Shown: piece after piece, positions 1 to 64,000 of the stretch
How the letters are laid out: the number at the start of each line of letters is the position of its first letter
How positions within the stretch are numbered: the stretch's first letter is position 1
Assembly (NCBI GenBank): GCA_024679065.1
Contig: JAGIQG010000013.1
Location: 33,108,001-33,172,000 of the forward strand
Direction of reading: 5' to 3'
DNA: 64,000 nt
Source of the DNA: Sphyrna mokarran
Taxonomy: Eukaryota
Notes under the pieces: generated by a model
The model's database searches: none
What the model saw: the letters and a program-made list of their open reading frames with translations, nothing else
Told to the model about the DNA's origin: nothing
Program-made: the position numbers and the translations under genes

Positions 1-1270
1 AGCACTCACAAATAGTGTAAATAGTTAAAGAATATGCATTGTCTCCAGACAGAACAGTAAGTGAGATGTTGTAAGTGAGATGTCAAGTCATGAGGTTACT
101 TTCCCGGAGTGGAGAAGCTATGACATCTTCTCTGGAGTCTTCAACATGTCATTGATGAAGACAAACATCTTGCTAAGGCCATCCCCACACCCCCACTTTT
201 TGCCTTCAAACAACTGCACAAACTCAAACAGACTTTTGTCTGCAGCAAACTACCCAGCCTTCAGGAGAATGGTGATCACGACCCCACACAACCCTGCCAC
301 AGTAACGTCTGCAAGACATGCTGGATCATCGACACGAACGCCATCATTCCACTTGAGAACACCATCCACTCGGTACGTGGTACATAGTCATGCAACTCGG
401 CCAACATTATCTACTTGATACACTGCAGGAAGAGATAGAACATAGAACATAGAACAATACAGCACAGAACAGGCCCTTCGGCCTTCGATGTTGTGCCGAC
501 CAAAATAAAAAGCAATGCCCCTCCAAACTAAACCATTCCCTTCTCTTCCATATACTTATCAATTAACCTCTTAAACGCCACCAAACTTGGCGCATCTACA
601 ACAGCTGCAGGCAGGGCATTCCACTCCCTAATCACTCTTTGAGTAAAGAAAAAGATGTCCCGAGGAATGGTACATTGGGGAAACTAGGCAGATACTATGA
701 CAACAGATGAATGAACACCACTCGACAATCACCAGGCAAGACTCTTTTCCTCCTGCTGGTGAACACTTCAGCTGTCAGGGGCATTCGGCCTCTGATCTTT
801 GGGTAAACATTCTCCAAGGCAGCCTTCAAGGCATACGACAATACAGAGTTGTCGAGCAGAAACTGATAGCTAAGTTCTGCAACATATAAAGATGGCCTCA
901 ACTGGGATCTTGGGTTCATGTCACACCATTTGTAACCCCCGTGACTTGCCTGGGCTTGCAATTTCGCACTTACAGTTCTGTCTGGAGACAATACACATTT
1001 CTTTAACCTATACTTAACACTATTTCCACTCACATTGTTTGCACCTTTAAGACTTGATTAGCTATAAAAACTTGCATTCTAATCAGTATTCTGTAAACTG
1101 AATGTGTGCCTTTAAATGCTGTTTGTGATCAGAATTTCCCACTTATGTGACGAAGGGGCAAAGTCCCAAAAGCTAGTGGGGCTTAATACCAAATAAACCT
1201 GTTGGCCTTTAACCTGGTGTTGTGAGATTTCTTACTATGCTTACCCCAGTCCAATGCCAGCATTTCCACA
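1..1270 (+). mobile_element. Penelope-like retroelement 3' fragment (GIY-YIG endonuclease + pseudo-LTR), with an inverted pLTR piece at 1-110
   Basis: Degenerate IYLIHCR..CPEEWYIGETRQIL.QQMNEHHSTITRQ...GEHFS...EQKLIAKF GIY-YIG peptide; 35-80 is the reverse complement of ~950-1000. Confidence 0.85.
433..650 (-). mobile_element. CR1/HER1 LINE 3' fragment inserted in the Penelope GIY-YIG region
   Basis: (catagaa)n tail; highly similar to 21233-21445. Confidence 0.85.
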
Positions 1271-1977
1271 TCTGTATTGGCCATCCAGTACCATATCCCA
1301 TTAACACAATGTTGGGCAGCAACGGGTTTCTCATATGCTTCTGCCTGCACTGACTTTGGGCACACCCCATAGGTAAAATTCAAGCTATGGTTTTGATTTG
1401 AGGCCAAGCCGACTGCTAAACTTGAGTTAGATACGAGTAACTAACAATAATTTCCCTCTATCATGTGTAAGTGGCACGTTGTTTCAGGAATCTTTGCAGT
1501 TTTACTTGACGTCTCTTTCAAAAACACAAGTGAAATTAGGATTACAGGCAAAAAATCCACTTCCTACCATTCACAGCAGAATGCAACGTATAATGCCAAA
1601 AACTTACATTGATATCATACCTTTAACACGGATGAATTTCCCAAGGCATTCCCTAGAAGCACAGACAGAAATGCATGCTGATCCAATGAAGAAATATTAG
1701 GAGAATGAAAAGCTTGATCAAAGAGGTAGCTTTAAGGAAGGTCAAAGACAGTTAGCGCAGTGAAGGAACTGCGGGATTTAGAAAGGAGAATGCAGTACAC
1801 ATCTAGGTATTTGAAGGCTTTGAAAACAGCCATTTAGTGGGGTTAAAATCAAATCAGCTTCTTCTTTACCATAACGGTAAGATCAATGTAAATCTGGTAC
1901 TGCCCCATTTATTGTTCCTTGGCATTGGCTATTCACTACTAATCATACACAAAATAATTAAAGTCAGATGGTAACTT

Positions 1978-2250
1978 AGGGGAAGATGATGGCATAGTAA
2001 TAATGTCACTGGATAAGTAATCTAAAATCCCAGATTAATCCTCTGGGGACTTGGGTTCAAATTTAAATTCAATTAATAAATTGTTGTAAAAAAGGTTAAC
2101 TGATGGCTTTTCAGGAAGGCAATCACTAACTTTACCTGGTCTAGCTTACGTGTGATTTCAGATCCCAGCAACATAGTTAACTCTAAACTGTTCTCTGCAA
2201 TTCAGTTCAAGGACATTGTCAGCATCATCACATCCCATGAAGGAAGAAAG
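1978..2250 (+). mobile_element. Degenerate tRNA-derived SINE
   Basis: A-box-like ggcatagtaa and B-box gggttcaaat; cacatcccatga...A tail shared with the LINE family at 33170-34030. Confidence 0.6.
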
Positions 2251-2529
2251 GAAAAGAAAAAGAAACATAGCTCCTGGGTTCTCGTAGTGGATAAATCTAT
2301 TATACAGTCCTTTGGGTTCAGCAACATCCAAATAGCTTAAGTTAATGCTGGTTTAACTTGAACCTTTAACTAGCCCTTAGAGATTCATGCATGTGCTTAT
2401 TAGCTCTTCACCTCAAGGTGATGATGTTTCCAATGCAAGAGTGGCAGTTTCCAGTTAAAAAGAGAAAAAGAAAGACATTTTACATCAAACTAGATTTGAT
2501 AATTGAACATAAGGTACAGAATAAAATAC

Positions 2530-2726
2530 CTGCAGGTGTCTATTCCAACATTTTTCAGTAAGACACTGTAACTATAAGTGAAACCCTCTTGCAGGACACC
2601 AAAATTCACTTTTGCTGGAAACAACTCAAAGCCTCGTGTTGGTTTCGTGAATATACCACTTGCTATGGGACCAGCAACAGATGCTGTATTGACTTTTCTT
2701 CTGACTGGCTCTTCAATAATGGCAAA
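2530..2726 (-). CDS. SPAG17: SPAG17 exon (197 nt, phase 0-2): FAIIEEPVRRKVNTASVAG...GFELFPAKVNFGVLQEGFTYSYSVLLKNVGIDTCR
   Basis: ttttttacag| acceptor, AG|gtattt donor; start of the C-terminal PapD/ASH-like domain (FGVL.EG.TY...LKNVG.D.CR). Confidence 0.95.
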
Positions 2727-4899
2727 CTGTAAAAAATAAACATAACATTTTTAGGGGCAGTTTTTAGATCATTTATTCAGTTGAAATAATCAGTTAACAT
2801 TGGTGGATGACTTAGAAAATGACAATTCTTCTGAATTCAGAAATTATCAATTTTAATCCATTCTCTTGAATGGTATTCAACTAAAATCAGACGTGTCCTT
2901 CTTTAAAACTGTAATTTCAGATTCAGTCATGTCACTTGATTTTAATTGCAATTTTAACTGTGGCCTGAGAAGGGAGGACATTGGGAAGCCAGGTAAAGAC
3001 AGAGAAAATGAAGATCAAAGACCAAAAGATGCCATTTAATCTTTGTTTTTTAAATCTTTTTTATATGACCTGGACATATTCCAGCAGAAGTCCCATAATC
3101 TCCTATCTATATCTGCCCAGCCTCTAGCTATTGGTCAGTCAGCTATCATGATCGCAGCAAAGTCTGGAGCTATCCCACGACTCTACGCTAACTTTCAAGC
3201 TGAGCCCTGTTTCTGCCTCACACTCTGCCCAAGAGCAGGCGATCTTTTGGTGAGAACTACCAACAAAGTGCAGCAGATCCCACATGTACTTCTTTCATCT
3301 GCGGCCTATGAGGAGACTCAAAGCAATTCCTGGGCTCTACAGAGTGTGCCAGCTTCAACCACCATCTCTATCTCAAGCAGAATCAGTATTCTGCAAAACA
3401 TCCAGCAACTATCAGCCCCTCAGAATAAGTTCTGGCTACATGTCAAACACACCCACTCATTCACTCTGTCCAGATCCATTAATGTTTTGTATTCTCAATC
3501 GCTTAGACTGCTTTCAATGGTCATAGAGGATAGATACCAACTTGCAGCCAGAGGGTTGGAAGAAAAAGCAGGAATGCTCCTCCAAAACCCCACAAGGAAT
3601 GTGTAACCTACCTCAGTCCCCAGTGTTTCATCCTTTCTTTCCAAGAGACTCCCTGGGAAGTCTGCCCTCAACTAGGGGACCCTTGAGGCTGGTCTCTGCC
3701 ACTCAGGAGGAAGGATTAACTGCAGGTTCACAATGAAGGAAAGCAAGAGGGGTGGGCTGAGTAGGATTTTGGAGCAGGGTCAGTGACTGGGGAACAAGGT
3801 GAGGTTTACCCAGCTCAAGAGAAATCCAAGGAGCCACGCAAAAACCTAAAAATAAATTCTAGACTTACTTTATGAGTCCTCTTTTAGCTCTGGATCTGAC
3901 TACTGACAGGCTTGCCTGATAGAGGTGCCAACACTGCATGTGACCCTTTGTTGAGACTTCTGGTCATATTGCAGATTGCATCCTGGTGAAACCATCAGAA
4001 CTGATTGTATATGTAAAGCAGAAACCTTCCTTCTTTTTCTTTATCTGCTTACAAACAGGTTAATATGGAATACACTGTGAAGGAAGAAAGTTCAAAGGAG
4101 CAAGATAACTGTTATTTAAACTGATCCCGCTTTTTCATACAAAACAATTAAAATCTGGGCCAATCTTCCAACAAATGTAAATCTCTTTGTCAGTATGGAA
4201 TAAAAGGTTAAAGAGATTACATTTAAGGTTCATCATCAAATTCTATATAAAATTTTATTTCATGATACTGGAGTATTCAGCAGGGGTATTATGCGCAGTT
4301 CTGGTTACCTCACTATAGGAAGGATGTGATTGCACTAGTTGGAGTACAGAGGAGATTCATCAGGATGCTTCTAAGGCATTTCACAGAAGCAATTATCAAA
4401 CAAAATGGAAACCAAGCTACATGAAGACATACTAGGATAGGTGGCCAAAACCTTTATCATTGAAGTAGGTTTTAAGAAGTATATGAAAAGGATGAGAGGG
4501 GTTTAGGGAAGTTTAGACAAATAATTTCTAAGCTTGAGACCTAGACAGCCTGAAGTACAGCCACTGTTTTGTGTTCAAAGGCAGCAATACATTTTCAGTG
4601 AGTACCTTTATTGAAATGATCTCTAAAATGGCAGCTTACAGAGATTGTCTCGTGAAAGAAGTCACCTGATTGCACCATGCTACATAGGATTTGTATTACT
4701 GTTGCATTTCAGAACTCAAACATCCCTCATTTCATAATGAATAAAAGACACAAACATCCCTCTCTTCCTATCAATAAAAGGCAAATTTGCATGCATGATC
4801 ACACGTAATTGAGTTACCTAAGCTACTCACTATATGCCCACTGTTTTCCTTCATAACAATTGCTTGTTTGAACTGTCAGTCTCTGTGCTTGTATTGTAT

Positions 4900-6040
4900 C
4901 GAGAGTCATTAAACAATGCAAGCTGTTTAATGTATCTCTTCTTCCTGACTAGGCAATTTCTTCGAAGGACAGTTTCACTTGTTCATCATATGTGGCTACG
5001 GTTGCATTGCTATACTTGGCCATTCATTTCCATTGCATACAATCAAGGCGACGATTTCTCTATGCATTACACAAGTTTCCATGTGGGGTGATATTTGTTG
5101 TGAACACTAAAGGTTTGTATCTTGGCTGGCTCTCCAATGCTCACCACTGGCAACTAATGGCTTAGTTGTCTTGTCAAAATGAAATTTGGCTTTCTGTCAT
5201 TTCACCTTGATTCATTTCCATTCACCTGTTTAAACTTCTAGTTTCAGTAGCTTTTTTTCATTTGAACGGATAGTTCACATTCAGCAAGATATGACTTTTT
5301 GGACTGGACTACTTTCCATCCCAACAGTCAGGATGTCATTCCATTTGAGAATAGCTTTGTCTACATACGTGCTTAATTTTCTCAACTTCTTAATTTTTTT
5401 GGTAATTTTCACTGCCACTCCAGCCTTTCTATTGGGATTGTATGGCTAAGATGTGTCATGTTCAATTTCTCAATTCTTTGTGAATCGGTTGAATTTTTAA
5501 CTTTTTCTTACTTGAGGGTGATTGTCATTCATCACAATGTCTGGGATACTGTAATAGTTGAAGTATGTTTTCAGGCATTCCACTATTTCTCCTGTCATTG
5601 TCAAGGGCGAATTGTGGCACAGTGGTTAGCATTGCTGCCTCACAGTGCCACGGATCCAGGTTCAATTCTGGCCTCAGGTGATTGTCTGAGTGGAGTTTGC
5701 ATGTTCTCTCTATGTCTGCTTGGATTTTCTCCGGGTGTTTTGGTTTCCTCCTACAGTCCAAAGGTGCGCTGATTAGGTTGATTAGTCATGGTGACTTGTC
5801 CCTTAGTGTCAGGAGAATCAGCAGAGTAAATTTGTGGGGTTAGGGCAATGCGGCCTGGGTGGATTGTGGTCGGTGCTGACTCAATGGGTTGAATGGCCTC
5901 CTTCTGCATTGTTGTGATTCTATAAAGTCAGTTTAACTCACTGTAGTCCAAATAGTAGTTGACACTGATAAAATAATCAGTTAAAGAAGCAATCTATTGC
6001 TGGTTTGAATGTTGTGTTTTTGGATAATATTACTAAAAGA
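4900..6040 (-). mobile_element. Gypsy LTR-retrotransposon integrase remnant, split by a SINE
   Basis: Minus-strand peptides DYFISVNYY, EIVECLKTYFNYYSIPDIVMNDNHPQ and NRKAGVAVKITKKL resemble the DDE integrase core. Confidence 0.7.
5605..5922 (+). mobile_element. HE1-like tRNA SINE
   Basis: gtggcacagtggttagc A-box, ggttcaattc B-box, HER1-type aatggcctccttctgc..gattcta tail. Confidence 0.88.
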
Positions 6041-6429
6041 CAGCATGCAGATTATAAGTAGGAAATAGTCAAAGATGGATTTTTGAGAATTCGAGACATA
6101 ACAATCCGGAGGAGGAAGACTGAAGGTGATTTGCTGGCTGTGATAAGAAAAGAACCAGACAACAACCAGCTCACAGAACTAAACAATGAAAGAGAAACAT
6201 TGAAGGATATTTTGAAAGCAGAAGTAGACAGTTTAGTGATAGTGAAGAAATGCGATCAGATGGTGTGGTCATCCAAATCAAAGGCTGCAGACAGGTTAAG
6301 AACGATAGCTTAGCACATTCACAGTTACATAAAAGACAATCTGTGATTTCCATGAAGACTATTTCAGTGCTATGGCAGGATGGAAACCTTGGGATGTTTT
6401 AAATGAGATGCCATTAAAAGCAGAATGTA

Positions 6430-6662
6430 AATCTGAAATAGAAACAAGAAAATGCTGGAAATATTCAGTGGATTAGGTAAAATCTGCGGAGAGAGGAACA
6501 ACGTTAATGTTTCAATCCAAATAGCTTTGAGCAGAACTGGGCAAAGGTAGAAATGAAATAGGTTTTGAACAAGTGCTGGGTGGGAAAAGGGACAAAATGA
6601 AGCTCTAATGAAAAGTCATTGGCCTGAAAAATTAACTCTTTCTCTCTCCACAGATGCTGCCT
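6430..6662. repeat. Penelope-derived short repeat (aaaatgctgga...cagatgctgc); related copies at ~26560-26750, 27540-27640, 44150-44295, 54200-54335
   Basis: Shared aaatgctggaa..tcagcaggtctggcagcatctg motif and its inverted counterpart in each copy. Confidence 0.6.
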
Positions 6663-6717
6663 TTTTATGGCATGATAAGGATGTAGTTTAATTAACTCTG
6701 TTAGTGTTAACTTTTAC

Positions 6718-6884
6718 CTTCTGGTTAGGTAGTACACCTGGCTTTGAGCTCAAAATAGCTGTTGGGAGCTTGACTTTCTCCTTTCTTGGCTGGTTGGCAG
6801 CATCAATTATCAGGCTTTTGTTGAATATAACATTATTTCCATCACCTGGTAGCTCTTCAGGCCTGTATTCCATCACTCCATTTC
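6718..6884 (-). CDS. SPAG17: SPAG17 exon (167 nt, phase 1-0): NGVMEYRPEELPGDGNNVIFNKSLIIDAANQPRKEKVKLPTAILSSKPGVLPNQK
   Basis: tttcacttcaacaag| acceptor (5' boundary less certain), AAG|gtaaaa donor; SL..D..GQ.RKEKVKLP...LSSKP motif. Confidence 0.9.
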
Positions 6885-9529
6885 CTTGTTGAAGTGAAAA
6901 AATATATAATATAATTAGAGACTTGAAAATTGTTTAATATTTTTTCTTTTGTGACAAGAAGCGAATTGATATTCTATATAATGTGCATTTGAAATTTAAA
7001 CAAACCGACCTTAAAATAATCTTTATACATTTGAAGATATAAAATAATCCATCACAGAAAACCATAAAAATGGGTTGTGTAGCACCCGTAGCCTTAGGGA
7101 TGTGTAATGATAATGTGCAATTGTTATGGACATGTATATTATTTTTATTTGTTTAAGGGATCTATTTTAAAGTTTATTTTTTCTATAGGTAGTCAGCTTG
7201 TCTGGGGTGGCGGGGGGAGGGTGGGGGGAATGTTGTGGAAGCAAGATAATTACTCATTTTATCCATGAAATGCTTACTTAGCAGAAAACTACTGGATTTT
7301 AGTTTACAAAAAGAAAACATCTGCTGAGATTTTTGGTTAAAAAAATGGAAATGGATTTAGATTGACAGGGTCTATCTAAATAGTCCCTAATGGGAGGAAC
7401 TAGGTATTCAGCAGAGAGAAAACAGCTTTTGAGATTTGTTTAAAGATAGTGTTGCAAGTTGCTCTCCCTTCAAAATCCCTTTGAAAGCTTCAAGGCTGTT
7501 TATACCGCTTATAGCAATATGGTTTATTTATAGTTGCTAACTGTATTTAAAGTGTTTTTTAGTCTGTAAGAAGAATGTTGCTTATTTGGAACTGAAACAG
7601 TGATAAGTTAGAAATTAGAGTTGTTTCTTTTCATGTTTAAAATCGTTGAATTGGGAGCAGATAGCCATTGTTATAAATGCTATCCTTCACTGTCCTTCAT
7701 ACCTTGCAGAGCCATCCTTCCATATTGTCCCTCCCATCTTCATCAGCTTCCTCACCTCACACTCCACCCTCTATTGAACTTCAGACTTTTGTTGCACTGG
7801 CTGTATGAGCCCTACAGCACAGTCCTATCGAGATAGATGCTGATCTGTGACATCAGGGGCAAGGAGACCGTGCACTCCACAATCCCAGGTGCTGTATCTA
7901 TCTGACTTAGTGACATGGGAGGGTCCATTGGTTCAGCAACATAGTGCTGCCCATGAGGACCAGCTTGGAATGAAGATGGGGGGCAGGAATCAGTCTGCCC
8001 CAGCATCATCACTATAGTAGAAAGGGTTGTTGCACTCACCATGAAGTCTCTTATAAACTGTGGACTACCTTATGCACACCACTCTTTAACAATTGGGTTT
8101 TGGATCCATGTTATTTCAGCTGGCGTAACACAAGATTGGAGGGCCTGACAGGATGTCTGTGGGCAGCTGTTTCAATGTGCATTTATTAGATGCAAATGGC
8201 ATTCATGCCACTAATTAATGGGAAGACTGTTCTGTCATTAAAATGGCATTAGGAAAATTGCAACGTGATATATACCAGTGGGTTTACAACTTTTTGGCTC
8301 CTGTTAGATTCTTCCCTCCCACCCACCAGAAAACCACAGGGCATGACAACTCACCTTAAGCCTAATTACTTATTAGGATATCTCTAATTCTCATGTGATT
8401 TATTACAAACTTGTCTCCTTAATTTCTTTGCAGTTCTAGCCAGATTATCCTCACCTATAAAAACATTTTCCATCACCCCTTTTTTGCCAATTTGCCCACA
8501 TGTTCCCTCATAACATTTGTAATTTCATTTTTGCAAGTTTTTAGTTTTCTTTATTCTGATATTCATTTATTCCTATTGGAGACATGTTTAATATTTAAAT
8601 TCATCCAATTATCTTATTCATCCCAGGAACTTCAATCTATGATATACTCCTTTTTTCCATTTTGGAATATGTTTGACTTATAGTCCTTCCAACTATTTTC
8701 CAGTAGTGATCTACTGTTCTGATTGACAATTTTGTTTTCCATTTAAACTGACATGATCTCTTTCAACAGATTTTGTTTCCCAATTCCTCGCACGCAAATG
8801 TTTTCCTCCATTCCTAGTTACATGCTAAACACAATTATATTGCGTTCACTGCTTCCCAAACATTCCACACAGCAGTTGTAAACAATATGGCTAAACACTC
8901 TCCTTTCTGAACACAAAATTAATCATACCATATTCAATTTTTAGAATTTACAAACTGGACAATTATAACTATGTTAATAAACTCCTCTACAGTTTTCCTC
9001 CGAATTTCATCAAGTTCCATTACTTGATGGTGTCTCATATGCTCCCAATATGCCAAATTCCTTAGTTTAGTCCAAAAGAATAGTTTGGACATTATTTTAT
9101 TTCTTACAGTTTGGTTCAATGGTACTGTCTTAGAAATTGCTGCTTAAATAAAGATGTAGCTATGCACTAACGTGCCCATTTTAGTAGAAAATGCCTTATA
9201 TTCACTCACAAAATGCTGGTAAACAAATGTACTTTGTCCATGTGTATTTACTTAATATAAAGTTATCATAATTAAATAACCAAATGAAGTACTCATAATG
9301 ATCAAAAATACTTGCACGCTCTACATTTCATTTTAACTTTTTAGCAACAGACACATATAAAGGAATTGAAGTTCAGGTGCATTAACCATGTGATGACATG
9401 CCAATTGCAATATTAACCACTTTTAATTATTTTCTCTTTGAAATGCATTTATCCACAGTTGCTTCCCAATTAAGCATATTGCACAACATTATAGTGATTA
9501 ATAGGCCTTAATTGTTTCTTTATTGGCAA

Positions 9530-12500
9530 GGAACCAAATTAAAAAGCAGAACCAACAAGGTGGTAATCTCTGGATTACTACTTGAACCACATGCAAATTG
9601 ACGCAGGGTCAATAGAATTACGGAGGTGAACACATGGCTCAAAGATTGGTGTGGGAGGAATGGGTTCGAATTCATGGGGCATTGGCACCAGTATTGGGGC
9701 AGATGGGACATGTTCAGATGGGATGGTCTTCGTTTGAATCGTAAAACCAAGGCTGTAGATAGAGTTATAAACTAATTGGGGGGGGGGGGGAGGTAGGGGG
9801 AATTACAAAACCTAAAGTAAAGGAGAAGGTACGAGTGCAGGTCAATATTGAGGATGTTCCACTAATTAAAGGAGTAGGGGCACGGGAGAGTTAGTAGCGT
9901 TCATACAAATCAGGTCCGGATAAAGGCTGGCATAAAGACACTTTACCTGAATGCACGAGGCATTTGAAACAAAGTGAATGAGTTGATGGCACAAATCAGC
10001 ACAAATGGGTATGATCTAGTGGCCATTATGGAAACATAGTTGCAGGGTGACCGGGACTGGGAATTGAATATCTAGGAGTATTAGACATTTAGGAAGAATA
10101 GACAGAAAGAAAAAGGAGGTGGGGTAGCTCTGTTAATAAAGGATAATATCAGGGCAGTAGTAAGAGAAGATATAGGTTCCAAAGAGCAAAACGTGGAATC
10201 GTTGCGGGTGGAGATAAGAAATAGTAAGGGGAGAAAGTCATTGGTGGGTGTGGTCTATAGGCCTCCAAATAATAACTTTGAAGTGGGGCGGGCTATAAAC
10301 AAGCAAATAATTGATGCATGCAAAAACGGAAACGAGATAATTATGGGGGATTTTAACCTGCATATTGATTGGTTGACTCAAGTCAGATGCAGTGGGTTTG
10401 AGGAAGAATTCTTGGAATGCTGTTGGGATAGTTTGCTTGAACAGTATGTAATGGAACCTACGAGGGAGTGAGTTATCTTAGATTTGGTATTGTGTAATGA
10501 GGCAGGTAGAATTAGGGATCTTCTCGTGAGATATCCTCTTGGGAGGAGTGATCAAATATGGTTGAATTTCTGATGCAAATGGAGGGTGAGAAAGTAGGGT
10601 CCCGAACCAGTGTCCTCTGCTTGAACAGAGGGGAGTATGATAATATAAGGGCGGAATTGGCTAATGTAGATTGGGAGCACAGATTGGTTGGTAGGACAGC
10701 TGAAGAACAGTAGAGGATTTTAAGGAGATCTTTTTCAGTACTCAGCAGGAATATATTCCGGTGATAAAGAAGGACTATAAGAAAAGGGATAACCAGCCGT
10801 GGATATCGAAGGAAATGAAGGAGAGTATTAAATTAAAAACCAATGTGTACAGAGCTGCTAAAAACAGTGGAGAATTAGAAGATTGGGAAAGATTTAAAAA
10901 ACATCAAAGAATGACTAAGAAAGTGATAATGAAAGGAAAGATAGAGTATGAAACTAAACTAACTCTAAATATAAAAAATGACAGTAAAAGTTTTTATAAA
11001 TGTATAAAGAGACTTGCTAGAATGAATGTTGGACCCTTGAATAACATGAGGGGGGTATTTAATGGTGGGAAACAAGGAAATGGCTGAGGCTTTAAATAAG
11101 TTTTTTGTGTCGGTCTTCACAAATAACGGAGGACACAAATAGCTTATCAAATATTAAAGATAGAGGATTGGTAGGAGATGAGGTCCTCAATACAACTACT
11201 GTTATTAGAGAGGTAGTGCTTGATAGACTAATGGGACTGAACATAGACAAGTCCCTGGGACTGGATGGAATGCATCCCAGGTTTCTGAAAGAAATGGCAG
11301 AAGTAATAGCAGGTGCGTTATTAATTATTTATCAAAATTCACTGGACTCTGGGGAAATGCCAATGGATTGGAAAACGGCTACTATTACATCGCTGTTTAA
11401 AAAAGGTAGCAGACAAAAGCCGGTTAGCTTAATGTCTGTAGTTGGAAAAATTGTAGAATCCATCATTAAAGAAGAAATCGCAGGGCATCTAGAAAAGAAC
11501 TGTTTGATCAAACAGACGCAGCACAGATTTGTGAAGGGGGAGTCGTATTTAACAAATTTACTGGATTTTTATGAAGATGTGACTAGTGCGGTAGACAGAG
11601 GGGAACCGATGGATGTGGTGTTTTTAGATTTCCAGAAGGTGTTCGATAAGGTGCCTCACAAAAGGTTGCTGTAGAAGGTTGGGGTACATGAAGTTGGGGT
11701 AAAGTGTTAGCTTTGATTGAGGACTGGCTATCTAACAGGAAGCAGAGAGTTGGAATCAATGGATGTTTTTCTGGTTGGCAGTTGGTGACTAGTGGAGTGC
11801 CGCAGGGATCGGTGCAGGGGCCTCAACTGTTTATCATATACATAGACGATCTGGAGGAGGGGGCTGAATGTAGCATAACGAAATTTGCTGATGACACAAA
11901 GATGAGTGGAAAAGTGAATTGCGGGGAGGACGCGGAAAGTCTGCAGAGAGATCTGGATAGGCTGAGTGAGTGGGCGAGGACCTGGCAGATGGAGTATAAC
12001 TTTAGTAAATGTGAAGTATCCACTTCGATAGAAATAATAATAGGAAGGAATATTATTTAAATAGTGAAAAGTTGTAGCATGCTACTATGCAGAGGGACCT
12101 GGGGGTTCTTGTGCATGAATTGCAAAAACTCAGTCAGCAGGTGATCAAGAAGGTAAATGGAATGTTGGCTTTTATCACGAGGGGGATAGAATATAAAAGC
12201 AGAGAGGTCTTGCTGCAACTGTACAAGGTACTGGTGAGGCCGCAACTGGAGTATTGTGTGCAGCTTTGATCCCCTTATTTGCGAAAGGATATATTGGCCT
12301 TGGAGGGAGTACAGAGAAGGTTCACCAGGCTGATACCGGAGATGAGGGGGTTAGCTTATGAGGAGAGATTAAATAGACTGGGCCTGTACTCGCTGGAATT
12401 TAGAAGGCTAAAGGGGGATCTTATAGAGACTTTCAAGATAATGAAAGGGCTAGATAGAGTAGAGGTAGAGAGATTCTTTCTGCTCAGAAAGGAAACCAGA

Positions 12501-12800
12501 ACGAGAGGGCACAGCCTCAAAATAAGGGGGGAGCAGTTTAGAACAGAATAGAGGAGGAACTTCTTCACTCAAAGGATGATGAATCTCTGGAATTCCCAGC
12601 CCATTGAAGTGGTGGAGGCTACCTTGTTGAATATATTTAAGTTTTATAGGAGATAGGTTTCTGATAGACAAGGGAATTAAGAGTTATGGAGAGCAAGTGG
12701 GAAAGTGGAACTGATCCACTTCAAATCAGCCATGATCTTATTGAATGGCAGGGCAGGCTGGAAGGGCTAGATAGCCTACTCCTACTTCTTTTGTTCATAT
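9530..12800 (+). mobile_element. CR1-clade LINE, nearly full ORF2 (APE endonuclease + RT) plus the ORF1 esterase end; inactivated
   Basis: ORF1 VVISGLL...WCGRNGFEFMGHW..DGLRLN; EN VGVVYRPP, IMGDFN; [29 protein letters not shown]; several stops and frameshifts. Confidence 0.95.
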
Positions 12801-13121
12801 TTCTGCTGGAAGATTTATATCCAAGCATATTTAATTGTTGATATGACCTCCTTTGTGCTGTAGTCATTCCATGTATAATTTAGCTGAGAAACTCTTTTTT
12901 TTTTGTCTATTGCATTGTTTTTTCTACAGCCAGTTCTTGTATAGCCTTTTTCAATCTTCTGACTTCCATTTGTTCAAAACTTATTTTACCTTTCAAGCTG
13001 CTTTCTTCCAAATCAGTATTAATTTAAAATTAAAAAAGAACATTTCTATATAATTTGCTCACATCCTAATTTAAATCTTATTTTTAGTTCAAATATGCAT
13101 TTACAAGAGTTTGATACTCAC

Positions 13122-13241
13122 TTGATCCAATATCTTTCAAGACTTCAACAGGAATGGAAAATGGCTTGTGCAACAAACAACAACTGTGTCTCTTCTGAGA
13201 TAACGGATCTTGCTCATCAGCTCCTTCTAGAAGGGGATTAG
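13122..13241 (-). CDS. SPAG17: SPAG17 linker exon (120 nt, phase 1-1): NPLLEGADEQDPLSQKRHSCCLLHKPFSIPVEVLKDIGS
   Basis: ttaaattgcag| acceptor, A|gtgagt donor; open frame; symmetric phase. Confidence 0.78.
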
Positions 13242-13497
13242 CTGCAATTTAATAAAATAATAACATTATGAGTTAAATTCTGTTGTTTAAGTTCATTAGT
13301 CTTTTGCATCTTAGTCTGTTTAAATTATCCTGAGGGACCAGGCGGAAGAGTTGGCACTCCTTTCACTTCTCAAGAAGGGCAGTAGTGTATAACAAAGAAT
13401 GGGTGAAATGAGGGTAGTGAGGTATGTTGGTTGCAGTTGCATAAGGGAGCAACATAAATGGAGAGAGATAAAAGGTGTAGATATAGAAATACGAGAG

Positions 13498-14098
13498 TGT
13501 AATGGGAAAAAAGCCATAAAGATGGATACCTGGCATAAAAATAGCTGCTCGACACATGAAGATTAAAAGGCATGTATCAGCCACTGACTTTCAATGCAGA
13601 CAACTACTTGAAATTTAAACCACAGGACAGACAGTTACTTGAATTAAACATGCAGGGAACAAATGCTGCAGGAAGCTAGGCACCTTAAAAGATAAAAATA
13701 GTTCTGGGACATTGGGGTCTGATAGGGAGATAGCCACAAGTAGGTATAGGAATGCATAAATGCGGGGAAACCAATTACTGTATGAATAGACTGAAACTAA
13801 GTCATTGATAAAGAGGAAATGTATCCATTTATGGAACAATGTGATATTGAAATGATTCTGTCTGTGCCTGTCCATAATGATGTATTAAAAGATGTTCACC
13901 TATTTAATTACAACAATGTGTTAATAGTGTCCGGTCCACTTATTGTGTAAAGGATATAAAGATGGACTGCTCCTATTGTATCATTGAGAGAAGGTAGTAC
14001 TGTGAAGTGCTAGTGCCATTTCTCCACGAAGCTTTGTTAAATAAAACTGCATTGTTGCACCTCCTGTCTGACTCTGAAGTGGTAATTTTCCCACAACA
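13498..14098 (+). mobile_element. Solo LTR (601 bp), Gypsy-like
   Basis: Termini TGTAATGGGAAAA...TTTTCCCACAACA (imperfect 13-bp inverted repeat), 4-bp TSD AGAG, AATAAA near 14040. Confidence 0.85.
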
Positions 14099-14710
14099 AG
14101 AGTCAGTTGTAACCATGTCTACTGGAAGACAGCTGGATGGCAGAGCTCCAAAATGCCAGAAGTTGCATTAACTGTCCCATTTAGGCTCCTGAATCATTTC
14201 TACGGCGTCTTCGTGAGGGTACCCGAAGCACATGGACGACTCCCTCCTGTGTTTAAAATCAAGATCCTATAGCATCAATGCCATTTTTACTGAAAAAGTG
14301 ACAGCATCTTTCAATGCTGCAGCTATCTAATGGCACAAGGCAATTAATGCTGGAATTTAGATTTGGAAATGCTATTTACAGCGAAAGTCATCTGGAAGTA
14401 GTCAGGTAATGGAATCTGCTGTTCATCTAGCAGGGCTTTTGGGAGCATAATTTTTGGGTCATAAATTGCTTTGTATCTGCTATATTCTGCTTCAAAGCTT
14501 TCAGGAACCTCAGAAGAACACTACAGCATTCAACGTCGCTATCATCAAGGTTATCCTACTCTGCTTGGAGGAAGACAGGAAAAAACAGCAGCATAGATCA
14601 CAAAACCTCAAGGGCTGAGGAGATCCAGCAAGCAGTAAGTCCTATTGAAGGAGCCTGAAGATTTATGCAACAGCTTGACGTGCAGCACTGTGTCACTGCT
14701 CTTCACAGTA

Positions 14711-15020
14711 GGCAGCATAGTGGTTAGCACTGTTGCCTCACAGCACCAGGGATCTGGGTTCAATTCTGGCTTTGGTTGGCTATCTATGTGTAGTTTGCAC
14801 GTTCTCAATGTGACTGTATGGGTTTCCTTCCACAGTCAAAAATGTGCAGGTTGGTGGATTGTTCACGATAAATTTCCTTTAGTGACTCAAGATGTGTACG
14901 TAGGAGGATTAGTGGCAAATACATGGTATTATGAGGATAGAGCCTGAATGGGATATTCTGACAGTCAGTGCAGACATGATGGGCCAAATGGCCTCCTTCT
15001 GTACTATAGGGATTATATGG
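14711..15020 (+). mobile_element. HE1-like tRNA SINE
   Basis: Same head, body and tail as 5605-5922. Confidence 0.85.
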
Positions 15021-15861
15021 TTTTTGAAAGAGTTCACAACTTTTGGTATGTACATCCTGTGAGCTGTTACGGTCTCCAAGAAACAGCTTTCTGGTGTTCT
15101 TCTTTGAGACATTGGTCCAATAGAGTCATAGAGTAATAGAGCACGGAAATAGGGCCTCTGGCCCAACCCAATCATGCCGACCATGATGCCCTCCCAGGTA
15201 TTCCCAATTGCCTTTGTTTGGTCCTTACTGCTGCTCCACATTTTTCTTAAAACTACTTCTACATGCAGAAGAAAATATCAGTAATAAAATCAATGATGAT
15301 GAGAGTAAGATTTCCAAAGCTGAGAAGGCATTAAGCAGCTTCGGATAACTGACATGCAGGTTGAAATTTCCCTCACAAAACAAAATGTATAAATAAAATG
15401 TCATAATGAGTTGCAATTCAGTTCCCCTATTTTCACTTCAGTACATCTCTCAGTTTTACTGGAGGGTTTACCATGTGCAGTGTTCCTGCAATTTAGAGTA
15501 AACATCATATTATGGCATTAATTGGGTTGTGACATTTAATTTGTGTCCCTGCCTGCTTGTGAAAATAAAATATAGACTGTAGAAATGTAAGCTTAAGAAG
15601 TAAAATAATTAAGAAACATAAGTTGAAGATAAAGAAAGAATGCATAACAAAAAAAATTGTGAGAGTTGAATCAAAAATGAAAAAGAAGAAAATGAGGAAC
15701 AAATAGAGTGGCAATGAGAAACATGCAGGATGAATTGGAAAGTAGAAAACAAGGTCAGAAACAAATACAAGGAGAGACAACTTTTTGATTTTTTTCTGTG
15801 GGCAATGTCATAAAGTATTAACTGCCACTAATAATCTAATAAATCAATTCCAGTCTCTTAC

Positions 15862-15981
15862 TTTCAGAATGCTGACACTGAGGAGTCGTTGTCTGTGGCA
15901 GTTGAACATCATGTATTGGACAAGTTATCTTTGCCTCTGCTTCATAAGTACAGGTTGGGTTAAAGAGTCTGTTACAAGCAT
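15862..15981 (-). CDS. SPAG17: SPAG17 linker exon (120 nt, phase 1-1): DACNRLFNPTCTYEAEAKITCPIHDVQLPQTTTPQCQHSE
   Basis: tgtttgtcattag| acceptor, A|gtaaga donor; open frame; divergent member of the duplicated exon family. Confidence 0.8.
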
Positions 15982-16159
15982 CTAATGACAAACAGACACA
16001 GAAGTTTAAATGAAAATCTGAAAAAACGTACAAAGTGGCACACACAGTTAATCTATATCTGTAAACGGAATTCAATATGTCTAGATCAGAAATACCGATG
16101 GGTGACCGAATTAGCACATAGGAGAGGTTTTAACATCACTGTGACATAGAAAGAGGGCC

Positions 16160-16480
16160 TTTAGATAGGGTGGACAATGATAGCCTTTTTCCTCGGATGG
16201 AGAAAGCTAGCACGAGGGGACGTAACTTTAAATTAAGGGGTGGTAGTTATAGGACGGATGTCAGAGGCAGGTTCTTTACCCAGAGGGTGGTAAGGGTATA
16301 GAATGCCCTGCCTGCTGCAGTTATAGATGCACCAAGTTTGGGGGCGTTTAAGAGGTCAGTGGATAGGTTTAGGGATGAAAAGGGAATGGTTTAGGTTAGA
16401 GGGTCATTGCTTTTTCTTAATTGGTCGGCGCAACATCGAGGGCCGAAGGGCCTGTTCTGCGCTGTAATGTTCTATGTTCT
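16160..16480 (+). mobile_element. CR1/HER1 LINE 3' fragment
   Basis: Reverse-complement match to 21233-21555; (tgttcta)n tail. Confidence 0.88.
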
Positions 16481-16978
16481 ACGCTCAAGTAAACCTTGAA
16501 AGGAGGTCTGGAAAATTATGCAATTACAATTGGAGAAGGTAGATATCAGGATCAGGAGGTTAGAGGTCATGAACATGAACTCGAATGAACATAGTGAAAT
16601 CCCAGCACCATCCTTTAATAAATAAATGGTTGAGACAACACAATATGATACTTCTGGCTTTAAAATATTGCGAACAATTCCACAATTTGTTTGTATACAC
16701 TTTCTATTCTTTTCTTTCTTTTAGTTCCTTGGAACATTTAATGCACAAATGCACATTAAAGTTTATATTAGCAGTTTGTTTCCATAGTTACCTCAGTGGA
16801 TTCCCATTTTCCACTAACAAGATAACATTTCAAAAGTTAAAACAGAATAAAGAAAAACCTAGTCTTTTTTGAAAGGAATGACCTGGGCTGATGTAAACAG
16901 TGTAGTGAACACTATTATTTTTATATTTTCTCGTCAACAGTATGGTAGATTCACAAATAAGTTTAACAAAAAAATTAC

Positions 16979-17104
16979 CTAGAGGGGAATATTGATATCG
17001 AGAAATCTTTGCCTGTTGTCCTGTGTTGTCTGAACTTCTGAAGTTGCATGTGTCAGTCCCTACTGCATGAGTTGGCATTTGGTGTGTTGGTGTATAGGTA
17101 TCAT
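16979..17104 (-). CDS. SPAG17: SPAG17 linker exon (126 nt, phase 1-1): DTYTPTHQMPTHAVGTDTCNFRSSDNTGQQAKISRYQYSPL
   Basis: ctttattttgtcag| acceptor, G|gtaatt donor; open frame; member of the duplicated exon family. Confidence 0.8.
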
Positions 17105-18119
17105 CTGACAAAATAAAGAAAATGATGTTTATCTGTGAGAAACGACTGTTATCACGTAAATCTATTAGTTTGCAAAAATATACTATTCTTTTAAAAAGCA
17201 AATAGTTTTGCTTATCTTTTGTTCAAAGCTACTTATCTTTGCACCAGTCTTCCAGCAGATCATATCAATAAACCCATATGATTCACACTTGCTCCATTTC
17301 TTTGTTACTTCTAGATGACCCTTTTTCTTGTTAATCTGTCATCAGGAATATCCTTTATTCATTGACTTCATTAGCATCGTGCTGTCAGGCTGTTATTGAA
17401 ATCCACATAAATGCATGAAGTTGTAGCACTTACTCTAATTCTCCACTAACTATGCAGAAATCATTAAGGCTGGTGTGTTCAGGTCAAAGTATATTTTCAG
17501 CCTTCCTAGCACTGAAAAATTAATTTTACCAGTTTAGAGTTTCATTCATTTACTGTTGAGGATATAACCAAAATAATGATTTATTAAACTTTTTCTGTTA
17601 CTGTTATTTCTTGTTGGTCACCCCGTCTTTCTTTCTCATTTTTCATATTTTCTTTTCTATATATGATTTAAATCTGGTTTATTCTTCCTGATTTGTACTT
17701 CCTAGTTAGATTCAATAGGGCTAAGTTCAGTAGATGTTGAAAATGAGCACAGGGGTTATGATGATCAATTGACCAGTATTCATTCACTACAAGTTGCAAG
17801 CAAACTTTATGCTGTTGCCTGTTTTAAATGATTACAGATTTTAGCCAGTAGTATGAGCCTTATTGATTGGACGTGATTCGAGCAGGTGGCCATATTGTGA
17901 CTAGCTAGACCGAATAAAGCTAAAACAAACTGCTTAATGATAACCTGCAGCTTTTAAAGGGTGGCCCACTGTGTTTGGAACAGATGCTGACAGTTGTACA
18001 GGAACTGAAATAAAAAAAGGAAATGCCACAATTTCTGTTTTATATGAGATTTCTAGCATTTGCAGCGTTATGCTTTTGCACAAAATTAATTAGCCTGTGA
18101 ATTATTGAAAAAAGACACA

Positions 18120-18335
18120 ACATGAGAGTGGATTGTGATGCTACGCTTGAGGCCTTGGTAGAGAAGGTACAAAATAGGAGGTGGCTTTTTTCAGCAAGGG
18201 GAAAGGAAGCCCTCCAGTGGCATACTCAGGAGGCAATGGGAGCAATAGTCAAGGATGTCAATGTCAGAAGTCAAGAGCTGAGGACCTGGATGTAGTGTTG
18301 CAGGAAGTCCAATGATCTTACAAGTGGTCAAGATC
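18120..18335 (+). mobile_element. PIF/Harbinger Myb/SANT-like ORF remnant
   Basis: Degenerate D.TLEALVEKV..RR...QWEQ..V...RTWM.C..K.NDLT peptide. Confidence 0.6.
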
Positions 18336-18579
18336 AATATTTGCATCTTCAAATGCCATATCTTACCATATGTGAAACTAACCTCAGACATTGCTCATCA
18401 CATCCATCAATCTCTTGAAAGCAGCCGGGACCTGCCATTTATATTCTTTACCATACACTCATTGTTGAAAATCTAACATCTACATTTCACATAGCTTGCA
18501 CACAGTGAGGGTGATCTCAAGTACACTCCTGTCATTTACAGGAATGGTAGTGGGGCTCAAGATCCAGAAGTTGCAGATC

Positions 18580-19003
18580 TTAGAAGATCTTATGAGGAAA
18601 GGCTGAGGGGCTTGAGGTTATTTTCATTAGAGAGAAGAAGGTTAAGAGGTGACCTAATTGAGGCATACAAGATGATCAGAGGGTTAGATAGAGTGGACAG
18701 TGAGACCCTTTTTCCTTGGATGGTAATGGCTAACATGAGGGGACATAGATTTAAATTAAGAGGTGGTAGTTATAGGACAGACGTCAGAGGTAGGCTCTTC
18801 ACTCAGAGGGTAGTAAGGGCGTGGAATGCCCTGCCTGCAGCAGTTGTGGACTTGCCACCTTTAAGGGCGTTCAAATGGTCAGTGGATAAGCATATGGATA
18901 ACATTGGAATAGTTTAGGTTAGAGAGTCATTAGATTGGTTCCACTGGTTGGCGCAACATTGAGGGCCAAAGGGCCTATACTGTGCTGTAATGTTCTATGT
19001 TCT
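18580..19003 (+). mobile_element. CR1/HER1 LINE 3' fragment
   Basis: [30 protein letters not shown]...; (tgttcta)n tail. Confidence 0.9.
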
Positions 19004-19799
19004 AGATCTCACTTTTGTGGTAGGGGGAAAGGGAGAAGGGGCTGGTGATTGCAGGGAGCGGGAGGGAAGGCTGATAATTGGGGGTGGGAAGAAGCTGATG
19101 ATCGGGGGGAGGTGCATGCTGGCCTGACTGAGCTGAGGGAGCCCTAGAGTCCTCCATGGTGGGCTGGAAGAGATTTATTGCTGTTCTGATCAGACTATCC
19201 TCTAAAGATGCGATTCAATCTTAGCACAATCGGGCTTTGCCAGTGGGCTCAGGCCCTCTTGCATGATGGCATGAAACACAGCCCCCTGACTTTCTTTGAC
19301 TGTGTGTTGTAAGACCTGGAGAGAAAACTCACCTGTTTCTTTGGATAGAGACATGCTGGTTTTCTCACTGGAACCAATACACTACCATTTTTTGCCCGTT
19401 GTGGGCTATTCATCCATAACAGCCAGATCGCCTAAACAGATCGCATAACTTCACTGGCACACTTGTCTCTTTCTGGCATCATAAAGTCATACATAATCAA
19501 GATAGTCACAGCTAGCTGGGCAAACAGGCGACCTACATTGTTAATGCATGGAACAGAAGCAGACTTATACTTTTGGGGCCCCATACTTTGCCCCTGTGCT
19601 GGCCCCACCACGGCAACACACCCTGCCCAACCAGTTACATGGTGCATTGCCCCAGGTGATATCAAGCCTTGTCCACCAGTGATGTCATGTCCCATGCCAA
19701 ATACATCAAACCCTCACCTAATGATTTCAAACCCCATCCTCAAATGGCATCATTTCCCTCCTGACCTTGCCTAATCTCAGCTTATATGATACAAGCCAC

Positions 19800-20105
19800 T
19801 AAAGTACAGAAAAGTACACAAATTACTGCTTTGGTGTTTTCTAATTTACAAAAAACAAACCTGTAAATGATGAAGTCAAATCCACAATGTCATAGAAACC
19901 AAAAAAGTAAAAGTACACAAATCACTGCTCACTGCTTCGGCGTTTAGTAATTGATGAAAACAAGCCTGTAATTGCTAAACTCAAATTCAAAACTACAGTG
20001 CAAGCTGCAAAAATACACAAAAAATATACAAATGCCACATCACTCTTAACTGTTTTAGTGCTTTTTAACTGATGAAAACAAGCCTGTAATTAATCAATTG
20101 CAATC
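19800..20105. repeat. Degenerate tandem repeat, ~3 units of ~100-120 bp
   Basis: Recurrent aaagtacacaaat..ctgct...aaaacaa(a/g)cctgtaa blocks at ~19810, ~19910 and ~20010. Confidence 0.65.
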
Positions 20106-20887
20106 CAAGCTTGCTTGTTGTCAGCATGGTGGTACAGATGGCCAATGTCGTGATTTACGTGTCTAGAGGTGAGCAAACATGGAACTGGCCAATGGATAAT
20201 GAGATGGAGAAATCAGCCGATGATATGACTGTAGCACATGACAGGCCAGTGTAGAACGGCAGAAGTCAGAAAAAGTCCAGTGCAGGAGCAAATGCTACAG
20301 TCAAGTTGAATCCAGTCAGTCCAAGTCCAATATAAGTGGCTTAGCTGGCAACTATTTGGCAGAATTCTGTTCTTTGTCCAGAACAGACATTCTGAAGGCC
20401 AATACTGAGAGCAATGGGGACTGGTGGTTACACACCGGTTATAACTGTCTGCATGTGACATCCATGATATCAGACTAGCAAATGGTAGTCCTGTTTGAAA
20501 AACAGAATTTAAACAGTGGGAGATGGAAGGGGAACATATTTTTAAGATTGTCTTGCTTCACCAGTTGTTTGCAATCCATGGCAATTTAGACAGCTTTTCT
20601 TCTGCACTTTTTCTTCACACAATCATTGATAATATCATCATAAGTAAAATCATGAAAGGATTTTCAATTGTCAGTATTGCTGATCTTGTCAAATGTGCCT
20701 GACTCATCATACCTCACAGATTATTTTTAACTCTTTTTCAGAGTTTTTTCAGAGAAAGAATGCTGACTGGAAGCATTTGTGTATTAAGCATTAAGGCACA
20801 TAATTATTGATGAAAATATGAAGAAGAGATATATGTGTTCTCATCAACAGTATGATAGGTTCTCAAATAAATGATTAAATATGTTAC

Positions 20888-21013
20888 CTTCTATGGAATG
20901 TTGGTACTGAGAAGTTACTGTCTGTTGTATTGGATTGTCTGATCTTTTGAGGTTGCACACGTCTGTCCATGTTGCATAAGCTTGCACTGGACCTATTGAT
21001 ACGTTGTTAATAT
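20888..21013 (-). pseudogene. Duplicated SPAG17 exon (126 nt, frame open) with acceptor AG->AC; may be used as a 105-nt exon 20888-20992
   Basis: tttttgtcac| replaces tttgtcag|; intact G|gtaaca donor; peptide INNVSIGPVQAYATWTDVCNLKRSDNPIQQTVTSQYQHSIE is colinear with exon 16979-17104. Confidence 0.75.
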
Positions 21014-21232
21014 GTGACAAAAATAAAAATTGTTAGTGACATTTATCTGAGAAGAGACTGCTGTTAACTTGTAAATATAAACTGTTTTTTATGAAGTAAA
21101 TTATTTACTTATCCTTTATTCAAAGTTATTCATCTTTGTATCACAATTTTAGCAGATCATATGTATCAACATGAGTGATTCATGTGTGCCTGTAATTTTG
21201 CTGCTGCCTCAGGGTTTATACTTTTTTTTATT

Positions 21233-22878
21233 AGAACATAGAACATAGAACATTACAGCGCAGAAAAGGCCCTTCGGCCTTCGATGTTGCGCCGACCATT
21301 ATAAAAAGCAATGACCCTCCAAACTAAACCATTCCCTTCTCTTCCATAAACTTATCAACTAACCTCTTAAACGCCACCAAACTTGGCGCATCTACAACTG
21401 CCGCAGGCAGGGCATTCCACTCCCTAACCACCCTCTGGGTAAAGAACCTACCTCTGATATCCGTCCTATAACTATCACCCCTTAATTTAAAGCTGTGTCC
21501 CCTCGTGCTAGCTTTCTCCATCCTAGGAAAAAGGCTATCACTGTCCACCCTATCTAAACCTCTAATCATCTTATATGTTTCAATAAGGTCTCTCTTAGCC
21601 GCCTTCTTTCTAACGAAAACAACCTCAAATCCCTCAGCCTCTCTTCATAAGACCTGCCCTCCATACCAGGCAACATCCTGGTAAACCTCCTCTGTACCCT
21701 CTCCAATGCCTCCACATCTTTCTTATAATGTGGGGACCAGAACTGCACACAATACTCCAAGTGCGGCCGCACTAGAGTTTTGTACAGTTGCAACATGACG
21801 TTGCGGCTCCGAAATTCAATCCCCCACCAATAAAAGCTAAGACTCCATATGCCTTCTTAACAACCTTCTCGACTTGACTGCCTACTTTCAGGGATCTATG
21901 CACATACACACCAAGATCCCTCTGTTCATCAAGACTACTAAGAATCCTACCATTAGCCCTATACTCTACACATTTATTATTCCTGCCATAGTGCATTACC
22001 TCACACTTTTCCACATTAAACTCCATTTGCCACCTCTCGGCCCAGCTCTGCAACTTGTCCAAGTCTCTCTGCAAACTATAACACCCCTCTTCACTATCTA
22101 CCACTCCACGACTTTAGTGTCATCTGCAAATTTACTAATCCATCCTTCAATACCCTCATCCAGATCATTTATAAAAATTACAAACAGCAGGGGCCCCAAA
22201 ACAGACCCCTGAGGTACACCACTTGTAACCGAACTCCACGATGAATATCTCCCATCAACCACCACCCTCTGTCTTCTATCTGCTAGCCAATTCCTAAACC
22301 AATTAGCTAAATCACCCTCAATCCCATACATCTGCATTTTCTGCAGAAGCCTTCCATGGGCCACCTTATCAAACGCCTTACTAAAGTCCAATATACCACA
22401 TCAACCGCCTTACCCCCATCCACCTCTTTGGTCACTTTTTCAAAAAACTCAATAAGGTTAGTAAGGCACGACCTACCCTTCACAAAACCATGCTGACTAT
22501 CCCCAATCAATTCATTTCTCTCTAAATAACTATAAATCCTATCCCTAATAATTCTCTCCAATACTTTGCCCACAATAGAAGTAAGACTCACTGGCCCATA
22601 ATTCCCTGGAAGGTCTCTCTTCCCCTTCTTGAACAATGGGACCACATTCGCTATCCTCCAGTCTTCCGGAACCATACCCGTAACCAACGACGACCTGAAG
22701 ATCAGAGCCAGAGGCTCTGCAATCGCCTCTCTTGCCTCCCAGAGAATCCTAGGGTAAATCCTGTCCGGCCCAGGGGACTTATCCAACTTCAACCCTCAAG
22801 AATATCTAGCACATCCTCCCTATCTACTTCGACACTTTCCAGTTTGCAACCCTGTACCTCAGTGTTCTCCACAAGTAC
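21233..22878 (-). mobile_element. 5'-truncated, relatively young CR1/HER1 LINE (RT domain to 3' tail)
   Basis: Overlapping ORFs KSPGPD..., [30 protein letters not shown] broken mainly by frameshifts; (catagaa)n tail. Confidence 0.95.
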
Positions 22879-23199
22879 ATTAACTCTCTGTCAGAAGCAC
22901 TCTTTATTCATTGACTTTAATCTTTGATTATTTTTACTGCTAGCTGCTTTTTGTATCAAAATATTTCTGTTTTATCCAAATGTGACCATTATTCCTCATG
23001 CTATTTATTTCTTTCAGATGTTTTTATAAGTGTGGGCTGGGAGACTCTGCTCCTGTTGCATTGGTCAGATTTGGAGACGGGAGCAAAAATATCACAAGAA
23101 GTGCAAAGTCATAGATTACATCAATGTGAAAGCATGACATGATTGTTCCTCTCCCCTCATCAGCATTGGGGCACTTTTCCTAATGTTCAAAGCTGGGAG

Positions 23200-23400
23200 C
23201 ATCATTGTAATAAATGAGCATATTATCAGGCACATACTCCAGAAGCCTTTCCCCCACATCAAAAAAATCCAGCTGTGGTGGTGTGAAACACAACTGGTCT
23301 TCAAAAAGTGTTCAACTGGCATGCAGTATTCCCAGATAAGCTCAAGTGATGCAGCACTTGGGGAAAGTGGGTCATACACAGGTAGTGTATCTGTGGCTAT
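23200..23400 (+). mobile_element. Possible Harbinger transposase (HARBI1-like) remnant
   Basis: Highly degenerate trace of the 'SINVQLVCD...FPGS.HDA' region. Confidence 0.35.
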
Positions 23401-23907
23401 TTGCCCGTTCCTAATTTTTCATTTATGCATAGATATAATTAGATTTTTGACTTTGCATCTATTTGGTGGCAAAAATGGATGGTAACATTATGAGAATGTT
23501 TGGGATTCCCAGATGCTCTTGGGAAGTCACACCCAAGCAGCTCAAAAGGTTTGGGAAACCCTATATTAAATGATTAAATTTATGACTTTTTAACCTGATG
23601 CTCATTTCAAGTAACTTACATGTTTAAATTTGACTGAACATTTTACTGCTCATTTCTACCTGACTTTTTAATGTTTCTGTTTAAATTTCTAACTTGTTAA
23701 CATGATTCTAATCAAATTTATGATTTAAAAAATCTTCACATACTTCTAAAAATAACTATCACCAAAATATTTTGAAAAAAACTTTTTGTGGGGTGCCTCT
23801 TTTCTGCCCTGTCATTTTGGATTCTGTGGTTATGGCATCTCTTTACTGCACTATGCACTTGGTCCTTTATACTCACACAGAACATGGCAGATCTATGCTA
23901 GGGCCCA

Positions 23908-24040
23908 CATAGAATCGGACAGTGCAGAAGGAGGCTATTTGGCTCATTGAGTCTGCACTGACCACAATCTCACCCAGGCCCTATCCCCATAACTGAGTTA
24001 GTCCCTCTGACACTAAGGGTCAATTTAGCATGAGCCTGCA
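23908..24040 (-). mobile_element. HE1-like SINE 3' fragment
   Basis: Matches the tail part of 42888-43198. Confidence 0.7.
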
Positions 24041-24949
24041 CATCGCTGATGAAATAATCTGCCTTCCCAGTGAGATTTTTGGTAGGAGATTCACATTAAG
24101 TGGTTGTACTTTACCAGCCCCCCGGGATGGATTTGGAGGTGGGACAGCCTGTAAAATGGAAAAGGAAGTGGGATTGAAGTGGTGGAGTGCCTGTCATCTT
24201 CCCATTGCCACAACATTTTACTAGCAGTGAGGAAGTTGGAGGATGGTCATTCCAACAAGCGGTCAACTGAGCCACTTAGGTTGCCAGTTATGGACCACTC
24301 TGTGCTGTCAAAGCATTTTACCAGTGGTGTGAATCTTTTATTGCATTGGAAGACCATCTTGTCAATCTTTGTGGTCTCCCAGCAGACCTGTGATGATGGT
24401 GAGAAGGAGAAACTTCCTACGTCATTCTTTGGCCATGGAGGGATCCCTCAAGAGGAATGGCATCCCTTGAGGCATTAGGACTATTTGCTTTCACCAAGCA
24501 CCTAGTTTGCTTGGCTGGGCCTGCCTGACTGCCAACATATGCCAAGACCCATTTTCCTGGTTGGGCAGGCAGCAACTTTCCAGGATGCCCTCTTCTTCTG
24601 ATTGTCTGGCACCTCCTATAGTCTTTTATAGGGGGTAGTAGCCCTGAAGGTAACCAGTTAGTTGCCTGACCATCAGAAAGTGCAGTTGTGGGTGCCACTG
24701 TTAGCATGGATTAATCAACCTAAGCTCTATGGCCCATCGTGGGGCACTGCCTCCTGAGAATAAAATTCAGCCCAGTAAGCGGGCACTTTAGGTCGAGGAC
24801 AATTGTCACTTTGCTGCTGACCACAAGCAAAGAAAGAATCAAGACTTAACACACATGGTTAATGGTGAAAATGTGAACAGTCAGTTGCAAAAATCTTATG
24901 CATTCTTATTAATATTGTGGATTCCCAAATAAATTATTAAACATATTAT

Positions 24950-25027
24950 CTTCTGTGGAATGCTGAGACTGAGAGATGACTGCTTGTTGTGTTGCATTTG
25001 TTCGTATTTTGAGGCTGTTACCAACAT
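24950..25027 (-). pseudogene. Duplicated SPAG17 pseudo-exon (78 nt): DVGNSLKIRTNATQQAVISQSQHSTE; donor GT mutated to AT
   Basis: Intact ttattttgttag| acceptor; GAAG|ataat where the 20888 paralogue has GAAG|gtaac; flanking intron homologous to the 17104 and 21013 copies. Confidence 0.75.
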
Positions 25028-26419
25028 CTAACAAAATAAAAAATGTTAATTAACAATGCTTTTCTGAAAGAAGAGACTGTTATACTATCTACCTGCCCAT
25101 TTACAGAGATGAGAACAGTTGCTTTCATTTTTCTCATTTTAATGTATCCAATTTAGGAATGTGGCTAGATGATGGACTTTATTGGCCCTAAGTTGTTTTG
25201 CTTTATGTCTCTGCCTCTGTCAGTGATTTTCAGGTATGAGCAGTTGGGTGGGAGGACAAGGTGTCATGATGCTCCAGGCCATGCTCATGGGGCAGATTTG
25301 ATTCAGCTGCTATTTTTCCTGTTACTTTTCCTCCCATGTTGCACAACAACTCATCCAATCGGCCATTTCCACATATATACATTTACACATCTCAAAGTGA
25401 AAACTTGAAAGTCAACTACATAGAGTGCAGGAAAGCCAAAATAAGAGACACTTTACTCCGCTGTGCTGAGTGCCATGCACACTGAAGTAACACATTATAT
25501 CAATATTTGTACTGCTTATTAAGAGAGCATGGGTCATTGCTAATGTCCTTGGCTCATTGGCAAAAGATTACAAAAGTTAAAAGAAGAAAACAGGCTGCTG
25601 AGATAACTTAATCAACTGCATTTGTTATTTTTACAAATGAGGTGCATCATTTCTTATTTTTCTGTTAGCACTCTGAAAGATTCTTTATATTAAGAGAAAA
25701 TAGTAAACTTCAATTTGTCTCCTTCTTTATTACAAAACATTATAAACGACAATTCATGGATTCTTACATTGTGGATAACTAAAGATTTTTTAATCTGTCA
25801 TTTGTTATTATTTAGTGAAAGGGAGGCATCAGGGACAGAAGAACATGGGGACTGGAGCAATATAACTCTGAATTCAGGACAGGGAGCCAATCTAAATATT
25901 GTACTGTACAGTCTACACAATTGAGGTGTGCATTCACAAACTCTACCTAGATAAAATATCGATTTCTTTTTAAGTGTCATGGTAGTTTCACTTCAACCTC
26001 TTGAGACATTTTCAGCATTTCCCTGCGACTAAGTACTCTTTGGAATAAAGCTGCTCAACTGTAATTTTACATAAGAATTATAGGGTTTCATTATACCTCA
26101 TGAGGTCATGGGTCAAAGCAGTTCTGCTCCTTTGGTTACTGTAAAGTTTTATACCATTTACCTGTATCTGTATCAGGGGAAGCTGAAGCCAAATGATCAA
26201 ATGTGTCTTGCCCTTTCATCTTTTGGCTTGTTGGAAATGGCTTTGATAAACAATCCAGATCAAGCTCCTGTACAAAACAAATTTTTATAATCTAAGCTTT
26301 GTACTTTGTTCAGCTTTGTCACTGGAATTTGCAAATTGGAATGCTATTTTAAGTATATTGAGAATGCATGGAAAATCGAGGAATGCGCCTTCTATTTGAA
26401 GAATTTCCCCATTTTAAAT

Positions 26420-26830
26420 TTTTTCTCCACTCTTAAAGTTACAAAGCCAGAGCTCATAGTGGATTCCTTGATTGTTCCAAAATCAAACTCAAATTCAAAC
26501 TGAATCCAATTCATGGTCCCCACAGGAGAGTCAAACAAGATCCAAACTGACAAAATAAAGGATAAAAGCAAATTACTGGAATCTGAAACCAAAAGAGAAA
26601 ATGCTGGAACATCTCAGCAGGTCTGGCAGCATCTGTAAGGAGAGAAAAAGTCAAAAAAGTAAAAAAAAAAATGACGTTTTGAGAAAGGATCATCTGGACT
26701 CAAAACGACAGTTCTTTTCTCTCCTTATAGATGCTACCAAACATGCTAAGATTATCTTTGGTGACAAGATAAAGAATTGTACCCCATCATGAGCTTGATC
26801 CGATGCTTGATTTTAGCCAAAAGTCCAAAG
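26420..26830 (-). repeat. U2-snRNA-headed interspersed repeat, copy A (interrupted by a Penelope-derived insert at ~26560-26760)
   Basis: 26806-26826 (rc) matches U2 nt 11-31 at 19/21; body homologous to 51841-52020. Confidence 0.7.
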
Positions 26831-27039
26831 GAAAATAATGCCTTTGAAAGTTGAACAGATACATTTTTGGCTGCACTGGGGCACAGTGTATTACTATTAT
26901 TATACTGAATAGTGAGGCTAAAGATGCCCAATATTGTGCCTCCAAATGTGTTTCCATTAACTTGGTGATGCACAAAGAGCAAACTACAAACAAATCATAG
27001 CAATGCTTCTAAATTAATGATTGATTTGGAAATCCGGAT

Positions 27040-27330
27040 AGCTGAAATTGGAAGACAGGCTGAGGCAGGTGCGGACAGAAAGATTAGAGGTCAAGTCATG
27101 TGGAGAGATGAAGTTGGGGTCAGGTCTGGAGGCAAGGTCAGATTGTGAGAGAAGGAAAGAGGTCAGACATAGGATCAGGGTGGAGGGAAGAGGTCAGAAG
27201 TCAAGTCAGGAGGAGAAAAGAGATTGGAAGTTGGGTTAAAAGGAGGAAGAAATTGGTGGTCAGGTCGTGGGTGGAGGGTGGGATTGGAGGTCAGACAGTG
27301 GGAAAGAGAAGTCAGAGGCCAATACTCCCT
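27040..27330. repeat. Purine-rich low-complexity, degenerate short-period repeat (ggtcag motifs)
   Basis: Repeated gaggtcag/ggggtcag units. Confidence 0.5.
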
Positions 27331-27773
27331 TTGGAGAGTTGGGAAACGAGTGGTGGGTTGCTGATTCCCTTTTCTAAATGTGGTGTCAGGAGGAATGCTC
27401 CTGCTCTTCCTAGCTGTATGGCACGTTAGTATATTTCAAAAATTTACCTTGTTGGTTGGTTGTGAACTTCCTGTGACATTTATATCAGGGTGCAGGGACT
27501 TTTGTGTAGCATAAAATTCCACTCAATTTTCCAGTCAAAAGACTTTCATCAAAGCTGGATAAAAATTCAATTTCTTTCTCCACAGATGCTGCCAAACCTG
27601 CTGAGGATTTCTAGCATCTATAGCATTTTATTTTCATATTTGAAAATAAAAGCATATGACTTTTAATTCAATTACCAATTGCACACACATTGCTACAATA
27701 TTAAGCCATTAGCTTTGTTTAGCAAGCTGTGCATATAGGGAATGTGGTTCAGAGATCGATTTAAATGACATAC

Positions 27774-27921
27774 ACTGATTTTTCAACTTGCACTCCCTGT
27801 GACTGCTGTTCTCATCTGGAAATGTAGAGGCATCATTTATGTTCCCCAAACAATCTGCATCTATTAATGTATTATACTTCTCAGAGAAGTCCAATATGTT
27901 GTGAAGCATTTTCAATTGTTT
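27774..27921 (-). CDS. SPAG17: Probable SPAG17 exon (148 nt, phase 0-1): KQLKMLHNILDFSEKYNTLIDADCLGNINDASTFPDENSSHRECKLKNQ
   Basis: gactttag| acceptor (weak pyrimidine tract), T|gtatgt donor; supplies the required phase 0-to-1 switch; sequence conservation is weak. Confidence 0.65.
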
Positions 27922-28104
27922 CTAAAGTCATGATGACTTCCTCTTAAAACATCAATGGTCTTTAGTTTGTTTTGATTTGTTAGGAATTTTGCTGTGTATG
28001 TGGTTTTGTACAAACATTCAACTTGTCCTATTTTGGATCAATAAAAAAAATACACACTTATGTATTTAGTGCTAAAAATTTAAAAAGGAAAAATATAGTA
28101 ATAC

Positions 28105-28207
28105 CTGGCCTGAGTCAATGGCATTGCTCACATCAGAATGAAAGTATGAAGGAACAAGCATGTTCTTCAGAGCTAGTTTGATTTCTTTTGCTTCATCAAG
28201 TTCTTGC
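28105..28207 (-). CDS. SPAG17: SPAG17 exon (103 nt, phase 2-0): RQELDEAKEIKLALKNMLVPSYFHSDVSNAIDSGQ
   Basis: gtactgacag| acceptor, CAG|gtatta donor; resembles the mammalian IKNRIIPPFFKSE segment as recalled. Confidence 0.9.
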
Positions 28208-28479
28208 CTGTCAGTACAAAAATACAGTAATTATGAACTATAATGCATGATCATATCTGATGCCAAATGCACTCACTGACAGTATTAGTTGTACAGCATG
28301 TAAGCTTATCAGTGGTCAGAGTGTGATAATCCTATGTGAAAAACCTTATCTTCTGGAATTCTCTGAAAGTTGTTGCAGTATTTTGACAAAACAATCTTGA
28401 AATTATTTTATAATAATAATTTCTGATAACTAGTAATCCATACACTCATGGAAATAATTTGTTTATTCTTATTTTACAT

Positions 28480-29050
28480 GAAAGCCCACTGATTCCTCTA
28501 CTTTCTCAGGAGACTAAGTGAATTCAGCATGTCCGCTGCAACTCTCACCAATGTTTACAAATGCACCACAGAAAGCAAACTTTCTAGTTGTATCACAGCT
28601 TTGTATCGCTCCTGCTCTGTTGAGGCTGCAAAAAACTACAAAGGGTTGTGAACATAGCCCAGTCCATCACGCAAACCAACCTCCCATACCCATCGACTCT
28701 GTCTATACTGCTGTCTTAGGAAAGCAGCCAGAAAAATTAAGGACCCCAAGCACCCCAGACATACTTCCACCTTCTTCCATAGGGAAAAAGATACAAAAAT
28801 TTGAGGACACATACTAATTGACTAAAGAACATCCTCTTCCCTGTTGCCATCAGACTTTTGAATGGTCCTAGCACATATTAAGTTGATCTTTTTCATTACA
28901 ATATCGGTAACTGCAACACTACAACCTGCACTCTATCCTTTCCTTCTCCCTTATATACTGTGTGACTGGTATGTTTTGTCTGTATAACTCGCAAGAAATA
29001 ATACTTTTCACTGTACCCAATACATATGGCAAAAATAAATTAGTTCAATT
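28480..29050 (+). mobile_element. LINE 3' fragment, Rex1/Babar-like
   Basis: LYFLRRL..F.MS...L..FY.C..ES-type C-terminal peptide, aataaa and a short tandem tail. Confidence 0.65.
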
Positions 29051-31769
29051 CAATTTTCTTTCTTGCTACACATAAACATATTGGAAAACAGGATTAGCAC
29101 TGAATTGAAGCAACATACAGGAATGTAAACAGTGTCTGCCAATAGTCTACAGCTATGGTAGTAATATTGCTAAAAATATCAAATTAATTAGTATTAGTTG
29201 CTTTAGTATTATTTTGTAACTGAAAGAATGTTTGGGAAAATCCAATTTATTAGATTAGGCTGCTTTTTTTTTCCATTGTTTGAACTCCAAATATCTGAAC
29301 CCAAAATCTACACTACAAGTCATTAATCATGGCGAAAAATTACATTTAATAGTCTAGTCAGGATTGAATGTATGTTTTATATCTAATTCAAAAGTGTAAA
29401 TTACTACTTTGATCCTTAATGGTACACAAAATAATAGGGGGGCTCTTACCTAGAGGAATATATGGGGGAACAGTGATCTTGAATTCATTTTATTCATTCA
29501 AGGACGTGAACATTACTGTCACAGTCGGCATTTATTGCCCATCCATAACTTTCCTTGAGTAGACAATGGTGAGCTGCCTTCTTCGAGTGAATGTGCATAT
29601 TTTAACTCAAGAGTCAGAACAAGGCTAAAATGAAATAGTTTGTGATTTCATTCAATCTGGCTCATTTCAAGTCAGTTCTCTTTTCGCATTGCAGTTAGAA
29701 CCATATGGTCATCCAGTAAGGTGATAGCAAATTCATAAATCATAACCTCAGTTTTTCATTGTTCTTAAATTGCCATTACTTAACAAAAACATTTTCATGT
29801 GTTGTTCAGACTGATGGCTTTTGGAAAGATACAAGGTGTGACCTTCCCATCTGTTCACGTCACACACTCACTGCAGCAAGGACAGAGAATTTGGTGATAA
29901 GCCAAAGCTCCACTGCAGTGGAATGAGAAAATTCCACTAGCGTGAATGGTCAGAAAATTCAAAGTTGATTGCACTTGTTTACAGAAATAAGGGTATCTTT
30001 GTGCTGGGAAGGAGGAGATTGAATACAGAAATATTAATTCAGGGATTGGTCATGTCAGTTGGGAGTCAAGTTGTGAGGTGCTTGAATTTGGTCTTAATTA
30101 TGGGTCCTGGCATTTGCTTTAGGATTGATGATTCACTTGTTTTCAGGACCAATGAATTTAACTAGGCTTTTTATAACAGAATATTTGGGTAGGCTGGAAA
30201 AATCTACTATTAAGAATGGGCATATAGCTATGGAATTATTAGCATTCTGGGAGGAATCATAAAAGTCACATTTTTATTGTACTAATGCACTAATCAGAAG
30301 CAATAAATTGGCTGCCTGGCAAACATTAGCTTTCTCAAGGAACAAACCTAGCTTTCTCTTATATTTTCTTTAAGTTAGAAGCCTCCTTATTTTTGAATTT
30401 TATTCCTTATATTTGAATTTTGTTGCTAAGTTTATATTTACCTGTATTGCTCTAATCTTTGTGGCCACTTAGATGTCTGTTTTTTCTTTTTATTGCTGCA
30501 TTAAAGAGATAAGAGTAATCAGGTACAGAATATTGAAATTGTTGATACATTTAAATACAAATTATTCTAGGTTTGCTTTGATTAAAATGTACTTGCCTTT
30601 AACAGAGTATCTATACAATTTATTGTTTCTTAACTTTTTATGGCTAAAAAAATCAAGTGCATGATGCAATAAACACAGCAATATGAATAAATGAATAAAT
30701 TTAAGACTGTAATTAAAGTGCCAGATTTATAATTATAATATATATAGTAGACTGGAAATTTTCATTCGAAGTAGGAGTATGTATTTAGCTTTGTTGGGCA
30801 TGCCATAATATCTTAACATTCTTGATGATACAGCATTATAAAGAAATATAATATGAAATTTGAATACTGTTATCAAATTATTGTCAAAATGTTCACAATT
30901 TTAAGTCTTTCTAGAATAAACATATTAGCTTGGCAATTTACTCAATTGCATCCTCATCTCTACTTTTGATTTCCTAGTCCTCAATATCACCATTATTCTC
31001 CTTCACCCTGGCTGTTACTCCGATACGATCCTCATCTTTGCTCCCCCAAATTCAAGGGATGCAGACTTGAAAGTATAACTGATTCAGCTATCCACCATCT
31101 TGCTGGATCACTTAAAATCCAATTGGATTCTGCTCTCATCTACTAAAACTGCTCACTATTCCAGAATCATTCTGGAATGCAAAGATAATTCCATGTTTAT
31201 TTTCTTAAATCATTTTCCCATCTCCTCAACTCTCTTCAGACATTGTCTCTCTCTTCTCTAATTGTGTTGTATTCACCTCTTGCCCTAAAATATGACCCTT
31301 GGCCCCATCACCTCTGCAAAGTATTGCTTCCATCTCAACATTCTTCTCCTCTCAAAGTTCTTGAACAATGTTGCCTTTGAAATTGGTTCCTGGAGCTCCA
31401 TGTTTGGCTTTTTTCTCTGCTCGCATACCATTAACTCTGGTGTTTCCCTGAGCACCTATCTTTGAGACCAGGATTAAGGTGCCCCTCATGTGTCATGTCC
31501 TGACTGAGGGCTGGGACATTGGAACTTCAATCGGTGAGTCCCCATCCTTAACCACTGGTATCATAGATTTTTTAAGAAGTGGGCAGAAATTCTGCTCCTT
31601 ACAAGATGACCACGAATTCCCAATGCAGGAAGGAATCTAGGTCCCAATCAAATTCTGAATCTTTTTGCCACAGTCTTGCCGAAATTTTGAGGTAAGGCAC
31701 CAGAAGGCTGGAGCAATTTTAAATCTAATTAGTATTGTGGATGATACAACAGCCTTCAACTGCATATTA

Positions 31770-32370
31770 TACACTAGTGGTTCAAGTCCTGTTCCACAGA
31801 TGACAGCACAAAATCTAGGCAGAGGTTCAGGGGATACTGCAGTGTCAGAGGTGTCATCTTTCAGATGAGGTATTAAGCTGAAGCTCTGCCTGTTTTCTAT
31901 GGTGGACGTTAAAAACCCCAATGGCAGTATTTCGAAGAAGAACAGGGAAGTTTTTTATTCGTTCACAGGATGTGGACATCACTGGCTTGGCCAGCATTTA
32001 TTGCCCATCCCAGTTAGCTCTGGTATCCCGACTAATAGTCATCTCTCAATCAACACAAAGACAGAGGGTGAGATTTTCCGGCCATGCTTGTCCCAAGGCT
32101 GGAAATTCATGCCCAAGATTAATGGACCTTTGCATGGTCCACTGAATTTTCTGTCCCGTCCGCTATGATTCCTATGGCAGGCAAGACGTAAAATTCTGTC
32201 CAGAATATCTGGTCATTATCACATTGCTTTACGTAGGAACTTGCTGTATGTAAATTGGCTCTGTGTTTCATACATTACAACAGTTACTAAGTCTTAAAAG
32301 TATTTCATTGGTAAAGCATTTGGGCAATCCTGAGGTTGTAAAATCTGTGATATAAATAAAGCCTTTTTTA
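31770..32370 (+). mobile_element. Deu-domain SINE (SacSINE1/AmnSINE-type) carrying nested insertions
   Basis: gaggtgtcatctttcagatgag, ggtggacgttaaaa..ccca.tggca.tatttcgaagaaga.caggg and tatctggtcattatcacattgc blocks. Confidence 0.8.
32066..32201. mobile_element. 136-bp MITE (Harbinger-type) nested in the SINE
   Basis: Imperfect TIRs gggtgagatttt...aaaattctgtcc; 3-bp TSD AGA. Confidence 0.65.
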
Positions 32371-32614
32371 AAAAATTAAATTCTATTTACACAATTATTA
32401 GGAAAAAGTACTTTCAGTGGTTTGTTTGAATTCTCTTTTGGAACTAACTGCTTGGTAAAGTTGGGCTGCATGCGTAAAGTCTTTTGTTCATTTAGAATGC
32501 TGTTGGCCATTCAAATAACTTCTGTTTTGATGCCAGATAGTAGTTTTTGTAGAATGGAAAATAAAGCAAAAAGTAGAGGAATATCAAAAGTCTGTGAAAG
32601 GTGGAATGCCATAC

Positions 32615-32711
32615 CTTTCTTCGTTTACGTTAATCCATTTGCAGGGAGCTACCTCTGAAGTGATCTTGAAAGTGGATCCCAAAGCATCCTCATAAATTAA
32701 GGCTACATCAA
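32615..32711 (-). CDS. SPAG17: SPAG17 exon (97 nt, phase 1-2): VDVALIYEDALGSTFKITSEVAPCKWINVNEER
   Basis: tttgttacag| acceptor, AG|gtatgg donor; phase-compatible on both sides. Confidence 0.85.
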
Positions 32712-32847
32712 CTGTAACAAATAACAAAAGTAGATGGTCTTTTTTAAAATTATGATAGTATTTCAATAAGGTTTGTTTTTTTATGGCTGACATTGATAAT
32801 TATTTGAAAGTTCCATGCTTTTGACATGTAGAAATTTGGAAACGTAC

Positions 32848-32902
32848 CTTTGTTTGCTTCTTTATCTTCCATTTGACATACTTCATTATCAGGAGTGGAT
32901 TG
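32848..32902 (-). CDS. SPAG17: SPAG17 small exon (55 nt, phase 0-1): QSTPDNEVCQMEDKEANK
   Basis: cattcttaag| acceptor, G|gtacgt donor; needed to keep frame between the 35006 and 32711 exons. Confidence 0.8.
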
Positions 32903-33169
32903 CTTAAGAATGATCATAAAAATTGTGATAGTGTTAGAAGTACAGAGACAAATAGGGTATCCAGTATAAAGACAAAGTAGCTGAATAAAGCATCATATTG
33001 ATCATCCAATAATAATGCACATTTAATAATATTACTACTGCACAAGAGAACTTTTAACAATATTTACTCTCATCTTGTTCTTTAATCTGATATGGACCTC
33101 TGCCTCCCTTTCTTAAAATGGCAGGGCGTCTATGGGTGGCACTCTGGCATTCGCGACTGGAAAGGTCAT

Positions 33170-34030
33170 AAGGTCAGAAGTGGGGATGTTCCCCAATGAT
33201 TCCCCAATATTCAGCACCATTCACGACTCCTTAGATATTAAAGAAGCCCATGTTCAAATTCAACAAGATCTGGATAATATCCAGGCTTGGGTTGACAAAT
33301 GCGAGACAATGACCATCTTCAATAAGGGACATTCTAACAACCGCTCCTTGAAATGCAATGGTGTTACCATTACTGAATCTCCCCTGTCAACATTCTTGGG
33401 TTAACATTGACCAGAAGCCCAACTGGATTCACCACATAAACACAATGACCTATTCTTGTAGGCAGAGGCTAGGAATGCTGTGGTGAGTCCAGACTCCAGA
33501 TGTCTACCATTTACAAGGCACAAGTCAGGAATGTGATGGAATACTCCCCACTTGCTTGGATGGATGCAACTCCAACAACACTCAAGAAGCTTGACACCAT
33601 CCAGGACATAGCAGCTCACTTGACCTACAAACATCCACTTCCTCTGTCACTGACATTCAGAAGCAGCAAAATGTACTATCTATAAGATGCACTGCAGCAA
33701 TTCACCAAAGATCCTTAGATAGTACCTTCCAAACCCAAGATACTTACATCTTGAAGGACAAGTTCAGCAGATATATGAGTACACAATCACCTGCAAGTTC
33801 CCCTCCAAGCTATTCTCCAACTTGACTTGGAAATAGGTCGCCATTCCTTCACAGTCACTGGGTCAAAGTCCTGGAATTTCCTCTCTAATGGTATTGTAAG
33901 TCAACCAATAGCACATGGACTGCAGTGTTTCAAGGAGGCAACTCACCACCACCGTCTCAAGGACAACTACGGACGGGCAATAAATGCTGGCCAACCAGCA
34001 ACGCCCGTGTCCCACAAATGAATAAAAAAG
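33170..34030 (+). mobile_element. LINE 3' fragment (second CR1/L2-group family)
   Basis: QIQQDLDNIQAW, STIYKAQVRNVMEYSPLAW peptides; gggcaataaatgctggcc...aataaaa tail. Confidence 0.85.
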
Positions 34031-34780
34031 AATCCCACTTCAGTTATTTAAATAAACATATCTCTGGGAATTGGGATAGGCTCATTGATGAATGAAATCA
34101 ATAAGCAGAAGTTCTTTCCCATAGCACATTTAAGGGTATAGATGCCTAAACATTTTCAGCTATTCATCCTGAAATTGTTTCTGCCTGAGATGGAGATCAT
34201 CAGGTATAAAAGGTAGGTACTCTGTAATGTAAATCAGAGCAATGTGATCCCATGGAACATTTCTGATCACTCAAAGGGACCAGAGAACAAGTTTTCAGAT
34301 TTTGTTCCCTAACAGGTTTATGTTTTTATCTGCGTTTTTGCCACTCACAATAGGTAGGAATTGTTTGTATTATGATATATAAAGCATCACACTATGTGGA
34401 GCAGGCTGGAATGACCAGTAGGTCCTTTCTTGTCCTTTATTTCCTATGCTTATATATTGTCTCTTAACTCATTTGTTTATTATGGTTATTTAATTACGAA
34501 GTGCAGCCTTTGCTTTTTAGGAGTATTAGTACAAGTGCTCTTTAAATAGTTCTCATTGTAAACAATTTTGTTTATGTTTTTTAACAGTATGTAACAATTT
34601 TTTGTGGTTTTCAGTTAATTAAAATATAATTTAATTTCTGACTTATTATTTTGGTGCCATTGGAGGCAGTATTCTGAATCAGTATCAATTCTGAAATTAG
34701 TTCCCTGATGTGATTCACAATCCTCAGAGTTACATCATAGAGAAATGGTGATTATTAGTCATGGGCTACTTCTCAAAACT

Positions 34781-34910
34781 GATGTGGAGATACTGGAGTT
34801 GGACTGGGGTAAACACAGTAAGAAGTCTCACAACACCAGGTTAAAGTCCGACCAGTTTATTTGATAATAAACCAACGAACTTTCGGGCTTTGCCACTTTG
34901 TCAGGACGTT
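34781..34910 (-). mobile_element. Penelope pLTR fragment
   Basis: Reverse complement of ~1145-1270. Confidence 0.75.
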
Positions 34911-35005
34911 CCTGACGTTGGACTTGAATCCACAACTTTTAGTCCAGAGGCCCTACCACTGTGCCACAAGGCTTCCTAGTGCCAATTATAACAGTAATTT
35001 CTTAC

Positions 35006-35119
35006 CAAAGTCAGTTTGAGCAGATCAGCAGCACGCTCACGTTCTTCTTCATCACGTGGCTCCTTAGGCACCATTTCATTTAATTCTTGTTCCTTTTGCA
35101 GGCTGATTTCTATGTACTT
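35006..35119 (-). CDS. SPAG17: SPAG17 exon (114 nt, phase 0-0): KYIEISLQKEQELNEMVPKEPRDEEERERAADLLKLTL
   Basis: aattgtag| acceptor, TTG|gtaaga donor; R.EEER..AADLLKL motif. Confidence 0.94.
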
Positions 35120-35764
35120 CTACAATTAAATAAATATTAGTTCAAATATCAGAAAATGTAGAGCTTGTCTATGACGCAATGATTCTTGATTTATATGATT
35201 CATTATCTTAAACAGAAAACAAACTTATAAGCTTAAAATCTCTAAGATTCAACTGATCAGACTGATTTTATTTGGTTTTGCTTCTAGGTACACATGTGGA
35301 AGTTAGGTTACAACAATTGTGAAAATTTAAGTTCTATAATTGTCAAAAAAACTGTCAAGTAATGGAAAATCATTATTAGCCAATCACGACCTTCAGTCAA
35401 ATCTTCAGTAAGGCCAACACTGATGTATGCAGGATAAGCAAATATACCTAAAACTTTGTTCCATAAACACTGCATTCCAGGTCAGGACAGCAGGATGAAA
35501 ACAAAGAACAAGTTGCCACAGCTATTACCAAGTAGCAAGATATGGGGACATATTATGCTAATGAAGGATTGGTTTTCTATTGGATAAGAAAGGGCAAAAG
35601 GGCTGTGTTATGATTCGTGGATACGTATGTCAATGAAAGGTGTGAAAAATCTCTTGTTCCGAATTTGCTGTAATTGACTATAATCGCTGAATTGTTTCTC
35701 TGTAACCTCAGAACTGCTCTGGTCATCCAGTGTTGACTGTTGAGAATTCTCCTTGCACACAAGT

Positions 35765-37560
35765 AATTAAAGACCTTGCACTGGGTGCATGGTGTCCAGC
35801 ACTGTTTGTATTAAGAGTCGAGTGAGTGTGTCTTTAAGATTGCTGATACCCAAAAGAACACTAACATACCTCTGCCATGACTGGCTGTTGTCCACTTTTA
35901 TTGAGCCCCAACTGGGTGCAGACTGCCCTGGCACTGTTGATAAGTTTTGCTTGGATGCCAAATGCTGCTTTGATGTCAAGGGCAATCACTCTTACCTCAC
36001 TCCTGGAGTTCAGCTCTTTTATCCATGTTTGAATGAAGGCTGTCATGAGGTCAGGAGCTGAGTGACCTTGGCAGAACCCAAACTGAGCAGGTTATTGCTG
36101 AGTAAATGCTGCTTGATAGCACTGTTGATGTCTTCTTCACTTACTTTACTGATGATTAGGAGTAAACTGATGGAGCAATAATTGACTGGGTTGGATTTGT
36201 CCTGTTTATTGTATCTGTACATCATATTGTATGCAGGACATATATGGGCAATTTTCCATATTACCAGGTAGATGCCCATATTACCAGGTGTTGTAGCTGT
36301 ACTGGAACAGCTTGTCTAGGGGTGTGGCAAGTTCTGGAGCAAGGTCTTCAGTACTATCACCAGAGTATTGTCAAGGTTCATAGTCTTTGCAGTATCCAAT
36401 GCCTTCAACCATTTCTTGATTTCACATGGAGTACAGTGAATTTGCTGTAGAATGATATCTATGATGCTGGGGACCTCTGGAGGAGGAGATAATGGACCAT
36501 CCACTCAGGAGTTCTGGCTGCTCCATCATTGAGGATGGGGATATTTAGGGTGACTCCTTCCTCAGTGAGTTGTTTAATTGCCCACCACCATTTACGGCTG
36601 AATGTGGCAGGATTCTAGAGTTTAGATTTGATCAGTACTAGTTATACTGTTCAGCATGCAAGTAGTCCTGTGTTGTAGTTTCATCAGGTTGACATCTCAA
36701 TTTTAGATATTCCTGATGTTGTTCCTGGCTTGCTCTCCTGCACTCATCATTCAACCAGGATGATTCCCTGGCTTGGTGGTAACGATAGAATGGGGAATAT
36801 GCTAGGCCATGAGGTTACGTATTCTGGTTGAGTACAATTCTGCTGCTGCTGTTGATGGCCCGCAGCACCTCATGGATGCCTAGTTTTGAGTTGCTAGATC
36901 TGTTTCAAATCTATGCCATTTAGCACAGTGGTAGGGCCACATAATATGATGAAGGGTATCATATCAAGATGGGATTTTGTTTCCACAAGGAGTGTGTAAT
37001 GGTCACTCCCACCAATACCATAATGAACAAATGTATCTGGGACAGGCAGGTTGGTGAGGATGAGGTCAAGTGTGTTTTTCCCTCTTGTTGGTTCATTCAC
37101 CACCTGCCACAATCCCAGTCTAGCAGCCATGTCCAACTTGGTCTGTAGTGGTGTGCCTAAGCCACTCACGGTGATGGACATTGAAATTCTCCACGGAGAG
37201 TACATTCTGCATCCTTGCCACCTTCAGTACTTCTTCCAAGGAGTGTTTGACATGAAGGAGTCCTGATTCATTAGTTGATGAGCAACTAATCAACAGGAGG
37301 TTGATTAGTGATAATCAACAGGAGGTTTCCTTGCCCATAAGACTTCATGGGGTCCAGAGTTGATGCTGAACAATACTGCGCAACTCCCTACAGTCTCCCA
37401 ACTGTACTACTGTGCTGCTACCTCTATTGGTGGATTTATATCTATAAAGTACTATTCTATGCATATGATTATGTCAGACTGTTGCTAGGCTAGTCTGTGA
37501 GGCTATTTTTCCGATTTTGGCACAAGCCCCCAGATATTAATAAGGAGGACATTGCAGGAT
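35765..37560 (-). mobile_element. LINE ORF2 fragment (endonuclease to RT), same family as 33170-34030
   Basis: QVVNEPTRGKNTLDLILTNLP, QDKSNPVNYCSISLL, ALDIKAAF peptides; decayed. Confidence 0.88.
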
Positions 37561-37586
37561 TGACAGGGCTGGGTTTACAGTTGTTG

Positions 37587-37790
37587 GGGACGATTCTCCC
37601 AAAAAAAAACTCTAAGTGTCGAATTAGTGAAAACTGAAAATCAATTGACAGGGCCTATTCATGCTGGAGAGAGCTGATTACTCCAAAAAACTTGGGGCCG
37701 GGGTTGCGGGGAGGATATGCCGTCCAATGAGAAGCCTACTACAATGACCTCCACTGATGTCTCCTGGCCCATTCTACTGGGAGAATCACC
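37587..37790. mobile_element. Non-autonomous DNA element with gattctccca...tgggagaatc TIRs; related pieces at 49490-49870, 57850-58286, 58518-58720
   Basis: Inverted termini and a shared ctaagtgtcgaatt sub-terminal motif. Confidence 0.6.
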
Positions 37791-38164
37791 TCCAGCATTT
37801 CCGGAACTAGGTCAGTTCTGGGTGGTCCCTCCGCTTTCTTTCCTCGTGTTTTCTTGGTAGCAGCTGGATACAACTTAGTGGCTTGCTGGGCATTTTAGAG
37901 GGCATTTACGAGTTAACCACATTGCTGTGGGTCTGGAGCCACATGTAGTTCAGATCACGTAAGCATGGCAGGTTTCCTTCCCTCACAGGACATGAATGAG
38001 CCAGATGGGATTTTATGACCATTATGACAATGGTTTCATGATCATGGACTTTTAAATCCAGATGTTTTATTGAATTTTAAGTTCCATCATCTGTCATGGC
38101 GAGACTTGCATCCAGGCCTCTATAACATTACCCTAGACTTTTGGACAAAAGCACTGTACTACCA

Positions 38165-39030
38165 AGTCCCCATGGGTCTTTTTCAGGTTGGCAAGATGCA
38201 AGAAGTGATCTGCACAGGGATCAGTGCTGGGCCTCAACTTACAATTTATATAAGTGATTTGCAGGAAGGAACTGAAGGGATGGTTTGCTAAATTTGCTGA
38301 TGACACAATGATAGGCAGGAAACTTACTTGTGAAGAGGACATAAAGAGTTGCAAAGAGATATAGATAGGTTAAGTGAGTAGAAACAAATCTGGAAAATGG
38401 ACAATTACATACGAAAATGTGAAATTGCCCATTTTGGCAGGAAGAATAAAAAAGCCTATTATTTAAAAGGTGAGAGATTGCAGAGCTCTTAGTTGCAAAG
38501 GAATCTGGGTCTCCTGGTGCTTGAATCACAAGAAGCTAATATGCAAATAAAGCAAGTAATTAGGAAAGCTAACAGAGTGTTTTTGCTTATTGTGGGGGAA
38601 TTGAATATAAAAGTTAAGAAGGTTATGCTTCAGTTGTACAGGGCACTAGTGATTCACATTTGGAATACTGTGTACAAAATTGGTCTTATTATTTAAAGAA
38701 GGATGCAAACGCATTCGAAACAGTTCAGAGAACGTTTACCAGACTAGCATGGGAGAGTTGTCTTATGAGGAAATGTTGAACATGCTAGACTTGTATCTGC
38801 TGCAGTTTAGAAGAGTAAGAAGGGACTTGATTGAAACATAAAAGATCCTGAAGGGTCATAATAAGGTAAATGAAGAGACAATGAAGAGAGAATGTTTCCT
38901 CTTGTGAAACAATCTGGAAATAGGCATCACTTTTTAATATTTGGTGGTCGCCCATTTAAAAGGAGATAGGTGAATTGTTTTCCAATCAGAAGGTGATGAA
39001 TTTTTGGAACTGAGATGGTGGAAGCAGAAA
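38165..39030 (+). mobile_element. Old CR1 LINE 3' half
   Basis: QGSVLGPQ / KFADDT / MLQLYRALV remnants. Confidence 0.85.
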
Positions 39031-39924
39031 TTGGAATTTTGCAATGATTTCTGCCCGGGAGATCTTCTGGCCCCACCAACACAGCCCCTCGGCCCTTCCT
39101 AGGAGGTGGAGAGTGCAAACAATGGGAAACTCAATTGATTATTTTTATGTTCTTTGAAATACGGCGTCTCTAGCGGTAAGCACTCCCTCAGGGCAGAATT
39201 CTTCCAACCCACCCGAGGATGGGTTGGTGGCAAGACGATACAGAGAATTCAATGGAAGCCAAAAAGTCTGAAAGCTGTAAGCTGAAAGTCCCATTTCAAA
39301 TCATGTAGTGGTGGGTCAGTCTTCCTGCTGGCAGGTGGTGGAATGCTATTTAATTTCATTTACACCTCATGATTGCTCATTAAGACAATTGCCTTTGAAT
39401 CTTGCGTCAAGCCAATGGAAAATTGCATCATGTCCAATCCAATTAATAAAGGCTGGTGTACAAAACAGGGCAACATGCAAAGTCTAGCTACCATAGTGCT
39501 CCACCGTTCCTTATGTGCCATGTTTCTGCCTGCAAGGGCAAGGAGATTCCTGCCTCCATCTCCATGCTGAGCTGATTTTTACAGACAGCACCATGCTGCT
39601 GGACCGAGGGATCCTCCTGTGATACCAACTTTGAGCAGTACTTGGTGTTGGGGAGTACAGGATCTCCTTCCCCTTAGTTCCACATTGTTCCAGATAGTGT
39701 CTTTCTGGACAGCATTGTACTGCAGGACTCATGCAGCCATCATAACAAAGGTCTGAAGTTCAACTGGAGAGGTTTGCAAAGTGAGGACATGGGATGGGCA
39801 GTCAAAGACAAGCCTTCTCCATATCTTTTAAGATGATATCTTACAAAATATTTATCAAGTTCTCTTTTAAAGTTTTTGTTGATTTTATTACCACCATAAT
39901 GTCTGGTAGGCATTCCATTTTCCC

Positions 39925-40400
39925 AAAGGTAAGAGAGTCTAAAACTAGAGGGCAAAGATTTAAAGTGAGAGGAGAGAGATACAAAAGGGTCCAGAGGGGC
40001 AATCTTTTCATTCAGAGGATGGTGAGTTTCTGGAATGAGTTGCCAGCGGCAGTAGTAGAGGTGAGTAAAATTTTATCTTTTAAAAAGCATTTAGACAGTT
40101 AGGTGGGTAAAATAGACATAGAGGGATAGGGGCCAAACAAAGAACAAAGAACAAAACAGCACGGGAAACAGGCCCTTCGGCCGCAACGAGCAATCCCAAT
40201 GTTCCCACCTCTACCCATGATCCCTGTCTATGTTTAGATCTATGGATTAAAAACCAAATTTGAGACAATTTAGGGAGAATTTGTTTTGCCAATTAGCCTA
40301 AGATGCAGGCAATTGGGAATAGCTCAGTGATAAAAACTTGATGCCTTGGACATGTTGGGCTGAAGAGCCTGTTTTCATGCTGTAAACCTCTATGACTCGA
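39925..40400 (+). mobile_element. CR1 LINE 3' fragment with a nested opposite-strand tail fragment (~40135-40190)
   Basis: SKTRGQRFKVRG...WNELP peptide; (aacaaag)n tail in the reverse orientation. Confidence 0.75.
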
Positions 40401-40668
40401 TAATCTAACAACTTTTCTTCAAGCAACTTCTAACTTGATTATTATGGCTCTTATGACAATTGTCTTAAATTATCCAAAACCTGGCAATAAATGTTATTAT
40501 AGCTGGCCCATGATAACATTGGGAAAGATAACCGAAATCTTTGTCTCCACACATGCATTTTGAGCTCTAGTAGTATCAATTTAAAATAAAAATTGGCCAG
40601 ACTATTAAATTAATTATTTTGTTCTGTATCAAGATTCTCATATCTTGAAAGGAGTTAAAAAGAAAAAC

Positions 40669-40842
40669 CTTAAGACAATTCTGCAATCGTTGCCGCAATT
40701 CTGTGTTTATAGGTTCATATTGAAAGAGCTGACGGACTTCTAGTACGGAAGGACACTTTATGACAGGAGGAGGTGAAGTGTCCACTTGTTCCATGTGCAG
40801 ATCCATAGGATGTGTGCCAACAGGAGGGCCTGGTTTCTTGTG
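40669..40842 (-). CDS. SPAG17: SPAG17 exon (174 nt, phase 0-0): HKKPGPPVGT...KCPSVLEVRQLFQYEPINTELRQRLQNCLK
   Basis: tgtttccag| acceptor, weak AAG|gttttt donor; PGPP.GT and PSVL..RQ motifs. Confidence 0.9.
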
Positions 40843-42110
40843 CTGGAAACATTGGAAACAGAAAGGGAAATCAATTTTTTTGGATCAGACAAGCCTCAAT
40901 CAAGTAAAGATTTCTATATAAGTAACTTTTACAGTTAGCATGACCACAGTTAGTATCAAGTTTAGAGTGAAAAAAATTACTGCAGCTTTTAAAATATTAA
41001 GAAAAAGTCCACATTAGGAGAGTAAAAACATCACAAAGGAACTAAGTAGATTTTGCATTCAGGTCAGGATATCCTTTAGTCTCAAACTTTTCAACTCTGC
41101 AGAAAATTATGAGGTGATTGGAACTGTCCTCCCTGCCAGAAACTATAGAAAAATGGAGCAAATAAAATGGAATGGGGGACTTACCCATTTCAATTTAGCA
41201 GGCTACAATTTTAAATTTCTGGGTTTGGGTCCTTGTCCTAAGAACAGGTTTGATGTGATCCGGGAGCTTTCTTCTGGGACCCAGAAGGAAACCTTACATC
41301 TCTCCTGCCTGAGGGCTTCCTCCCTCACCAACTCTGATGCCCCTCTATGAGCCTTCCAACATAAATGCCTTGGATCTTGGCCTCCAAGTTGCTCAATTTT
41401 AACAGCCAATTTCTTTGAAAGAAAATTCAGCAAGGGGAGTGTTAATGAAGCTTGACTTAAAGTTGGCTGAAAACCCTGCTGCTGTGCCCTAACAGGCCAA
41501 ATGTTGTGAATTTCTTTGCATACCCAGGAGTAAAAATGATTCCTAGTAACTCTTATTCTGGCATTATTTCACAGATGCTGCCAGCCTGAAAATACTTTAC
41601 CCAAAAGGCCAGTGCTTGCGTTTGAGCTAGAACAAGTGTTACCTTTGCAGCAACAGTTTTTTAATGATAATGAGAAAACCTTTGCTTGTTGAGCCCACCA
41701 TTGCCATGGCTGAGATCCGCAGTGGCTGAGATCCATTGATTTTGCAAAAAACTGGAACTGAACTCATACAGCTGTAACTCAACATAAAAACTTGCGTTTC
41801 AAATCCTGTATTGCATTTAACCATTAAGCCATCTGTGAAATCAGTTTTTACATGTTAACTTATATCATTGTCAATATATTGATTGTTCACAATAGTTCCA
41901 TCCATATACAAGTCAGTAACAAATTGAAAGTTATGTAAAGAAAGGGACATACAGGACATGGCGAAAACAAGTATCAATACAAGTCTGAAGTTTTTTTAAA
42001 CACTTAAGTATGAATAATCCTGTAATTCTGGACACTGAACAAGAATGACAAACAAAACCCACCCTTCTCCTGCCTTCAATTAATATATTCCTTTGAAGCA
42101 TTAGAGGTAC

Positions 42111-42244
42111 CTCTACTTGAGGAAATGTATCCCACTTTCTCGATTGAAGATTGCGGGGCACAATATTAGCTACTTCCTTTTTTATTAACCAGTGTGATCC
42201 AATGTCTTCGGTGGATGGCTGGAGGAAAGTGATACCCAAGACAC
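42111..42244 (-). CDS. SPAG17: SPAG17 exon (134 nt, phase 1-0): GVLGITFLQPSTEDIGSHWLIKKEVANIVPRNLQSRKWDTFPQVE
   Basis: ttcaaacag| acceptor, GAG|gtacct donor; IVP.NL.SR.W.TFP.VE motif. Confidence 0.94.
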
Positions 42245-42887
42245 CTGTTTGAAGTAAATATGGAAAAAGCTTAAAAAAAGAATAAAAGTGTATTATTTAA
42301 ATACCTTAATGTAAAAGTCTACATAAAAAAATTAAATTAGTCTGCGAATACTAGAATGTAATTTTTTTGCTTTAAAATTATATTCTCCCTTCATTTTCCA
42401 TTTATAATAAAAGCATGATGATCTTAGCCATTTATTTTTGAATGTAATTGCATCTATGTTTGCCAACAATACAAAGGTTGGTGAGAAAGTTAGTTATGAA
42501 AATGATAAGAATATGTTGCAAAAGAATACAGGCAGGTCGTGAGTGGGTAAGAACATTACTGATGGAATATCAGGTGAGGAATTTGATTTAATTTAATTTG
42601 ATTTATTATTGTTACATTTATTAGCATACCATACATAAAAAAAAGGAGAGGCTGCAGTGTAATGTTACAGTCATAGCTAGGGTATAAAGAAAGATTACAG
42701 AGTTTTAAAAAGTTACAGTAGAGTTTTAAAAGCACAGAACAAGAGTCAAAGATAGAATTAGAGAATATGCTGGGAATCGTTGCGCTCCAGTGCCATCTTG
42801 GATACGGAAGTGTGAAATTATCCACTTTGTTGGAACAATAGAAAAGGAAAATATTTTTAACTAGTGGGAGTAAAGAAATCATACTTC

Positions 42888-43198
42888 ATAGAATCACAGA
42901 ATCCCACAGTGCAGAAAGAGGCCATTCAGCCCATCTAGTCTGCACTGACCACAATCCTATCTGAATCCTATCCCATAACCCTATGCATTTAGCCTAGCTA
43001 GTCCCCCTCAAAGGGGAATTTAGAATGGCTAATCCATCTAACATTTTTGGACTGTGGGAGGAAATCGGAGGGCACCTGGACGAAACTCATACAGACACGG
43101 GAGGGATATGCAAACTCCACACCGACAGTGAGCCAATCGGGAATCAAACCCTGGTCACTGGCACAGTGAAGCATCAGTGTTAACCACTGTGCCACCCT
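42888..43198 (-). mobile_element. HE1-like tRNA SINE (inside old CR1 debris ~42440-43570)
   Basis: Reverse complement of the SINE family; catagaatc tail. Confidence 0.87.
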
Positions 43199-43942
43199 AC
43201 CTAGGCCTGCTAATTATGTATAATTACCCAAGGAAAGATATACTTGCTTTGGTGCAGTGAAGTTCACCAGATTGACTCCTAGAAATGAGGACATTGTCTC
43301 AGCAGAGGCTGATTATTCTGGATCTATATTCCCTGAAATTTAGAAGAATAAGAGATGATCTGATTGATTGGCAACTTTTTTTAAAGAGCTTGATAGGTAG
43401 GTGTTATTAAGATGTTTCTCTTGTCTATGAAGTCTAGAATTAGCAATAGTTACTGAGTAAGGGGTTTGTCATTTGGAACTGAGACAAGAAGATATTTGTC
43501 CCACTCAGTGGGTTGTGAATCTTTGGAATTGTGTACTCCATAAAGCTGCAGGTGCTGAGTCATATGAGTATAGACTGATCTAACATCTCAAAACTGAGCA
43601 TACGTTATGCACTGTGGGCTATCAACCACAACCTGCTACTCCCTGGCATACTGCTCATGTTTCATATTACCACCACTCTGATTCATGAAGAATGTAGGAA
43701 ATCATGCCAGGAACAGCACCAGGCATCCCAAGTATAAAATTATACTGTGGTACGAATAAAATTCATAAATCAATAGAAACCCATAGGGGTATCTCCTCCA
43801 TGCAGGGAAGGAGAAATCAAAGCATAAAAGATGTTGCAGCCAAAATTACTATAGTATTACTGTATATAGTGCTATTTTGTTATTGTAATCTGTTTCACAT
43901 TAATCCTCATAGGCCATCCAGCCTATGGCCCAGCTTCCTGAC

Positions 43943-44073
43943 CTGGAAGTTCTGGCAGTTGTTCCTTCAGAATTGCAGTGGCTGAATTTGAGTATGCTTG
44001 ATATAGGTAGTCTTCCACTTCGCTGGATCGAAGTAGTTCAGTCCCTGAGCCATCGGCATGCAGAACAAAAAAT
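43943..44073 (-). CDS. SPAG17: SPAG17 exon (131 nt, phase 2-1): RFFVLHADGSGTELLRSSEVEDYLYQAYSNSATAILKEQLPELPG
   Basis: cctgacag| acceptor, G|gtcagg donor; RFFV..ADGSG.ELLR motif. Confidence 0.95.
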
Positions 44074-44399
44074 CTGTCAGGTAAAACAAAGCAATGTTGC
44101 ATCATATCTAAATATATTAATGGGCATTTGAAGCGCAGTACCTAAAACTGCTACAGAAGCAAAATATCTTGAATGCCGGAAACCTAAAATAACAACAAAA
44201 AAAAACTGGAAATATTTGGCAGGTCTGGAAGCAACTATATCTCTTTCCATAGATGCTGCTAGACTCTTTGAGTACCTCGCATTTTCTGTTTTTATTATTC
44301 CAGAAGTGTTAGTTGCGTAATAAACACATAAGCACAGTCACACATTCAATTTCAAAATTATTGAAGTGTAAATCCCATTCACACAGCAATGGCAGTATA

Positions 44400-45240
44400 T
44401 CAGAGATGCCAATATCACTCTCAACACTGGCATGGTCTCAGTTCTTGCTGCCAACTCTGCCACCTGCTCCTCATTTCTTAAAAATGGCCTAAGCTCAGGT
44501 ATCCCACCTTTAATCTGGGATTTCTCCTTGTTGTTCTGTGCAATCTTCCTTTGCACAAAGACATACTGATAGACTTCAAGCAGGACAAATGCCAAAGTAG
44601 CTTCTGTGGGTGCTGAATGGACCTCTGCAAGGGGTGAGAATGTGAACGGAACAAGAAGTGGCAAGACACGAAAATTTTGTGGTCAAGGTGAGAGAATCAG
44701 TGGTGATATCCTTTGTTCTGGCAATGTGCAAAATCCTGGTGGACTGTAACCTTGCAAATGCTTGATGAGATAATTTGTCCTCTTCCAGCACTGGAAAGTA
44801 TTTCTCCTCTGAGGTGCATTATTGTTGACTGCATTGGTAACTTGCTTCTGAGCTGGCATGGTGAGATTGGAGGATCTCTGGTTCCCAGCTAGAGAAAGCT
44901 ATGTCTCACCAGTCCTCCACGGCCTGGAGGAATGGCATCAGTATGATGTCGCTAAACTTCAGAGCTAGCTTTGTTCTCCTAGGTGCCATTTTACTATTCG
45001 GCATGATAAGTTCTGGGCTGCAGAGACTAATATATGCATGGCTGCAGTTTGAAAATGGTGCCCAGAAATATGAGCCGATAAGGTAATGGCAGGAAGGGTG
45101 AATCGCAGCCCATTCTGCCATGAGATAGGATGTACAATGTGCTCATGCATAATTAGTGAGTTGAAAGGAGACAATCTGGCATGGAAACTTGCCACAATGG
45201 CTGGTGGGTTGCACATTACCTTTCCCACCTTCCACCCCAC
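44400..45240 (-). mobile_element. PIF/Harbinger accessory Myb/SANT ORF remnant
   Basis: MAPRR...KFSDIIL..FLQAVE and KIAQNNKEK..IKGGIPELRP..EEQVAELA peptides. Confidence 0.65.
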
Positions 45241-45318
45241 TTAGAATCATTGGATCAGCTCTAACAAGCACTGACTGATTGCTTAATTTTTGTGAATAAT
45301 TGTAAATTAATAACTAAC

Positions 45319-45446
45319 CTTGGTGCATGTTTTTTATAAGTGATGGGCTCTTGTTTGTTTATTTGATTTTGGGGAACAGCATCTTCTTCCTCTCTCTCTT
45401 GATTGCCATCATGACTGAAAACAAATGTATTCCCATCCACCATAAC
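45319..45446 (-). CDS. SPAG17: SPAG17 exon (128 nt, phase 0-2): VMVDGNTFVFSHDGNQEREEEDAVPQNQINKQEPITYKKHAPR
   Basis: tgtactag|GTT acceptor, AG|gttagt donor; VM.DG...H.PR motif. Confidence 0.92.
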
Positions 45447-47057
45447 CTAGTACATAACAATAGACAAAACTTGAAACATCCTTGTAAAGTTCCAGTATGG
45501 ACACATTTGTACTTGTTACTGATCTTTAAAAAAACTAATCGAATTTCTCTCTTAAACTAATTGAATTTTCTCTATCTCGAAGTAAGTTCTGTTCATTCAT
45601 TATGCCCATGTGATTAAGGCTTCCTGAGGGTGGAAATCAGGCTAAACAAAGGTCAGAGCAGTGGCTGCTATCAGTAATACTTCCTTCTTTGGTTCTGTGT
45701 CTGTAAGTTGTCATATCTCTTTGTGATTGTTGTTTATATTAAAAGTGTGCTATAAATACAAGCTCTCAATCCAATATTCTACTCTGATAACTAGATCTGG
45801 AGGAGACAAAATTTTGCTCTGCTTTTTGTTAACAATATTTAACCTATCCTTCAAATACTTGTCTCTAGCCTTGCCTCCATCAACTTATCTGACTGCTTTT
45901 CAGAAATATGTGGACTGCTGGTGTGCTGTTTAGCTTCATTGCTGAGTGGATATATTGCATATTTCCACTCTGGTCTAAGCTCCTGCCAATATAATTTCAA
46001 ATAATATTATCACAAACTTCCTGTTTCCCTATTTTTCATGTGCTTGAGATAAGGGTATGATTAGTAAGGTCTCTATTGCCCATTCTCAGTTTTCGTTGAG
46101 GACGCTATTGATGGTCACCTTCCTGAAATACTATAGGTCATGTTGTCACCAATTCTGCTAGATAGAAAAACTGAGATTTGTCCAAATCAGGGTAACTGTG
46201 AATTGGAGCTGCTTTGTTGCCTGTGTTCCTCTCATGGTGGAGGTTGTGCATTTGTTGATGATGCTTTGGTGACTTTCTGTTTGATACCATTAGATAGCAC
46301 AAAATAAAGCTGCTGTGCTGAGAGAATGGATGTTTCTGGAGCTACACTCATTCAGGCAAATATAGGATTCCATAACAGTTCTGTCATGTGCCTCATAGAT
46401 GGTTATTGAGTTAGAGGATCAGTCATCAGTTGCAAAATACTCAGCCTCTGACTTGCTCTAATAGCTACAGCATTTATATTGTTGGTCCAGTTGAACTTCT
46501 AACTAATGGCAACTCCCAAAATGTTGATGCAGAGAGCTTCAACAAAGATACTGTCATTGAATGGCAAAAACATTCTGTATTGTTGCAGATGTTCACTATT
46601 GGCACCTGTATGATATAAAATGTAACTTGTTAGCCTAAATGTGGATGTATAGATTTTTTCCAGCTTGTTTCATTGTCTCAATCTTCAACTCACCCCATGT
46701 ACCACTGTTATTATCTCCTCACCAATTAAATTCCCATTGCCAAGCTTGACCAGGTTCCTATATTCCAACATGTTGACAACAAAATTTTTGTTCCCATTTT
46801 TGAATCCCTTTGTGGCTTCCAGCTCAGATCCTTCATTTATTTTCATTCATTCATGGAATGTGAGCACTGCTGGCTAGGCCAGCAATTAATGCCCACCTTA
46901 TTACCCTTGAGAAAGTGGTAGTGAGCTGCCTTTGTGAGCTGCTGCAGTTTGTAAGGTCTAGGTACACTCACTGTACTGTTTGATAAGGAGTTCCAAGATT
47001 TTGACCCAATGATTGTAAAGGAAATTGATATATTTCCAAGTCAGGATAATGAGTGTC

Positions 47058-48820
47058 TCGTCCATCATTGGAGGCAGGGAAGATCCCAAAGAACTGGAAA
47101 GTAACTAATGTAACAGCGCTGTTTAAGAAGGGAGGGAGACAGCAGATGGCAAATTATTAGCAGGTTAGCCTAACATCGGTCATTGGAAAGATTTTAGAGT
47201 CCATCATTAAAGATATGATTGCAGAGTACTTGGAAGTGTATGATAAAGTAGGACTGAGTCAGCATGGCTTTGTCAAGGGAAGGTCAAGGGAATAGTGGAT
47301 TCTCGGAGGCTATTTCCCAGGGCTGAAATGGTCGCTACGAGAGGACACAGGTTTAAATGGGGCAAGTACAGAGAAGATGTTAGAGGTAAGTTTTTCACTC
47401 AGAGGGTGGTGAGTGAATGGAATCAGCTGCCATCAGTGGTGGTAGAGGCAAACTTGCTGGGGTCTTTTAAGAGGCTCCTGGATGAGTACATGAGATTTAA
47501 TAGGATTGGGAGTTACAGATAGTTCAATGGCCTGGTAGGTACTGATATGATCGGCACAACTTGTGGGCCAAAGGGCCTGTTTGTGCTGTAGTGTTCTATG
47601 TTCTAAATCTGTTAGAGTTCTTTGAGGAGATAACAGGGAAGTTAGATAAAGGAGAACCAAAGGACATGACTTATTTAGATTTCCAAAAGACCTTTGACAA
47701 GGTACCGCATAGGAGACTGTTAAATTAGCTGAGCCCCCATGGTATTAAGAGTAAGATCCTAGCATGGGTAGAGGATTGGCTGACTGGCAGAAGGCAGAGT
47801 GTGGGGATAAAGGTTTTTTTTAGAATAGCAGCTGGTGACTAATGGTGTGCCTCAGGAGTCGGTGCTGGGACCACAACTTTTCATAATATACATTAATGAT
47901 TTGGAAGAAGGCACTGTTGCTAACTTTGCAGATAATACAAAGATATGTAGATGGACAGGTAGTATTGAGGAAGCAGGGGGCTGCAGAAGGACTTGGACAG
48001 GTTAGGAGACTGGGCAAAGAACTGGCAGATGGAATACAATGTGGAAAAGTATGAGGTATTGCACTTTGAAAGGAGGAATGGAGGAACAGACTATTTTCTA
48101 AGTGAGAAAATGCTTAGGAAGTTAGAAGCACAAAGCGACTTGTGAGTCCTTGTTCAAGATGCTCTTAAGGTTAATGTACAAGTTCAGTCAGCAGTTAAAA
48201 AGACAAATGCAACGTTAGCATTCATGTCGATAGGGCTAGAACACAAGAGCACGGACGTACTTCCAAAGCCCTGGTTGGACCTATTTGGAGTATGGTGAGC
48301 AGTTTTGGGCCCCATATCTAAGGAAGAACGTGCTGCCCTTGGAAAGGATCCAGACGAGGTTCACAAGAATGATCCATGGAATGAAAAGCTTGTCGTATAA
48401 AGAACGATTGAGGACTTTAGGTCTGCACTCGTTGATGAGGGGGAATCTTATTGAAACTTACAGGATACTGTGAGGCCCAGATAGAGTGGACAAGGAGACA
48501 GTGTTTCCACAAGTAGAAAAAACTAGAACCAGAGGGCAGAACACAGACTAAAGGAATGATCCTTCAAAACAGAGATGAGGAATTTCTTCAGCCAGAGAAT
48601 GGTAAATCTGTAGAATTCTTTGCTGCAGAAGGCTGTGGAGGCCCAGTCATTGAGTGTCTTTAAGACAGAGGTAGATAGGTTCTTAATTAATAAGAGAATC
48701 AGGGGTTATGGGAGAAAGGCAGGAGAATGGGGTTGAGAAAAATATCAGCCAGGACTGAATGACAGAGCAGACTCAATGGACTGAGCAACCTAATTCTGCT
48801 CCTATGTTTAATGGTCTTAA
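47058..48820 (+). mobile_element. CR1 LINE RT-to-3' fragment, inserted in an opposite-strand LINE tail (46840-47057 and 48821-49230)
   Basis: [36 protein letters not shown] remnants; tail ctaattctgctcctatg. Confidence 0.9.
47287..47604 (+). mobile_element. Short CR1/HER1 3' fragment nested in the larger CR1
   Basis: Splits the host motif GFVKGRS|(CLT)NLLEFFE; has its own (tgttcta)n tail. Confidence 0.85.
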
Positions 48821-50224
48821 AGAAGGGAACTTCCAGATGATAGTGTTCCCAGGTATCTTTTCAATGGTAGTGATCATCTCTTTGTGAGGTAGTTCCTGAG
48901 GAGCCATAGTGAGTTCCTACACTGCATCTTGTAGATGGTAGGAAGTGTTGCCATTTATGACAGTGGTGGAGGAGTGAAGGTTTATGGATGAGGTGCCAAT
49001 CAAGTGGGCTACTTTGTCCTGGATGGTGTCAAGCTAACTGAGTTATTTTGCACCCTGTACTCCTCCAGTCAAGTGAAGATTATTCCCGGCATGTGCCTTG
49101 TAGATTGTGGACAGGCTTTTGGGAGTCAGGAAATGAGTTACTCACGACAGGTTTTCAAGCCTCTGATTTGCTTTTGTTGCCACAGTATTAATATGGCTCG
49201 TCCAATTAATTTTTTGGTCAATGGTAAACTTTGTGATCTTCTTCTGCTTTATCTAGCCATACATCTTCATTTATTTTGAAACTTCAAGTTGTTCCTTTCA
49301 CTCATTGGTATCTGCTCATTCATCTTTGCACTTTGAATCCCTGTCTAGTTTCCCCTTATCTTTACTCTTTCCCTGCTTTGGAAAACCACCTCAAAACCCT
49401 CTCCTCAACCAAGCTATTTTTTTCTACTCTTTTTCTCCCCATTTTTTACCTATTCAATATCTAATGTTTACTTTCTTTCTATTGAACTTGTGTAAAAACT
49501 GGAGTAAATCACGCTGATTTTGTCAGCGGGAGTTTCAAAAAGAATCTTCCGGACCCTGCAGAGTGCAGTAGCATAAATCAGTCAAAAATTAGGGGGTGAG
49601 GCCTATTCCGACTGAAGAAGTTGGCAGCATAGCACTGAGCGGGTTGCTGCGGATGTGCTGATCTGTCAGCACTGAGATCTACATATGCGTAGTAGGCCTG
49701 CCTGCTGGTCTCTCAATCGCTGACCAGCTCCGCGGCCCCCATATCGCCAGACATACTATCCCTATCATCAGTCATACAACCTCCCTCATGGCCATATCAC
49801 TAACCCCACCCCCTGAACATGTCTAGGCCAGCCTCAACACCCATCCCCGCTGGCCTGCCTCAAGCTCCAGCTCCAATACCCTTCAGTATGTGATGAAAAC
49901 AATAGAAATGTAAGATAATGTTTTGGAATTAAAAAAATCTTATAATATCATTGTTACAGAAAGAGCAAATGAATAAATTGGCATCTTCAGCTACCTGGAT
50001 TTCATGACTGTGTGTCTTCAATGAAAGGAGGAACTGGATTATATTGTCAGTGTAATTTTGAATCTGTGCTGTCTCAGCTGCTGGCAGCACATACTTGAAA
50101 TTTCAATGTCCTTTCCCTACGATTTTCCAACCATTGATTGAACAATGTGGATGCTTGATTTTCTGATATGTATTAAAAGTGGGCAAGGTTTACTGTCAGC
50201 AATATGGTTCCATAAAATAACAGT

Positions 50225-50742
50225 GGGCAGAATTTATTGAGAAGTGGTGGTTTCCTCTCACCGCCCAACCAGTTGCCTCAGCCATTTAAAACTCTGAGAG
50301 CTATTAACTGGCTAGAGGCAGTATATCTGTCCCTCATACAGGAGAAAGCTTTACCTCAGAACTGCCAGTCAACTTGATTGGTCAAAGCTCTGTAAGTCCT
50401 AGCAATACCATCAGCTAAATTAGGAAAGGAGACCAGTGTTTGAGGGTCTCCTCCTCCCCATGGCTTTGCCTATCCAAGGCCTAAGTAGGATGACTTGATG
50501 GGCTTCCATCCTATCACTGACCTCCTCTCGCCAACCTTATAACGGAGGCCAGGTCGTAAGTGGTCCTTAAGTGGCCATTACTTAGCCACTTAAGGTTAGA
50601 TGAACTAACCTAGGCCACTCCCTCCCTCTTTAAAATTGCAGACAGTTCAGATTGGCAAGAAAGCAACAGCAAGGGCACCCAGGGAATTTCATGGCTTCTC
50701 CTGCCAGCAAACCAGTTGGCAGGAGCCCATTAAATTCTGTTC
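50225..50742. mobile_element. ~520-bp non-autonomous DNA element
   Basis: Inverted termini gggcagaattta...taaattctgttcc; related elements at ~24065-24775 and ~61300-61492. Confidence 0.55.
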
Positions 50743-51040
50743 CTTGTCTACCTTTAAATCTAACCTGGGCAAATATCAGAAAATGCAATATTGTCATGGT
50801 AATATATAAGACTAGTTAAGGGCTGTCACTCTTCAATCGTATTTTCACTGTAATTAACTATATTTCTACCTTTGTAGTCATTTTATTCATTTTGCCTCTT
50901 TCATTCCTTTATAAGGATTTCAAACTGTATCATCAGCCGGACAACATGTTAAATCCCGACTTAACATGTTGGGATTAGGTGGTATAATACCAGGACAAAT
51001 AGGGGAACTATAACACAAAAAGAATTGAACCCTGCTAGAC

Positions 51041-51232
51041 CTGGAAATGATTTTCTTCAGGATCCATGACCTCACAAATGACCTGTGAAGTATTTCTCAT
51101 AAAGTAGGCACCGGGTAGCAGTTCCATATCGCTGATAATTGGGTGTGCTAGGATAATATCATTTGTTTCTGATGTGTACACAGCACAGCCATCACGATCA
51201 ATTAAAAGGCATCCAAAACTTGCTGGAAAAAT
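51041..51232 (-). CDS. SPAG17: SPAG17 exon (192 nt, phase 0-0): IFPASFGCLLIDRDGCAVY...GAYFMRNTSQVICEVMDPEENHFQ
   Basis: gcatttcag| acceptor, CAG|gtctag donor; VICEV.DPE.N.FQ motif. Confidence 0.93.
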
Positions 51233-51840
51233 CTGAAATGCAAACAGCAGATAGAAGTAAAATTGGCAGAGATTACATTATTTAAATATCCCTGACCTAT
51301 GAGGAACTTTGTTCTACTCAATCCAAAGAGTAGCAATTTACATCCATAACCAAATTTAGCTACAGTCAATAAAAGGGTATCAAGACTCCAACTGATTAAC
51401 TGAAAAATAAAAGATTAACTGATGCATTGAATACTTGGAGAACTTTTTAGAGACCATTAGGTATAAAAACCCTCAAAAAGTATATTTTGACAAAAGAAAA
51501 TCAAAATTTGCATCCCCTGAATTGTTTTTTTCGCTGCTATCAGAATCAAGTCTGATACTGTGCTATCCTTAAGCATATGATTGAAATGAAGGCCTAGCAA
51601 GGCTGCATGCACCTTATCAAGTCAGTGGCAGAATCAAGGAAAGTTTGCCCAGTGTCTTTATTTGTTTGTTACTCTTGTATTAGGGATACTAGATGTGGCT
51701 CCAGAGGCAGCTTGCTGATTTGTAGAAGCAAGGTTGTGACCAATTCTGATTTTAATGTGGAACCCAGAAGAGTATTTCAGTACCAAAAGACTTCAAGACT
51801 GCTGATTTGGCTGCCAAGTTCCTAAGAAGGCTAAAAATAT

Positions 51841-52020
51841 CTTTTGGCTACGACCAAATGACAGATCAAGCCCAAAAAGGAGTGCAATGCCTTATTTTGT
51901 CAGCCTGAATCTTGTTTGTGTCTCTTATGGGGACCATGAATTGGAATCAATTGGATTTTGAGTTTGGTTTTTGGAGTAAGAAAGAAATGGATTTGGGTTC
52001 ACTGTGCTCTTTCGAGCACC
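51841..52020 (+). repeat. U2-snRNA-headed interspersed repeat, copy B
   Basis: 51841-51860 matches U2 nt 14-33 at 17/20; followed by a body homologous to copy A (ggggaccatgaattgga core). Confidence 0.7.
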
Positions 52021-52571
52021 AGAATAAGGTAAGTAAAATGTTACAACTTGCCTTTCAGGAAATACTTTTGACTGTCATATGCCTGAGAAAACTGGGTGAA
52101 ACATGCATGATGCATGTTGCAGTCAGTCCTGAAGCATTTCCAAAAGGGGTCTAAAACCATGAATTAGATTTTCAATTTGCATATACTTATGCAAAAAGCC
52201 TTTATCAATATTGCAGGTGGTGTACTTCCAGTGTGGAATGTGAATACACCACACCCACAACATTGGATGCTGTTTTATGCTTATATAAACAGCGCAGTGC
52301 CAATGAAGTTGCATGCCACAGCCTGTTTAGCTAATCTTTTTCCTGTCAGACTTACATTATTGCACACATAGCAAATGACAATCTGCATGCATAAAGGTAA
52401 GATTTTACACTAAATGCAGCTCTAAGAGCAGCCATTGTGGTATCATCCTAACTATCCTGAAATTTCAAGACTGACTACAAAGCATTCATTAGCCTTCTTT
52501 TGAAGAGTTGAGAAATAATTCAAATGTGTCCTAATCACTTACTCTTGAAAGTAAAGACAGAATAAACTTGA

Positions 52572-52835
52572 ATCATAGAATCCTACAATACAGAAGGAGG
52601 CCATTTGGCCCATAGAGTCTGCACTAACCACAATCTCACCCAAGCCTTATCCCCATTAACCCCTGACACTAAGGGGCAATTTAGCACAGCCAATCTACCT
52701 AACTTGCACTTCTCTGGATTGTAGGAAGAAACGGAGAGAATGCAAACTCCACAGGGACAGTGACTCAAACCGAGAATCAAACCCAGGTCTGTGGCACTGT
52801 GAGGCAACAGTACTACCAACTGTCACCGTGCTGCC
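52572..52835 (-). mobile_element. HE1-like tRNA SINE
   Basis: Reverse complement of the SINE family. Confidence 0.85.
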
Positions 52836-53024
52836 TGTGAACTGAATGTATTATTTAAAGCATTACTATCACTGTGTACATTACCATTATCTATCTTTTT
52901 CAGAAACAACAAGTTTTCAGGGGCACTCAAATGGAACTAAATCAAGCTGCATTACTGAGTAGAATTTTTCCCTTGATTAAGTGTTCATATTAATAAAAGA
53001 ACATTAATATAATTGCTGTATTAC

Positions 53025-53179
53025 CTGGTACATCCCATGTGGTTTGGCGATAATTGTTGTACTGTTCCCAAACACTGTACTAAATGTGTAGTCTTCCCAG
53101 TTCATTATAACAGTAGCAAATCCCTCACACTCTATCTTTATGAATTTAACATGCCTAGTCACATCATGTGGTTTTTTCT
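53025..53179 (-). CDS. SPAG17: SPAG17 exon (155 nt, phase 1-0): EKKPHDVTRHVKFIKIECEGFATVIMNWEDYTFSTVFGNSTTIIAKPHGMYQ
   Basis: ttgttcacag| acceptor, CAG|gtaata donor; lies within ORF 53004..53237; FG..TTIIAKP.G.YQ motif. Confidence 0.94.
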
Positions 53180-53284
53180 CTGTGAACAAAATGCACCACT
53201 TAAAAACTTTCTTAAACTTCTGTTTAATCATCAACATCCAAATTTTACATCAGTTCTCATTACCTAAACATGACTAGAAATTAT

Positions 53285-53925
53285 AAGAACAAGAGTAAAG
53301 AAAATGCACAGGAACAGGACCTCTGCATTGACCATGTTGCCTGAGTTAACTAAAACTTCTACTTATCCGGGGATCATATCTTTCTATTCCCATGCTATTC
53401 TTTTATTTGTCCAGATACCCCTTAAGGGCCACTATTGTACTTGCTTCCATTACTTTTCCTGGCAGCAAGTTCCAGGCACCCATCACGCTCTGTAAAAACT
53501 TGCCTCGTACATTTCTTTTAAACCTTGCCCCCTGCACCTTAAACCTATATCCCCTAATAATTGACTCTTCCACTCTAGGAAAAATCTTCTCAATATTCAC
53601 TCTGTCCATGCCCCTCATAATTTTGTAGACTTTTATCAGGTCGTCCCTCAACCTCAATTGTTTCAGTGTGAACAAACCAAGTTTCTTCATTCTCTCCTCA
53701 TAGCTAATGTCCTCCACATCAAGCAACATTCTGGTGAATCTTTTTTGTATGCTCTCCAAAGCCTCCACATTCTTCTGGTAATGTGGCGACCAGAATTGAA
53801 CATTCTATTCTAAGTGCGACCTAACTAAAGTTCTATAAAGCTGCGACATAATTTGTCAATTTTTAAACTTAGTCTCCCGGCTGATGAAGACAGGAATACT
53901 GTATGCGTTCTTCACTACTTTTTCC
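53285..53925 (-). mobile_element. CR1 LINE 3' fragment
   Basis: ORF ALESIQKRFTRML...LGLFTLKQLRLRDDLIKVYKIMRG. Confidence 0.9.
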
Positions 53926-55034
53926 ACCTATTTTGTGGCTTACAGGAGGGGTTCTATCCTTTGCTGTATGGATTTTGAGAGTGGTAGGATTTTTGAGCTC
54001 CAACCCAACCCTGATCCATTTTTCTGTGAATCCCACTGAATTTCAACCCAGGCATTCAGTGGGACTCCCATCTCCAGTATCTTACATAGTTTTGTGAACT
54101 GAATTTATCCTTGATGCTCTCCTCTGAAATCACTGAACCTCTTTCTGCAGTAAATATAAGACCTAGATACAGGTACATTACATTGTGCTGCTGGTGTCCA
54201 TTCTGATGAAAGGGCATTAACCTGGAAATGTTTACTCATGTTTCTCTGCATCGATGTTGTGTACCTAATGGTATTTCCAGCATTGTTTTGTTTTTATTTC
54301 AGGTTTCCATCATCTGCAGTATTTTATGTTTTCATTGCGCTTTTGGGATTGTTTACATGGGGCACGATTGCTTTTTCCCTCCCCTGACTTTGTCCACTAA
54401 AATCTCCAAGCAGATATCACAACTACAGGGGGCAGATATTCTAGTAATTCATTTAAAACATGCATCCCCAATTTAAATATGTCTCGTGAGCTATGTCAGA
54501 AATTGTGCATTACCGGTGATCAAAGTGCCAGATTCCCTCTGCGATTGGTCAGGCAATCCATCCGTAAAATGAAACCTAAGATTTTAAATTGCCTAGGCCT
54601 CATGATAGTAATCTCATAAGTGTTTTGCTGCCTATCCCTCTCCTCACCAATCTGATTCATCACAGTTAAAATCAGCCTTGAAATTTATTCAGCCATAAAC
54701 TGAGAAATTCAGCTTAATTTCAGAAACAAATTGCCTGAAAAAAGTATTATCCAAAATTTGCTGAATAAGTAATGGTCCCTGAATGATGCCACCATTATTC
54801 ATGTGAAAATCAACTAGCAACTTGTGCTGCGATAAAGGTACTTTGTGAATTACAAGTCATTACAAGTTAGTGACTCATTATTGTTATTCTGCCTTTAGAT
54901 TAGTAAAAACAGAATTTCAGCTTTAACCTCTCCATTTCATGAAGTTGCTGTGTTTGTATATTAATTGCTGATTACAAATGAACAGAAAATATAATAATTA
55001 GCATTGTAAGCATCCTTCCCATGATATGATCATT

Positions 55035-55422
55035 GTTAGAAGTCTGACAACACCAGGTTTAAATCCAACCGATTTATTTGATAGTAAACTCACAAGCTTT
55101 TGACCCTATGGTCTCTGTCAGGTGAATGAAGTGTTCTGGTCTCCAACAGCACACATAACAGCACACACTGTTTACAGATAACTGATCAGAATGCAAATCT
55201 TTACACCTAACCTGCTATTCAAGTCTTAAAGTGGCTAACAATGTGAGTGGAAGGAGCACTGAGCACAGGTTAAAGAGATGTATATTATCTCCAGACAGCA
55301 CAGTAAGTGAAGTTTTTTTGCTAACCCAGGCAAGTCATGGGGATTACAGATAGTGTGACATAAAGCCATGATCCCTGTTAAGACTGTGTTTACCCCAGTC
55401 CAACGCCGGCATCTCTACATCA
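55035..55422 (-). mobile_element. Penelope pLTR fragment
   Basis: Reverse complement of ~900-1265. Confidence 0.8.
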
Positions 55423-56851
55423 TGATCATTGTTAACAGCTATCAACCTTTCATGACAGAAAATGAACAACTAAATAAGGAATATCATTATTACAGGTTGC
55501 AATTTGTTAAAAATGCCAAAATCTAAACTTAACATTTTCATTCAATTCCTTTCTATTCCTTATTCCACTGCGATAACGCAGTCTTTTTTCCTCTTCTTTC
55601 TGTACCTGATTTGACATTGAATTCCTTCACTTTAATTCCCTCTCAGTCTTTTATGTTTGTTTCTCAATCATTTAATCTCACTATTTGAGGAGACAGGGAG
55701 CTAAGTTTTCCAAACCTGCAGAGTTGGCGTTGTGTGGGTGTGAGGTGGGATGGGTGGGGAGGTGGGCAGAGTGGGTGATGGAGAGTAGGGGAGGGGAGAT
55801 GTAATTCTAAAATCTGATCAACTGACTTCAGACTGGCTGCACAATGTGTTCTTGCCTCTGTGCACTTTTTCTGGACGTGTACGCCTAGCAGAGGCTTATC
55901 CACATGACAGCAATAAAACTTCTTTTATGGAAATTGAGTAATTTTTTTGCAATCGCATATGGGGCTCTTTATTGTGTAAGGAATTCTGAAATGAAGTGGA
56001 ATTGACATCACAACAGGAAGTCTAAGCTGTGATGCATTTGTGGCCTCTCAATTAAGTTGCTCGCAAAAACTCAAAGGAGTCAAATCTTCCAAAGCCTCTT
56101 CATGGAGAATGGTGTCTCTATTCAGGTAGCTTTTGCTGCAATGGCAGCCACTGGCCTCTTACTGAAGATGCCTGCATGGCTTCATTACTTCTTCTGTTGC
56201 TTACCCTTCCACACTGTGAAGGAGACTGATGGCTCTTCCTGTGGACAGTGCCAAAGACTGGAACCTGACAACCATACCGAAAGAACTTAATTGGCCACTC
56301 TGGGAAGACCACTTCCAGGCTCCCAATCCTGAATTGAAGCTGACATTATGATTTGCAACATACCAACATAGAAAACTTCAGCATAAGCAGTTTGTCCTGT
56401 AATTTGCCAAGATTGTTTAAAACCTAAACGTGCACGCTGTCTAACTGAAAACCTGTGCAAACTCTGAGTCATTAATAATTGATTTATTAACCTTTTTTGA
56501 ATTAATTTATAATTTCGTGCAAAACAAATTGCCTAATATGGCATGCACTATGAACAAATCTCCAATTTTATCATTTATGCACTACTTAAAGATTTTTTTA
56601 TTTTAGAGAAAAATATAGCCCCTGGGTTTCCAAGTAAATACTAGGAACACAAACCCATAAGGATAAGATGAATAATGTTAGTTTTTCTGTTTGAAATGAA
56701 TGTTACACTATCACAAACCTGAGCAATTGGACTGGAAATACTACAATATAGCAGAAATCAACAAGTCAATATATCAATGTTGGATCAAGGTACAAAAGGA
56801 ATTTCTGGGAAATTGAGAGAATGGTAAAAGTTAGCTATCCTATTTTCTTAC

Positions 56852-56990
56852 CGGATTCATATTGCATCTCGCATTCTGAGTTTGGGGTCTCCTTAAAGCA
56901 GGTTGTAATCCTGGTTCCATCGGCATGTTCCACTATAGTGCTGTCACTCCCAAAGATAGTAACTACCTTGTCCTGTCTTGTAATCATTAC
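56852..56990 (-). CDS. SPAG17: SPAG17 exon (139 nt, phase 0-1): VMITRQDKVVTIFGSDSTIVEHADGTRITTCFKETPNSECEMQYES
   Basis: atatag|GTA acceptor, G|gtaaga donor; conserved VEHADGTRITT motif. Confidence 0.94.
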
Positions 56991-58734
56991 CTATATTGCA
57001 AATTGATAGTTTATTAAAAGCATTTGCATCCCTATTCCATTTTTCCACACTTTGAACATGACAGTTGACATAATTCTGCCTTTCAGTTGCCTAAACTTGA
57101 AATATTAAGAATGTGAGAAATACATGATTGCAAGAAGTTACAATAAATAGAGCTTGCATTTAGCTTTTCTTAATTGAGAAATAGCTTACATAGTAGCAGG
57201 AATAAAGTTAAAGCAGATAGTAGGAATGAAACTGTACACTAAATAAAATGGTCAATGGTTTGATTTGTGCAATAGACAAGGAATAAATTAACGCAACTCT
57301 CAAGATCATGTGTGCCTTTGCCAGCCAAAACCATGTTTTGTTGTCACATAACAGAATGAAAGCTTTGATCAGATTATACTGAAGCCTATTAGTGTTCTAC
57401 TATTAGTCATTTCTCTTTCTTATTGTAGTGTTAACTTATAGCTTTTGCAGGGGGCTTAAAGGAATGCTAAAGCAACACTAGGCTACTGACTGAGGAATGA
57501 CACTGCAACAATGATCAGTTTCAGAATAAAATAATGAGTTTCAATTAAAGACTGCAATTAAATCATTACATATTTAGGTTAGCTATTGCTAGCGATAGGT
57601 TAGCAAAGGTTTTGGAAATATACATACTCTGAAGGTTGCAGGTGGATAACATTAGTGAAGCAAGAGAAAAGCAAAAAGAAGGGTCAATACTTGAACTGGT
57701 TTATTAATAAAGAAAATCTAAGAATAAGGACAGAAGAAGCAAGGACTCTGAACAGTAATGAAAAGAATGAAAAATGATGAAGTAGCAAGATGAGATGCCA
57801 GTGGGAGCACAGACCTGCTTCAGTGAATATAGGGTACAATAATTCTTTTGCAGTGCAGTGGGTCGGGAAACTCCAGTGGAGGCCATTTCATGGGTTCCCT
57901 GCTGGGTTCCATGGTTTGCGTGTGTCTCCGGCAGCCGGATTTCCAGCGCCATAGAACTGCAAGGAGTGGGGGATAATCAGTGAGAGAAGCGGAGGAAATC
58001 AGGAGATTGAGTTTGTGGGAGGGTGGAGTGGGGTTAAGGTTGGCCTGGGCATATTCAGGGGGCCAACAACTGGAGGACGGGGGGACGGGTAAGGGTGTTG
58101 CATCACTAGCAATGTGGGGATAGCAGGGCTGGCCACCAATCAAGAAGCTGGCAGGTAGGGATCACTGTGCATGCGCAGATTCAACGCTGATAGATCGACG
58201 CATGCACAGTGGCCCGCTCATAGCTTTTTAGAGTCACTCCAGTTTTCACGCAAATTCGACATTTAGAATTTTTTTGGAAGAATCTTCGCTATAGTGTCCA
58301 TTGTGTTCTGATAAGGTGCTCTTTTGGAGAGTTGGTGAAGACACAATGGGAATGGCTCCTTTTTTGTTATACAGATTCCATAGATCTTATGGAGAGTTAC
58401 GTGATAGAAATGTATTGCTGAAACTGCAAGGAAGTATCTACAAGGCAATTATGAGACTGACCTTATATAATGTACAAACTTGGACAACATCAAGAAAAGA
58501 GGAAAATGACTAGTAGGAGGTGATTCTCCCAAAAGTGTTGAATTGGCGGGAAAACTGTTCTAAGTTGCAATTGTTCTGACAGTTCAGTCTCTCACCCGAA
58601 TTTCCGCAGTCTGTGCACTGAAGAGGTCTAAGTCATGAATCCCATTAGAATCCTTGAGGAGAGGGGATCTATTCACACCAGAGTTTGATAGTTCTAGAAC
58701 TCTGAGCATGCATCATGGCTCGAAACTGTTAAAC

Positions 58735-60520
58735 TCCCATTTACCTTTTGCCATCTAGAAAAAACATTTATCCCAACTCTCCACCTTCTGTCCATCAGCC
58801 AGTTACCTATCCAAGCTAATAAATTTACTCCTAATCCCATGTGGTCTGACCTTGTGAAAAATCTTTTTATGCGGCATCTTATCAAATACCTTCTGGAAGT
58901 CCAGATATACTACATCTACAGGACCTCCATTATCCAATTTACTTGTCAGGTCTTTGAAGAATTCTAGCAAATTAGTCAAACATGATTTGTCTTTTATAAA
59001 ACCATGCTGATCTGATGGATAGTGTTTTGACTTTGTCATAGTCACAGTCATAGAGTCATTGAGGTTTATAGCATGGAAACAGTCCTTCAACCCAACTTGT
59101 CCATGCTGCCCTTTTTTTTAAACCCCTAAGCTAATCCCAATTGCCCGCATTTGGCCCATATTCCTCTATATCCATGTAACTATCTAAATGCTTTTTAAAA
59201 GATAAAATTGTACCCTACCTCTACTACTACCTTTGGCAGCTTGTTCCAGATACTCACCACCCTCTATGTGAAAAAAATTGCTCATCTGGACATTTTTGTA
59301 TCTCTCCCTATCACCTTAAACTGATATCCTGTAGTTTTAGACTCCCCTATCTTTGGGAAAAGATATTGACTATCTAGCTGATCTGTGCCCCTCATTATTT
59401 TGTAGACTTCAGCTTCTTATGCTCCAGAGAAAAAAGTCCCTGTCTATCAAGCCACTCCTTATAACTCAATCCATCAAGTCCTGGTAGCATCCTAGAAAAT
59501 TTTTCTGCACTCTTTCTAGTTTAATAATCATCTGCAAACTTACTAACCATGCTTTCTATATTCTCATCCAAATCATTAATATAAATGATAAATAACAGTG
59601 GACTCAGCACTGATTCCTGAGGCACACCACTGGTCACAGGCCTCCAGTTTGAAAAACAATTCTCTACAACCACTCTCTGGCTTCTGTCAAGAAGCAATTT
59701 TATATCCATTTAGATACTTCACCCTGGATCCTGTGGGATTTAACCTTATGCAATAACCTACCATGGGTACCTTATCAAAGGCCTTGCTAAATTCAGTGAA
59801 GACAACATCAACTGCATTCCCTCATCTACCTTCTTGATTACACCTTCAAAAAAAACTTAAATCAAATTTGTAAGATATGATTTTCACTCACAAAATCATG
59901 CTGACCGTCCCTAATCAGTAATTGCTTTTCTAAATGACTGTCGATCCTGTCTCTCAAAATACCTTTGAACAATTTACCCACCACACATGTGAGGCTCACT
60001 GGCTTTTCCCTGCAGTCTTTTTTAAACAAAGGCACAACATTTGCCACTCTCCAATCTTCAGACACCTCACCCGTGACTATCGATGATTCAAATATCTCAG
60101 CTAGGAGACCTGCAATTTCCTCCCTAGCCTCCCACAATGTCCTGACTTTCCAAATGTCCTGATGTTGTTCCCTTGATAATTGCTTCTAACACTTTCCCAA
60201 CAACAGATGTCAAACTAACTAGTCTGTAATTTCCTACTTTTTGCCTCCCTTCCTTTTTGAATAAATAATTAGCATTTTTCCAATCCATTGGAAGGGAATT
60301 TTGGAACATTTTAACCAATGAATCTACAATCTCTGCCGCCACATCCTTTAATACCTTAGGACGTAGGCCATCGGGGCCATGGAATTTCTCTGCCTCAATC
60401 CCAATAGTTTGCTGACTGCATACCTTTTGCATAGCGATGTTGATTGTTCTAAGTTTTATCCTTTCTATTATCTCTGATTTGCCTGTAAGAATGATACTAA
60501 TGTCTTCCATTGTGAAAACT
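58735..60520 (-). mobile_element. CR1 RT fragment (58735-59034 and 60143-60520) with a second CR1 (~59040-60142) nested inside it
   Basis: RT peptides on both sides join across the insert; tgacttt repeated at 59028-59034 and 60143-60149. Confidence 0.88.
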
Positions 60521-60933
60521 GATTAATTTCTTTACCACTTGTAGCCAATTTGTGTCTGGTAACTAGCAACATCTAGATTCCAACTCAATTAGCCTCCTAT
60601 GTACATGTAATGTCTGAACAAATGGCTGAGAATGTCAGATCAAGACCTCTTTATCAGTGCTGTTCTATCTCTCTTCCTCCTGAGCTCCTGTGATCAGTGT
60701 AAAAGATCAGAATATTTTTATACTCTTTGTATTTTTATAGTTTGTTATGAATTCCCTTTTATGTGCATTTTGTGTGAGCTCTTGGTAGATGAAGGGTTAA
60801 TTTTATATGTGTAAGGAAATATTGCTTAAGTGACTTGAGTTGAAGCAGCATCACACTATATCAGGAAAGCTCAGGTTTAAAAGCCAAAACATTACAAATG
60901 GATTTATGCAAGTGAAAAAGATAGTATGCTTAC

Positions 60934-61133
60934 TTCTCCAGTTTCTGGATCTGTGGCTTTGTAAACTAAAATCGGTTTTACGTCCAACTTCTCCATCCCT
61001 TTGGTTCCTATAGATAAACCTATTGGAGTGGTTGTTATCCAAGTACCAGGTTGAATTTCTGGTTGTCGATGCATTTGCATTGGAGACCGTTCACTAATAG
61101 TTGGTGTGGAATTCCCTCTTTGATTATACTTCC
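60934..61133 (-). CDS. SPAG17: SPAG17 exon (200 nt, phase 1-0): GKYNQRG...QPGTWITTTPIGLSIGTKGMEKLDVKPILVYKATDPETGE
   Basis: tttctttaag|GG acceptor, GAA|gtaagc donor; GTWxTTTP.G..IGTKG...ATDP motif. Confidence 0.92.
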
Positions 61134-61584
61134 CTTAAAGAAACAAATAAATGGTGTGAAAACCAGAAACATCTGTTCACAAACAACATTTTCTGGTAGT
61201 AGGAGACCAATCTATTCGCATATATTTCTGGTAATCCTGATGATTCTCGCATTATATTTTTTTCCACCAGTTCATTAAAAATGTAATTTTGCATCCAGTG
61301 GATGGGATTTTTCTCCCTGTCCGTGTGTGTTTGGTGGCAGTGGGGAAGTGGTGTGCCGCTTACTGACAGCAGGATATTGTAGTTCCGATGTTGTCAATGG
61401 GGTTGAACGCATCCCTTGGCATCAGGAAACCTGCAGTGGGGTGTCCCGTCAGTGGGATCGTAGCATGGGTGATTGGGGGGAAAGATTTCAACATAAGAGT
61501 CCACAAAGGTCTTCTGGCTGCTCGTTAAATACTTTCTGATATGATGATAGCACTAGTAACAAAAACAGGGAATAAAGGAGGGGA

Positions 61585-61890
61585 AAACAAAGAACAAAGA
61601 GAAGTACAGTACAGGAACAGGCCCTTTGACTTTCCAAGACTGCGCCAATCACGATGCCTGTCTTAACTAAAAGCATATGCACTTGTGGAGTCTGTATCCT
61701 TCCATTCCCATCCTATTCATGTGTTCATTTAGTTGTCCCTTAAATGAACCTGCTCTCATCACCTCCCCAGGCAACATGTTCCAGATATTCACCACTCTCT
61801 GTGCAAAACACTCGCCTCACACATCTCCTCTAACCTTTTCCCACACATCTTAAACATATGTCCTTTGTACTTAACTTTTCTACCTGAGAA
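61585..61890 (-). mobile_element. CR1 3' tail fragment
   Basis: (aacaaag)n tail; similar to 53285-53560. Confidence 0.7.
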
Positions 61891-62039
61891 ATTTGTTTTC
61901 AAACAGTTGGATATGCCACATTATGGCCTATCACATTATAGATATGATCCTCAATTTGAAATAATTTTCACAGTCCTAATAAACATTGAGATTTTACGTT
62001 GTCTTTCCAGAGCTCTTTATACAGGCCAGGTACATTGTG

Positions 62040-63130
62040 CTGTTTTTTTCATTTGCTCATGGGATCTGAGCAATAATGGAAGGCCAGCATTCTTTGCTCA
62101 TTTTAAATTTCTCTTTAGAAGGTAGTAGTGAGCCACCTCTTGGAACCATTATGTCCCTTAAGATGCAAGTATACTCACAGTGTAATTATGGAAGGAATTC
62201 CAGGACTTGTTCCAGTACAGTGAAGGATATATTTCAAAGTCAGAATGGACTATGAAGGGGAATTTGCAGATGCAAATCTTCCAATATACCTGTTGTCCTA
62301 AGTAGTAGTGGGTTGAGACTGGAATGTGCTAACAACAGATTGCTTGTGAGTTGCTACAGTGCATCTAATGGATGGGATAAGCTGTTGTCACAAGGCACCA
62401 ATTAAGTAGCCTGCTTTGTCCTGGATGATGTTGAGTTTCTTAGCTGTCATTGGGGCTACCCTCATCCAGAAAAGTGAACAATATTCCATCACATTCCAAT
62501 GTGTCCGTGGTGGAAGTTAGGAGTTGAGTTACTGACTGCAGAATTCCCAGCCTTTGACTCTTATTGTCATAGCATTTCTGTAGCTAGTCCAGTTAAGTTT
62601 ACGGTCGATATTGTCAGGATGTCAATGATGAGACCTTTGTTAGAAGTGCCAATGAATATCAAGCAGAGATAGTGGGATTCTCTTCTGTTGAAGATGTCAT
62701 TGCCTGGCACTTTTATGATGCAAATATTATTTACATTTCACGGCATGAATATAGTCTAGATCTTGCACAAGTGGATATAAATGGTCTCATTATCTGATGA
62801 GTTATGGTTTGAATTGAGGAATAAGCAATTGTCAACAAATGTCATCACTTCTCATCTTATAATGGTAGGAAAGTCATTGACTAAACAACTGAAGATAGTG
62901 TGCTTAGGACACAGGTTGTGAGAAACTCAGTGATATCCTGGGATTAAAATGATGGCTCTTCAACAATCACAACTATCAACCTTTTGTGCTAGGTCTGATA
63001 TCAAAGTGAACTGAATAGGCTGAAGACTGGCATATGGGTTTGTTGGGGTCCTTATGAGGAGGCTGAGGTGGAACACTCACTCAGCATTTCTGATCAAGAT
63101 AATTACATACGTTTTCTATATAGCTTGGAT
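62040..63130 (-). mobile_element. Old LINE 3' fragment (33170-34030 family)
   Basis: Degenerate reverse-complement similarity to 33170-34030. Confidence 0.65.
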
Positions 63131-63200
63131 TGCACAACATGAATTACGTCAGAATGCCCTCAGATTTTTGCAGTTTCTGTCTCAAATCACATATAGAGTG

Positions 63201-63473
63201 GAATCATAGAATTGCTACAGTGCAGGAAGCCATTTGGCCCATTAAACCTGCACTGACAACAATCTCACTCAGGCCCTATCCCCGTAGCCCTATATATTTA
63301 CCCTACTAGTCCCCTGATACTAAGAGGCAATTTAGTATGGCCAATCAACCTAACTTGCATATCTTTGAGGATAGCGGCGCATCCGGAGGAAACCGGAGCA
63401 TCTGAACACATGGAAAATGTACAAACTCCACACAGGCAGTCACCCAAGGCTGAATTTGAACCCAGGTCCCTGG
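63201..63473 (-). mobile_element. HE1-like tRNA SINE, 5'-truncated
   Basis: Reverse complement of the SINE family. Confidence 0.82.
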
Positions 63474-63909
63474 AATAGTTTATTCAGATGAGGCACTGGA
63501 TAAATGACACTGTCTGTGGAACCACACCCAGCAATAGTCAGCACTTTCAGCAGAGAAGGAGAGAAAATTGAATGTTATAATAAATGTGGCCTGGCAAATG
63601 CATGTATGTCAGTGCATTGTGGTTCTGTGCTGAATACTATTCTGTTGTATAACTGGCTGCCAGGACCAGGGATAAAGTGACTTAAATTTCTTACAGGTTA
63701 TGTCAAGTGGGAACCCCCCTTTCCACCTTCATTCATAGACACTCATCTTGATGGATACCACTAAAACAAAACTTGAATATTGGAATAGAAGCCTGCAGTG
63801 ACCTACAGAAACTCCCACATTGGCCCACACTACTAATCCCACTGCTTTCTGTGTTCTTGTCATGTCATACCTTGAAATAAGTGAGCTGGTTGAGTCTCAG
63901 TTTAATTAC

Positions 63910-63996
63910 CTAGCAATTCAGCAGTTTCACTTGTCTCCTCTCTTTGTGGTGGTGACTCAGATAGGTGTTTCTCTGTGATCTCTGACTCTTTCTTTC
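63910..63996 (-). CDS. Possible additional SPAG17 exon (87 nt, phase 1-1): KKESEITEKHLSESPPQREETSETAELL
   Basis: Good G|gtaatt donor in the phase needed by the 61133 exon and coding-like composition. The acceptor would be an unusual GAG 4 nt from the window edge and cannot be verified. Confidence 0.4.
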   Translation of the reverse strand, partial: ERKSQRSQRNTYLSHHHKERRQVKLLNC

Positions 63997-64000
63997 CTCA

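Follow-up and report, generated by a model that had tools for sequence, protein, structure and literature searches.

The C-terminal linker of SPAG17 in sharks and rays is very probably encoded by a tandem array of exons with a birth-and-death history that reaches back to an ancestral two-motif segment. The array was found in the window, by which we denote the entire analyzed stretch of 64,000 nucleotides from Sphyrna mokarran; as evidenced by its recurrence in predicted proteins, it is not private to this genome but elasmobranch-wide. The host gene is SPAG17, as a sequence-only reading of the same DNA had proposed, and this assignment is borne out by homology and collinearity with named SPAG17 proteins. 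The window exons are collinear with those of Mobula and Mustelus SPAG17, their mean identity is 83% to Mustelus and 71% to Cetorhinus, and the mouse protein (9ijj_x) is their sole match in the PDB. One exon in the window scores 16.5 bits against PF14874, a family present in named SPAG17 relatives, and so stays below the cut-off of 27, the rest of the domain lying outside the window. For the exon at 32617-32709 the PDB held no match, and a search of Rfam likewise returned none. Note that the window is free of N.

The four repeat units are designated u1 to u4 by position and follow in the transcript as u4, u3, u2 and u1 (Table 1). With 120, 126, 126 and 78 nt for u1 to u4, every length is a multiple of three, and all four units begin with AT, share phase 1-1 and are stop-free in that frame. 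The earlier reading had placed four minus-strand phase-1/phase-1 exons at these coordinates, and its coordinates, AT starts and four C-terminal peptides proved correct when checked. No fifth copy was found in the window by protein or DNA profile, though the latter, built from u2-u4, did recover u1 (E 4e-4). Pfam matched none of the four units, the unit profile yielded one chance match in the PDB (E 1.5), the best score for u2 in the ESM Atlas was 0.78, under lead level, and Tandem Repeats Finder did not detect the array in the window. The acceptor of u2 is the strongest of 16, and u1 has a second in-frame acceptor at 16017. The exon at 13122-13241 was rejected as a fifth unit, as it showed neither DNA similarity nor a profile match; its protein score against u4 reached z 5 (3/2000 shuffles), a value not repeated with the other units.

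Table 1. Features of the SPAG17 locus in transcript order (positions counted from the first letter of the window).
Feature	Position	Strand	Evidence or remark
SPAG17 exon upstream of array, phase 0 to 1, GT donor feeds array	26162..26267	-	identity to Mustelus SPAG17 34/35 aa
u4, A-type repeat exon, 78 nt	24950..25027	-	AG acceptor intact; donor AAG|ATAATA; 20/25 aa identical to Mustelus unit 1
AT donor at ancestral position, without +5G; second in-frame AT register at +3 nt (ATA|ATATGT, +5G, +6T)	24941..24949	-	sequence
u4-u3 intron, 3936 nt, begins AT, ends AC	21014..24949	-	paralogous positions in other units GT and AG
LINE fragment, 5'-truncated, frameshifted, with reverse transcriptase remnants, inside u4-u3 intron	21227..22880 (boundaries approximate)	-	Pfam RVT_1 in 3/5 ORFs, best E 9e-17
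Candidate branch point of U2 type, CACTAAC, with its A at -20 from AC	21032..21038	-	1 mismatch to TACTAAC
u3, A-type repeat exon, 126 nt from AC / 105 nt from in-frame TAG	20888..21013	-	GT donor intact; identity to Mustelus unit 2 29/35 aa
u2, A-type repeat exon, 126 nt, canonical AG/GT	16979..17104	-	identity to Mustelus unit 3 31/41 aa
u1, B-type (last, diverged) repeat exon, 120 nt, canonical AG/GT	15862..15981	-	elasmobranch B clade
Phase 1-1 SPAG17 exon after array, no detectable repeat unit	13122..13241	-	31/39 aa identical to Mustelus
SPAG17 exon closing linker, phase 1 to 0	6718..6884	-	mouse 9ijj_x 2110-2141, E 0.039
SPAG17 exon starting PapD-like (PF14874) domain	2530..2726	-	mouse 9ijj_x 2142-2205, E 6.4e-10; PF14874 E 0.009, under curated cut-off

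The units are related at the DNA level. Exon similarity over shuffled sequence reaches z 14 for u2-u3, 10.6 for u3-u4 and 5.0 for u1-u4 (0/1000 shuffles reaching the score in each case), 4.8 for u1-u3 (3/1000), 2.9 for u2-u4 (10/1000) and, as the weakest pair, 2.1 for u1-u2 (40/1000); none of 16 pairings of a unit with a control exon exceeded z 1.4. Homology extends into the introns both upstream (u2-u3, z 17, 0/500 shuffles; u3-u4, z 4.4, 1/500) and downstream (u3-u4, z 11.9, 0/500; u2-u3, z 7.7, 0/500), while the introns flanking u1 showed no clear homology to those of the other units (best z 2.7, 500 shuffles). As the flanking introns are homologous, the copies arose by genomic tandem duplication, as had been claimed, and retroposition as their source is ruled out. 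The proposed intron homology thus stands for u2, u3 and u4, but its piece at 22880-22920 is weak on its own: it matches at 31/35 nt where homology should resume past the LINE fragment, and 52/500 shuffles reach its score. A spacing of about 4 kb had also been proposed and applies to two of the three intervals (4014, 3909 and 1123 nt). A 4-kb duplication unit is nevertheless not demonstrated, because the introns share sequence over no more than about 230 nt on the upstream side and 60-115 nt on the downstream side, and one interval is padded by the LINE fragment, of which dispersed copies occur elsewhere in the window.

With a threshold of 10 bits, all 12 named elasmobranch SPAG17 proteins, four of which were seeds of the profile, have one unit or more, and none of 105 other named proteins has any, their best match being 8.5 bits. 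Counted by eye, there are two units in Scyliorhinus, three in Cetorhinus, Heptranchias, Chiloscyllium, Stegostoma, Hypanus and Mustelus, four in Mobula and Narcine, five in Pristiophorus, six in Heterodontus and seven in Rhinoraja. The linker has a median length of 113 aa in non-elasmobranchs (101 of the 105 proteins had a usable anchor), as opposed to 214-403 aa in the 12 elasmobranchs, the lower bound being Scyliorhinus with its two units; in the window it amounts to 213 aa with two units and 281 aa with four. That the mammalian segment is much shorter, as stated in the earlier reading, holds for two named mammals (120 and 122 aa) but not for mouse, where a hand count gave about 199 aa against the window's 213. 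Its idea of lineage-specific exon birth and death likewise holds in part: copy number turns over and alters linker length, but the array is shared by elasmobranchs and the exon is not newly born. This comparison rests on predicted proteins throughout, with one isoform per species. The Mustelus model is partly unreliable, as it has three segments missing from 11/11 other elasmobranchs and lacks u1 as well as one exon that all 11 carry, and artefacts of assembly or modelling could explain why Pristiophorus and Narcine have identical copies. Both chimaera SPAG17 models skip the linker, and the array therefore cannot be dated against holocephalans.

In a tree of the units, a B clade holds u1 and units of 8 of the 12 other elasmobranchs, a ray among them (UFBoot 100), while u3 pairs with Mustelus unit 2 (99) and u2 with Mustelus unit 3 (100). 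By this topology, the split between the u1 type and the u2/u3/u4 type is older than that of sharks and rays. Young clades within a single species are found in Heterodontus (97) and in Pristiophorus, Narcine and Rhinoraja (100). The elasmobranch unit profile scored above zero in three of 14 non-elasmobranch proteins, those of bowfin (8.5 bits), coral (6.4) and paddlefish (0.8), and always on an RPxNPTP motif. The RPxNPTPxHA motif pair occurs in 11 of the 105 named non-elasmobranch proteins, none of them from an amniote, and the ancestral two-motif segment persists in coral, hemichordates and several ray-finned fishes. Conversely, a two-motif profile made from six non-elasmobranch-type homologues only ranked u2 first, u3 second and u1 sixth among the 29,208 positions free of stops in a six-frame reading of the window, with the motif and its spacing having been picked after the resemblance had been seen. 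On Mobula this profile was weak, unit matches falling below zero and the top match not being a unit. The lungfish linker matched only an unrelated designed repeat protein in the PDB. From these sequence comparisons the unit was copied from an ancestral segment that carried two RPxNPTP motifs and is not newly born sequence.

The ancestral linker held a segment of about 42 aa with two RPxNPTP motifs 18-19 aa apart, an arrangement seen in the homologues. Early in sharks and rays a phase 1-1 exon carrying this segment was presumably duplicated to give A and B types, and A-type copies were subsequently gained, lost and homogenised per lineage, as is apparent at the protein level, with unequal crossing-over as the likely means. 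In the present genome there is nothing unusual about u1 and u2 as exons, and continued use of u3 is the most likely case. As for function, selection appears to act on the frame and barely on the residues. Between u2 and u3 there is no gap in 126 exon columns, versus eight in 268 intron columns (Poisson P 0.023), and the sole gap in u4 is an in-frame deletion of 48 nt common to Mustelus. The copies are 64-72% identical in the exons versus 70-76% in the introns. For a faster decay of the first seven codons of u3 there was at most a hint (2/7 versus 23/34, Fisher P 0.09). Purifying selection on unit residues was looked for by dN/dS among the copies and not found (1.3, 0.59 and 0.65, from 25-41 codons only). 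In a model of the Cetorhinus protein residues 35-260 have pLDDT values below 50, and the PapD-like domain is a confident beta-sandwich; a shallow, mixed alignment could also explain the low pLDDT. The array probably encodes a disordered linker with a conserved frame but not conserved residues, most likely a spacer that sets the reach from the SPAG17 body, in the C1a projection, to the PapD-like domain.

The state of u3 and u4 in this array is less clear-cut. Of the 32 splice dinucleotides of the 16 mapped exons 30 are canonical, and the exceptions are AT where the GT donor of u4 is expected and AC where the AG acceptor of u3 is expected. These are the two ends of a single intron; should it be spliced, it would caution that neighbouring exons taken for dead may merely flank an intron with non-canonical ends. 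A count of two dead units, as given before, is not demonstrated, in view of the in-frame acceptor of u3 at +21 and of compensating AT-AC ends in the u4-u3 intron. With dinucleotides ignored, a hand-made matrix gave 5.6 for the AC acceptor, the fourth of 16, and 4.0 for the AT donor, in a range of 1.4-5.8. A polypyrimidine tract precedes the AC alongside the candidate U2 branch point; a branch site with one mismatch was found at one other of the 16 acceptors, at -44. In its ancestral register the AT donor has T at +5, and G is found only in the +3 register, which lacks the exon-end AG. U12-type introns follow the consensus RTATCCTTT at the donor and TTCCTTRAY at the branch site. This class was ruled out, with four mismatches at the donor, including the CC at +5/+6, and at best three at the branch site, no better than at the other acceptors of the gene. 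Also rejected were an upstream CAG at 21046 as acceptor for u3, which adds an in-frame stop, and a GT donor for u4, the sole in-frame one lying 6 nt into the exon and read-through meeting a stop 13 codons on.

We hold it to be about an even chance that splicing into u3 uses the in-frame TAG located 21 nt past the AC, and that a recent G-to-A change in the donor of u4 silenced that exon. With this TAG as acceptor the first base of u3 is 20992, the position where Mustelus unit 2 starts, and the Mustelus model suggests that the acceptor was lost first, with this AG as rescue. On the hand-made matrix it scores -1.1, as compared to 1.0 to 7.9 for the 16 mapped acceptors.

More tentatively, the u4-u3 intron may function as an AT-AC intron of U2 type that GT-AG gave rise to in two steps, with all four exons spliced. 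AG would have changed to AC first, tolerated by way of the TAG at +21, and GT to AT would then have re-paired with the C; u4 and u3 would be spliced as a coupled pair, which fits the history of the array and differs only in the state of these two units. In support, both changes are at the two ends of one intron, with a chance of 0.003 for two independent hits on 16 invariant bases, or 0.016 on the condition that one acceptor was lost and one splice site of u4 was hit. Much of this coincidence cancels if AC came first, because G-to-A at +1 is the commonest donor-killing change. The scores by context and the near-ideal branch point at -20 also favour a working AT-AC intron, u4 is open despite lacking a usable GT donor in frame and has diverged from Mustelus (20/25) no further than the canonical u2 (31/41), and the four-unit linker falls within the elasmobranch range. 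G-to-A at the first intron base has been rescued by G-to-C at the last (PMC1557818), and an A...C pair is compatible with P-complex geometry (10.1101/212811). Against splicing of this kind, the ancestral-register donor lacks +5G, which the sodium-channel U2 AT-AC introns all possess (PMC2831892), and it matches U1 at 5/11 positions, below all 15 other donors (6-10). The class is rare, with 15 of 185,295 human U2 introns (PMC1557818), the neutral survival of an open frame of 78 nt has a P of 0.45 at 0.1 substitutions per site, an assembly error or a polymorphism could account for either base, and none of 1563 candidate protein fragments spanned the u4-u3 junction at E 0.001 or better.

It is unlikely that u3 and u4 are both dead pseudo-exons with AT and AC as independent lesions, leaving only u2 and u1 spliced into the 213-aa linker. 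At their ancestral ends both exons lack a complete GT-AG pair, the TAG that could stand in is weak, the exons are conserved no better than the introns with dN/dS near 1, and the 214-aa linker of Scyliorhinus sets a precedent. But u3 is open and 29/35 identical to its Mustelus orthologue, equal to the live u2, and is well kept although its acceptor loss seems older than the split from Mustelus; neutral survival of both frames would be about 0.17 x 0.33 at 0.15 substitutions per site, and the coincidence of 0.003-0.016 is required in addition. That one or both bases are assembly errors or rare alleles in a real GT-AG intron is very improbable. Each site does differ from its paralogues by a single base only, but the Mustelus model independently skips the ancestral u3 acceptor, and all other splice dinucleotides are canonical in a window without N.

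A young, working AT-AC intron of the major spliceosome, derived directly from GT-AG by a stepwise path, is a possibility that we view with some doubt, but with consequences. It would show in nature a switch said to need simultaneous mutations (PMC2831892), an origin of AT-AC II introns without passage through U12, in which symmetric, partly redundant exon copies made the AG-to-AC intermediate harmless. The GT-AG ancestral state would be kept in neighbouring paralogues and the intermediate may persist in Mustelus, so that ancestral, intermediate and converted states in one gene and a sister species would make the origin directly testable. The array itself provides a natural length series in one central-pair protein linker across sharks and rays, and the RPxNPTPxHA motif pair is a candidate binding site. 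Shark and ray sperm flagella are helically reinforced (PMC11856307), and a tie between this reinforcement and the length series is speculation.

Tandem duplication of symmetric exons is a general mechanism for generating protein repeats. The SPAG17 array resembles such cases in its uniform phase, homologous flanking introns, variable copy number and young, near-identical copies, but what is repeated here is not a folded domain; it is a decayed pair of short linear motifs within a disordered linker. Within the literature searched, no paper brings SPAG17 together with exon duplication and repeat, and the three listings for SPAG17 and shark have unrelated titles. Mouse SPAG17/PF6 (PDB 9ijj chain x), which builds the C1a/C1e heads with DPY30 (PMC12297659), has collinear exons, a linker in the same position and the PF14874 PapD-like domain as well. 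Unlike in mouse, the elasmobranch linker consists of two to seven repeats, each encoded by an exon and about 42 aa long; with a profile built from the four units of the window, the mouse chain was not found up to E 10. With U12-type AT-AC minor introns the u4-u3 intron shares the terminal dinucleotides only, while it resembles the U2-type AT-AC II introns of SCN4A, SCN5A and TAF2 in its AT...AC ends, exon-end AG, +3A and +4A, polypyrimidine tract, CTAAC branch point and lack of U12 motifs. Known AT-AC II introns are old and conserved, whereas the present one is young, lacks +5G, has GT-AG ancestry in neighbouring paralogues and is only possibly spliced. AT-AC II introns have been derived from U12 AT-AC introns (PMC2831892) and called a relic (PMC1557818), and the rescue of a first-base G-to-A by a last-base G-to-C is described, at lower efficiency, for yeast and human U2 introns (PMC1557818).

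The window exons are collinear with full-length SPAG17 homologues, and exons 2530-2726 and 6718-6884 match residues 2142-2205 (E 6e-10) and 2110-2141 of the mouse protein (chain 9ijj_x of PDB 9ijj), respectively. The best 120 of 136 matches include SPAG17 from 12 shark and ray species; of these, Mustelus asterias has the highest mean identity (83%, Cetorhinus 71%), which makes a carcharhiniform shark the most likely source of the window. The frame runs from exon 26162-26267 (phase 0 to 1) through the repeat units to 13122-13241 (1 to 1), 6718-6884 (1 to 0) and the exon of the PapD-like domain. The four units were found exactly as the sequence-only reading had placed them, with AT starts and open frames.

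Repeat exons of SPAG17 in the window, in transcript order
Exon	Position	Strand	Description
u4 repeat exon	24950-25027	minus	78 nt, starts AT, open phase 1-1 frame
u3 repeat exon	20888-21013	minus	126 nt, starts AT, open phase 1-1 frame
u2 repeat exon	16979-17104	minus	126 nt, starts AT, open phase 1-1 frame
u1 repeat exon	15862-15981	minus	120 nt, starts AT, open phase 1-1 frame

Exon similarity is strong for u2-u3 and u3-u4 (0 of 1000 shuffles equal for each pair) and only weakly above shuffles for pairs involving u1 (0, 3 and 40 of 1000). The claimed intron homology is likewise clear among u2, u3 and u4; for u1, shuffling detected no flanking-intron similarity to the other units. A DNA profile of u2-u4 nevertheless recovered u1 in the window (E 4e-4) and found no fifth copy there. 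The proposed spacing of about 4 kb holds for two intervals (4014 and 3909 nt) and fails for the third (1123 nt). The u4-u3 intron is lengthened by a LINE fragment in which remnants of a reverse transcriptase survive. One LINE 3' end is copied at 436-650, 16152-16493, 18585-19004 and 21227-21655 (76-93% identity, both orientations), and older LINE-like fragments lie near 11519-12697, 47337-48718 and 58749-60134.

Several further stretches were noted. Lying between u3 and u2 in a roughly 110-nt local repeat, 19933-20004 (minus) is 72 nt long, open in phase 1-1 and bounded by AG and GT (acceptor score 6.1, donor -0.2). It matches a Mustelus model segment found in no other elasmobranch (77% over 26 aa) and is possibly a young exon or a model artefact. 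A second Mustelus-only segment resembles 15419-15484 (minus; 63% over 19 aa), out of frame in the window and with poor splice scores. The intronic stretch 57850-57951 (plus) matches Mustelus residues 509-542 at 62%, a segment absent from other elasmobranchs and probably repeat sequence absorbed into the protein model. For u1, a second in-frame acceptor 36 nt upstream (15982-16017, minus) scores 5.5 versus 1.0 for its own, and starting the exon there would extend the protein by 12 hydrophobic residues with no stop codon; the corresponding Heptranchias unit is preceded by 4 extra residues.

A profile built on 13 units of 4 species scored 10 bits or higher on one or more units in 12/12 elasmobranchs and in 0/105 other named proteins among the best 120 of 136 matches, 3 of the 120 being left out of this count; among the 105 are numerous isoforms from birds and turtles, two mammals and two chimaera models, both of which skip the linker. 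The elasmobranch proteins carry 2 to 7 units each, as cut by eye. In the unit tree u1 falls into a clade of diverged last units (B-type) with 8 of the 12 species, the ray Narcine included (UFBoot 100), u3 and u2 each pair with Mustelus units (support 99 and 100), and the 16-aa deletion of u4 is common to Mustelus unit 1. In Heterodontus, Pristiophorus, Narcine and Rhinoraja, units form young clades of their own, with identical copies in two of these species; the deep branches are poorly supported. Within Narcine (P0133) and within Pristiophorus (P0128), two units are 42/42 identical, and the Narcine model is without the exon after the array. The suggested lineage-specific exon turnover is borne out by copy number and young clades, but the array is not private to this genome: it is a real, elasmobranch-wide, ancient and turning-over feature. 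Tandem duplication of symmetric exons is of a known kind; no report of it in SPAG17 was found in the literature covered, mostly outside subscription journals.

What the unit arose from is suggested by RPxNPTP motifs in the corresponding linker of 11 of the 105 named non-elasmobranch proteins (best 120 of 136 matches), usually two or three per linker and about 18-19 aa apart. Their carriers are a coral, two hemichordates and ray-finned fishes, and no amniote. The longer form RPxNPTPxHA occurs one to three times per linker in coral, hemichordates, bowfin and paddlefish (P0167, P0182, P0183, P0139, P0004), and was not found in amniote or lungfish linkers among the homologues compared. A two-motif profile from 6 homologues, 3 of them fishes, ranks u2, u3 and u1 at 1, 2 and 6 of 29,208 window positions, the motif having been picked after the likeness was noticed and the profile being weak on Mobula. 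In reverse, 3 of 14 outgroups are hit by the elasmobranch unit profile at the motif, and no score rises above zero elsewhere. Heptranchias and Pristiophorus units retain RPxYPTPAHAT and RPxFPTAAHAT. On these sequences, the best interpretation is that the unit is an ancestral segment with the motif pair that has been duplicated and has decayed, and we regard an array built in this way as real. Since outgroup proteins have D or G at the matching split-codon position, this segment would be a single exon there.

Among the best 120 of 136 matches, elasmobranch linkers span 214-403 aa, compared with a median of 113 aa in 101 others. For the window, u2 and u1 alone give 213 aa, inclusion of the short u3 brings this to 248 aa, and use of all four units to 281 aa. 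That the mammalian segment is much shorter is true for two mammals (120 and 122 aa) but not for mouse (about 199 aa, hand count), whose linker (9ijj_x about 1942-2142) exceeds those of gundi and Tasmanian devil by about 80 aa, which suggests a separate expansion at the same place.

Between copies, exons (64-72% identity) are no more alike than introns (70-76%); dN/dS values are 1.3, 0.59 and 0.65 on 25-41 codons. There are no frameshifts: the u2-u3 alignment has 0 gaps over 126 columns of exon and 8 over 268 columns of intron (P 0.023). For the Cetorhinus C-terminus, AlphaFold2 gives the repeats no predicted fold (pLDDT <50 at residues 35-260) and builds a beta-sandwich with confidence past roughly residue 325; a reservation is that the underlying 25-sequence alignment is mixed. 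The repeats would thus act as a flexible spacer whose length matters rather than its sequence. Mouse SPAG17, according to PMC12297659, builds the C1a and C1e projection heads together with DPY30, and PMC7648611 describes several isoforms. Most A-type units (the u2/u3/u4 kind) have one cysteine (DTC-like) and B units two or three (window and P0126-P0136), and the exon after the array carries a CC pair; by sequence, these cysteines are possible disulphide or lipidation sites.

The sequence-only reading had taken u4 and u3 for two dead exons. The u4 donor and the u3 acceptor are indeed non-canonical, but they are the two ends of one 3936-nt intron, starting ATAATATG and ending TTTGTCAC. On the 16 mapped exons 30/32 splice dinucleotides are canonical, the exceptions being this AT and AC; the chance of both on one intron is 0.003 taken alone and 0.016 conditionally. 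A U12-type identity was ruled out, with no U12-like signals. Working AT-AC splicing, which we consider possible but less likely than not, is in keeping with published work: in yeast and human U2 introns a first-base G-to-A is rescued, less efficiently, by a last-base G-to-C, AT-AC accounts for 15 of 185,295 human U2 introns (PMC1557818), and A...C is accommodated in a P-complex structure (10.1101/212811). The 3' end looks sound: it has CACTAAC with the branch A at -20, and the context of its AC scores 5.6, whereas the in-frame TAG lying 21 nt further downstream scores -1.1, by hand-made matrices of approximate frequencies. The 5' end is doubtful as a donor: in the ancestral register exon-end AG, +3A and +4A are present and +5G is absent, with 5 of 11 positions matching U1 versus 6-10 at other donors; a register 3 nt downstream, in frame, has +5G and +6T and lacks the exon-end G. 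No protein fragments spanning the junction were found by search. In the Mustelus protein, a partly unreliable predicted model read as protein rather than DNA, the u4 orthologue runs to its ancestral end and is followed directly by the u3 orthologue, which begins precisely at +21, so that a canonical u4 donor and no ancestral u3 AG may be assumed there. On this ground the acceptor would have been altered first (AG to AC) and the donor later (GT to AT). With AC first, a later G-to-A would be expected both for u4 death and for intron conversion, and our weights, judgements rather than computed figures, settle accordingly: a silent u4 with u3 entered at the +21 acceptor has about an even chance and leads, AT-AC splicing follows, and death of both u3 and u4 is the least likely.

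This intron, earlier taken for two exon deaths, is the most interesting part, the more so if AT-AC splicing is true. No direct change from GT-AG to AT-AC in a U2 intron was found in the partly accessible literature on U2 AT-AC origin, mostly outside subscription journals, nor in the accessible main text of PMC7367187, PMC6280755, PMC8283771, PMC10639083, PMC11347168 and 10.64898/2026.10.16.759739. PMC2831892 traces U2-type AT-AC introns back to U12 introns and holds that a terminal switch would require simultaneous mutations; it reports +5G for those of sodium channels, whereas the ancestral register of the u4-u3 intron is without it.

Follow-up and report, generated by a model that had tools for sequence, protein, structure and literature searches.

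Two copies of a short repeat in the 64,000-nucleotide stretch of DNA analysed here (the window) are, on balance, probably dead insertions of an old SINE-like retroposon built from U2 snRNA sequence only, running from about nt 11 to about nt 105 of U2, with a 5′ head that was probably renewed before the element spread. In a self-comparison of the window, copy A lies on the minus strand at 26826–26463 and copy B on the plus strand at 51841–51988, inverted relative to one another and 25.0 kb apart. They match in two blocks, one pairing A 26823–26762 with B 51841–51902 (72.6% identity over 62 nt, gapless) and the other pairing A 26563–26463 with B 51887–51988 (80% over 102 nt, E 2e-20). In B the two blocks have 16 nt in common, which is explained by a 198-nt insertion and a 16-nt direct repeat in A. 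None of 800 window decoys attained the score of either block. With A's insertion removed, 102 of 131 ungapped columns are identical (78% over this core), 19 of the 29 differences are transitions, and the K2P distance is 0.27. The shared unit is ~150 nt long; its homology begins and ends at the limits of U2 likeness, with a shared end at 26463/51988. No frame of at least 85 aa lies over either copy. A profile search with A and B brought up no further copy in the 64-kb window, so the word ‘family’ rests here on n = 2.

The preliminary description of this DNA had reported a second copy 25 kb away, which is borne out by these two inverted blocks, and the body motifs that it quoted are present in the window. 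It had also treated 26420–26830 as a single element. The shared element stops at ~26463, not at 26420, and 214 nt of the interval are a palindromic repeat (26761–26564) plus a 16-nt duplication, both absent from B. A weak echo of the body motif occurs at 52156–52197 (plus strand), ~170 nt downstream of B, and is possibly a tandem remnant. Its score was reached by 2 of 800 decoys with A's body as query and by 57 of 800 with B's body, and we do not count it as a further copy.

The 198-nt palindromic repeat in A (26564–26761, minus strand) belongs to another family. Its arms of 38 nt are 87% complementary, and it folds far better than shuffled sequence (z −9.4; 0 of 200 shuffles). It is flanked by the 16-nt duplication, whose first copy at 26777–26762 matches the second, at 26548–26563 on the minus strand (equivalent to U2 nt 36–51), at 14 of 16 positions, and which is single in B at 51887–51902. 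Relatives of the palindrome lie at 27571–27619 (E 4e-5) and, more weakly, at 6595–6662 and 44234–44305, which marks it as a separate, later element; the members of this repeat family in the window are 26564–26761, 27566–27640, 6415–6662, 44157–44305, 41571–41588 and 54195–54317. A match to the MIR1507 model (30.6 bits against a gathering threshold of 73) is produced by the palindrome's hairpin and was rejected as a spurious microRNA. On visual inspection, sequence near 54203 resembles a decayed hammerhead core of the kind carried by Penelope-like pseudo-LTRs, but Rfam finds none there. Penelope-like elements are described, in the sections of PMC8557442 that treat them, as having inverted pseudo-LTR insertions, a hammerhead motif and a linked reverse transcriptase. 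The palindrome resembles such a pseudo-LTR in its inverted repeat and is possibly a remnant of one; neither Rfam nor a motif pattern detected a hammerhead in it, and no reverse transcriptase is linked to it, so we use the Penelope-like label only as a provisional one.

Reference U2 sequences were obtained by a motif scan of a prokaryotic genome-contig collection, which yielded 46 loci (L001–L046). Twenty of these were given to Rfam and 16 were called U2; the 12 full-length or near-full-length calls serve as references and are distinct from the window's own host U2. The three closest to the element, L002, L036 and L033, we take to be ‘vertebrate-type’ U2. Several loci are of interest in themselves. 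The 16 of 20 tested loci that hold spliceosomal U2, some beside U1, U3, U5, U6 or 5S genes, are eukaryotic contigs inside representative prokaryotic genomes. Four loci from a bacterial bin, L003, L025, L029 and L037, are apparently eukaryotic; around position 401 they have variant U2 5′ pieces, in some cases tandemly arranged, and then a common non-U2 sequence. They represent a true repeat of U2 head and foreign body from another host, perhaps a U2-targeting element. Around the same position, the U2 5′ end gives way to non-U2 sequence at about nt 41 in L005 and about nt 33 in L016, and both are candidate retrotransposon junctions; other contigs of their bin hold intact U2 arrays.

The head of copy A (26806–26826, minus strand) corresponds to U2 nt 11–31 and agrees with the U2 of L036 at 19 of 21 positions, a match first noted in the preliminary description and now established against an Rfam-verified U2 gene. 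This 21-mer (26826–26806) occurs once in the window and is the window's best 21-nt match to U2; shuffled-U2 queries never attained 19 matches (0 of 20; maximum 18). Taken alone, its significance is modest (nhmmer E 0.016–0.027), and the head of B (51841–51858, plus strand; U2 nt 14–31, 15 of 18) is weaker (E 1.7–2.1). Across U2 nt 14–31, however, the U2 base is present in both copies at 14 columns and in one copy at the remaining 4. Since none of these 18 columns lacks the U2 base in both copies, the common ancestor of A and B was probably identical to U2 in this region. A start at U2 nt 1, which the earlier account had raised, does not find support, as nt 1–10 are recognizable in neither copy (A 3/10; B 1/13). 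The 3′ end of copy A (26482–26467, minus strand) resembles A's own head at 12 of 16 positions, a likeness that may reflect another piece of U2 head or chance.

Beyond the head, both copies carry the same 24-nt insertion relative to U2, at 26782–26805 (minus strand) in A and 51859–51882 (plus strand) in B. In a MAFFT alignment it sits at U2 nt 30/31, and the sequence after it is collinear with U2. Within the insertion is a second copy of U2 nt 24–31 (A 26801–26794, 7/8; B 51863–51870, 8/8), which leaves at most 16 nt of the element unlike U2. Judged by sequence comparison, the body that follows is diverged U2, from nt 31 to about nt 105. In A it comprises 26762–26782 (minus strand; U2 nt 31–51, with a best ungapped offset of nt 31 on 3/3 references and a column-by-column correspondence) and 26463–26547 (minus strand; U2 nt 52 to ~105, covering the stem II region and an Sm-site-like stretch and also containing a 12-nt tandem). 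In B it is uninterrupted at 51882–51988 (plus strand; U2 nt 31 to ~105) and ranks first in three U2-only scans. The preliminary description had placed a switch at U2 nt 32–36 into a non-U2 body. A discontinuity near nt 31 is real (Fisher p 0.0001–0.0004), but the sequence beyond the 24-nt insertion is not foreign.

Several comparisons point to this identity of the body. When body segments were slid along the whole of U2, two gave best offsets at nt 31 and nt 59/60, collinear on 3/3 of the closest references (with segment borders drawn after the alignment was seen), and a third segment and the insertion gave no consistent best offset. Comparisons that do without these borders are in agreement. 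A profile of A and B compared with U2 nt 32 to the end was equalled by 4, 0 and 0 of 150 shuffles under plain scoring and by 0, 0 and 0 of 150 under transition-aware scoring for the three close references, and by 22 and 46 (plain) or 1 and 5 (transition-aware) of 150 for two distant ones; with the close references, the best local alignments stop at U2 nt 100–107. Anchored to U2 nt 32–105, the score was reached by 2, 1 and 2 of 2000 shuffles for L036, L002 and L033, and by 3, 137, 152 and 696 of 2000 for other references, the more distant U2 genes (137, 152 and 696) giving little or no signal. Transition-aware body scores of 228–233 were matched by none of 6000 window 74-mers, none of 1021 T-rich decoys and no 74-mer of U1, U3, U5, U6, 5S, reversed U2 or the 3′ half of U2 (maxima 203 and 186). 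Blind scans of the window with U2 sequence, leaving out the head, ranked B first every time; A came second of 904 peaks with nt 36–105, sixth of 908 with nt 52–105 and sixth of 896 with nt 32–90. Plain local scoring of each copy is weak, A tying for third to fifth place and B falling outside the top 15. Sm-site-like segments occur in B at 51949 (11/14), 51961 (10/14) and starting at 51985 (11/14), where matches of at least 10/14 have a background rate of 0.0009 per position, and A has one such segment (9/14); reiteration of the Sm site in B is suggestive only. We detected no U2 3′ half; scores against it were low (32–47) for the sequence that follows each copy.

Standard searches pass over this likeness. 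Over the whole window, Rfam gives no U2 match at the gathering threshold or at E up to 10, and none in 51800–52100 or 26380–26580 scanned singly; neither copy therefore scores as a functional U2 gene (above 46 bits). With U2 profiles, nhmmer matched the heads alone and not the bodies. Plasmid blastn with copy B and with the head of A returned chance matches only (E 0.5 or worse), no tRNA was found in the window, and three short window motifs retrieved 0 papers in a full-text literature search.

Head and body differ in their relation to U2 in a way that bears on the ancestry of the copies. U2 nt 31–66 is strongly conserved, with 32 of 36 positions invariant among the 12 reference genes. Over 35 aligned columns of this region, 18 match U2 in both copies and 6 in one, 10 are differences from U2 shared by A and B, and 1 is an unshared difference; a 1-nt deletion near U2 nt 58 is also common to both, and the branch-point recognition sequence (U2 nt 33–38) is altered in both. 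The head, by contrast, has zero differences from U2 common to A and B; the Fisher test cited above compares head with body. The shared 24-nt insertion, 1-nt deletion and 10 substitutions show that A and B go back to a single master already distinct from U2 and, together with unrelated flanks, uphold the earlier claim that they are not two independent U2 pseudogenes. From the established function of U2, a master with this insertion and deletion, changes in the branch-point recognition sequence and no 3′ half would have been unable to act as spliceosomal U2. The master's head is likely younger than its body. Addition of a new U2 5′ piece to a diverged U2-derived master is the simplest account of the contrast, and selection or gene conversion could be alternatives to re-addition as the source of a near-identical head.

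Signs of how the copies were inserted are faint. The shared end is A-rich (A 26476–26464, 8 A in 13; B 51978–51987, 8 A in 10), with no clear poly(A) run at this end in either copy. We found no convincing target-site duplication around A or B. The candidate for A (11/13, 26849–26837 versus 26248–26236) is equalled by 48 of 2000 random 13-mers, 12 of which are perfect 13/13 matches and probably self-overlaps, and it would imply a 3′ part that B does not share; the candidate for B is a 7-nt match only. No promoter-like block common to A, B and three reference U2 upstream regions was seen by eye, a comparison that carries no statistic. Copy B folds no better than shuffled sequence (115 of 200). 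Pfam was run on 61 frames, comprising 60 of 89 long frames and one candidate exon, and 6 of the 61 contain reverse transcriptase or endonuclease remnants, at 10085–12057 (plus), 22101–22795 (minus) and 58806–59117 (minus). No Pfam match among these frames adjoins A or B, and no partner LINE emerged. Broken LINE remnants also recur as related fragments at about 21330–22600, 38170–39010, 47600–48810 and 53390–53930. The candidate coding exon, at 28105–28206 (minus strand), has plausible splice ends and had no match in searches of Pfam, PDB and the ESM Atlas. The window self-comparison further revealed six related SINE-like copies of ~300 nt with 62–80% identity (5614–5962, 14715–15028, 23908–24033, 42860–43225, 52535–52855 and 63193–63479), which may resemble HE1-type shark SINEs; the one at ~52575–52840, together with the palindrome family, gives an impression of shark DNA.

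We propose that an old, 3′-truncated U2 retrocopy gained transcription and was then copied repeatedly. U2 has no internal promoter, so transcription would need an upstream or flanking Pol II promoter. In one or two rounds of copying, a reverse transcriptase could have switched template to true U2 RNA, adding a new piece that ends at nt ~31–33 and leaving U2 nt 24–31 present twice. The reverse transcriptase and endonuclease of a LINE, most plausibly of the L1/Tx1 clade, would have placed the copies in unrelated sites, using the A-rich 3′ end for target-primed reverse transcription. Later, the copies decayed to their present K2P distance, and the palindromic repeat and the 16-nt duplication entered A. 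The proposed renewal of the head corresponds to the repeated gain of 5′ pieces reported by Kojima for SINEU in the portions of PMC4494074 devoted to these elements.

SINEU elements are indeed the closest known counterparts in kind. As set out in those portions of PMC4494074 (Kojima 2015), SINEU-1, -2 and -3 have poly(A) tails, are mobilized by Tx1-Mar, are dispersed in hundreds to thousands of copies and were found in no genome outside crocodilians; partial duplications occur inside their U2-derived parts, SINEU-3 is an all-U2 family, and target-site duplications are hard to see in old SINEU-1 copies too. Like SINEU, the element described here has a U2-derived head, is short (<500 bp) and non-coding, and has a derived structure common to its copies. 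With SINEU-3 it shares a composition of nearly all U2 pieces, a 5′ piece extending to about U2 nt 32 and a shared rearrangement; SINEU-3, however, is described with an internal deletion of ~50 bp, 83 bp of additional U2, a unique 3′ part of ~40 bp, poly(A) and a Mariner-N4_AMi target, whereas the element has a 24-nt insertion, U2 continuing from nt 31 to ~105, no detected U2 3′ half and no target that we could see. The recurrent U1/U2 5′ additions and internal partial duplications of SINEU-1 and SINEU-2 recall the young head and the repeated nt 24–31, but by the same account SINEU-1 has a long non-snRNA 3′ half and SINEU-2 combines U1 with U2, whereas the element contains nothing from U1, and any body sequence in it that is not derived from snRNA is no longer than ~16 nt. 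Because its architecture fits none of these three families, as distinguished by their text descriptions, we do not file it in any of them; the best reading is that it works like SINEU with a different architecture. Tailless, 3′-truncated snRNA retropseudogenes, as characterized in part of PMC2912911, are also similar in having an snRNA 5′ part, a 3′ truncation and no clear tail. They arise one by one from true snRNA and have no shared derived changes, in contrast to A and B with their common insertion, deletion and 10 substitutions.

How else might the two copies have arisen? They could be tailless, 3′-truncated retrocopies of a divergent U2-like host gene with its own promoter, a set of pseudogenes rather than a SINE. 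Retrocopies of this type have precedent (PMC2912911, in the part cited above), all of the shared sequence is U2-like and ends near the Sm site, there is no clear poly(A), and the source gene could supply the shared derived states. Independent truncations rarely coincide, yet the shared homology stops together at 26463/51988; a functional variant gene with a perfect head would hardly have lost its branch-point recognition sequence; and the head/body contrast takes an extra step. We consider this origin unlikely. We judge it improbable that one old chimeric U2 pseudogene underwent a local, inverted DNA duplication over 25 kb, with flanks since lost or overwritten. There are only two copies, they are close together, and some scorings give a marginal likeness downstream (3 to 34 of 400 decoys, from a null that is partly self-overlapping; 24 of 300 shuffles). 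Against this, the flanks fall to background beside a core that is 78% identical. The upstream flanks are unrelated (score reached by 191 of 300 shuffles and 610 of 800 decoys), and with a clean null and HOXD70 the downstream flanks are matched by 128 of 800 decoys, a further flank comparison giving 491 of 800. A downstream similarity seen in a free-gap alignment of 1.2–1.4 kb around the copies was rejected, being at background level with the clean null. The limits of homology are, moreover, the limits of U2 likeness, and the master would still need many changes before any duplication.

Readings that join a U2 head to a larger retrotransposon fare worse. LINE copies normally retain their 3′ end and lose their 5′ end. 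This tells against a longer Tx1/L1-type LINE, resembling Tx1-11_Crp, of which A and B would be the U2-derived 5′ ends, the remainder having been deleted or become too decayed; Tx1 families with a U2 head do exist, according to the sections of PMC4494074 used here, but the copies share no downstream sequence, none of the 61 Pfam-scanned frames lies directly downstream of either, and the idea is very improbable. Keno, of the Tx1 clade, and Utopia have their insertion junctions at U2 nt 38/39, and part of PMC4640811 describes their 3′ flanks as beginning at U2 nt 39. The break in U2 similarity falls within 8 nt of this known target, and the element, like Keno and Utopia, is associated with the U2 5′ region, as would suit a non-autonomous derivative with a U2 head followed by retrotransposon sequence at the nt 37–39 target. 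Those elements are autonomous and protein-coding, however, whereas ours is non-coding, breaks at nt 30/31, resumes U2-like sequence that crosses nt 38/39, and has a non-U2 part of at most 16 nt; such a derivation, which the preliminary description had entertained, fails on these points and is extremely improbable. It had offered a U2-headed SINE or a derivative of a U2-targeting retrotransposon. The SINEU-like repeat survives, but the LINE-derived body does not, since the body is not foreign sequence and the element is thus no fusion of a U2 head to a LINE. Equally hard to credit is a chance likeness of the body to U2 in T-rich sequence, with only the head U2-derived and the body an unrelated repeat. 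The absence of an Rfam match and the weak plain scores of each copy would be expected of such a repeat, but the collinear best offsets, the 1–2 of 2000 shuffles, the 0 of 1021 T-rich decoys and the ranks of 1 and 2 among 904 peaks would not.

More broadly, the preferred reading of A and B as insertions of a U2-only SINE-like retroposon bears on how SINEs originate. SINEs normally derive from RNAs with an internal Pol III promoter. SINEs derived from snRNA do without one and, in the literature searched, are reported from crocodilians only (PMC4494074; PMC5381603, each for the sections that deal with SINEU), where their mode of transcription is an open question. Both PMC5381603 and PMC5786205, in the passages concerned, cite SINEU as Kojima's finding, the former for crocodilians. 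The word ‘snRNA’ has 0 occurrences in the available part of PMC5499810, on elephant-shark SINEs, and none of five terms sought is present in that of bioRxiv 10.1101/2025.02.02.635956; the literature searched, with subscription journals and Repbase Reports outside its scope, contains no U2-derived SINE from a cartilaginous fish. SINEs derived from snRNA are an established concept, both copies look inactive, and Repbase or Dfam may already contain the family. A and B are likely decayed copies of a kind of mobile element described so far only in crocodilians. Such copies evade snRNA annotation and would be labelled unknown repeats. A second, independent family elsewhere would mean that U2 can repeatedly seed SINEs, and would allow the generality of head renewal and of transcription from flanking promoters to be tested. 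More tentatively, and with considerable doubt, the copies might belong to an ancient and abundant U2-only SINE family of cartilaginous fishes, independent in origin from crocodilian SINEU, whose master had its head renewed from live U2 RNA and to which Rfam would be blind because the body has drifted about 30% from U2. If so, two copies per 64 kb would translate into a family that could number tens of thousands, and its existence would establish a second origin of snRNA-derived SINEs, with head renewal as a general rule.
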